A stretch of DNA of 32,000 nt. Origin: an archaeon (GTDB lineage Archaea > Iainarchaeota > Iainarchaeia > Iainarchaeales > CSSED10-239). The number at the start of each line of letters is the position of its first letter. Within the stretch, counting starts at the first letter, position 1. The DNA lies in NCBI GenBank assembly GCA_035400625.1, contig DAOMZT010000001.1, forward strand, positions 210,001 through 242,000. The letters are read 5' to 3'. The notes under the pieces are model-generated. The model saw only the letters and a list, made by a program, of their open reading frames with translations. It ran no database searches and was not told where the DNA came from. This document shows positions 1-32,000 of this stretch, piece by piece. Made by a program: the position numbers and the translations under genes.

Positions 1-386
1 TGCTCTTTAGTTTGAGACATTACTCCGTCTTTTGAAGCAACGACTAAAACAGCAGCATCAGATTGAGCAGTACCAGTAATCATGTTCTTGACATAGTCTT
101 GGTGGCCAGGAGCATCAATTACTGTGAAACTATATTTATCAGATTCTAATTTTTTATAGTTAACATCAATTGTAATTCCTCTATCTCTTTCTTCTTTAGT
201 TACATCCATCATGTATGCGAAAGCAAAGGTTCCTTTTCCTTTTTCTTCAGCTAATGCTTGTAACTTTCTATAATCTTGGTCACTTAAGTTTTTTGTGTCG
301 AACATCAAACGACCAACTGTTGTTGATTTACCGTGATCAATGTGACCAATAAAAACAACATTGATTTTTGGTTTTGGTGAAGCCAT
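1..386 (-). CDS. tuf: translation elongation factor aEF-1 alpha (EF-Tu family GTPase), N-terminal part; the gene runs off the window start
   Basis: Reverse-strand translation from the ATG at 386-384 reads [30 protein letters not shown]...[19 protein letters not shown]. It carries the G1 (GHIDHGKST) and G3 (DAPGH) GTPase motifs. GGAGG (plus-strand cctcc, 394-398) lies 7 nt upstream. It is absent from the ORF track because it is truncated by the window edge. Confidence 0.93.
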
Positions 387-642
387 ATATATTCCTCCTT
401 GTTTTTTTTACAGATTTTCTTTAAAAATTATAATCAAAATCTATTGCAATTTAAAGGTCTTTGTATGCAATTGACTTTATTAAATTATATATAATATAGA
501 AGGTAAAACTTTATAAATGGATAATCTGCTATATTCCAAACTTTATTTTGAGATTTTATTTGAATAACATAAAAATCATAATCTATATAAAATAAATTAC
601 CCTTAAATTATATATTATTTGCAATAAAAGAAGATCAGAAAA

Positions 643-1701
643 ATGGAAATTGAATTAATTCAGATAATATTGATTATTTGTATTGCTATAGTGTTTGGGG
701 TAATTTTTGCCTTTATTAATTTAAAGAGAAAAATCACAAGGCCAGTAACTAAAGAACAAAATTCTTGGCAAAAAATAGAAGCACTAAACGATCAGAAAAA
801 AGAGCTACTTAAAAAAAAAGAAGAGCTGTCTTACAAGTATAGTGCAAGAAGCATTAGTGACGATGTATATTCTAGCGATTTAAAAAATATTACATCTGAG
901 CTTTTAAAAATAGATAATGAAATAAATAACGAAGTTTCTAAATTAACAGAGCTACAAAAAATGCAGGACAATAATAGTGATCAAAAATCTCAAAATATAA
1001 AGCTTAAAGGCGAGCTTAACGAAATCAAACTAGAAAGAGATAATCTGAAAAACAGAATAAACGAACTTGAAGAAATTATAAAAAACATTTCTGGAACAAA
1101 AAACCTTTCGCCATCTATTAAAGACAATTTTCAAAATAAATATTATGAACAAATTTTAGACAAATATAAAGAACTGATTAATAAGCAAGAACAAAAAACA
1201 ATAGCCCAAATAAAAGAAACAGTTAACCCAAATGATTTGACAATAAAAAGCATAATCTCAAAACACAAGCCAGTAGGGTATGAATATAACAAGGACTATT
1301 TAGAAATACTTAGAAAGATTTATTCGTTTTTAGATGCAGAGATTGAAGTTGTAAAAACAGATGTTAAGGTATTATATTGGCTTGATGCAACAGAGATTTT
1401 AAAAAACAAAATTGCAGACGAACAAGATATTTCTGCTCTTTTGTGTTCTGCAATGCAAGGGTTAAATGATCAAGAGGCGCAAGTTTATGTTGTGCTTTTA
1501 GAGGATGATAACACCCATGCCTTTGTCAAGACAAAATATAAAAACCAATATTTTATATTCGATTTAGCACAAAAAGGGCCATTTGAGATGTTTACAAATA
1601 CTGATGAAAAGAAACTATTAGAAGATTACAAGTATAATGGTTTGAAAATTAAAAAAATAATATATCGCTATAATCAAAATAGCTACATAGATACAGAATA
1701 A
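643..1701 (+). CDS. membrane-anchored coiled-coil protein with a possible transglutaminase-like C-terminal domain (hypothetical)
   Basis: The ORF is 352 aa. It has an N-terminal hydrophobic helix (IQIILIICIAIVFGVIFAFI) and a long K/E/N-rich coiled-coil-like middle. The C-terminal globular part shows Cys...His...Asp spacing (LLCSAMQG / NTHAFV / FIFDLA) reminiscent of transglutaminase-like cysteine protease folds. The product call is inference only. Confidence 0.55.
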   Translation: MEIELIQIILIICIAIVFGVIFAFINLKRKITRPVTKEQNSWQKIEALNDQKKELLKKKEELSYKYSARSISDDVYSSDLKNITSELLKIDNEINNEVSKLTELQKMQDNNSDQKSQNIKLKGELNEIKLERDNLKNRINELEEIIKNISGTKNLSPSIKDNFQNKYYEQILDKYKELINKQEQKTIAQIKETVNPNDLTIKSIISKHKPVGYEYNKDYLEILRKIYSFLDAEIEVVKTDVKVLYWLDATEILKNKIADEQDISALLCSAMQGLNDQEAQVYVVLLEDDNTHAFVKTKYKNQYFIFDLAQKGPFEMFTNTDEKKLLEDYKYNGLKIKKIIYRYNQNSYIDTE

Positions 1702-1708
1702 GAAGAAC

Positions 1709-2797
1709 ATGAAAAAACTAGAAGTAACAAGCACAGCTTTTTTTTATATAATTAAAGAACTACAAGAAGAAATTTTAGGCGGGTATATTAATAACCTTCA
1801 ACTTGTTAATCATGAAGACAATAATCTGATTAAAATAAAGATACATAAGAAAAAAACAAAAGAACTGATTGTGTCCCCAAACATCTTGTTTTTAACAGAA
1901 CTTGCCTATCCTGTTAATCCAGAAAGTGGAGGGCTTATTAAGTTTCTTAAAAAGAAACTATATAATCAGAAGATACAAGAAATTAAACAAGACAAAAACA
2001 ACAGAGTTGTATATTTCAAATTAGATGATTATTATCTTGTCTTTGAGTTTTTTAGTAATTCTAACATCATACTTACTGATTTGGATTTTAAAGTAATAAC
2101 ATCCAAACAAAAAGAAGAATGGAAAGATAGGATTATTAAGAAAAATGAAATATATTCTTTTCCTCAAGGAAAAGAAATTGTTAAAAAAACAGAAAAAGAA
2201 CTGCTTGATGAAATAAAAGATAAAGACCTTAAAGCAACAATAAGCTATTTTGTAAAAGAATATAACATCTACCCTGGTTATATAAACAAAGAAAAAACAC
2301 AAGAAGAAATTGTTAAAAAAATAAAAGAAATATATGATTGTGAAACGCCAGCCTTGGTTCTTGAAAAAGGAAGAAACGAAGATGAGATTTTGGTTTTAGT
2401 AGCTATTGGAAAAGAAAAACAAGAGCCTTTTGATTTTTTTAAAATCATCTCAGAGACCTTAGCAGAAAAGCTTAAAACAGAAGAAACAGTCACTGAGAAA
2501 AAAAGCAAAAACAAAAATGTTTCTATTCTTGAAAGCCAAATAAAGACAAGAAAAGAATATGAAAAGATAGCTAATGACTTGCAAAAAGAAGGCGAAAAGA
2601 TATATGAGTATTTTCAAATAATTGAAATTATAAATGAACAGATAAGGCTAGCAAGAAACAAAAAGATAGCACCAGATGAGATTATAAAAAAATTAAACGA
2701 GTACTTCTCAAAAAACCAAAAAGAACTTAGTATCAAAAGCATTGATACAAAAGAGAGAAGCTATGTTCTTGAGATAAAAGAACAGTCTGAAAGTTAA
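1709..2797 (+). CDS. NFACT-N domain protein (Rqc2/FbpA-like ribosome quality control family), short form without a recognisable NFACT-R/DUF814 part
   Basis: The N-terminus (LEVTSTAFFYIIKELQEEILGGYINNLQ ... NNRVVYFKLDDYYLVFEFFSNSNIILTD) follows the NFACT-N pattern as remembered (DRIV-x-F-x-F ... L-I-x-E-L-x-G-x-x-N-I-I-L). It is followed by a K/E-rich coiled coil. The gene starts 8 nt after the preceding gene. Confidence 0.65.
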   Translation: MKKLEVTSTAFFYIIKELQEEILGGYINNLQLVNHEDNNLIKIKIHKKKTKELIVSPNILFLTELAYPVNPESGGLIKFLKKKLYNQKIQEIKQDKNNRVVYFKLDDYYLVFEFFSNSNIILTDLDFKVITSKQKEEWKDRIIKKNEIYSFPQGKEIVKKTEKELLDEIKDKDLKATISYFVKEYNIYPGYINKEKTQEEIVKKIKEIYDCETPALVLEKGRNEDEILVLVAIGKEKQEPFDFFKIISETLAEKLKTEETVTEKKSKNKNVSILESQIKTRKEYEKIANDLQKEGEKIYEYFQIIEIINEQIRLARNKKIAPDEIIKKLNEYFSKNQKELSIKSIDTKERSYVLEIKEQSES

Positions 2798-2835
2798 GAA
2801 AAAATTAACAATTAAAGAAAGAGAAGGAAAGAACT

Positions 2836-3114
2836 TTAATTAAAAGTTCCATCGTCTTTTGTTAATAGTATTTTTTCATCAATTACAAAAACATCAGAAA
2901 CTGCAATTACACTTCTGTAAGGGATTTCTAGAAGATTGCCTTGAACATCTAATTGCTTAACTACTTTTGAAGAAGGATCGATTTCAACTAATAAAGCCTC
3001 TATCTCTCCAGATACTTCGTTAACCATTAAATCGACAAGTCTTCCGATATTGTCTCCTCTATTTGTTATTAATTTCTTTGTTGCAAGTTGTCTTGCTATT
3101 GCGTATTTGTACAT
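2836..3114 (-). CDS. PRC-barrel domain protein
   Basis: This 92-aa ORF (LITNRGDNIGRLVDLMVNEVSGEIEALLVEID...LEIPYRSVIAVSDVFVID) matches the typical stand-alone archaeal PRC-barrel pattern: G-x-x-I-G-x-V-x-D-l-x-x-d-x-x-x-G-x-I-x-x-L-v-v. Confidence 0.65.
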   Translation of the reverse strand: MYKYAIARQLATKKLITNRGDNIGRLVDLMVNEVSGEIEALLVEIDPSSKVVKQLDVQGNLLEIPYRSVIAVSDVFVIDEKILLTKDDGTFN

Positions 3115-3253
3115 GTTTTTTAACCTCTCTTTTATTATTATCTTATAAAAATATTATATATTTCAATTTATATTGTTAGGCGATTAATATATATATGTTT
3201 CGATTTATATTGGTTTACTAAAAAGTTTAAAAAAGTTTGGAAAATTAACCGTT

Positions 3254-4540
3254 CTAAATTATCACTTGCCCGTTTTGAATGAAAAAATGCTTTTTTGAAA
3301 GAACTGTTATTACTTTGCCACTTCTGTTCTTGAAGCTTATTGTTTGCTTAGTTTTGTCTACTGCTATGACCTCGCCAATCCACACACCATATTTTGAAAC
3401 AACTGGCAGGCCAACCAATAATTCCGTTATATCTTTTGTGATATCAAATACATTTGTTATTTTGTATAATACAAATAGGAATATAAACGAGATGAAAATT
3501 ACTGTAATCAACATACGCATGCTTGCCTCTCCAAGAACAAATTGCATTGCTAAATCTAATAAACCCAAAAATACAAATGTAGAAATTATTCCAAATATTG
3601 CACGACCGAGCTTGTATAATGCTCGAGAATAAAATAAATCAATAATATTTCCAACAATATAAGAAACAATACAAAATACCAAATACAAAAGTATTGCTCT
3701 CAAAACATAAATTATTCTTTGCCAAAGAACAAAAGAATCGTTAGCTAAAAAAAGGTTAACCCCTGTAATCCCTGCATATATCAAGAAAAAAACACTAGCA
3801 ACATAAAATGGAAAACTAATCTTTGTGATTGAAAATTTAGATAAAACTGAGTTGACTAATTTGGCAATCTTTGATTCTAAATGGAACCCTTTGACTAAGA
3901 AAACAACCCCTAATACTAATGCAATAATTTGAAATGCATAGGCTTTAAAAAAGAAAAACAATAGCAAAATAATAGCAGGTATGCCAAATATAATTCTTGA
4001 AAAAGCAGGATCTTTTATTGCTTTCTTAATTGTATAATATGTGCTTTCTATTGCTTGGGATTGCCTAACAATAACTACCTCTTTAGAAATTATTGGACCA
4101 AAGTTTTGAACTATCGGTATTACCTGTTCATCTTCAGCACCATCAGTTATTAGAACAAAAGCACTTGCTGGAAAATCTTCTAAAACCTGTTTTAATTGCA
4201 AAGCAATACTTTTATCTGCAAAAAACAAATTCTCTTTAGAATGCCCTGTAATTGTTGCAACCTCAACAACATAATCTTTTTTAAGTTCAGAATATTTTTT
4301 TAAAACCGCAAAAATTGCATTTGCATCTGATTCTTCAGGGTCTTTAAGTAACAGATCTGTCGCTACCTTTAGATTATTTTCATAACCAACAATTGGCCCA
4401 GAAACGCCTATTTTCTTGCCAATGTCATTATCTCTATCAACTGTAAGTATAAGTATATGTTCTTGTGCTGGTTGCACTTTTGGCTCAACTGCCATCGCTA
4501 CTTCGTCAGGTTTAGCTTTTTTTCTTGTTTCTTTTGCCAA
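3254..4540 (-). CDS. DUF373-like archaeal integral membrane protein
   Basis: The ORF is 428 aa. Its soluble N-terminal domain (ILILTVDRDNDIGKKIGVSGPIVGYENNLKVATDLLLKDPEESDANAIFAVLK) resembles the DUF373 family and is followed by about 6-7 hydrophobic helices. The stop codon is TAG. Confidence 0.65.
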   Translation of the reverse strand: MAKETRKKAKPDEVAMAVEPKVQPAQEHILILTVDRDNDIGKKIGVSGPIVGYENNLKVATDLLLKDPEESDANAIFAVLKKYSELKKDYVVEVATITGHSKENLFFADKSIALQLKQVLEDFPASAFVLITDGAEDEQVIPIVQNFGPIISKEVVIVRQSQAIESTYYTIKKAIKDPAFSRIIFGIPAIILLLFFFFKAYAFQIIALVLGVVFLVKGFHLESKIAKLVNSVLSKFSITKISFPFYVASVFFLIYAGITGVNLFLANDSFVLWQRIIYVLRAILLYLVFCIVSYIVGNIIDLFYSRALYKLGRAIFGIISTFVFLGLLDLAMQFVLGEASMRMLITVIFISFIFLFVLYKITNVFDITKDITELLVGLPVVSKYGVWIGEVIAVDKTKQTISFKNRSGKVITVLSKKHFFIQNGQVII

Positions 4541-4669
4541 AGACGTTACCTCTTATTAATTTTTACAAGGTAAAAGATTAATAAATGTTCTATCTATAAT
4601 TTATATAGGATTTTATAGATAAAAGTATTTAAAAGAATATCTAAATCAGAAAAAGCAAACTGTGAAAAA

Positions 4670-5632
4670 ATGGAAGAACAAAAACTAAAAAACATTTTTT
4701 TTGGAATAATAATTTTTGGGATTTTATTAGTTGGCACCATATTTTTCATAATGGACGAACAGCTAAAACAAATTGTTTTGATTGTACTGATAATTGTTGC
4801 TTTTATATATTTGTTATTTAGTGCAAATATTATACTGAGATTAAAAGATTATGAAAGAGCAGTGATTTTCAGGTTTGGAAGAGTAAATAGAGTTGGAGGG
4901 CCTGGCTGGACACTTGTCTTGCCATTTGTTGAAAAGTATTCTTATGTTACTTTAAGAACACAGGTTGTTGATGTGCCAGTCCAACAAATAATTACAAAAG
5001 ACAACATTAAAGTCACAATAGATGCTATTCTTTTTTTGTCTATAGAAAACACAAAAGAAAGCATTATCAATTCTGTTGTAAAAGTTGAAGACTATAAAAA
5101 AGCAGCCTCCTATTTTGTAATTGCAATGTTAAGAGACATACTTGGTGAATTTGTCTTAACAGACGTTATATCTAATACGGAAAGTATAAACAAAAAAATA
5201 ACAGAAGAAATAAAAAACGTTGCAAAAGAATGGGGGATAAAAGTTAACTCTGTTGAAATAAAAGACCTACAAATACCTGATGAGATTGTAGAATCTATGC
5301 ACAAGCAAAAGGCAGCTGTTCAAAAGAAGCTTGCAATATTTGAAGAAGCAGAATCTGAGAAAGCAAAGATTAATGCAATAAGAGAAGCAACAGAAGGCCT
5401 TTCAGACAAAACAATATTATATTATTATATTAAGGCACTTGAAAAGGTTGGAGAAGGCCAGTCATCAAAGATTATCTTTCCAATGGAACTTACAAGCCTT
5501 TTACAAAACATCTCAGAAAAGATCAACTCAGGAAATCCCAAGATAAACGCAAAAGAAAGAAAAGAACTTACAGAATATTTGCCAGTAATACAAAGTTACT
5601 TAGAAAAGAATGAAAAGAAAAAAAGAAAATAA
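4670..5632 (+). CDS. SPFH/band-7 (stomatin/prohibitin-like) membrane protein
   Basis: Two N-terminal hydrophobic helices are followed by ERAVIFRFGRVNRVGGPGWTLVLPFVEKYSYVTLRTQVVDVPVQQIITKDNIKVTIDAILF, a canonical SPFH core. Confidence 0.9.
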   Translation: MEEQKLKNIFFGIIIFGILLVGTIFFIMDEQLKQIVLIVLIIVAFIYLLFSANIILRLKDYERAVIFRFGRVNRVGGPGWTLVLPFVEKYSYVTLRTQVVDVPVQQIITKDNIKVTIDAILFLSIENTKESIINSVVKVEDYKKAASYFVIAMLRDILGEFVLTDVISNTESINKKITEEIKNVAKEWGIKVNSVEIKDLQIPDEIVESMHKQKAAVQKKLAIFEEAESEKAKINAIREATEGLSDKTILYYYIKALEKVGEGQSSKIIFPMELTSLLQNISEKINSGNPKINAKERKELTEYLPVIQSYLEKNEKKKRK

Positions 5633-6256
5633 TTATTTCTTTTTTATTTTTGACTTTGGTGGAAATGCCTTAAGAAAAGCATTTTCAAAATCTTCTAGTT
5701 TTTTGAAATTTGTTGCTAGCTTTTTATTTGCAATATCTACAATTAGCTTTAGATATTCTTCTGAGATAAGTTGTTTATTATTAATTTTTATGAGAGTAGA
5801 CATAAACACAGTGTGGGTCACTTCACAAGTAAAGCGCCCTTCTTTTGCACTGATTATGCCTGCTTTTTTAAGCCCTTGCTCTCTACAAAAATCTAAAATT
5901 TCTTTGGCCTTAGCGTAATCTTTTGTTGCAAAATGGAAAATAAATGGTTCGATTTTTAACCAAAGATAACCAGTATTAAAATTATTTATGTCTCTTTTTA
6001 TTTCCTCAAAAGTCACAAGTCTATGATAGCGATTAACAAACCCAGAAACCTTTTTGTTCTCGTCTTCATCTCCGCCAAGAAGCAGTAATCTGCCTGAACA
6101 GCTACTAGAAGTGTAAATGTCTGGTATTTCAGTAACCTTTAAAAGGAAAGGAATAACAAGAGAATCAACTAGATCTTTTGATATTGCATCTTTAAGTGTT
6201 TGAGTGTGGTGCTTTTTTAACATAGCAAATCTGGAATCAATTAGCTGTTTATTCAT
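5633..6256 (-). CDS. taw3: tRNA wybutosine/wyosine-derivative methyltransferase Taw3 (TYW3 family)
   Basis: It contains YTSSSCSGRLLLL, which matches the conserved (S/T)xSSCxGR motif of TYW3/Taw3. The start was placed at the ATG at 6256 (MNKQLIDSRF). The ORF-track start at 6322 is a TTG inside an AT-rich TATA-like region (tttataaat). Confidence 0.78.
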   Translation of the reverse strand: MNKQLIDSRFAMLKKHHTQTLKDAISKDLVDSLVIPFLLKVTEIPDIYTSSSCSGRLLLLGGDEDENKKVSGFVNRYHRLVTFEEIKRDINNFNTGYLWLKIEPFIFHFATKDYAKAKEILDFCREQGLKKAGIISAKEGRFTCEVTHTVFMSTLIKINNKQLISEEYLKLIVDIANKKLATNFKKLEDFENAFLKAFPPKSKIKKK

Positions 6257-6360
6257 GCTTAATCGCCTAGGGTAAATTTTGATTAGATTTATAAATAATT
6301 TAGTATATATAATATATAGCAATAATAATATATTTGTTGCATTTTAAAATGTGAAAAATT

Positions 6361-7212
6361 ATGTTTAACAAAAAAATCATTTTTATAATATCTTTATTGT
6401 TTATTTTGCCAAGCATTCATGCTATACAAATGCTTGAGCCAATAATGACGGACATTTCTCCTAATAAAGCAATAGAGCTTGGAACTGTTGCACCGGGGGA
6501 ATATTTCATGATCAGTTTTTTCTTAGGGGTTGATGAGAAATATGATTTAATTACCACTGATAATTATGGCTCAAACTTTTTGTTCTTTGAAAACACACAA
6601 AAGACAAAAGAAAGCATATTTACTATTGTTAAAATTAAAGAAAATATCACAGGGGAACAACAAGTTAAAATTATTTTAAAAAATACAGAAACAGGAAAGA
6701 CAGAAAGTACATATATCAAAATGACTGTTGCAACAAATGTAATTTCTTCTTTTGTTTTGCCATATGAAAAGGAAACAAAGTTTGGCGCAAGAAAAGACAT
6801 AACAATCAAAGTAATAAACAAATCAATAACTACAAAAAAAATCACAATATCTTCTAATCTTCCAATAACTTGGTTTGATTCTAAAGATTCAGATATAAAA
6901 AAAGAAGTAACTGTTGTTTTACAGCCAAGCGATTCCATAGATGTTAATTATTCATTTATACCTAAAACAATTGGCGACAAAGAAATTCAATTGTTCATTT
7001 ATACTGATGCAGTTCCACAAACAGGCATTATACAGACAACAACCTTTTTTAAGAAAGTGTTGTTTGAAAGAAATGAAGAAACAATAAATTTGTTTATTAA
7101 AAAAGACTTGGCTGCCTTATATGCAGCAAACCTTTATAATTTTCCAACCTTTGCATTAAGTGCAATACCTGCATATTTTTTTAATAATATAATTAGAATT
7201 GTTTCTGAATAA
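6361..7212 (+). CDS. secreted/surface protein with beta-sandwich (CARDB-like) character, hypothetical
   Basis: It has a signal-peptide-like N-terminus (IIFIISLLFILPSIHA). The body is beta-rich with alternating patterns (ITIKVINKSITTKKITISS, VVLQPSDSIDVNYSFIPKTIGDKEIQLFIY), and the C-terminal tail is hydrophobic. Confidence 0.55.
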   Translation: MFNKKIIFIISLLFILPSIHAIQMLEPIMTDISPNKAIELGTVAPGEYFMISFFLGVDEKYDLITTDNYGSNFLFFENTQKTKESIFTIVKIKENITGEQQVKIILKNTETGKTESTYIKMTVATNVISSFVLPYEKETKFGARKDITIKVINKSITTKKITISSNLPITWFDSKDSDIKKEVTVVLQPSDSIDVNYSFIPKTIGDKEIQLFIYTDAVPQTGIIQTTTFFKKVLFERNEETINLFIKKDLAALYAANLYNFPTFALSAIPAYFFNNIIRIVSE

Positions 7213-7245
7213 TTCTCTTTTTTTAAAAAGGAGATTTAAAAAAAC

Positions 7246-8781
7246 ATGGACGAATTATATAAGAAAAGATTATCTAGTTATTTTAAAAAATGCGTTTCGT
7301 CTAAATTTACTAAACAGCAATTTGAAGCAAAGAAAGTTTCGTTTGCAAAAAAATATGGGCTTAAAAAAATCCCTTTAACTTCTGATGTTTTTTTAGCGCT
7401 TGGAATTGATAAGCCACCTGAATTTCTAATAACAAAGCCAGGAAGAACACAGTCAGGAGTAACTATTGTTGCAATCATGACAAGGCCCGGAGAGTGCCCA
7501 GGGAAATGCATATATTGTCCGACCTGGAAAAATGCACCTAAAAGCTATACTGGCTTTGAGCCGGCAAGCCTTAGGGCAAAACGAAATAATTTTGAGGCAA
7601 GAGCACAGATAAAAGACAGATTAAAACAATTAAAATCTACTGGGCACCCTATTAATAAAATAGAACTGATTATAATGGGCGGGACGTTCCCTGCAACACC
7701 AAAAAAATACCAAGACTATTTTGTAAAATCAATTTTTCAAGAAATCACAGATTCAAAAGATACAGAACTTGACTTAAACAAACTTAAAAAAAAGGCAATG
7801 AGCTCCAAGAACAGAATTGTTGGGATTACCTTTGAGACAAGGCCTGATTTTTGTGATAAAAAAACAATCAAGAGGTTGCTAGATTATGGCGGTACCAGAG
7901 TTGAGCTTGGGGCACAGATAATAGATGATAAGGTTTTAGATTTTGTAAATAGAGGGCATAAGGTAAAAGAAATAATCAAAGCAACTAAGGAACTAAAAGA
8001 TGCTGGATTTAAAGTGTTGTATCATGTTATGCTCGGGCTTCCTGGTAGTGATTATAAAAAAGACCTAGAGTGCTTTAAAGAAATATTTACTAACCCTGAT
8101 TTTAAACCAGATATGATAAAAATCTATCCCTGCCTAGTAATTGGAGGAACTAAACTAGAGAAAATGTATTACTCAGGAGAATATAAGGCACTAGAACTTG
8201 AAAAAACTGTTAAGCTAATTGCAGATATTAAAGAGATTGTGCCTAAGTGGGTTAGAATAATGAGAATACAAAGAGACATACCTGCAACAAAAATAATCGC
8301 AGGTATTAAGAAAAGCAATCTTAGACAGCTTGTAGAAGAAGAATTAAAAAGACGCAAGAAAGAATGTAATTGTATTAGATGCAAAGAACCAAAAGGGCAA
8401 CTTAAAAATACAAAAGGATATGTTATAAAGAAAGAAGAATATTTTGCATCAAGTGGAAAAGAAATATTTCTGTATGCTGAAAAAAACAAATATTTGCTTG
8501 GGTTTATAAGGCTAAGATATCCTAATAACCCGTACATTAAACAAATAACTAAAAAAACAGCAATAGTTAGAGAATTACATGTTTATGGTCAAACAACAGC
8601 ATTTGATGAACAAAACATACAACATAGAGGGATAGGAAAAAAACTATTAAAAGAAGCAGAAAATTTAGCAAAAAAAGAGGGCTATAACAAGATAGTAATA
8701 ATTAGTGGAGTGGGGGTTAGAGAATATTATAAAAAACAAGGATATTTTCTATCAGAACCTTATATGATTAAAAACATTTAA
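7246..8781 (+). CDS. elp3: Elp3-family tRNA uridine(34) modification radical SAM/GNAT acetyltransferase
   Basis: The radical-SAM cysteine triad is present (ECPGKCIYCP), together with an Elp3-type TIM-barrel region (GITFETRPDF, RVELGAQ). The C-terminal GNAT motif is QHRGIGKKLLKEAENLAKKEG. GGAG precedes the ATG. Confidence 0.92.
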   Translation: MDELYKKRLSSYFKKCVSSKFTKQQFEAKKVSFAKKYGLKKIPLTSDVFLALGIDKPPEFLITKPGRTQSGVTIVAIMTRPGECPGKCIYCPTWKNAPKSYTGFEPASLRAKRNNFEARAQIKDRLKQLKSTGHPINKIELIIMGGTFPATPKKYQDYFVKSIFQEITDSKDTELDLNKLKKKAMSSKNRIVGITFETRPDFCDKKTIKRLLDYGGTRVELGAQIIDDKVLDFVNRGHKVKEIIKATKELKDAGFKVLYHVMLGLPGSDYKKDLECFKEIFTNPDFKPDMIKIYPCLVIGGTKLEKMYYSGEYKALELEKTVKLIADIKEIVPKWVRIMRIQRDIPATKIIAGIKKSNLRQLVEEELKRRKKECNCIRCKEPKGQLKNTKGYVIKKEEYFASSGKEIFLYAEKNKYLLGFIRLRYPNNPYIKQITKKTAIVRELHVYGQTTAFDEQNIQHRGIGKKLLKEAENLAKKEGYNKIVIISGVGVREYYKKQGYFLSEPYMIKNI

Positions 8782-8795
8782 GACAATGATTATTT

Positions 8796-9116
8796 ATGAG
8801 TGATAATAAAAACAATTTAATTAAAATGTTTACTGAAGAGCCTAAACTATTAGATGTTGTAAACTCCAATGAACACATGGCTGTTTTGAATATTTTAGAA
8901 CAAAATAGTGCTGATTTTCTTAACCTAAAAAAGGATTTATTGAAATACATATATATTAAAAAAGATATTATATTATATAATATATTAGAATCCCTTATTC
9001 AAAAGGACTTAATCAAAAAAATAGGGGTAAATGAAAACAAAGTTTATTACATTACAGAAAAAGGCAAAAAATTCATTAATTTGTACAAAGACACAAAAAA
9101 AGAATTTGAAATATGA
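8796..9116 (+). CDS. small winged-helix DNA-binding protein (ArsR/MarR-like), hypothetical
   Basis: This 106-aa ORF has the pattern AVLNILEQNSADFLNLKKDL...ILESLIQKDLIKKIGVNENKVYYITEKGKKF, typical of a wHTH with a wing. The stop codon is TGA. Confidence 0.5.
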   Translation: MSDNKNNLIKMFTEEPKLLDVVNSNEHMAVLNILEQNSADFLNLKKDLLKYIYIKKDIILYNILESLIQKDLIKKIGVNENKVYYITEKGKKFINLYKDTKKEFEI

Positions 9117-9133
9117 TAAAAAGGTGATTTTAA

Positions 9134-9484
9134 ATGAAGGCTTTTTTGGGAATATTAAGTACTGGAAAGGGTACTTGGGGACAAGTTGCACATATCATAG
9201 ATAATGTAGATTATGACAAGGTTTATTTAATATCTAACGAATGGGCACAAGATAAATTTAATTGTACTAAACCAATAAACTGGATAATAATTGATCCAAG
9301 AAAAGGATTTAGTGAGATAATGGCAGACTTGGAAAAACAAATACCAACAGACACTAAAGAGCTTGATTTAAATATACATTCTGGAAGCGGAAAAGAGCAC
9401 AGTGTTGTTCTAGCATTACTTTTACAGAAGAAAATAAAGTTTCAAATAATAACAATAAATGCTCAAGGAATAGTAAAATACTAA
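9134..9484 (+). CDS. small Rossmann-like protein, possibly a minimal CARF-like (Csa3 N-domain-like) ligand sensor; hypothetical
   Basis: The ORF is 116 aa and starts 17 nt after the wHTH gene. FLGILSTGKGTWG follows strand 1. LDLNIHSGSGKEHSVVLALLL precedes a final strand (KFQIITI). This resembles the two CARF signature positions (compare the Csa3 DLTMGMR region). The resemblance is weak and judged by eye only. Confidence 0.4.
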   Translation: MKAFLGILSTGKGTWGQVAHIIDNVDYDKVYLISNEWAQDKFNCTKPINWIIIDPRKGFSEIMADLEKQIPTDTKELDLNIHSGSGKEHSVVLALLLQKKIKFQIITINAQGIVKY

Positions 9485-9522
9485 TTCCTTTTGTGTTTTT
9501 GCTTTTTTTCTTGGTGTTTTTA
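9485..9522 (+). terminator. oligo-T tracts downstream of the 9134-9484 gene (archaeal-type termination signal)
   Basis: The sequence ttccttttgtgtttttgctttttttcttggtgttttt contains several T4-T7 runs directly after the TAA. Confidence 0.4.
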
Positions 9523-9583
9523 TAGATTTTACAAAAATATCAGACTGCTGAATTTATATTATACTTAATTTCTTAATTCATCT

Positions 9584-12500
9584 ATGCGATGGGTTGTTTT
9601 CATATCTGTATTGTTTCTTGTATTGCTTAGTGGCTGTTTGGATGTAATTACTACAAGACAAAAACAACTTTGTTTGTCCTCTACAGATTTTTCTAAAACT
9701 AGCATTCCAGACTGTAATGGTTTTTCTACTTGTTTTAAGAAAATAGATGGGGTAGGACTGATTGTTAATGACACGGCGCCTTTTGAAACCAAAAACAAGA
9801 TTTTAACATATAAGAATAACATAGCAAGCAGTGTTTATTATTTTAACAAAGCAGAAAAAGAAATACAAAAGATATATGCATATTGCTCTGGTCAAAACGA
9901 TTTAAAAATTATTAAAAATATTAATGATTTGATGTTTTATATTTCTAGGGTATTTAGTTATCAAGATTTGGCATGGCAGAAAAGCATAGAAATTCTAAAG
10001 GACTATGCAATATTTCTTAAATCGCAAGGTGTTGAAGAAATCACAGAAGAAGAAATTTACGGTTCTTTTGTTTTGATTAATCAAAATATTAATGAGCTAA
10101 GAGATGAAACTATAAATGATAAAACATATATTGGCATATTAAAAAAAGAAGCAGCGGCTGCAAGAGAGCTGGCAAGCAATTTTGGGTTTTTGAAAAGTTA
10201 TATGACTAGCATTAATTATGTGGATGTTTATGCTTATTATTCAGAATATGTTGATAACCCAGAACAAGAATTAAAGATACCTGTTATATCTAAATCAAGC
10301 AATTTTGTTTTTTCTAGGCTATCCACTATCGAGAACTTTCAAAGAATAAATACAAATCTTAAAAGAACAGACAATTATAATCTTTATATATTATTTGACA
10401 AACATATTGGTACACAAGACTCATTGTTTAGGAGATTTATAATACTTAATAACAAAATAAACAATGATCTGAAATTGGCACTAGACAGAATTGAGATGCT
10501 AGAAAAAGAAATAGAAAACAACCAATTAATTTTAGAGGAAACTAAAATTGAAGAATATAAAAAAAATAAACAAAATTATGATTCTGGGAAAATGGGGTTT
10601 GGATATTATCTTTCTTATCTAAAAGAACTTAAATTAGAGATTGAACAACAACTAAAAAACAAAGAAGATGTTGCAAAAATTGAAAATGAGAAAATTTCTG
10701 ATTGCAAGGCTTTTATTAAATCAATCAATGACTACAATAATTTGTATTTTAAGAATTTGATTTTGGATTTTGAAAAAGAAACAGACAACACAGCAAAAAT
10801 TGCAATTTGTGAAAAACTAAAAAAAGCACTTGACCAGGATGATTGTTTTTTAAATCTAGAAAAACTTATGGTTGCAGGGGTTGTTAGGGATATTAATGTG
10901 TATACGCATGAAGAGTGTGTTGATTTAGTTAATCAAATTAATTATAATGTAGGATATACAGACGAACTTGAGTTGTTTTGGAACATCTATTATGACTGCA
11001 GGAATATATTAGAAGAAATAGAGAAATTTAATTTAGATTTTGAAATACAAATTGATGTTGCGAAATTAAAGAATAGATTAAAAGAGTATAAGAATAAAAA
11101 CAATTATGAGATATATTTAGAAATTGAAGAAAATTTAAATGAAATAAATGCACTAAATAGAGAAATTAAAGAATTGTTTTTGGAAGTTATAAAATCCGAA
11201 ATAATTGATGGAAAGGAAATATATTACAAAAAAGGGGTTTATTATTTAAAACTTGTAAACTCATCAAATATCACGCTTTCTGATTTTTGTATAGATATTA
11301 GTGCCCTAGAATTAAGTGGCGCATCGTCTTTAACTAAAAACATGAGGATAAATCAAAAGACTGTTTGCTTTGATGAGTTGTATAGTGGCACAAATCTTTT
11401 TGAGATGGATTATGAAAATAAGAAAAACATAACTACACGTATAATCAAATTAGACATAGAAAAAACATTATTTGAAACGATTGTGAAAAATACAACTACT
11501 GGCATAAAAGACACATTATTTCTTGGACAGGCAGAAGTCGTGGATCCTGCAACTTATATATTAAATGAAAATGGAGAAATAGAATACACTACTCAAAAAG
11601 AGAACAAAATTTTGTATTACTTACGTATTTTTCAAAAGAACGATATTGATGTGAATATTGAGCAATATGGGGGTAAAGATCTTGTTGTGTTTGAAAAATA
11701 TAATTTAAAAAACACATATTCTGAAAAGGTTTGTGGAACGCTTTCTTTTGCTGAATGTAAAAGTGGGCTTGCAAAATTAATTATTAATGGTGTGAATACA
11801 GAGATCGATTATTATGCAAATATTGGTAAAATTAGTGCACCTTCTTGTTTTGAAAGGCATGAAACAAAAAGCATAGAAGCTTATTGTGCAACCGATATTG
11901 ATGAGCTTTTTGAAAAAACAAAAGATTTGATTATAAAAATGAACGCACTTATGAATAGCGAGTTTGAAGAGGTATCTAAAGAGAGTATTAGTGCCTTTAA
12001 GAGCGTGCACGATAAATACAACACAAAGGACACTTTTAGTTATGATGAAATAATGCAAATATTGAAATACTCATCAAAAATCGCAGAGCTTGAAAAAAGC
12101 CAAAATCTAAAAAGCGAATATTTAGAAAACACAAAAAGATTGCTTGCAGAAATTAGTGGTGTAAATGTAGGCGGAGAATACGATTCAGAGATTCAAAAAA
12201 TTGAAAAATTGTTTTTTACAGACCCAAAAACAGCACATTCTTTAGCAAAAAAGCTACTTGAAGATATTGTAAACTCCAATAATTTACTTGTAGAACTTAA
12301 AGAAAACAATTACGAAAACAAAATAAACAATCTAAAAGATCTTGCAAAAACACATGGCGTTTTTGATTTAGAATTACAAGAAAAATTTTTAGAATTAGAA
12401 AAAGCACCTGCTAACGATACTGCAATTACAGAATTAGAAAAATGTATAAATGAAAAAATAACTAAGAAAACTAAAGAAAATTTAGATTGGTTTGATTATT

Positions 12501-13108
12501 TTAAGAATTTTGATAAAACAGATTTTTCGGAAAAATTACAAGAAGTTGAATGGTATTATTCTAACATAGAAATTAAAGACCTTTATTCTGTTAAATATTA
12601 TCCTGCTGTTACTATTGATGACGTAATAAGGGCAAAGAAAAAGCTTGCATTTTTAGATACTGTAAAATATAAAGAAGAATCTACAAATATTTTGTATAGA
12701 TACGGAACTAAAAAAAATGAAGATATTTTGAATTCGATAAATGTTACAACAATAGAAAGATTAATGGATTTAAATAAAGAAATAGCAATGATAAATTCGG
12801 GAATCGCTCAAATAAAAAAGGATTCTAATTCTGCTCTAAATGATGTTTTGAAATCCAAGGCGCTTTCAAAAAATAAAGAAGTCATCGCAAATATAAAAAA
12901 AGACTACGAAAATAGGAACTATCTAAAAGTAATTTTTGATTCTAGGGTACTTTTAACAAAACAACCAAAAAACAACAGCACAAATTATAGTTCTTTGCTG
13001 ATTTTAGGGGTTATAGGGGCTATTTTGCTTATTTTTATAGTTAATAAAAAGCAACCTAAAAAGCTTAGCAAAGAGGAAAAGAAACAAAAGATATTAAGAC
13101 ATTATTGA
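9584..13108 (+). CDS. giant (1174 aa) surface lipoprotein-like coiled-coil protein with a C-terminal membrane anchor, hypothetical
   Basis: The N-terminus MRWVVFISVLFLVLLSGC is a lipobox-like signal, followed by a Cys-rich stretch. The body is long, K/E/N-rich and largely helical. The C-terminal hydrophobic helix (LLILGVIGAILLIFIV) is followed by a basic tail. A 3.5-kb open frame in an AT-rich genome argues strongly for real coding. Confidence 0.75.
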   Translation: MRWVVFISVLFLVLLSGCLDVITTRQKQLCLSSTDFSKTSIPDCNGFSTCFKKIDGVGLIVNDTAPFETKNKILTYKNNIASSVYYFNKAEKEIQKIYAYCSGQNDLKIIKNINDLMFYISRVFSYQDLAWQKSIEILKDYAIFLKSQGVEEITEEEIYGSFVLINQNINELRDETINDKTYIGILKKEAAAARELASNFGFLKSYMTSINYVDVYAYYSEYVDNPEQELKIPVISKSSNFVFSRLSTIENFQRINTNLKRTDNYNLYILFDKHIGTQDSLFRRFIILNNKINNDLKLALDRIEMLEKEIENNQLILEETKIEEYKKNKQNYDSGKMGFGYYLSYLKELKLEIEQQLKNKEDVAKIENEKISDCKAFIKSINDYNNLYFKNLILDFEKETDNTAKIAICEKLKKALDQDDCFLNLEKLMVAGVVRDINVYTHEECVDLVNQINYNVGYTDELELFWNIYYDCRNILEEIEKFNLDFEIQIDVAKLKNRLKEYKNKNNYEIYLEIEENLNEINALNREIKELFLEVIKSEIIDGKEIYYKKGVYYLKLVNSSNITLSDFCIDISALELSGASSLTKNMRINQKTVCFDELYSGTNLFEMDYENKKNITTRIIKLDIEKTLFETIVKNTTTGIKDTLFLGQAEVVDPATYILNENGEIEYTTQKENKILYYLRIFQKNDIDVNIEQYGGKDLVVFEKYNLKNTYSEKVCGTLSFAECKSGLAKLIINGVNTEIDYYANIGKISAPSCFERHETKSIEAYCATDIDELFEKTKDLIIKMNALMNSEFEEVSKESISAFKSVHDKYNTKDTFSYDEIMQILKYSSKIAELEKSQNLKSEYLENTKRLLAEISGVNVGGEYDSEIQKIEKLFFTDPKTAHSLAKKLLEDIVNSNNLLVELKENNYENKINNLKDLAKTHGVFDLELQEKFLELEKAPANDTAITELEKCINEKITKKTKENLDWFDYFKNFDKTDFSEKLQEVEWYYSNIEIKDLYSVKYYPAVTIDDVIRAKKKLAFLDTVKYKEESTNILYRYGTKKNEDILNSINVTTIERLMDLNKEIAMINSGIAQIKKDSNSALNDVLKSKALSKNKEVIANIKKDYENRNYLKVIFDSRVLLTKQPKNNSTNYSSLLILGVIGAILLIFIVNKKQPKKLSKEEKKQKILRHY

Positions 13109-13187
13109 TTCTTTACGTTTTCTTCAAAGGTAAGATATTTAAATAAAATGCATAATATATTATATACTCAATTTAATGTGACTTACT

Positions 13188-14360
13188 ATGTTTAAAAAAA
13201 TAATGATATTAGGTATTTTGATGACTGCAATAGTTGCAGGAGTGGTTAGGGCCGATACACTTGAAGAAATGAGTTTTGCTTCATTAAATTATGATAACTT
13301 CAGTGTGCCAAGAGATAAAGAACTATGTAATACTTATTATTTTAATAAATTAAAACAAACAAATGACAGTGTTCTGTATCTTAATCTAATTATTGAAAAC
13401 TACATACCTGTTAAAGAAAAGCTAAGCGTTTCTGTTTATCTAAATGATGTGTTTGAAACAAAAATAGAAAATTCACATATATTAAAAGAAAACAGAATAA
13501 AATTTAAAGGCAGAATGAAAGAAAAAAACAATGTGAAGGTTTGTTTGTCAAACAATGTATTGCCTGTTGTAATTATTTCAAACAACAGTACATTAGGTAG
13601 TTATATTGTTGGAGAAATAACACCAGAAGATTTCTATATAAAAGTATTATCTACTCAAACATATAGTAATACGTTACTACCAATAGAGATTTATGCAGAA
13701 AATAATAGTCCAAAAGAGGTTGCTGTAAGTATTAATTATGCAAGTAAAGAGTTTTTGAGATTATCTAATTTAGAAACAGTTTCTGGAGAAACATCTTATA
13801 CTGGCGTAATATATCCTGGAGAAACAAAAATACTAAAATATTATTTAAAGACAAATAAAAATATTAGTTTTGGAACACCACAAGCAAATTTAACATACAC
13901 TAATGATTTTGGAGAGACAAAAACAATTTATGCAAAACAGAAAGTTATACAGATGAGAGAAAGATTAGATAAGATAGAAGTGTATGTTGATTTAGCAAGA
14001 AATGTAAATGTTAATGAAGAACAAAATGGAAAGATAATTATTAGAAACGTATCAGAAGATGAACTAAAAAACCTAACCATAGAAACTAGCTTTGATAACA
14101 AAGTAATTTTATCTGAAAGACAAATATCAGTTCTTAAGAAATATGAAGTTAAAGAAATACCATTTAAAACAACTATTGATTCAGTAGGTAATCATGTGTT
14201 TAATGTAACTGTGTATTATAATATTGGAGATGTAGAAAACGGAATATCTGCTGAAACTACAAATATCACAGCAGGTGTAAAAACAGATAATTTAAAAGAG
14301 ATTATTGGAGTGTTTTTATTTATAACAATAATTGTTTATATCTGGATTGTGAGATTTTAG
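13188..14360 (+). CDS. secreted beta-rich (CARDB/DUF11-like) surface protein with a C-terminal anchor, hypothetical
   Basis: It has a signal peptide (IMILGILMTAIVAGVVRA). There are many N-x-S/T sequons and beta-sandwich-like repeats (GKIIIRNVSEDELKNLTIETS..., HVFNVTVYYNIG). A C-terminal hydrophobic helix is present (IIGVFLFITIIVYIWIV). Confidence 0.65.
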   Translation: MFKKIMILGILMTAIVAGVVRADTLEEMSFASLNYDNFSVPRDKELCNTYYFNKLKQTNDSVLYLNLIIENYIPVKEKLSVSVYLNDVFETKIENSHILKENRIKFKGRMKEKNNVKVCLSNNVLPVVIISNNSTLGSYIVGEITPEDFYIKVLSTQTYSNTLLPIEIYAENNSPKEVAVSINYASKEFLRLSNLETVSGETSYTGVIYPGETKILKYYLKTNKNISFGTPQANLTYTNDFGETKTIYAKQKVIQMRERLDKIEVYVDLARNVNVNEEQNGKIIIRNVSEDELKNLTIETSFDNKVILSERQISVLKKYEVKEIPFKTTIDSVGNHVFNVTVYYNIGDVENGISAETTNITAGVKTDNLKEIIGVFLFITIIVYIWIVRF

Positions 14361-14363
14361 ATA

Positions 14364-16091
14364 TTAAATCCGTTTAAACATTTTTTCTAATTCTTTTCTA
14401 TTTAGTAAAAGGTATGTTGGTCTTCCATGAGCGCAAATGCCTTTGTCTTTACATTGATCTAATCTTTCAATAAGTTGATATATTTGAGAGATTGATAATT
14501 GCTCATTTGCTTTTATAGATTCTTTACAGGATTTTAATTTCAAGATCTTTTCTTTTATTCTGGACAAATCAAAATCTTTTGTATCTTCAATTTCATTTAA
14601 GATATTTAAAAAAAAGGTGTGGTCGAAATAATGCTCTAAAAATTCAGGAATGGTTGTAAGAATAAAGGTGTTATCTTTTGATTCTATTGTAAAGCCTAAG
14701 CTTAATAGCAGAGATTTATTTTGTTTTATAAATTCTTTTTGAGATTCGGAAATAAAATCTAGTGTTTTTGGGATCACTAAAGACTGGACTTTAAATTCTG
14801 ACTCGTAGAGGCGCCTATTTTTTTCTAGATTTATCCGCTCTTCTGCTGCATGTTGGTCGATAAGAAGCAATCCTTCTGGAGTTCTGCAAACTATAAATGT
14901 TTCAAAAAGCTGCCCGATTATTTCTCTAATCTCATAATTGGAAAGATATGTTTTTTTTATGTTGCTTACAGGTGGAGAGAGTGTTGATTGAACATTATTG
15001 TCGCGTAATTGGTATATTATTTCAGGGATTTCTGATTTTAATATATTTGCGTTTTTTTCTGTTTCTTTGTCGTCCAAAAAATAATGCAAGTTCTGAGAGG
15101 TACTTGCTGGTTTTTGCTCATGATCGCTTTTAGGAAACAGGGTATTTTCAATAATTTCTTTAAGCTTTAGATTAAATATAAATTCGTTTTGAATCTTAAC
15201 CAGTCTTTTTTTGGGGTGAACATTAACATCAAGAGTTTTTGAGTCTAGCTCTATAAATAAAACAAAAAATGGTTTTTGCTGAACCATTAAGTAATCTTTA
15301 TAGCATTTTTGAATTAACTTGCTAATTGATGTACTATAAACCGCCCTTTTATTAATATAAAGATAATTGCTAGGGTAAAAGAAATAGTTATTTGGCTTTG
15401 TGATTATACCTTTGATTTTTAGAAACTCATTTTTTGCATCTATTTTTTCGACTTTTGTTAAAATGTCTTTTCCAAAAATTTGCTCGTACCTTTTATCTTG
15501 AGTAGTACTTGAAAATATTTCATCTTTTTTTTCAGAATTAAAATGAAATCTAATATCAGGGTATTGAATTACAAACTCCAAAAAAGTATTATATAACTTT
15601 GAAAATTCCTGCGCTTTTGATTTTAGAAATTTCTTTCTTACAGGCACATTATAGAAAATATCTTCAACTTTAATTGTTGTTCCCTTTGGGCAAGCAACAG
15701 GAAAAGTCTTGCCTTCTTTTAAAACGTAACCTTTGCCATTTAAATTATCTGCAGAAGTTATTTCTAATTTAGATATTGCATTTATACTAGCTAATGCCTC
15801 TCCCCTAAAGCCAAAAGTGTCAAGATTATAAATATCATCAATATTTTCGAGCTTGCTTGTTGTGTGTCTTTGAGTACATATTTTCAAATCATCTTCTGAA
15901 ATCCCAGTGCCATTATCTTTTATCTCAAGTAAATCAACACCCGAATTTCTGATTTTTACTGTTATTTCTGTGGCATTTGCATCTATTGAGTTCTCTAATA
16001 GCTCTTTTAATATATCGCTAGGAGATTCAATTACTTCTCCTGCACTTATCAAGTTTATAGTTTCTTGATTTAATTTTTTTATGGTTTTCAA
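14364..16091 (-). CDS. mutL: DNA mismatch repair protein MutL (GHKL ATPase)
   Basis: The N-terminus LISAGEVIESPSDILKELLENSIDANAT is GHKL motif I. GFRGEALASI is also present, and the C-terminal domain includes CAHGRPT. The apparent TTG start at 16091-16089 overlaps the mutS TGA (sequence cTTGAaa), which suggests translational coupling. Confidence 0.92.
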   Translation of the reverse strand: MKTIKKLNQETINLISAGEVIESPSDILKELLENSIDANATEITVKIRNSGVDLLEIKDNGTGISEDDLKICTQRHTTSKLENIDDIYNLDTFGFRGEALASINAISKLEITSADNLNGKGYVLKEGKTFPVACPKGTTIKVEDIFYNVPVRKKFLKSKAQEFSKLYNTFLEFVIQYPDIRFHFNSEKKDEIFSSTTQDKRYEQIFGKDILTKVEKIDAKNEFLKIKGIITKPNNYFFYPSNYLYINKRAVYSTSISKLIQKCYKDYLMVQQKPFFVLFIELDSKTLDVNVHPKKRLVKIQNEFIFNLKLKEIIENTLFPKSDHEQKPASTSQNLHYFLDDKETEKNANILKSEIPEIIYQLRDNNVQSTLSPPVSNIKKTYLSNYEIREIIGQLFETFIVCRTPEGLLLIDQHAAEERINLEKNRRLYESEFKVQSLVIPKTLDFISESQKEFIKQNKSLLLSLGFTIESKDNTFILTTIPEFLEHYFDHTFFLNILNEIEDTKDFDLSRIKEKILKLKSCKESIKANEQLSISQIYQLIERLDQCKDKGICAHGRPTYLLLNRKELEKMFKRI

Positions 16092-18508
16092 GTGGTATTA
16101 CCTCTCTCTATACTTCTAAGAAAAGAATCGTTTTCTAGATCCTTTTGGATTTTTAATGCCCTATCAATTATTTCGTTGTTAATTCCTGCAAGTTTTGCTA
16201 CTTGTATACCGTAACTTTTGTTTATGCCCCCTTTTTGAAGTTTATGATAGAAGTGAATATTATTTCCTTCTTCTTTTGCTGTAACGTGATAATTGTTTAT
16301 GCCTGAAAATAATTCTGACATTTTGTTTAATATATGATAATGTGTTGCAACTAATGTTTTGCAACCAATTTTTTCATTTAAGTATTCTACAACAGACCAA
16401 GCAATACTTATGCCATCATATGTACTTGTTCCTCTACCAAGCTCATCAAGGATTACAAGACTATCTTTTGTAACATTATTTAAAATATAAGCGACTTCAG
16501 ACATCTCTACAAGAAAGGTACTTTAGCCATGTGTAATGTCGTCAGACGCCCCAACACGAGTAAAGATGGCGTCTATTTTGCCTATTTTAATACTTGATGC
16601 CGGAACAAAACAACCAGTGTGTCCAAGAATTAGTGCGAGACAAACACTTCTCATATAACTGCTTTTCCCTGCCATATTTGGACCTGTAATAATCATGGTT
16701 CTGTTTTTAGAATCCATATAACAATCGTTAGGAACAAAGGCAATTTGTCTCTCAATCAAAGGGTGCCTCAATTCAGTTATTTCAAGCACATCTGAATTAT
16801 TTAGTTCTGGTTTGTTGTAATTGTTTTTATAACTTATATATGCAAAAGAATAGATTTCATCAAGTTCTGCTATTTGTTTTGCAATTTCTCTAATAGGTTC
16901 TTGATATTTTAATATTTCTTTACACACCTCAAAAAAAAGATGATATTCTAGTTCTTCTCTTCTTTCTTTTGCATGCATAACAAGAGATTCTTTTTCTGAT
17001 AATTCTAATGTAGTATATCTCTCACAATTAACAAGCGTTTGTTTTCTTTCAAAATATTCAGGGACACAATTTATTTGAGATTTAGGTATTTCTATATAGT
17101 AACCAAACACTTTATTGAATTTTAGTTTTAAAGATTTAAGATTTGTTTTTTGGCGAAGATTTGCTTCGTATTCTGAAAGCCATTTATTGGTTGATTTGTT
17201 TATATTCACTATATCATAAAGTTCTTTAGAGTAACTTGGTTTGATAAATCCCCCTTCTCTAATACTTATTGGCGGTGAATCGACAATTGCAGAATCTATT
17301 AAGTCTACAATCTTATCAAGATGTTGTAGTCTTTCTTTAATTTCATGAAGTTTAGGGGAAGTTGTTTCTGAAAGTACTATTCTTATACTAGGTATTACTT
17401 GTAAACTTTGCTTTAAGCCTATCAAATCTCTTGGATTACAATTGCCAAAGCCAATTTTACTAATTATTTTTTCTAAATCGCCAATATATGAAAGGTTTTG
17501 AGATAGCTCTTCTTGCAAAAATTGGTTTTCTTTAATTTCAGAAACAGCATCGTAGATTTTTAAAAGTTCAGATTTACCTGTCAATGGATGTAGTAGATCA
17601 AAATATAATTTTCTATAACCTAATGCTGTCTTTGTATTATTTACAATGTCAAAAAGTGTGTGTTGAGTGGTTCCGTCTTTGAGATTTGAAACAATCTCTA
17701 GATTATTTGCTGTCTTTCTGTCTATTCTAATATATTTTGTTAAATTATATTCTTTTATATTATTAATATAAGATAATGACATGAATTGAGTGTCTTTAAG
17801 ATATTTTATTGCATTATAGCAAGAGATAAAAACTTCTTCTTTGTTTATGCCAAATGAAGAAAATAACAATCCAAAATGTTCTTGTAATTTTTGTTTAGAC
17901 AAATCATGGTCAAGATTGTCTGTATAATTAATAATTACATTTGGTATTGTTTTCTTTAAAAGATTAATTTGATCAACATCATTTAATATGTTTCTAGTAA
18001 TAATTAATTCTTTTGGTTTAATTAGAGACAATTCATTTAGAATTTCATTAAAGCTTTCGAAATTGTTTGCTTTAAAATCTCCTGTTGTTATATCTATTAA
18101 AGAAAAACCACAATAGTCTTTTAACCGCGATATAGAACAAAGATAGTTGTTATCATAGGTTTCTGAAAAAATTGTGCTAGGTGTGACAATCCTTGTAACT
18201 GCCCTTTTTACTAAACCTTTAGCAAGTTTAGGGTCTTCTATCTGTTCACAAATTACTACTTTTTTACCTGCCTTTATTAACTTAGATATATAAGGGTCGA
18301 TTGCATGATATGGGATTCCAGCTAATGGAGCTTCGGTCGCGCCCTTACCTCTTTTTGTTAATGTGATATTTAGAATAGAAGAAGCGATTTTTGCATCATC
18401 ATAAAACATCTCATAGAAATCTCCTGCTCTAAATAACAATATTCCATCAGGAAATGCTTTTTTAGTTTCCAGATATTGTCTCATCATCGGAGTTAAATTT
18501 CTATCCAT
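16088..18508 (-). pseudogene. mutS: DNA mismatch repair protein MutS, interrupted by one in-frame TAA (16525-16523); fragments 16523-18508 and 16088-16504/16522
   Basis: The gene starts MDRNLTPMMRQYLETKKAFPDGILLFRAGDFYEMFYDDA (mismatch-binding domain). Walker A (GPNMAGKSSYMRS) lies in the upstream fragment. The reading ...RVGASDDITHG-TAA-STFLVEMSEVAYILNN...LVILDELGRGTSTYDG is collinear with the conserved MutS G-x-STF-x-x-EM and Walker B region. The ORF-track start at 18562 overlaps tRNA-Phe, so the ATG at 18508 was chosen instead. Confidence 0.88.
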
Positions 18509-18537
18509 GATTTCTTTTCTTTTAAAATTAGTAAATA

Positions 18538-18611
18538 TGAGACTGGTGGGATTTGAACCCACGACACATAGGTCTTCAGCCTATTGCTCTCCCAGGCTGA
18601 GCTACAGTCTC
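18538..18611 (-). tRNA. tRNA-Phe (GAA)
   Basis: The reverse complement is GAGACTGTAGCTCAGCCTGGGAGAGCAATAGGCTGAAGACCTATGTGTCGTGGGTTCAAATCCCACCAGTCTCA. It forms a 7-bp acceptor stem, a GTTCAAATC T-loop and the anticodon loop CTGAAGA. Confidence 0.9.
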
Positions 18612-18626
18612 AAAAATTTACCAATG

Positions 18627-18700
18627 TGAGCCCGATGGGATTTGAACCCACGACACCAAGATTAAGAGTCTTGTGCTCTACCAAGCTGAGCTACGGGCCC
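18627..18700 (-). tRNA. tRNA-Lys (CUU)
   Basis: The reverse complement is GGGCCCGTAGCTCAGCTTGGTAGAGCACAAGACTCTTAATCTTGGTGTCGTGGGTTCAAATCCCATCGGGCTCA. The anticodon loop is CTCTTAA and the cloverleaf pairs throughout. Confidence 0.9.
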
Positions 18701-18711
18701 AATTGGCGAAT

Positions 18712-18785
18712 TGAACCTGGAGGGATTTGAACCCTCGACACCGGGATTAAAAGTCCCGTGCTCTACCAAGCTGAGCTACAGATCC
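18712..18785 (-). tRNA. tRNA-Lys (UUU)
   Basis: The reverse complement is GGATCTGTAGCTCAGCTTGGTAGAGCACGGGACTTTTAATCCCGGTGTCGAGGGTTCAAATCCCTCCAGGTTCA. The anticodon loop is CTTTTAA, and the acceptor stem contains two G-U pairs. Confidence 0.88.
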
Positions 18786-18848
18786 GAATTTTTCACTAAA
18801 ATTTTTATTGGTCGAAATATATATAATTAATTAGTGTATATTATATTT

Positions 18849-19394
18849 ATGACGCAAAATATTTATAAACTTACTATACTTCGTTTAGACCATAGGCCAT
18901 ATAGAGATAAAAGGATTACAACGCATTGTGCGTTGGTTGGTAGAGCCTTTGGAGCTGATGAGTTTTACTTTTCAGGGGTAGAAGATTCTGGCATAATTAC
19001 TGTAATTACCAAAACTAATGAGAATTGGGGCGGTAATTACCAGATAAAGTTTGTAGAAGATGCGTTGTCTTTTACAAAAGAATTTAAAGAAAAAGGGGGG
19101 GTTATTGTTCATCTTACGATGTATGGACTTAGAGCTCAAGATAAGATAGGAGAAATTAAAAAACTAAAGAAAACTAAAGATTTACTTTTGATAATTGGTG
19201 GGGCAAAAGTGCCTTCAGAATATTTTCAATTGGCAGATTATAACATAGCAATCAGCAATCAACCACACAGCGAGGTTTCTGCTCTTGCTTTAATGCTTTA
19301 TTTAATAGACAATTCTTGCTTATATAAAGAATTCAGTAATTGTAAATTAAAGATAGTGCCAACCAATAATTTAAAAAAAATAATAAGAAAATAA
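18849..19394 (+). CDS. trm56: tRNA (cytidine56-2'-O)-methyltransferase aTrm56 (SPOUT family)
   Basis: LTILRLDHRPYRDKRITTHCALVGRAFGADEFYFSG matches the archaeal Trm56 N-terminal signature (LRLGHRPERDKRVTTHVAL-x-ARAFGA). The start was set at the ATG at 18849; the track start at 18834 is a GTG. Confidence 0.85.
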   Translation: MTQNIYKLTILRLDHRPYRDKRITTHCALVGRAFGADEFYFSGVEDSGIITVITKTNENWGGNYQIKFVEDALSFTKEFKEKGGVIVHLTMYGLRAQDKIGEIKKLKKTKDLLLIIGGAKVPSEYFQLADYNIAISNQPHSEVSALALMLYLIDNSCLYKEFSNCKLKIVPTNNLKKIIRK

Positions 19395-19474
19395 AATATT
19401 ATTACTTTATAATTAGTTTGGTACTATAGTATATATACTTAATTCTATTATTCTGTTTTTAGGGTGAAAAGCAA

Positions 19475-20053
19475 ATGACAGTAAACAAGCTCAAAAAAGA
19501 AATTCTAATGGATAAAATCACAAATCAATTTCTAGAGCAAATTGCTGGCCCTTTAGCTCCTGAAATCATAAAAATGTATAATACGGATAAAACTTTTTCT
19601 CCAGAAGAAATTGCAGAAAAATTAAAGAAAAAGATTACTACAGTTAGATCTACTTTAAATAGCCTTCATTTTAGAGGTATTGCTTGTTATAAAAAGGTAA
19701 GAAATCAACAAAATCTTTTTGATTTTTATTGGGAGATTAAATTTAAGAAAATAATAGAATTAGTTATAGAACATGAGAGTGAAAATCTTAAAAAAATAGA
19801 AGAAACAATTGATGAACAAGAAGGCAGAGATTATTTTGGTTGTCCGAAAAAATGCATGGAGGTGCCTTTTGAAGTTGCAGCTGCCTATAATTTTAAGTGC
19901 CATAATTGTGATAGGCCTTTACAGATGCTTGATTCTAAAACATTAAATAGCGCATTAAAAAGAAAGAAAAGAGCGATAACTAAAAATATAGAAAAGTTAA
20001 GAGCTATAGTAAATAAAATAGAAGATAAAACTACTGGTTATATCTGCGATTAG
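19475..20053 (+). CDS. tfe: transcription factor E (TFE alpha / TFIIE-alpha homologue)
   Basis: The N-terminal winged helix is EEIAEKLKKKITTVRSTLNSLHFRGIACYKKVRN...YWEI. The C-terminal zinc ribbon is CPKKC...CHNC. GGGTGA lies upstream of the ATG. Confidence 0.8.
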   Translation: MTVNKLKKEILMDKITNQFLEQIAGPLAPEIIKMYNTDKTFSPEEIAEKLKKKITTVRSTLNSLHFRGIACYKKVRNQQNLFDFYWEIKFKKIIELVIEHESENLKKIEETIDEQEGRDYFGCPKKCMEVPFEVAAAYNFKCHNCDRPLQMLDSKTLNSALKRKKRAITKNIEKLRAIVNKIEDKTTGYICD

Positions 20054-20166
20054 ATAAAAAATATTATTTTTATTGAATTTTCAAAATAGAATTTATTTAT
20101 ATTTCTTTTGTATAATAGATATATTATAACCTTCAAGAAAAACTAATTATTTGTGTTTTATCTAAT

Positions 20167-20241
20167 AGCGGGGTGGGGCAGTCTGGAGTGCCCGTCGGGC
20201 TCATAACCCGAAGGTCGATGGTTCAAATCCATCCTCCGCTA
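20167..20241 (+). tRNA. initiator tRNA-Met (CAU), archaeal type
   Basis: The sequence is AGCGGGGTGGGGCAGTCTGGAGTGCCCGTCGGGCTCATAACCCGAAGGTCGATGGTTCAAATCCATCCTCCGCTA. It has an A1:U72 terminal pair and three consecutive G:C pairs (GGG/CCC) closing the anticodon stem, which are archaeal initiator hallmarks. The anticodon loop is CTCATAA. A T5 tract follows at 20244-20248. Confidence 0.9.
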
Positions 20242-20401
20242 TATTTTTGAATTAAAGGATTTTTTAATCGTTTTTCTAACTAATTTACAACCTTATTTTT
20301 AATTAAAAATCTACTAAATCTTGGACACAATTAACAATTTTAATAAACACCAAAATAAAGCGAGAAAATGTAAAAAAACAGCTATTTTTCTAAATATTTG
20401 A

Positions 20402-20480
20402 TAAAAACAAGCTTTATTTTACAAAATAACTAAAAACGCACCTTATTTTTACAAAAATAGTAATAAAAACCTTTATTTGA
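20402..20480. repeat. three imperfect tandem approx. 29-33 bp A/T-rich repeats (iteron-like)
   Basis: The units are TAAAAACAAGCTTTATTTTACAAAATAAC (20402), TAAAAACGCACCTTATTTTTACAAAAATAG (20431) and TAAAAACCTTTATTTGA (20464). A related copy, ccttattttta, lies at 20291-20301. An inverted copy, caaaataaagcg, lies at 20351-20362. Confidence 0.6.
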
Positions 20481-20483
20481 TTG

Positions 20484-20813
20484 GTAATTACTAGAAAGTA
20501 GATAGTAATTACTGCAAAAACCATTATATTTTAGAGGTTTTTAAAAGTCATTATACATAATAAATTTAGGGGTTTTACAGACATAAATAAACCCGCTTTG
20601 GTAATTACTGTAATAACCGTAAAGGGGGTCATATAATTACCGTAATTACCAATCCCTTTAAAATAATTACGGTAATTACTATAATATACTATGAGTAATA
20701 TATTTAAAAAATTATTAACAAAATTAGGGCTTCTTAAAAAAAGTAAAAATCAAAAGAGAGATGGTAATTACCAAGAAACTTTTGCAAATAACAATTATAA
20801 CTCAAGTAATTAC
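20484..20813. promoter_or_regulatory. array of the 8-bp palindrome GTAATTAC (7 perfect plus about 3 one-mismatch copies), a probable operator or binding-site array
   Basis: Perfect copies start at 20484, 20505, 20601, 20642, 20672, 20764 and 20806. Near-copies are ATAATTAC at 20633 and 20663 and GTAATAAC at 20610. Two tandem dimers, ATAATTAC-C-GTAATTAC (20633-20649) and ATAATTAC-G-GTAATTAC (20663-20679), sit just upstream of the ATG at 20691. Confidence 0.6.
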
Positions 20814-21281
20814 TCTCAAAATCAATATCAATCAAATGAGACAATACAAAATACAAACAATAACACAAACACTATATCAAAAACAAACACAATACAAAAT
20901 ACAAACACAATGCAAACACAACAACTTAAATTAAAAAATTTAAATATTAAAACAATAAATAACGAAAAAGAAATTGATAGTACTAAAATATATGATTTTT
21001 CAAAAATCAGTAATGAAAAAATAAATACTATTTGGGATATAATTAAAATTAGAGAAAATACCCAAGCAGAACATATAATTACTTGTCTTCCTGATGATGA
21101 ATGGGTTGATATGGAAGATTTGAAAAACAGAATAAAATTACAATACAATGTAGAATATCAAAATGAGAAAAGCCTTTATCCATACATAAAAACATTAACA
21201 GACATAAATCTAATAAAAGTAAATAATTCAGGGAAAAAAAGAACTTGGAAAAAAAACATTATAATCATAGACAGAGAATGA
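20691..21281 (+). CDS. hypothetical protein: basic N-terminus, N/Q/T-rich low-complexity region, C-terminal wHTH-like domain
   Basis: The ORF is 196 aa. Residues approx. 24-80 are NNNYNSSNYSQNQYQSNETIQNTNNNTNTISKTNTIQNTNTMQTQQ. The C-terminal part (EWVDMEDLKNRIKLQYNVEYQNEKSLYPYIKTLTDINLIKVNNSGKKRTW) looks like a helix-turn-helix plus wing. Confidence 0.55.
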   Translation: MSNIFKKLLTKLGLLKKSKNQKRDGNYQETFANNNYNSSNYSQNQYQSNETIQNTNNNTNTISKTNTIQNTNTMQTQQLKLKNLNIKTINNEKEIDSTKIYDFSKISNEKINTIWDIIKIRENTQAEHIITCLPDDEWVDMEDLKNRIKLQYNVEYQNEKSLYPYIKTLTDINLIKVNNSGKKRTWKKNIIIIDRE

Positions 21282-21314
21282 TTATTTACTTTAATCACTA
21301 TTAAACATTAGTGA

Positions 21315-22013
21315 TTAGAGTGTTTGGCTGTTTGGATTTTCTAAGTTTTCTTTAGTTGTAGGATCATCTTTATTTGCAGAATTATCCTTTGGTGTGTAAT
21401 CAAATATTTCTTTTGCTTTATCAAATAACGAAATTAATAATTTTACATTTTCAGAAGATTCTTTTGTTTTATCTACCCAATCAATTTCTAAAATTTTATT
21501 AATTTTAGATATTAAATTATTTTTATTTGCTTTTTTAAATTTTGAAGCATACTCTTTATCATTTATTATTTTATTTAATTCATCAATTAACTTTGTGTTT
21601 TTTCCATCTATTGAAATTACAAATATAGAATTTATAAAATCGTCAATTGTTTTTATAATATCTTCCTGATTGATTTCTATTTTTTCAATATCATAATTTA
21701 TAGACCATTCTCCTTTTTCTTTAAAATTATGTATTGGACTTTTACCAGTATTAAAAAAATTAATAATTTTATGTTCTGTATTAATTGGAATAATAATACT
21801 ATTTTTTCCAGGCCTTATATAAGGTATATCTTCTAAAACACCTGCTCTATAATACCAATATGTCTTTTTGTCTTTTTTAGTAACATTTTGAGTGTATCCA
21901 TAAATTGATCTAAACATTTTTTGATATAGATAAGATGAATGTTTTATATTATCATTAAATATAAACTTATATTTTATATAATTACTAATTATTTTATCCA
22001 TGTCTGCCCCCAT
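21315..22013 (-). CDS. hypothetical protein (232 aa)
   Basis: The frame is open and K/N/I-rich, and I recognise no family. An alternative start is the ATG at 22001 (MDKIIS), preceded by GGGGG. The C-terminus is acidic/polar (DNSANKDDPTTKENLENPNSQTL). Confidence 0.5.
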   Translation of the reverse strand: MGADMDKIISNYIKYKFIFNDNIKHSSYLYQKMFRSIYGYTQNVTKKDKKTYWYYRAGVLEDIPYIRPGKNSIIIPINTEHKIINFFNTGKSPIHNFKEKGEWSINYDIEKIEINQEDIIKTIDDFINSIFVISIDGKNTKLIDELNKIINDKEYASKFKKANKNNLISKINKILEIDWVDKTKESSENVKLLISLFDKAKEIFDYTPKDNSANKDDPTTKENLENPNSQTL

Positions 22014-22277
22014 ACTTCCTGTATTAAGTCTTATTATATTATAGATTATGTTATGTATAATATATATATATATATATAATAGTAATAATAATATTATTAT
22101 TTACTAGTCTAAATAATTTTTATTTGTTCTTATTTATTATTATTAATTATACATAATATAAAGCTTTCTTATTTAAAAAATATTACAAGAACTAAAGGGA
22201 TATCTAATAAAGTTTAGTCTTACAGCAAGATTTTAAATAACAATAAAGAAATAGAAAATAAAAGATAAATAAACTAT

Positions 22278-22643
22278 TTATCTTCTTCCAGCTGTTGAAT
22301 ATTTGCTTTTATAGCCAATATACTTTCTTCTTATTTTTGCATCATGATTATTATCTTCTTCTTCAACTACTGGTTCTCTAACAACTTGTCTTTCAGCTAC
22401 TGGGACATTTCCTGAGTTTATAAGAATAATATCATCAACAGATATAACTTTCTTATATGGAATACTATGCTCTGTCATTATCTTTTTAGCCTCTTTCTTT
22501 GAGCTAACTTTTAATGGCTGAGTAGTAATAGTTTCTATTACCCCAGATTCTAAGTTTACAACTAAATCATAAACCTTTCCTCTATATGTAGCATTAGTCT
22601 CATAAAGATCCATACCGAATAGTTTTGAAATTCTCATTGTCAT
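22278..22643 (-). CDS. PRC-barrel domain protein with a charged C-terminal tail
   Basis: MTMRISKLFGMDLYETNATYRGKVYDLVVNLESGVIETI...VISVDDIILI has the PRC-barrel pattern. GGAGG (plus-strand cctcc, 22652-22656) lies 8 nt upstream of the ATG at 22643. The track start at 22658 is a TTG within the RBS. Confidence 0.65.
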   Translation of the reverse strand: MTMRISKLFGMDLYETNATYRGKVYDLVVNLESGVIETITTQPLKVSSKKEAKKIMTEHSIPYKKVISVDDIILINSGNVPVAERQVVREPVVEEEDNNHDAKIRRKYIGYKSKYSTAGRR

Positions 22644-22816
22644 GTTTTCTTCCTCCAAATATTAAATATATAATATTATTATACTAAAAGGTTATACAAA
22701 GGGTTTATATACATTACTATTTCTAAAAATAAAAATATTATTTAAAAAAGTTAACTTTCTTAACCTTAATTTTCTTGATTTTACATACAATACAGGAAGT
22801 GTGCGGGTAAGATAAA

Positions 22817-23668
22817 TTACTTTTCTAGATTATCTAATGGATTTTTTATTTCTTTTAGCTTATTTGTATTGACTTTTGTATAAATTTGAGTAGTATTAAG
22901 ATTTGCGTGCCCTAAAAGCTGTTGAATATATCTAATATTAACATCATTTTCAAGAAGACTAGTAGCAAAAGAATGCCTTAGTTTATGAGGGCTTATTTTT
23001 TTTGTAATTCCTGCTTTACTTGCAGAAACTTTTAGAAATTTCTGAATAGTATCAACAGAAAGTGGCTTACCAGAATCTGAACAGAAAAGATATTCGCTTT
23101 TTACTTTTTTTTCTCTTTCTTCTAAATATTTTTTATAATCTAAAACCCATTTTTTTGATAAGATTATTACTCTATCTTTATTTCCTTTCCCTGCAATAAC
23201 ATTTCCTGTAAATTCTTCAAAATTAAGATCCTCTATTTTCATATTTACACATTCTGAAACTCTAACACCTGTAGAAAATATAAATTCTATTATCAGTTTA
23301 TTACGGTAATTGCTAGTGTTTTCAATCAAATCTTTAATTTCCTTTGGTGTTAATACAACAGGTATTTTCTTTGCTTTCTTTGGTAATTTAATATCAATTA
23401 AAATATTTAGTTTTAAAAATTCATTATAAAAATGTTTTATTGCTGAAAGCACAAGATTCATAGTTGCAGAACCTGAGTTTTTTTTTGTCTTGAGATATGA
23501 TAAATAATTCACAATATCATCTGAATTTACTTCTTTTAAATCTTTTTTTATAAATTCTGAGAATTTAGTAAGGTATATCAAATAAGTTTCTATTGTTTTT
23601 TGGCTATAACCTATTATATTCAATTCATTCTCGAATTTTTTAAGAAGTTCTAGGTTTTTTTCGTTCAT
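22817..23668 (-). CDS. xerA: tyrosine recombinase, XerA/XerC/XerD-like
   Basis: The N-terminal SAM-like core-binding domain is YSQKTIETYLIYLTKFSEF. The catalytic residues are in context: GVRVSECVNMKIEDL (Arg), HKLRHSFATSLL (H-x-x-R) and LLGHANLNTTQIYTKV (His, Tyr nucleophile). At 283 aa it matches archaeal XerA in size. Confidence 0.85.
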   Translation of the reverse strand: MNEKNLELLKKFENELNIIGYSQKTIETYLIYLTKFSEFIKKDLKEVNSDDIVNYLSYLKTKKNSGSATMNLVLSAIKHFYNEFLKLNILIDIKLPKKAKKIPVVLTPKEIKDLIENTSNYRNKLIIEFIFSTGVRVSECVNMKIEDLNFEEFTGNVIAGKGNKDRVIILSKKWVLDYKKYLEEREKKVKSEYLFCSDSGKPLSVDTIQKFLKVSASKAGITKKISPHKLRHSFATSLLENDVNIRYIQQLLGHANLNTTQIYTKVNTNKLKEIKNPLDNLEK

Positions 23669-23896
23669 ATTCTTCCTATACTATTAGAATAGAAATGCTT
23701 AAATAGATTATGCCGAAGTATAATTTGTTTAGCAAAATTTTTCAATACATATTGTTTGTTAATTAAATGTCTAATTAAGAAACAACTTGTAATTATTGAT
23801 AAATAGCGAAGTTACGTCCAAACCGATAGCCTTTATAAACCCGATGAACTACAATAAATATACTATTTTTAATTCTAGTTAAATAAGTGAACACGA

Positions 23897-26890
23897 ATGG
23901 CTACTAACCAAATAATCAATAGAAATGAGGAGAAAATCCCATATAATATATTCAAAATAAAATTAGCTATTCTTAAGGCTCTTGATGCAATAGACAACCC
24001 AGATATTGATCTTGCTGATTATTTAACAAAGAAAGTTGATAGAATATTATCACAAGAATACTTTGAAAAAGAAAAGTTACCAACTATAGATAATATTCAA
24101 GATATTATAGAAGACGTTTTGATTAAAGAAGGCTTAACAAAATTAGTAAAAGCATATGTAATCTATAGAAAACAACATGATGATTTAAGACAAATGTCTA
24201 AATTAATAGACAGCATAAATGCGGTTGAAAGTTATATTAATATTTCTGATTGGCAAGTTAAAGAAAATAGCAATATGGACTATTCTCTTCAGGGCCTAAA
24301 TAATTACTTGTCCACAAAAGTAATTTCTGATTATTGGATAAAAAAAATATATCCTCCAGAGATTAAAGAAGCACATGAGAAAAGACAACTACATATTCAT
24401 GATCTAAATACTTTAGGTCCTTATTGTGTTGGTTGGGATCTTCAGTCTTTACTTCAAACAGGGTTTAGAGGAGGGCCTGGTAAAATTGTTGCTGCTCCTC
24501 CAAAGCATCTGGATACTGCTCTTGGGCAGATTGTAAATTTTATATATACATTACAAGGCGAAGCTGCAGGTGCCCAAGCATTTAGTAATTTTGATACTCT
24601 TCTTGCTCCATTTATTTATTATGATAAACTAGATTATAAGCAAACTAGAGCAGCCATAGAAAAATTTGTATATAACATGAATGTTCCAACAAGAGTGGGT
24701 TATCAATGCATGTCTGAAGATACAGAAATATTAACAGAAGAAGGTTGGAAAACACATGATGATATTAAGGTTGGAGACATAATTAAAACATTTAATATTA
24801 AAACAGGAAAGATAGAGGATTTGCCTATTAAAAAACTATTTGTTAGAGAATATTCTGGCAAAATGTATAATATAAAAAATAAAATACAAGATCAATTAAT
24901 TTCTCCAAATCACAGAATGGTAAGACAAACATCTAATTCAAAAAATAAATTTGTATTAGAAGAGGTAGAAAAAGTAATGGCCCTTAAATCGCCAATAATA
25001 CTGCCTATCGCGGCAGACACAAACTATAAAGGCATAGCTTGGAGTGATGAAAAAATTAAACTAGTTGCTTGGCTAATTGCAAGAGGGTGCTCTGAACAAC
25101 CACATCATAAAAATAAAAATTCAAGAAATATAAAAATATACCAATCAGAGATAAAAAACAATAAAGATAACAAAGAAATAAAAAATTTACTAAATCATTT
25201 TAATTTGAAATATTCAGAAAGTAAGCACAAAGCCCTGGGCATGTCAGTTAATTATTTTAAAATTAATGCAGAAGGCTCTAGGTTACTTCATTCTTGGTTT
25301 GATGATGAAAGTGATATTAAATTTATTCCTGTTGATTTATTCAAGGCAAATCAAAAACAAGCAAGATTGTTTTTAGAAACTTATAATAAAGTAGATGGCA
25401 CATCAGAGTTTAAGATATCTACAACTTCTGTTGATATGCTTTATGGCCTGCAGCACATGTGTGTTTTGGCAGGTTATGGTTTTACAACTTGTTTCAGAAA
25501 ACCAACAATTGGTAAGAAACCAATTTTTATTTTAAAAATAATTCAACATAAAGACACTACAATAACTTGTATTAAAGAAGTAAATTACAAAGGAAAAATC
25601 TGGTGTCCAAATACTGATAATGAAACAGTCATTGCAAAAAGAAATGGCAAGGTGTTTATTACAGGTAACACTCCATTTTCAAATATCACTTTAGACTTAA
25701 CAGTTCCTTCAACACTTAAAGATCAAGCAGTGATAATTGGCGGAAAGCCACAAGATAAAACATACGGAGAATTCCAAAAAGAAATGGATATCTTTAATGC
25801 TGCGTTACTTGATATATTTTATGAAGGAGATGCAGCAGGTAACATCTTTTCCTTCCCTATCCCAACAATAAATGTTACAAAAGATTTTGATTGGGATTCT
25901 CCTCTTTCTGATAAATTATTAGAACTTACAATAAAATATGGCACACCATACTTTGCAAACTTTGTTAATTCTGACATGAAACCAGAAGATGCAAGAAGTA
26001 TGTGTTGTAGGCTAAGGCTAGACAATAGAGAATTACAGAAAAGAGGAGGCGGTTTATTTGGCTCTAATCCTTTAACTGGTTCAATAGGTGTTGTTACAAT
26101 TAATCTTGCACAGATTGGGTATCTTGCAAAAACAGAAGAAGAATATTTTGAAAAACTAGGGTATTTAATGGATCTTTCTAAAAAATCTCTAGATATAAAA
26201 AGAAAGATTGTTGAAAAATATACAGATGATGGCTTGTATCCTTATTCAAAATTTAATTTAAAATTAATAAAAGACAGATTTGGAAGTTACTGGAAAAATC
26301 ATTTCTCAACAATTGGACTTCTTGGCATGAACGAGTCTTGTCTAAACTTTTTAGGCGAGCCAATAACAACTCCAAAAGGCAATGTTTTTGCTAATAAAGT
26401 TATGGATTTTATGAGAGAGAGGATACAGAAATACCAAGAAGAAACAGGCGCCCTTTATAATCTTGAAGCAACACCGGGAGAAGGAACAACGTATAGATTT
26501 GCAAGCCATGATAAAGCTAAGTTCCCTTCAATTATTGTTGCAAATGAAGAAAATGTGCAAAAAAATGGAGCACAGCCATACTACACAAACTCAACACAAG
26601 TTCCAGTAAATTATACAAATGATATTTTTGAAATATTAGAATTGCAAGATGAATTACAATGTAAATATACTGGCGGAACTGTGATTCATTTCTTTATAGG
26701 AGAAAAGAAACCATCAAAAGAGGCAATTAAGTCTTTGATTAAAAAAATAACTACAAATTACAAATTACCATATTTTACATTTACTCCGACATTCTCAATT
26801 TGCCCAAAACACGGCTATTTGTTTGGAGAACACGAATATTGTCCAAAATGTGATGCAGAAATTGGTTATTTGTCTAAATCAAAAAATTAA
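23897..26890 (+). CDS. nrdD: anaerobic ribonucleoside-triphosphate reductase NrdD (class III) large chain, with an N-terminal ATP-cone and an intein; lacks the glycyl-radical C-terminus
   Basis: The ATP-cone is INRNEEKIPYNIFKIKLAILKAL...YVIYRKQHD. The NrdD core includes HIHDL, GAQAFSNFDT, TPFSNITLD and FSFPIPT. The C-terminal zinc ribbon is FSICPKHGYLFGEHEYCPKCD. The ORF then ends in a tandem stop, TAA TAA (26888-26893), before any R-V-x-G-Y/F motif. Confidence 0.9.
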   Translation: MATNQIINRNEEKIPYNIFKIKLAILKALDAIDNPDIDLADYLTKKVDRILSQEYFEKEKLPTIDNIQDIIEDVLIKEGLTKLVKAYVIYRKQHDDLRQMSKLIDSINAVESYINISDWQVKENSNMDYSLQGLNNYLSTKVISDYWIKKIYPPEIKEAHEKRQLHIHDLNTLGPYCVGWDLQSLLQTGFRGGPGKIVAAPPKHLDTALGQIVNFIYTLQGEAAGAQAFSNFDTLLAPFIYYDKLDYKQTRAAIEKFVYNMNVPTRVGYQCMSEDTEILTEEGWKTHDDIKVGDIIKTFNIKTGKIEDLPIKKLFVREYSGKMYNIKNKIQDQLISPNHRMVRQTSNSKNKFVLEEVEKVMALKSPIILPIAADTNYKGIAWSDEKIKLVAWLIARGCSEQPHHKNKNSRNIKIYQSEIKNNKDNKEIKNLLNHFNLKYSESKHKALGMSVNYFKINAEGSRLLHSWFDDESDIKFIPVDLFKANQKQARLFLETYNKVDGTSEFKISTTSVDMLYGLQHMCVLAGYGFTTCFRKPTIGKKPIFILKIIQHKDTTITCIKEVNYKGKIWCPNTDNETVIAKRNGKVFITGNTPFSNITLDLTVPSTLKDQAVIIGGKPQDKTYGEFQKEMDIFNAALLDIFYEGDAAGNIFSFPIPTINVTKDFDWDSPLSDKLLELTIKYGTPYFANFVNSDMKPEDARSMCCRLRLDNRELQKRGGGLFGSNPLTGSIGVVTINLAQIGYLAKTEEEYFEKLGYLMDLSKKSLDIKRKIVEKYTDDGLYPYSKFNLKLIKDRFGSYWKNHFSTIGLLGMNESCLNFLGEPITTPKGNVFANKVMDFMRERIQKYQEETGALYNLEATPGEGTTYRFASHDKAKFPSIIVANEENVQKNGAQPYYTNSTQVPVNYTNDIFEILELQDELQCKYTGGTVIHFFIGEKKPSKEAIKSLIKKITTNYKLPYFTFTPTFSICPKHGYLFGEHEYCPKCDAEIGYLSKSKN
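24707..25669 (+). mobile_element. intein (321 codons) with a LAGLIDADG-type homing endonuclease domain, inserted in nrdD
   Basis: The host sequence VPTRVGYQ | TPFSNITLD is interrupted by CMSEDTEILTEEG (block A, Cys1) and ISPNHRMV (block B, T/S-x-x-H). KLVAWLIARGCSE and ARLFLETYNKVDGTS are the two LAGLIDADG-like motifs. The insert ends ...IWCPNTDNETVIAKRNGKVFITGN, and the +1 residue is Thr. The insert is in frame (963 nt). Confidence 0.85.
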
Positions 26891-26919
26891 TAAATAATAA
26901 CAATATATAATATAGTAGA

Positions 26920-26927
26920 AAGGGGGT
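26920..26927 (+). promoter_or_regulatory. Shine-Dalgarno-like ribosome binding site for the small glycyl-radical ORF
   Basis: The sequence is aAGGGGGt, with GGGGG at 26922-26926 lying 8 nt upstream of the ATG at 26935. This spacing is the same as at other genes in the window. Confidence 0.5.
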
Positions 26928-26934
26928 TATAAAA

Positions 26935-27084
26935 ATGGAAACAGGATTAGAAAGTAAAAGACAGAAATGCGAAGTATACTCTAGAGTAGTAGGCTTTGTA
27001 AGAAGAGTTGATGCTTGGAATTACGGCAAGCAAGCAGAATTTAAAGACAGGAAATTATTCAAGGTAGAGGAAAATAACTGTTAA
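26935..27084 (+). CDS. 49-aa stand-alone glycyl-radical module corresponding to the NrdD C-terminus
   Basis: My own translation is METGLESKRQKCEVYSRVVGFVRRVDAWNYGKQAEFKDRKLFKVEENNC*. SRVVGF followed by W-N-x-G-K-x-x-E-F-x-D-R matches the NrdD glycyl-radical signature (R-V-x-G-Y ... WN-x-GK-x-x-E). The candidate radical Gly codon is at 26992-26994. The ORF is in a different frame from nrdD and is absent from the ORF track because it is under 60 aa. Confidence 0.8.
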   Translation: METGLESKRQKCEVYSRVVGFVRRVDAWNYGKQAEFKDRKLFKVEENNC

Positions 27085-27101
27085 AAGTAATTGCAACTAA
27101 C

Positions 27102-27770
27102 ATGTCACTAAAAATCAGCGGCCTTGAAAAATTAAGCACTATCGATTATCCAGATAAGCTTGCTTGTGTAATTTTTTTAAAAGGCTGTAATTTCTCCTGT
27201 GGTTTTTGTTATAACAAAGAACTGGTAGTTCCTGAGTTTTTTAATACTCGCAAAGACATGCTAGAAAGTGAAATACATTATTTCTTGGACAGGCGAAAAG
27301 GCCAACTCGAAGCAGTTGTATTAACAGGAGGAGAACCAACCATTTACGGTCAGGAACTAATAGATTTTATTAAAAAAATAAAAGAGAAAGGTTACCTTGT
27401 TAAGCTAGACACGAACGGTTCAAATCCAGAGGTTCTTGAAAAGATTGTTTCTCAAAACCTAGTTGATTATATAGCCATGGATTTAAAAGATGATTTTGAT
27501 AATTATTCTGAATATACAGCAGTTCCTGTAGAAAATATAAAACGCTCGTTTGAGATTGTAAAAAACGCAAAAACCCCTCACGAGTTTAGAATAACAACCC
27601 ACCCTGACTTGACATTAAGTGCTTTTAATAAATTAGTAGATTTGGCAAAAGGACACAAAATCTATGTCCAAGAATTCGTGAATGAGAACACAATCAAATC
27701 TTATAAAAACTATAAAACAATATATAGTAAATTATCAAAAAGCGATTCTCGCTATATTTTAAGAGATTAA
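27102..27770 (+). CDS. nrdG: anaerobic ribonucleotide reductase activating protein NrdG (radical SAM activase)
   Basis: The CX3CX2C cluster is GCNFSCGFCYN. The SAM-binding motif LTGGEPT and VKLDTNGSNP are present. The gene lies immediately downstream of the nrdD pieces. Confidence 0.88.
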   Translation: MSLKISGLEKLSTIDYPDKLACVIFLKGCNFSCGFCYNKELVVPEFFNTRKDMLESEIHYFLDRRKGQLEAVVLTGGEPTIYGQELIDFIKKIKEKGYLVKLDTNGSNPEVLEKIVSQNLVDYIAMDLKDDFDNYSEYTAVPVENIKRSFEIVKNAKTPHEFRITTHPDLTLSAFNKLVDLAKGHKIYVQEFVNENTIKSYKNYKTIYSKLSKSDSRYILRD

Positions 27771-27784
27771 AAAAGGTAGAAAAC

Positions 27785-29836
27785 ATGGCGTTTGTAACAA
27801 CAATCACACACAAAAACGGAGAAACCGAAGAGTTCTCTAAAGAAAAGATTGCAATATCTTTATTTGAGATAATGTGTAATGTTGGCGAACCAAATCTAAC
27901 ATTAGCAGAAAAATTAGCTTTTTTGATTTGTGACAAAGTAAATGCAAAGTTTTCTAAAGAGATACCGATAGCCAAACTTGATGAGTTGATAAAAGACACG
28001 CTGTTAAAAGAAAATCAAACAGACCTTTTACAAGCATATATCCTTAGAAAGGCAAAACCAGAAACTCAATTCATAGATACAGAACTAAAAGACAAGGTTC
28101 TAAAAAGCATATTAAACCTAAACGATACAGATAATGTTTCTACAAAACTAATATCAATTAATTCAGAAATTAATAAATTACAAAAAAATCAATTTGAAAA
28201 ACTCAATAAGAAAATATTTGATTATATTAGGGAAGGGACCTTTTACCCAAGCTCTACTCTATTAAGAGAAATTGGTTTAAACCAACATATTTCTTCTAGT
28301 TTTTGTTTTAAGCTTGAAGACACACTAGAAAGCATATTTGATACTCTTGCTCTAGCAAGCAAAGTTCAAAAATATGGCGCATCTGTTTCTGTTGATTTAT
28401 CAAATATTCGTTCAGAAAAAGAAAAAGTAAAATCAATTAACAGAAATGCTTGCGGGCCAGTAAGGATAATTAATCTTTTTGTTTCTGCTAAATCCCTTGT
28501 AGGCTATAGCACAAACACTGCAAACAACCTTTTCTATATCTCTATAGAACATCCTGATTTAGTCTCTTTCCTAAATTTTTCAGCAAACAATGTCACAGAT
28601 AACTTTGCAATATTAGTTCCTGACAGGTTTATGCAAGCCTTAGAAAATAATCAAGAATATACTATAAGCACACACACCACAGAGAACAGAAAGATCCAGC
28701 CATTAACTTTATTTGATTTGGTTTCTTCTAAGATTGTTACTGGTGAGAAAATAAATCTAATCTTTCCAGATACAATAAACAAAAAAAATCCATTTACAAA
28801 CAATTATAAAAAATACTTAATTTCTCCAGTAGGCTTTCAGCCTTGTTTTGAAGATTGCTCTTTTGTGACTGGAACAATAGATGTTTCTAAACTAGTAAAT
28901 GTTACTGGCAAAACAAAAGTATTTGATTGGGCAAAATTAAAAACAATAATCTGGGATTCTCTAGAGTTTTTAGATAATTCAATAGACCTCTCAAAGCAAG
29001 TAAATGAAGATTATTCTAAAAATCTAAAAGAAACAAGACAAATCTATCTTTCAATAACAGGATATTCAACTTTGCTCTCAAGGCTAGGCATTCCATATGA
29101 TAGCGATGATGCAATTTATTTTGCAGATTCCTTATCTGACTACATTTCATATTATACAAAGCTTCGTTCAACAGAGCTTGCAAAAGACAGAGGGCCTTTC
29201 TTTAAGTTTATAAAAAGCAAATACGAGCTATCAAATTTCAAGTTTGAAAAAACACCTATACAAAAGACCCTTTTCTCAACAGACCTAACACAAAGTAAAA
29301 AGCTAAACAAAAACATGCCAACAATAGACTGGGTAGAGCTTAGAAACAACATAAAGAAATACGGTTTAAGAAACTCAACAACCTTTTCAATAATCTTTTC
29401 TGATTTCTATTCTATAGCAAATGAAACAAGCAATGCCCTTGATCCTATTTTAAGCTATAAACCGGTATACTGGATAAACGGCTATAAATCTGAAAAGTTA
29501 AATAAAGAATTATCTTTACAAATCCCTGATTTAAATCCTAACTGGTCAATAGAAGAGCTAGAATCGTCTGTTCCTGAAAACACGAAATCTAAATTTCCTT
29601 TAGCAAAAAACATCTCTCCTAGTTTCTTTGTAAGATTACAATCAGTATTTGAGAAGAACACAGATGGTGTAGTTAATTCAAAGATTTATTTTACAGAAAA
29701 CCTTTCTGTTCAAGAGCTTAAAGATCTAATTATAGAAAGCCACAAGATCGGCAACACTTGTTTCTTGCCAGAAAAGCTAAATCATAAAATAAAAGATTTC
29801 AATTCTGAGAACAGAAAAGGATTAATGAGTTTATAA
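27785..29836 (+). CDS. class II (NrdJ)-like ribonucleotide reductase paralogue with an ATP-cone and substituted catalytic motifs (probable pseudoenzyme)
   Basis: The ATP-cone is ITHKNGETEEFSKEKIAISL...YILRKAK. The RNR core is collinear with class I/II motifs but degenerate: FYPSSTLL (F-x-P-N-S-P-T-L), SSFCFKLEDTLESIF (SCF-x-L-x-x-E-D-S-M-E-S-I-F), GASVSVDLSNIR (GGG-x-G-x-x-F-S-x-LR), ACGPV (ASGPV), NTAN (RRGA), HPDLVSFL, ISPVGF (T-N-P-C-G-E), GLRNSTTFSIIFSDF (G-x-RN-x-x-x-T-x-A-P-T-G-T) and SNALDP (SSGIEP). Confidence 0.75.
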   Translation: MAFVTTITHKNGETEEFSKEKIAISLFEIMCNVGEPNLTLAEKLAFLICDKVNAKFSKEIPIAKLDELIKDTLLKENQTDLLQAYILRKAKPETQFIDTELKDKVLKSILNLNDTDNVSTKLISINSEINKLQKNQFEKLNKKIFDYIREGTFYPSSTLLREIGLNQHISSSFCFKLEDTLESIFDTLALASKVQKYGASVSVDLSNIRSEKEKVKSINRNACGPVRIINLFVSAKSLVGYSTNTANNLFYISIEHPDLVSFLNFSANNVTDNFAILVPDRFMQALENNQEYTISTHTTENRKIQPLTLFDLVSSKIVTGEKINLIFPDTINKKNPFTNNYKKYLISPVGFQPCFEDCSFVTGTIDVSKLVNVTGKTKVFDWAKLKTIIWDSLEFLDNSIDLSKQVNEDYSKNLKETRQIYLSITGYSTLLSRLGIPYDSDDAIYFADSLSDYISYYTKLRSTELAKDRGPFFKFIKSKYELSNFKFEKTPIQKTLFSTDLTQSKKLNKNMPTIDWVELRNNIKKYGLRNSTTFSIIFSDFYSIANETSNALDPILSYKPVYWINGYKSEKLNKELSLQIPDLNPNWSIEELESSVPENTKSKFPLAKNISPSFFVRLQSVFEKNTDGVVNSKIYFTENLSVQELKDLIIESHKIGNTCFLPEKLNHKIKDFNSENRKGLMSL

Positions 29837-29855
29837 CAAATAATGTGTGACAATC

Positions 29856-30134
29856 ATGGCAAATCAGGAAGAACAAATTGAAAAAATAAAAAAGGTAAAG
29901 CCTTTTTTTGAGCAACTGACTTTTTTCTTTCTGTTTCTGATTATCTTTATTAGTTACGATGTTTATTTTACGCTCTCTCCAATTACAAAATACACTCTTA
30001 CAGTATTTTTCATGGGCTGGTCAATAAGTCTAATAATCCAAGAGCTATATGTTTTTGGTATCTTAAAACCAGTGCTTCTTGGCAAACGATGGGAGCTCTT
30101 TGTTCAAAATAGCTTTAAAAGAAAAAAGAAATAG
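29856..30134 (+). CDS. small membrane protein (2 predicted helices), hypothetical
   Basis: MANQEEQIEKIKK is followed by two hydrophobic stretches (LTFFFLFLIIFISYDVYF, LTVFFMGWSISLIIQELYVFGIL) and a basic tail. The start is taken at the ATG at 29856; the track start at 29847 is a GTG. Confidence 0.5.
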   Translation: MANQEEQIEKIKKVKPFFEQLTFFFLFLIIFISYDVYFTLSPITKYTLTVFFMGWSISLIIQELYVFGILKPVLLGKRWELFVQNSFKRKKK

Positions 30135-30138
30135 TAAT

Positions 30139-32000
30139 TTACCTAATTGCATAATCTTTTTCTTCTTTTTTTGGCCTTTCTTTCTTTGACTTGAATTTGT
30201 CTATTGCTTTAATAAACGCATCTCTTGTCACTACTGGTCTTTTGTTATCTAGTTTGTTATCTTTTTCTATATCTTCAATAATCATTCTGATCTTGGATAG
30301 GCCAGCCTCTCTACAAACAGCTTCTATCTCTGCCCCCGAGAAATCTTCTGTTAATGCTGCAAGCTCTCTTGGCACAACTTTTTTATCAACATTCATTTTT
30401 GAAATATGTACTTCAAAGATTTTTTCTCTTGTTTTTTCATCAGGCATTGGAACCAAAAGAAGCTTTTCAAATCTTCCAGGTCTTAAAAATGCAGGATCAA
30501 TCAAGTCTGGTCGGTTGGTTGCACCCATAATAACTATGTCTTTAAGATTTGATACTCCATCCATTTCTGTTAACAATTGTGCAACTACATTGTTTCTAAC
30601 ATCATTTGTCTCAAGTCCTGTTCTTCCAGAAGTTATGGAATCAATCTCATCAATAAAAATGATGCTTGGCGCAAGTTGTCTTGCTTTCTTAAAAATATCT
30701 CTTATCTTTCTTTCTGATTCTCCAACCCATTTATTAAATATCTCTGGGCCTTTTATTGAAATAAAGTTGGCTTTTGTTTCAGTAGCAATTGCTTTTGCAA
30801 GCAGAGTCTTTCCTGTTCCTGGTGGTCCATAAAGCAACACTCCACGAGGAGGTGTTATTCCGACCTTTTCAAACAACAATTTATGTTTCATTGGCCATTC
30901 AATCATTTCTTTTAGTTCTTGTTTAATCTCTGTAAGCCCCCCTACATCCTCCCATCTTGTGTTAGGGATTTGCACCATTATCTCTCTAATGGCTGATGGC
31001 TCAACAACATTAAGTGCGTCCAAGAAATCCTGTCTTGTAATCACTAATTCATCCATTATCTCTTTAGATAGTTCTGTACCTGTTTCTTTGTTAATCTTAG
31101 GCATTAGCCTTTTTAATGCCTTTAGTGCCGCTTCTTTACAGAGAGCAGAAACATCTGCTCCAGAAAAGCCATTTGTCAGTTCTACCAACTCGTCAATTTT
31201 TACATCATCAATTAATGGCATGCCTCTAGTATGTACTAAAAATATTTCTCTTCTTGCTTCTTTACTTGGAATATTAATTTCTATTTCTCTATCAAATCTT
31301 CCTGGCCTTCTTAAGGCTGGATCAATTGAATCAGGGATGTTTGTCGCACCAATAACAACCACATTTCCCCTTGTCTTTAGCCCATCCATTAATGTAAGTA
31401 ATTGAGCAACAATTCTTTTTTCAGTTTCTCCATGTATGTGTTCTCTTTTTGGTGCAATAGAATCTATCTCATCAATAAAGATAATTGCATTCTCTTGTTT
31501 TCCTGCTTCTTCAAATATGTTTCTTAGGTTCTCTTCTGATTTACCATATACTCCGCTAACAATCTCTGGTCCATTAATTATTGTAAAATAAGAATCAGTC
31601 TCAGAAGCTACTGCTTTTGCAAGCAAGGTCTTTCCTGTTCCTGGAGGGCCATGCAGTAATATCCCTTTAGGCGGGGTTATCCCTAGTTTCTTAAATATCT
31701 CTGGTCTTCTAATCGGTAATTCAACCATTTCTCTAATACTTTCTATTTCTTTTTTAAGTCCGCCAATATCATCATAGGTTATTCCATATTTACTTGTTTC
31801 AATTGGCTTTTCAGAGATTGTCAATTTGGTGTTAGCAGTAATCTTTACTGCTCCTTTTGGCAAGGTTTTTGTAACTGTCAAAGAAAGGTCTCTTGATTCT
31901 TCGTTGATAAATATTTTAATGCCTCTGATTATTACCACATTTCCTTCTAGTATGTTCTTGTTAACAATCCTGTCATGAATATAGCTAATAATGTCGTTTC
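30139..32000 (-). CDS. cdc48: Cdc48/VCP-like AAA+ ATPase (two AAA domains); the N-terminal domain continues beyond the window end
   Basis: There are two Walker A motifs (GPPGTGKT twice) and two Walker B motifs ([18 protein letters not shown]-like). SRH regions are present ([44 protein letters not shown]). The reading frame stays open upstream of the track start (a GTG at 31938) through ...[20 protein letters not shown] to position 32000. Confidence 0.92.

Follow-up and report, generated by a model that had tools for sequence, protein, structure and literature searches.

Several small archaeal repressors of the winged-helix or helix-turn-helix type, including Phr of Pyrococcus, MDR1 of Archaeoglobus, LrpA, NrpR and RosR, are autoregulated through operators that overlap the TATA box or the start of their own genes. 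In partition systems, namely parC/ParR (R1), tubC/TubR, in which TubR is a winged-helix protein, and the SegB sites of Sulfolobus, repeats also flank the core promoter of the gene that encodes the protein binding to them. The Fur box is a 19-bp sequence, GATAATGATAATCATTATC, and Noc, the nucleoid occlusion protein of Bacillus, brings DNA to the membrane via an N-terminal amphipathic helix.

Here we describe a locus in the chromosome of an uncultivated archaeon of the Iainarchaeota (DPANN), found in a window (the whole stretch of DNA analyzed) of 32 kb. As in the archaeal autorepressors, a small protein with a predicted winged helix is encoded next to palindromic candidate operators arranged around the TATA-like element and start of its own gene, and the expected mechanism would likewise be occlusion of TBP/TFB or RNA polymerase recruitment. 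Unlike in those systems, the protein has no sequence relationship to known repressors (Pfam and NCBIfam were negative), its domain order is an amphipathic helix followed, after a disordered linker, by a winged helix at the C terminus, the phased sites can number 10 or more with some in coding sequences, and both motif and protein are frozen phylum-wide. We put the probability that the array is a cooperative autoregulatory operator bound by the product of the adjacent gene at roughly 65%.

The family libraries and literature that we searched contained no trace of either the protein family or the DNA motif, and queries on the motif and on regulators of DPANN or Diapherotrites returned no relevant paper. 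The DPANN archaea are uncultivated and their gene regulation is almost uncharted. The putative regulator-operator pair described here, conserved through a whole phylum with GC contents of 20–51%, offers something directly testable: both the 17-bp element and the promoter are defined, and the domain, of ~90 residues, should express easily.

A dense array of palindromes around one promoter

The window contains 10 perfect copies of GTAATTAC (starting at 9644, 19002, 19033, 20484, 20505, 20601, 20642, 20672, 20764 and 20806), compared with 0.80 expected from dinucleotide shuffles; the maximum in 100 shuffles of the window was 4 copies, and 0/100 reached 10. Seven of the 10 fall within the 330 bp from 20484 to 20813. 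The preliminary description of this DNA had reported the same seven copies, three others from a manual scan (9644, 19002 and 19033), strong local enrichment, and two tandem dimers 13 bp apart upstream of the ATG at 20691; our count reproduced all seven starts, showed that the manual scan had overlooked no copy, and placed the dimers at 20633–20649 and 20663–20679. It had also stated that its reading would be refuted if such clusters were common throughout the AT-rich intergenic DNA of this organism. They are not: in 49.2 kb of same-genome background, comprising the window and its flanks, there are 11 perfect copies, of which 7 belong to the array, 2 lie in the aTrm56 gene and only 2 are isolated singletons. 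Chance or base composition as the source of the array is excluded by the shuffles, by this background and by the k-mer ranking given below.

The array and its surroundings contain the following features.

18993–19009 and 19032–19041, unstranded: aTrm56 satellite sites, doublet ATAATTAC-T-GTAATTAC and then GGTAATTACC, inside the coding sequence
20166–20242, plus strand: tRNA-Met, the conserved upstream limit of the array-bearing 448-bp intergenic region
20313–20327, plus strand: conserved non-coding block ACTAAATCTTGGACA, from the intergenic alignment of close relatives
20484–20491, unstranded: S1, distal single site (tGGTAATTACt), 207 nt upstream of the ATG
20505–20512, unstranded: S2, distal single site (aGTAATTACtg), 21 bp or two helical turns from S1
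20601–20617, unstranded: doublet D3, GTAATTAC-T-GTAATAAC, weaker, with a degenerate second unit
20633–20649, unstranded: doublet D2, ATAATTAC-C-GTAATTAC, BRE-proximal, ending 7 nt upstream of the TATA-like element
20657–20664, plus strand: TATA-box-like element TTTAAAAT, 34 nt before the ATG, assigned from sequence
20663–20679, unstranded: doublet D1, ATAATTAC-G-GTAATTAC, between the TATA-like element and the start codon (ATG 20691)
20764–20771, unstranded: S6, intragenic site, GGT AAT TAC encoding Gly-Asn-Tyr of the linker; the D1 unit at 20672 is 92 bp away
20806–20813, unstranded: S7, intragenic site, AGT AAT TAC encoding Ser-Asn-Tyr, 42 bp from S6

The doublets suggest that the 8-bp palindrome is one half of a larger element, and the functional unit looks like a 17-bp sequence of 8-1-8 form, GTAATKAC-N-GTMATTAC. 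D1 and D2, separated by 13 bp, both overlap the promoter in the manner of archaeal repressor operators, as far as a TATA box and start assigned from sequence allow, and the placement of D1 would be the classical position of such an operator. D3 begins 32 bp upstream of D2. Given the usual distance between TATA box and transcription start in archaea, the position of the TATA-like element implies that the transcript would be leaderless or near-leaderless. A sigma-70 promoter scan performed at chance level, and its model is irrelevant to an archaeon.

Alignment of close relatives shows that the order doublet-TATA-doublet-ATG is conserved, with TTTAAA or TTTATA invariant between the two doublets. 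Within the clade of the window, the intergenic region is conserved only at the sites, at the TATA element and in two short blocks of unassigned role; in its distal part, ACTAAATCTTGGACA is the one strongly conserved element besides the sites. S1 is kept in every close relative while its flanks drift, and S6 is retained as (G/S)NYQ despite the otherwise poor conservation of the linker in which it lies.

The two copies in aTrm56 (19002 and 19033) are not background; with ATAATTAC at 18993, they repeat the design of the main array, a doublet and a single site 31 bp apart. These satellite sites are confined to the window's closest clade, in which the protein reads IITVIT and GGNYQ versus IIEVLS and GGDFK in sister lineages, and the changes point to DNA-level selection overriding protein sequence in that clade.

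An orphan protein with a predicted winged helix

Directly downstream of the array lies a gene whose product has three predicted parts.

20691–21281, plus strand: gene of the 196-aa orphan protein
20694–20741, plus strand: basic amphipathic helix, residues 2–17, from sequence; AlphaFold2 gives a helix at residues 2–11
Residues ~20–102, plus strand: disordered N/Q-rich linker, from sequence and AlphaFold2
21018–21260, plus strand: winged helix, residues ~110–190, with the invariant helix RSLYPY[IL]KT and an R-W-K wing

The AlphaFold2 model of residues 110–190 is a winged helix (pLDDT ~88) in which a three-helix bundle (124–132, 141–152 and 163–171) is followed by a beta-hairpin wing (strands 175–178 and 185–188), giving the layout H1-H2-H3-S-W-S. 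The top Foldseek matches in the PDB are the DNA-binding domains of Fur, BlaI, PadR, RosR and ArsR, superimposing over ~70 residues with an rmsd of ~2.5 Å at an E-value of only ~4e-3; TubR is also among the matches, through a similarity shared by winged helices in general. RSLYPY[IL]KT, the putative recognition helix, is invariant, paralleling the invariant DNA motif. At the other end of the protein, the N-terminal helix is basic and amphipathic family-wide, with a mean hydrophobic moment of 0.67 versus 0.51 for a control segment and a net charge of +3.

The protein has no match in Pfam, NCBIfam or the PDB sequences. A profile search of 1.84 billion representatives returned no more than 40 clusters, of which 36 reached E ≤ 1e-10, with just short fragments of 43–101 residues in the weak tail. 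The family is an orphan restricted to the phylum Iainarchaeota. No sequence family backs the fold assignment, and the Foldseek E-values are weak.

The resemblance to Fur extends from the structural matches, of which the best, at weak E-values, are Fur DNA-binding domains, to the DNA: like the Fur box, the sites are AT-rich overlapping or tandem short repeats, here GTAATKAC-N-GTMATTAC, on which several dimers can align. Unlike Fur, however, the protein lacks the dimerization and metal-binding domain (PF01475 gives no match to it), and its winged helix is C-terminal behind a disordered N-terminal part, whereas that of Fur is N-terminal; nor is a regulon visible in the sampled sequence, which covers ~12 kb per genome.

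Motif and gene are paired across the Iainarchaeota

Homologues of the protein occur in 146 species genomes, from which we retrieved 80 loci. The gene order aTrm56, TFE, tRNA-Met, ORF196, ORF232, PRC-barrel, recombinase is constant in 80/80, and the neighbor proteins of distant lineages are ~30–60% identical to their counterparts in the window, which together indicate an ancestral chromosomal arrangement. Of the orphan 232-aa neighbor, AlphaFold2 gives a confident model (pLDDT 85), for which we found neither a PDB fold match nor a family and thus no functional clue.

The preliminary description had recommended searching related genomes and viruses for the same array. In relatives it recurs, in at least 80 species of the phylum. 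Of 78 species loci, over a GC range of 20–51%, 77 have GTAATTAC in the 450 nt preceding the homologous gene, and it is the top-ranked 8-mer of these upstream regions, in which it is 93-fold enriched (214 copies in 34.7 kb of upstream sequence; 46 copies in 705 kb of other sequence). The viral search came back differently, as IMG/VR viral contigs carry no homologue and only singleton doublets; PHROGs and PADLOC likewise gave no matches, and on these grounds we rejected a link to viruses or defense. We also ran a strict TATA-plus-doublet pattern, TTTAWAATAATTACNGTAATTAC, which misses targets that are laid out differently, on 241 million metagenome records. It matched 44 metagenome loci, 39 of which adjoin a homologue and 2 of which are truncated arrays, accounting for 41 of the 44.

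The position of the sites is conserved along with their sequence. Of 79 loci, 59 have a site-like unit in the interval from the TATA-like element to the ATG, and the position of D2 is common to all loci of the AT-rich clade. Spacings between sites cluster at 20–22 (the class of S1 and S2, which recurs across loci), 30–33, 41, 50–52, 82 and 92 bp, and the best period is 10.3–10.4 bp (R = 0.75; 109 spacings in 38 distinct architectures), although the sampled loci, being related by descent, are less independent than the counts and the Rayleigh statistic make them seem.

Most species carry 1–3 sites, all at the promoter, and the AT-rich clade carries 10 or more. Sites also lie beyond the stop codon in three loci (L019, L020 and L022), a five-site array lies 2 kb upstream in another (L023), between mutS and the tRNAs, and seven sites fall within two inserted genes in a fifth (L078) versus 0.26 expected. 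Simple autoregulation requires 1–3 sites, and surplus sites elsewhere are not obviously accounted for by it; this applies to the at least 10 sites of the AT-rich clade, the post-stop sites, the arrays of L023 and L078, and the site-creating changes in aTrm56.

Discussion

The conjecture that this is a multi-site array for the adjacent wHTH-like product draws support from the motif-gene pairing, the winged-helix model and the metagenome pattern matches. Among the options originally named (operator, partition site or origin), the operator is the best supported, because the doublets flank the TATA-like element and one of them lies between it and the start codon. In the mechanism that we favor, the recognition unit would be the 17-bp GTAATKAC-N-GTMATTAC, whose halves, 9 bp apart from center to center, would fit a winged-helix dimer. 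One doublet would lie between the TATA box and a leaderless start, and a second would abut the BRE/TATA from upstream, with a third doublet and four single sites placed farther upstream and within 125 nt of the start of the coding sequence. Spacing at multiples of ~10.3 bp would bring the sites onto one face of the helix, where the accumulating protein may bind them cooperatively and, once bound, block recruitment of TBP/TFB or RNA polymerase, so that the gene would repress itself. If the protein is a plain autoregulator, it would represent a new family of an ordinary kind.

An alternative, which we consider unlikely, is a dual-purpose array that nucleates a higher-order complex of the protein and so positions or tethers this chromosomal region, much as parC/ParR, tubC/TubR and SegB sites do, with autoregulation as a by-product; it is similarly unlikely that the N-terminal basic amphipathic helix contacts the membrane, as in Noc, or a partner NTPase. 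A repeat array upstream of the gene of its putative binding protein is present and conserved, and it shares with known partition arrays the flanking of the core promoter, the possibility of many copies and expansion in some lineages. Arrays at some loci exceed what a promoter needs and spread up to ~2 kb (L078, L023 and the post-stop sites of L019, L020 and L022), and aTrm56 residues have been altered in a way that created a doublet and a single site. These observations are set against the fact that most species have only 1–3 sites, all located at the promoter, and that the locus is chromosomal and single-copy. The partition systems ParABS, ParMRC, TubZRC and SegAB have a motor NTPase, whereas no NTPase gene is adjacent here: the conserved neighbors are aTrm56, TFE-alpha, tRNA-Met, the orphan 232-aa protein, a PRC-barrel protein and XerA, with no ParA, SegA or TubZ-like protein among them.

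The family-wide basic amphipathic N-terminal helix of the protein, followed by a disordered linker and then the predicted DNA-binding domain, recalls Noc, although such a helix would be equally suited to oligomerization, the domain is not ParB-like, and the sites cluster at one locus whereas those of Noc are scattered over the chromosome. TubR appears among the fold matches, but this match is one that winged helices in general would give. PRC-barrel proteins have published roles in cell division and XerA in chromosome dimer resolution, in other archaea, and the invariant synteny with both genes is suggestive to the extent that those roles carry over to this phylum. The locus also lies ~8% of the genome from the origin in Forterrea. 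In its most specific form, the proposal would make protein and array an Iainarchaeota-specific chromosome-anchoring or centromere-like module, in which phased GTAATTAC sites nucleate a multimer, the helix tethers it and autoregulation is a side effect, an idea that we regard as doubtful; the choice of tether, either the membrane or a division or segregation partner for which the PRC-barrel protein and XerA would be candidates, is to be taken just as tentatively. Selection for extra sites under such anchoring would give rise to sites in neighboring coding sequences, post-stop sites and satellite arrays. If the array does serve structurally to anchor or segregate the chromosome, it would be a new addition to the archaeal systems of this kind.

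It is improbable that the sites are operators of another regulator and that the 196-aa protein is merely a regulated target. The link between protein and motif is indirect, and covariation between them was not seen across loci, in a test made uninformative by the near invariance of both; two loci (L036 and L047) carry GTAATGAC/GTCATTAC with the recognition helix unaltered. The window also encodes other small winged-helix proteins, such as a PadR-like ORF at 8796–9116. Nevertheless, under the strict pattern the module occurs essentially only at this gene in the sampled metagenomes, and a regulator that has one target only is nearly always encoded by that target. TFE-alpha, a general factor, is the sole other DNA-binding-type gene in invariant synteny, and the 196-aa protein has a suitable predicted fold together with an invariant recognition helix.

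A replication origin or secondary origin, in which the palindromes would serve as initiator sites and the AT-rich spacer as an unwinding element, is disfavored as very improbable. The conserved non-coding stretch of ~450 bp from tRNA-Met to the gene is unusually long for a compact DPANN genome, the intergenic region is AT-rich (24% GC), and ~30 higher-GC loci carry a second intergenic motif, ACTCACTT, in 2–4 direct copies with periods of 42 or 52 bp. The sites, however, are positioned precisely around the TATA box, and the motif appears unlike the ORB and mini-ORB consensus. No orc1/cdc6 gene was found among the scanned ORFs of the window or within the flanking 10 kb on either side. For Forterrea, whose genome is complete, cumulative GC skew indicates a single origin beside cdc6, and the genome has been re-set to start there (PMC5905446); the locus with the equivalent array (L020) is at 764–776 kb of 839.6 kb, ~69 kb from that origin.

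The suggestion of an integrated mobile element, with an att or iteron region at tRNA-Met served by the nearby tyrosine recombinase, can be dismissed: the array does start ~240 bp 3′ of the tRNA-Met gene with a tyrosine recombinase 2 kb downstream, but invariant synteny in 80 species loci indicates an ancestral chromosomal arrangement, NF040815 identifies the recombinase as the chromosomal XerA equivalog (278 bits versus a cutoff of 220), there is no viral homologue, and PHROGs and PADLOC are empty.

With regard to structured RNA, Rfam gives no match even at E ≤ 1. The RNA fold z-score is −2.6, which is accounted for by the palindromes pairing with one another.

The palindrome array and its setting

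The window derives from the chromosome of an uncultivated archaeon of the Iainarchaeota (DPANN). Its GC content is about 28%, its archaeal genes include those for aTrm56, TFE-alpha, NrdD, a class II ribonucleotide reductase and CDC48, and proteins identical to its own were found on metagenome contigs, activated-sludge assemblies among them; GTDB labels of its relatives read Candidatus Iainarchaeum, Diapherotrites or plain 'archaeon'.

Features around the array, in order along the window
mutL, minus strand
mutS, minus strand
tRNA-Phe, tRNA-Lys, tRNA-Lys, minus strand
18834-19394, plus strand, aTrm56
TFE-alpha, plus strand
tRNA-Met, plus strand
20313-20327, non-coding conserved block ACTAAATCTTGGACA, not a GTAATTAC site
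20484-20813, palindrome array
20551-20563, non-coding conserved block TTATACATAATAA, not a GTAATTAC site
20601-20617, third, weaker doublet
20633-20649, tandem dimer ATAATTAC-C-GTAATTAC
20657-20664, TATA-like element (TTTAAA or TTTATA)
20663-20679, tandem dimer ATAATTAC-G-GTAATTAC
20691-21281, plus strand, ORF196
21315-22013, minus strand, ORF232
22278-22658, minus strand, PRC-barrel gene
xerA, minus strand
nrdD, plus strand

The window holds ten perfect copies of the 8-bp palindrome GTAATTAC (9644, 19002, 19033, 20484, 20505, 20601, 20642, 20672, 20764 and 20806), against an expectation of 0.80 from dinucleotide shuffles, with none of 100 shuffles reaching ten. Seven of them fall in the array, where two dimers separated by 13 bp precede the ATG at 20691, exactly as the preliminary description reported. 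That description held that clusters common throughout AT-rich DNA would speak against a binding array, but with the same-genome background widened to 49.2 kb, via contigs bearing proteins of the window, only two isolated singletons were seen (at 9644 and in the left flank), indicating that such clusters are not general in this organism's AT-rich DNA.

Conservation across the phylum

When GTDB was scanned with a single genome for each species, 146 genomes proved to contain ORF196 relatives; 80 of the loci were retrieved. The preliminary description had pointed to related genomes and to viruses as places where the same array might recur, and 79 of the 80 loci have one or more perfect copies of GTAATTAC in the ~250 bp preceding the ORF196 homologue, with further copies almost absent from most of these 12-kb loci over a GC range of 20 to 51%. 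Viral contigs contained no ORF196 homologue and no arrays of separate doublets, only 89 isolated doublets. GTAATTAC also ranked first in an unbiased 8-mer comparison (present in 77 of 78 upstream regions), and its 214 copies in 34.7 kb of upstream sequence, set against 46 in the other 705 kb, make it 93-fold enriched. When the intergenic regions of the window's closer relatives were aligned, the GTAATTAC sites, the TATA element and the blocks ACTAAATCTTGGACA and TTATACATAATAA were conserved while the spacers drift.

We ran the strict promoter-plus-operator pattern TTTAWAATAATTACNGTAATTAC over 241 million metagenome records and obtained 44 loci, 39 of which directly adjoin an ORF196 homologue. 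Two others are arrays ending at the edge of the stored stretch, and three are unrelated singletons, two of these being a coding stretch for a transmembrane 'IITVIT' in a 40% GC organism and one a site in a 15% GC genome. This phylum-wide footprint supports the earlier proposal of a binding array for the product of the adjacent gene, and the array is very probably a specific set of ORF196 binding sites. The literature searched contained no description of the GTAATTAC motif or of the ORF196 family.

Four loci are filed in bins of bacteria or other archaea: L017 (JAQUUM010000105.1, 'Bacilli bacterium'), L023 (NZ_JAEDAM010000051.1, 'Candidatus Vampirococcus lugosii'), L077 and L084. All have the complete Iainarchaeota order of genes (mutS, aTrm56, TFE, ORF196, ORF232, PRC-barrel, xerA) and are probably mis-binned.

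The ORF196 protein

ORF196 has no match in Pfam, NCBIfam, PADLOC or PDB sequences, and its only PHROGs hit, to a family without an assigned function, is below threshold (E = 0.008). A collection of 5.8 billion proteins contains 86 relatives, unnamed or 'hypothetical' save for a few spurious automatic names, and among 1.84 billion cluster representatives a profile search returned only 40 clusters, with no remote relatives outside them, so the family is compact and confined to the phylum.

The alignment and an AlphaFold2 model divide the protein into three parts: an N-terminal basic amphipathic helix, MSNIFKKLLTKLGLLKK (mean hydrophobic moment 0.67, net charge +3), whose character is kept family-wide; a disordered linker of variable length, N/Q-rich in the window; and a C-terminal domain of about 90 residues with winged-helix topology (pLDDT ~88), in which the NTQA.H and RSLYPY[IL]KT motifs and wing residues R..W.K are fully or almost fully conserved. 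In a Foldseek search of the PDB, the matches were DNA-binding domains from Fur, BlaI, PadR, RosR and ArsR/SmtB, at an rmsd of ~2.5 A over ~70 residues, yet with E only ~4e-3; a search of viral models gave generic winged-helix proteins, TubR included. The initial label 'wHTH-like' is supported for the fold but not for any sequence family. For the homologues P0032, P0043 and L020, database gene calls begin too far upstream and turn the operator into false N-termini ('IITVIT', 'GNYGNYQ').

A putative phased 17-bp unit at the promoter

The promoter-proximal element reads GTAATTAC-N-GTCATTAT across lineages, GTAATGAC-a-GTCATTAC in two of the fetched loci (L036 and L047) and ATAATTAC-N-GTAATTAC in the window's clade. 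Given these variants, the putative functional unit is best described as the 17-bp 8-1-8 palindrome GTAATKAC-N-GTMATTAC, of which the originally noted 8-bp palindrome is one half. Half-site centres lie 9 bp apart, a spacing that suits a winged-helix dimer.

The TATA-like element has a fixed place in the alignment, flanked by a doublet whose end lies 7 nt upstream and by another directly downstream. The ATG follows 34 nt past it without a Shine-Dalgarno sequence, which, on general knowledge of archaeal promoters, implies a leaderless transcript. Of 79 loci, 59 have a site-like unit in the interval from a TATA-like element to the ATG, where archaeal repressors classically sit to block polymerase recruitment.

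Spacings between perfect sites group at 20-22, 30-33, 41, 50-52, 82 and 92 bp, with half-turn offsets nearly absent. The best period is 10.3-10.4 bp (R = 0.75, n = 109 spacings with identical architectures collapsed), although the loci are related and the nominal p-value overstates their independence; phasing of ~10.3 bp is seen over 38 distinct architectures. These spacings point to sites on one helix face and hence to cooperative binding.

Together, the unit, its promoter position and its phasing suggest, with a probability of roughly 65%, that the ORF196 product is a cooperative negative autoregulator: it would bind the phased doublets cooperatively and repress its own promoter, the doublet between TATA and ATG blocking polymerase recruitment. 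In function, ORF196 and its array resemble the autoregulated archaeal winged-helix repressors Phr, MDR1, NrpR and RosR, and the operator style resembles the Fur box, but by sequence ORF196 belongs to none of these families. ORF196 and its operator would form an orphan regulator family whose most probable mechanism is an ordinary one; they offer a clean, directly testable candidate regulator-operator pair in Iainarchaeota, where none is known to have been characterised.

Sites outside the promoter and alternative explanations

More unusual is the footprint of the array inside neighbouring genes. Most species have 1-3 GTAATTAC sites, but in the AT-rich clade to which the window belongs the number rises to 5-10 or more. 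Three loci (L019, L020, L022) add 2-3 sites right past the stop codon, L023 has a five-site array in the mutS-to-tRNAs interval, and in L078, where two inserted genes separate tRNA-Met from ORF196, the coding sequence of these genes holds seven sites (0.26 expected over the entire locus). The aTrm56 gene of the window and of its three nearest relatives contains a doublet and a single site 31 bp apart (18993-19040), and the enzyme reads GIITVIT...GGNYQ where sister lineages have TIIEVLS...GGDFK; the changes are exactly those that make the doublet and single site, and DNA-level selection appears to have altered the enzyme sequence. The two sites noted earlier in the 5' coding part of ORF196 (20764 and 20806) are present, and these intragenic sites (GNY and SNY codons) are kept in an otherwise poorly conserved linker.

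Simple autoregulation does not explain this excess. The sites past the stop codon, in the satellite array and in neighbouring coding sequences, together with the amphipathic helix and the invariant linkage to the PRC-barrel gene and xerA, leave room for a structural role, centromere-like or as a membrane tether. In parC/ParR and tubC/TubR, too, repeats flank the binding protein's own promoter, but those systems have an NTPase; the ORF196 neighbourhood has no motor NTPase gene, and we consider a structural role unlikely.

That a regulator other than ORF196 binds the sites is possible but unlikely, because the module is near-exclusive to the ORF196 gene. A replication origin, one option in the preliminary description, is disfavoured: the skew of the published complete Forterrea genome (L020) follows a single origin-terminus pattern that puts the origin beside cdc6 at the genome start (PMC5905446), the locus with its copy of the array lies at 764-776 kb of 839.6 kb, ~69 kb from that origin, and neither the scanned window ORFs nor the flanks yielded an orc1/cdc6 gene. 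An RNA element (no Rfam match, sites mostly upstream of the inferred start) and a mobile element at tRNA-Met (whole gene order kept in 80 of 80 loci, recombinase a chromosomal XerA equivalog) were rejected.

Other features of the locus

In about 30 higher-GC loci, the stretch from tRNA-Met to the GTAATTAC sites also carries 2-4 direct copies of a second motif, ACTCACTT(TT), all on the same strand as the gene and often with 42- or 52-bp periods (for example L076 at ~5636-5800, and L087, L045, L082, L038, L054 and L034); the 7-mer ACTCACT is enriched 56-fold. The motif is absent from the window, where the same region (20243-20480) has four CYTTATTTT-like repeats as a possible equivalent. The ACTCACTT copies may serve a second binding protein, or act as terminators or origin-like elements.

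ORF232, convergent to ORF196 and invariantly syntenic with it, is a further orphan confined to Iainarchaeota, with a confident AlphaFold2 model (pLDDT 85) but no PDB fold match or family match. Of two PRC-barrel genes in the window (2836-3114 and 22278-22658), the second is invariantly syntenic with ORF196 and xerA throughout the phylum. A 1174-aa ORF (9584-13108), with the singleton at 9644 60 nt into it, and a 390-aa ORF (13188-14360) have no Pfam/NCBIfam match.

The nrdD gene is apparently split into a 997-aa ORF (23897-26890) and, past its stop codon, a 49-aa ORF (26935-27084) holding the glycyl-radical motif (SRVVGF), in all contigs alike. The large ORF has a ~320-aa insertion starting 'CMSEDTEILTEEGW' that looks like an intein containing an endonuclease-like segment, though Pfam did not detect it. 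On the minus strand, a CAA-to-TAA nonsense change (~16505-16525) breaks mutS into ORFs 16088-16504 and 16523-18562; the interruption is common to contigs L003, L007 and L008, whereas the otherwise identical contig L001 encodes an intact 806-aa MutS. The population may thus be polymorphic for a mutator allele.

Follow-up and report, generated by a model that had tools for sequence, protein, structure and literature searches.

In every NrdD that has been solved or described, the glycyl-radical loop forms the C-terminus of the same polypeptide that carries the rest of the class III ribonucleotide reductase; structures of canonical NrdD, which has NrdG as its activase, come from phage T4 (1H79), T. 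maritima (4COI, 4U3E), P. copri (8P23) and S. thermophilus (9D3X). In T. maritima NrdD the loop with Gly621 dips into the barrel beside the finger loop (PMC4493059), and for activation the glycyl-radical domain has to flip outwards, away from the barrel (PMC12662201). Two small, separate glycyl-radical cofactors, GrcA/YfiD in E. coli and Y06I in phage T4, serve as spare parts for O2-cleaved pyruvate formate-lyase. O2 destroys glycyl-radical enzymes by cleaving the backbone at the radical glycine, and to our knowledge the action of GrcA/YfiD on pyruvate formate-lyase is the only known repair of an enzyme so cleaved. According to a 2026 review, spare-part proteins are known for formate lyases only (PMC13450708), and whether other glycyl-radical enzymes have them has been called unknown (JBC 2021, PMC8683613; Biochemistry 2026, PMC13450708).

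Ribonucleotide reductases encoded in two pieces are known from other classes. The class II enzyme NrdJa/NrdJb is split such that its C-terminal functional module has a gene of its own beside the first (PMC9669993). That enzyme belongs to the adenosylcobalamin class, and the part separated from it comprises redox and zinc-finger domains rather than the site of the radical. The nrdA gene of Aeromonas phage Aeh1 and the split genes of Nanoarchaeum and other DPANN archaea are examples of essential genes in two pieces whose products reassemble; in Aeh1 nrdA the split was caused by an inserted homing-endonuclease gene.

Here we describe a nrdD locus in a 32,000-nucleotide stretch of an archaeal contig (Iainarchaeota; hereafter, the window). 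It shares with canonical NrdD the ATP-cone, barrel, CCR finger loop, zinc ribbon, the S-R-V-V-G-Y/F ... W-N-x-G-K motif and an adjacent nrdG, but the glycyl loop is a separate 49-residue product. Judging from sequence comparison, we consider it probable (about 0.75) that the pair functions as a two-chain class III ribonucleotide reductase and has been preserved by selection, with the radical loop supplied in trans. A literature search found no description of a split NrdD; together with the statements in PMC8683613 and PMC13450708, this agrees with the impression of an earlier, sequence-only reading that the arrangement was undescribed.

The large chain ends just after its zinc ribbon

The large open reading frame (ORF) encodes an ATP-cone (aa 5-95), a catalytic barrel, an SMCCRL finger-loop motif and a C-x2-H...C-x2-C zinc ribbon, and its C-terminal end reads FSICPKHGYLFGEHEYCPKCDAEIGYLSKSKN. 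It scores 973.6 bits against NF006126 (cut-off 548) and 479.2 bits against TIGR02487 (cut-off 326), in the latter case with coverage to position 549 of 581, and it matches Pfam NRDD (E 1e-170) to position 528 of 562. Residues 101-609 of T. maritima NrdD (4COI) align with it, the alignment ending at CPxC: SMCCRL falls on SCCR (Cys329/Cys330), the site of the thiyl-radical finger-loop cysteine, and the predicted zinc ribbon on CPVC. This ribbon is the final conserved element of the chain, which ends 12 residues beyond it. A motif scan of the whole ORF found neither R-x-x-G-Y/F nor W-N-x-G-K, so the large ORF has no glycyl-radical motif of its own, as the split proposed by the sequence-only reading requires.

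The ORF also contains an intein. Exactly these residues are missing in a relative (L091; 94.7% identity over the exteins) whose large subunit has 676 aa, and a homologous intein occupies the same insertion site in CPR and DPANN NrdDs; matches to intein N-terminal profiles are weak. Once the intein is spliced out, the large chain is predicted to have 676 residues.

Table 1. Features of the nrdD region, in window coordinates
Feature	Position	Strand	Details
nrdD large ORF	23897..26890	+	997 codons, TAA end; NrdD profile matches
Intein in nrdD	24707..25669	+	321 residues, aa 271-591; first residue Cys, last residues ...GN, then Thr
Zinc-ribbon segment	26801..26851	+	C969-P-K-H972 ... C982-P-K-C985, read from sequence
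Tandem stops TAA TAA	26888..26893	+	26888-26890 ends the large ORF; second TAA 26891-26893
Spacer	26891..26934	+	44 nt, AT-rich; Shine-Dalgarno-like GGGGG at 26922-26926
Small ORF, glycyl-radical loop chain	26935..27084	+	49 codons; Pfam NRDD C-terminal match
nrdG, radical-SAM activase	27102..27770	+	222 aa; TIGR02495 NrdG2 177.3 bits (cut-off 131)
Divergent class II-like ribonucleotide reductase with ATP-cone	27785..29836	+	Pfam Ribonuc_red_lgC E 1.3e-53

A separate gene encodes the glycyl-radical loop

All elements of the junction in the sequence-only reading, namely the ORF end, the tandem stops, the spacer, the GGGGG and a 49-codon ORF in another frame, lie where it had placed them. The GGGGG stands 8 nt upstream of the small-ORF ATG (26935), the frame offset between the two ORFs is 2, and beyond the tandem pair, which also occurs in independent assemblies (L085-L090), there is a third TAA in the large-ORF frame. 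The spacer contains no ORF or homing-endonuclease gene, and no terminator-like hairpin was found in it. Of the 'genes-in-pieces' label applied earlier, the two-gene split is thus real; the implication of a homing-endonuclease insertion falls, since the spacer holds no gene.

The small ORF, translated as METGLESKRQKCEVYSRVVGFVRRVDAWNYGKQAEFKDRKLFKVEENNC, aligns with the final 32 positions of Pfam NRDD (531-562 of 562, E 4e-9) and with positions 549-579 of 581 of TIGR02487 (E 5e-8). The match to the NrdD C-terminus is far beyond chance and bears out the proposed homology; the large and small chains together, and neither chain alone, correspond to the definition of the NrdD family. Only PF13597 (NRDD) matches the small ORF; PF01228 (Gly_radical, IPR011140) does not, with hits up to E 0.1 considered. 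Gly20, encoded by GGC at 26992-26994, is predicted to carry the radical; it lies in S-R-V-V-G-F, with W-N-Y-G-K-Q-A-E-F after it. The sequence-only reading spoke of the glycyl-radical domain as separately encoded: the glycyl loop and the helix after it are indeed on the small chain, where they are the sole NrdD parts, but the zinc ribbon stays on the large one. The break lies in the short hinge between zinc ribbon and glycyl loop, the segment that must move for activation; in fused relatives the (C/T)EVYSRVVGY motif begins 2-9 residues past the ribbon.

Homologues of the small ORF number 406, with lengths of 37-78 aa in all 120 that were listed. S16, R17, V19, G20, R23, W28, N29, G31, K32, E35 and R39 are invariant. 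A profile of the small ORF, run on a library clustered at 50% identity, gives 150 best matches of which 148 do not exceed 95 aa. Comparison with relatives gives dN/dS values of 0.09-0.22, with substitutions largely synonymous; purifying selection acts on the small ORF. The ORF is conserved as a gene in its own right, has a ribosome-binding site and a start codon to itself, and encodes a small stand-alone glycyl-loop module. AlphaFold2 models the peptide alone with low confidence (pLDDT 68).

The split recurs across archaea and bacteria

At least six independent assemblies (JGI, NCBI, ENA and Logan) contain the 49-residue ORF unchanged, complete with its stops and spacer, and a sequence index lists the ORF itself in 119 blocks. 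Diverged relatives keep the stops, the GGGGG and the ATG, while their spacers vary in length and sequence by indels that are not multiples of three. An indel or assembly artefact, which the sequence-only reading had asked to be checked, is effectively ruled out by these observations.

The search for the same split elsewhere, also suggested there, found it after the zinc ribbon in 28 of 80 species-representative genomes (GTDB), a fraction that overstates its frequency among all NrdDs because the 80 loci are the best matches to the small ORF. The bearers are DPANN archaea, CPR bacteria, Thermotogae, Anaerolineae and Bipolaricaulota; within the 80 loci it is found most often in DPANN and CPR lineages, and a 14-member CPR clade has it in all members. 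At each split locus the large ORF stops right after the zinc ribbon and is followed by a glycyl-loop ORF of 38-97 codons (a few start codons are uncertain), with nrdG 3' of the small ORF in 26 of the 28. Stops are TAA, TGA or TAG, all three frame offsets occur, and the gaps, in the window and the 27 others, run from -104 to +187 nt. The two ORFs share a frame, one or two stops apart, in a few relatives (L005, L007, L044); they overlap in Thermotogae and Bipolaricaulota, where the small ORF has no clear ATG; and in one genome (L069) nrdG lies between the two nrdD parts. Tail and leader sequences differ between loci, and by them the break has arisen or been retained at the same hinge in at least three sequence types. 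In a fused relative from the Nanoarchaeota (L013), one chain contains both the tail and the leader sequence, so the linker was already long and probably flexible.

Stand-alone zinc-ribbon and glycyl-loop proteins

A large family that has no name in Pfam or NCBIfam consists of stand-alone proteins of 90-120 aa that combine a zinc ribbon with an NrdD-type glycyl-radical segment. These proteins and the window peptide are alike in being encoded by separate small genes and in the segment (C/T)EVYSRVVGYxRPVxQWNxGKQxEFxDRK. They differ from it in having their own CHDC...KCxxC zinc ribbon, which the window peptide lacks, and in coexisting with a complete NrdD or being unlinked, whereas the window peptide pairs with a truncated NrdD. 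In four genomes (L025, L046, L058, L068) they adjoin a full-length NrdD, and their glycyl segment is nearly identical to that of the neighbouring enzyme, an arrangement that, like the existence of so large a family, supports action in trans. Some of the genes lie between nrdD and nrdG; others stand beside a gene for a FUR-family regulator, a hemerythrin or a dUTPase, and the FUR-family and hemerythrin neighbours of the unlinked form hint at a link to oxidative stress.

A probable two-chain enzyme and rival explanations

Several lines of evidence point to a two-chain NrdD: the profile matches of the two ORFs are complementary and the large one has no glycyl motif; the CCR motif and zinc ribbon align with those of T. 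maritima NrdD; a bona fide NrdG follows directly, with no terminator between the genes; and the split is common to at least six assemblies and 28 of 80 genomes, with the small ORF under purifying selection. One operon transcript would yield both chains. The peptide would then dock non-covalently into the barrel, where Gly20 would meet the finger-loop cysteine as Gly621 of T. maritima NrdD does, and NrdG would abstract its hydrogen either from the free peptide or from the peptide swung out of the barrel; later catalysis would proceed as in single-chain NrdD. Because O2 cleaves glycyl-radical enzymes at the radical glycine, damage would likely be confined to the 49-residue chain, which could be re-made and exchanged while the large subunit is spared.

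By analogy with GrcA/YfiD, likewise a small, separately encoded glycyl-loop protein, which presumably gains its radical from the activase of the parent enzyme and then enters that enzyme's barrel, it is plausible that the radical loop is exchangeable on the large subunit. GrcA/YfiD differ in being pyruvate formate-lyase homologues of 127 residues, whereas the window peptide is an NrdD homologue (PF13597) of 49, encoded within the operon between catalytic subunit and activase. Nor is the peptide a backup, as GrcA/YfiD is: the large chain has no loop, and the peptide is the only radical module. Coexistence with a loop-bearing parent, as for GrcA, is absent in the window and present in the four genomes where stand-alone proteins adjoin NrdD. 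We give somewhat less than even odds to the tentative suggestion that selection has favoured the split for the sake of exchange or repair.

That suggestion competes with neutral gene fission, under which the peptide remains attached for as long as the enzyme lasts, without repair or regulatory benefit, and the split persists since a break in the hinge is tolerated and genomes under reduction tend to become fragmented; the two-chain enzyme itself is common to both accounts. Split genes are common in DPANN archaea, which fits a neutral origin, as does the concentration of this split in DPANN and CPR lineages. Gene breakage without obvious benefit does occur in this genome, because MutS in the same window is broken too, a state fixed across 17 contigs, and the long, probably flexible linker of the fused Nanoarchaeota chain fits this account too. 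Against this, the break has arisen or been retained at one hinge in at least three sequence types, including those of the larger-genome Thermotogae, Anaerolineae and Bipolaricaulota, an entire CPR clade of 14 members retains the split, and neutral fission alone leaves the stand-alone proteins beside intact NrdD unexplained; we give it a chance below even. Insertion of a mobile element, as in Aeh1 nrdA, was rejected as the origin: there is no gene between the halves in the window, only a 44-nt spacer, and in L069 it is nrdG that lies there; unlike in Aeh1, the break point is common to bacteria and archaea of many phyla.

Other accounts deny that the two chains form one enzyme, or that they stay separate. 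The small protein might be a spare part for a full-length NrdD elsewhere, the truncated large ORF being inactive or having another role; there are indeed other genomes in which a full-length NrdD is accompanied by stand-alone glycyl-loop proteins, and our view of this genome is the window only. We think this improbable, given that the large ORF scores well above NrdD equivalog cut-offs with its CCR, zinc ribbon and ATP-cone kept, that the order large-small-nrdG holds in 26 of 28 split loci, and that two nrdD copies would be unlikely in such small-genome archaea. Joining of the parts by read-through, programmed frameshift or protein splicing could be imagined where the ORFs share a frame with one or two stops between them, as in L005, L007 and L044, or overlap without a clear small-ORF ATG, as in Thermotogae and Bipolaricaulota. 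The window, with its tandem stops, third in-frame TAA and frame offset of 2, speaks against this, as do the use of three stop codons and three frame offsets, gaps of -104 to +187 nt, a genome with nrdG between the parts, and the conserved Shine-Dalgarno-like site and ATG upstream of the small ORF; we hold it very unlikely. Programmed recoding was rejected for want of a fixed frame relation or conserved recoding site across homologues, and a split intein or trans-splicing because the tail (12 residues) and leader (about 11-12) are far too short and have no intein profile match. A short ORF past a premature stop is, lastly, the typical signature of an indel error, and the true gene might be a single fused nrdD, misread or recently become a pseudogene. 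Tandem stops plus a frame change would require several simultaneous errors, and six or more independent assemblies, drawn from four sources, agree exactly on the junction; diverged relatives keep stop, ribosome-binding site and start despite different spacers, purifying selection acts on the small ORF, and 28 species have the arrangement. This reading is effectively refuted by the independent assemblies, the relatives and the selection.

Possible autonomous glycyl-radical modules outside pyruvate formate-lyase

Returning to the two-chain enzyme, we propose, with rather less than even confidence, that class III ribonucleotide reductases own autonomous glycyl-radical modules, the first outside pyruvate formate-lyase, in which the loop is a consumable, charged by NrdG, borrowed by the barrel and swapped after O2 damage. 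Three forms would exist: an obligate one, as in the window, with a catalytic subunit whose own loop is lost and which would depend on an exchangeable 49-residue peptide; an adjunct one, encoded between a complete nrdD and nrdG; and an unlinked one, in some genomes beside a FUR-family regulator or hemerythrin gene. Exchange, if true, would give NrdD a built-in counterpart of the repair that GrcA/YfiD provides to pyruvate formate-lyase. With an NrdD glycyl loop encoded by a separate gene and a family of stand-alone loops at hand, the spare-part question is now directly testable, and the split provides a ready-made two-piece system for studying loop exit and re-entry at the barrel and substrate recognition by NrdG. 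A 49-codon gene is below many length cut-offs, and pipelines call such genes full reductase or hypothetical; as a result, nrdD may count as truncated or broken when the metabolism of CPR and DPANN organisms is reconstructed.

Genomic context

In the window, nrdG lies directly 3' of the small ORF. The divergent class II-like ribonucleotide reductase gene downstream, which scores below the cut-offs of the NCBIfam NrdJ models, is the last in the cluster, a position kept in relatives. The break in the window's MutS gene is an in-frame TAA.

The glycine loop of NrdD is encoded by its own gene

The large ORF encodes an NrdD, matching NF006126 at 973.6 bits (cut-off 548), TIGR02487 at 479 bits (cut-off 326) and Pfam NRDD at E = 1e-170, with an N-terminal ATP-cone also present. 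Its matches end at position 528 of 562 in Pfam NRDD and 549 of 581 in TIGR02487, and the remainder of these profiles is matched by the 49-codon small ORF (positions 531–562 of 562, E = 4e-9, and 549–579 of 581, E = 5e-8, respectively). Motifs of the form R-x-x-G-Y/F and W-N-x-G-K occur nowhere in the large ORF. The gene after the small ORF encodes a bona fide NrdG, the radical-SAM activase (TIGR02495, 177 bits, cut-off 131). The sequence-only reading had claimed a split NrdD with the glycyl-radical module as a separate gene; the tandem stop, GGGGG ribosome-binding site, ATG and 49-codon ORF in another frame that it described are all present, and its structural interpretation is supported by the complementary profile matches, the glycyl-radical segment being absent from the large ORF and supplied by the small one.

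Coordinates of the features discussed, in the window unless a compared locus (L number) is named
Feature	Location	Strand	Remarks
nrdD large ORF, 997 codons	23897..26890	+	ends ...FSICPKHGYLFGEHEYCPKCDAEIGYLSKSKN, then TAA
nrdD intein, 321 residues	24707..25669	+	residues 271-591; exact absence in L091
Tandem stops	TAA 26888-26890, TAA 26891-26893	+	read from sequence
AT-rich spacer, 44 nt, before small ORF			GGGGG at 26922-26926, 8 nt 5' of ATG 26935
Small ORF, 49 codons	26935..27084	+	frame offset 2 relative to large ORF; METGLESKRQKCEVYSRVVGFVRRVDAWNYGKQAEFKDRKLFKVEENNC
nrdG, 222-codon ORF	27102..27770	+	
Class II-like reductase, 683-codon ORF	27785..29836	+	final gene of cluster
Interrupted MutS	16088..18562	-	679-codon ORF and 138-codon ORF
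tRNA genes Phe-GAA, Lys-CTT, Lys-TTT, Met-CAT	18537..18785 (-) and 20166..20242 (+)		
Extra Gly-loop genes	L025:4634-4921, L046:4315-4626, L058:4657-4932, L068:4650-4937		between complete nrdD and nrdG
Unlinked Gly-loop genes	L026, L036, L043, L061, L074, L076, L077		
Stand-alone gene with FUR-family neighbour	L098:4661-5300		
Stand-alone gene between glutaredoxin-like and hemerythrin genes	L043:2582-5119		
Stand-alone gene with dUTPase/dCTP-deaminase neighbour	L096:3354-4213		

The nearest solved structure is that of T. maritima NrdD, whose residues 101–609 (up to CPVC) align with the spliced large chain; SMCCRL of the latter falls on the SCCR motif (Cys329/Cys330). When the spliced large chain and the small chain were joined and compared with solved structures, the T. 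maritima alignment ended at the zinc ribbon because the tail of the large chain and the leader of the small one add about 20 residues. A loop at the C-terminus of the T. maritima enzyme bears Gly621 and reaches into the barrel as far as the finger loop; the zinc site belongs to the C-terminal domain as well (PMC4493059). The profile and structure alignments therefore place the break in the hinge of about 12 residues between zinc ribbon and glycine loop, with the zinc ribbon retained on the large chain and not on the small one. An AlphaFold2 prediction of the small ORF (39 homologues) gave a weak model, a single short helix with pLDDT 68. We speculate that C-D-A-E-I-G-Y, a short segment in the tail of the large chain, could be a decayed relic of the C-E-V-Y-S-R-V-V-G-Y loop.

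After the glycine-loop helix the small ORF ends in a short Cys-bearing tail, ...EENNC (27070..27081), and tails such as CGCKN, CGC, CVC, CCC, CC or RCEC are found in many other small ORFs as well as in some fused NrdDs. Class I and II reductases have redox-shuttle cysteines at the C-terminus, which these class III tails recall; we know of no study of C-terminal Cys tails in class III reductases.

The junction is genuine and maintained

The identical 49-residue protein occurs in 119 blocks of the public collection. An assembly error is rejected, since the large ORF, small ORF, nrdG and class II-like gene stand in the same order in six independent assemblies (JGI, NCBI, Logan, ENA), since relatives with small ORFs 78–93% identical retain the stops, GGGGG and ATG with a spacer whose length and sequence vary through indels that are not multiples of three, and since the differences among these small ORFs are mostly synonymous (Nei-Gojobori dN/dS 0.09–0.22). 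Read-through or frameshifting that joins the two ORFs is likewise rejected: across the split loci described below the stops are TAA, TGA or TAG, the gaps range from an overlap to 187 nt and all three frame offsets occur, which rules out a shared recoding mechanism. A split intein fails because tail and leader are too short and lack an intein profile match, and insertion of a homing endonuclease because the 44-nt spacer holds no ORF.

In a subset of split loci, two from Thermotogae (L073, L080) and two from Bipolaricaulota/Acetothermia (L034, L047), the last 17–104 nt of the large ORF overlap with the small one, whose candidate starts are GTG or TTG save for one doubtful far-upstream ATG in L047. 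Translational coupling of the overlapping ORFs is likely in these four, where a programmed frameshift may instead operate.

A scan for bacterial sigma-70 signals, which has little bearing on an archaeon, returned no terminator between the large and small ORFs and no excess of promoter sites. An archaeal TATA-like element inside the spacer was considered and dropped, being absent from relatives with shorter spacers. Rfam matches in the window were limited to four tRNAs, none near the junction.

The split is widespread in bacteria and archaea

A word-indexed search with the small ORF returned 406 homologues; the 120 listed are all 37–78 residues long with an NRDD Pfam domain, and archaeon, Micrarchaeota and Dojkabacteria are among the named sources. 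Invariant in 39 aligned members are S16, R17, V19, G20, R23, W28, N29, G31, K32, E35 and R39. HMMER, run against 1.84 billion cluster representatives, retrieved 5076 matches at E ≤ 1e-3 and 2740 at E ≤ 1e-10; among the best 150, 148 are no longer than 95 residues, some of which may be fragments from contig ends.

We assigned 80 loci from GTDB species representatives to classes by ORF structure and phmmer; the set consists of the top matches to the small ORF, so the share of splits in it is no estimate for NrdD overall. NrdD is fused in 42 loci (among them L081, which has a break of its own upstream of the zinc ribbon), split directly after the zinc ribbon in 27 (28 with the window itself), and fused with an extra small Gly-loop gene in four; the remaining seven have a small Gly-loop gene alone, neither NrdD nor NrdG being encoded within 4.5 kb on either strand. 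Split forms are found in DPANN archaea (Micrarchaeota, Woesearchaeota, Nanobdellota and unclassified archaea), in CPR bacteria (Dojkabacteria, Saccharibacteria, Falkowbacteria and other Patescibacteria), and in Thermotogae, Anaerolineae, Bipolaricaulota/Acetothermia and Halanaerobiales. Of the 28 split loci, 26 have nrdG after the small ORF; in L069 the order is large ORF, nrdG, small ORF.

In a rough neighbor-joining tree of the C-terminal half of the barrel, which is no more than indicative, split forms fall in several clades, and one CPR clade of 14 members is entirely split. Junction sequences are of at least three types: CPR and DPANN share the large-chain tail CPxCDxE(I/V)GY... and small-chain leader ...KRxKCEVYSR; Thermotogae and Bipolaricaulota have the tail CPKCDEE(L/I)I... 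and a longer leader, ...DGxLxLEDGxVIP...AEVYSR; and Anaerolineae have the tail CPYxHxxE.LAQFGV. We conclude that a break at the same hinge was fixed more than once. The fused NrdD of a Nanoarchaeota locus (L013) carries tail and leader within a single chain, CPTCDKENNYKEGDAESALKRTKCEVYSRVVGY; fission therefore probably happened after the linker had lengthened, or else L013 arose by re-fusion. Two small Gly-loop ORFs of other lineages (P0255, P0100) begin with an additional, degenerate loop copy (CEVYKARGCDGKY, CEIYAGRRCGGY) ahead of an intact CEVYSRVVGY, which hints that some splits may have begun with a tandem duplication of the nrdD 3' end.

Stand-alone zinc-ribbon and Gly-loop proteins

The small proteins, four extra and seven unlinked, are 86–116 residues long; all carry a CHDC...KCxxC zinc ribbon of their own and, after it, P.L.N(F/Y)..(C/T)EVYSRVVGYxRPVxQWNxGKQxEFxDRK. 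The loop of an extra protein beside a complete NrdD is near-identical to that NrdD's own; in L025, for instance, the two read TEVYSRVVGYIRPVAQWNGGKQAEF(D/S)DRKEFK. At least 120 clusters (90% identity) of 92–154 residues came out of a profile search; databases name them 'hypothetical protein' or default to 'anaerobic ribonucleoside-triphosphate reductase', and neither Pfam nor NCBIfam has a family model for them. AlphaFold2 gave a weak model of one such protein, P0174 (pLDDT 61). These proteins show that Gly-loop modules apart from the barrel are common in this family. By analogy, they are the closest counterpart of GrcA for NrdD, and the unnamed proteins are candidate spare parts for class III reductases.

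One stand-alone gene is overlapped by a gene for a FUR-family regulator, another sits between glutaredoxin-like and hemerythrin genes, and a further one adjoins a dUTPase/dCTP-deaminase gene; these neighbors hint at links to oxidative stress and dNTP metabolism.

A probable two-chain class III reductase

The two genes complement each other, the large chain has no cis loop, and an activase gene is adjacent; the split is conserved across lineages, with purifying selection on the small ORF and a ribosome-binding site ahead of it. Together these findings argue for a two-chain class III reductase, a reading to which we give a probability of about three in four. Both chains would be made from one transcript, the peptide would dock into the barrel with Gly20, its predicted radical glycine, facing the CCR finger loop, NrdG would abstract the Gly20 hydrogen, and catalysis would then follow the course known from the single-chain enzyme. 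A break at the hinge is structurally plausible, since a glycyl-radical enzyme must swing its radical domain out of the barrel to be activated (PMC12662201).

Why the split is kept is a separate matter. Oxygen cleaves glycyl-radical enzymes at the radical glycine (PMC13450708), and in a two-chain enzyme the loss would be confined to the 49-residue chain. That exchange or repair of the peptide is the selected benefit is a tentative suggestion, one we hold with somewhat less than even confidence; the main alternative is neutral fission.

The pair in the window belongs by profile to the class III reductases but departs from them in one defining feature, a radical glycine on the barrel chain. With GrcA/YfiD, a spare part of pyruvate formate-lyase, the small ORF shares a separately encoded loop, but it is no member of that family, lacking homology to the PFL-type PF01228 and having no parent loop in the window to replace; a functional analogy is plausible. 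The split class II reductase NrdJa/NrdJb offers a two-gene precedent (PMC9669993), although the part separated there is not the radical site. A 2021 paper gives YfiD and Y06I as the only validated spare parts (PMC8683613), and according to a 2026 review such parts are known for formate lyases alone (PMC13450708). Our literature search, which drew largely on papers outside subscription journals, found no description of a split NrdD or an NrdD spare part, in agreement with the earlier impression that the arrangement was undescribed. Split NrdD is already abundant in sequence databases, yet unnamed and, as far as we found, undescribed.

Other features of the window

Separate from the large/small split, nrdD contains an intein. 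The relative L091, 94.7% identical over the exteins, lacks exactly those 321 residues, giving a large chain of 676 residues with the same C-terminal end. The intein begins with Cys and ends ...GN before Thr, the usual penultimate His being missing. NrdDs of Dojkabacteria, Aenigmatarchaeota and Paceibacterota carry homologous inteins at this position, which suggests that the intein moves between CPR and DPANN.

MutS is also interrupted. The 679-codon ORF encodes domains I–IV and domain V up to position 56 of 188, and the 138-codon ORF encodes positions 65–188 of domain V; the junction, ...GASDDITHG-TAA-STFLVEMSEV..., has a single in-frame TAA within the conserved G-x-STF motif. The arrangement recurs in 17 contigs of other assemblies, and MutS is a fixed pseudogene or else this genome's second split gene.

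The class II-like reductase directly 3' of nrdG has an ATP-cone and scores far under the NCBIfam NrdJ cut-offs (214 against 961, 201 against 400), and is therefore a divergent member; its position after nrdG is kept in the relatives and other assemblies compared (L085–L093). Genes neighboring the tRNAs, among them those for aTrm56, TFIIE-alpha, an Elp3-like radical-SAM/GNAT protein, TYW3, DUF373 and CDC48, fit an archaeal genome of DPANN type.
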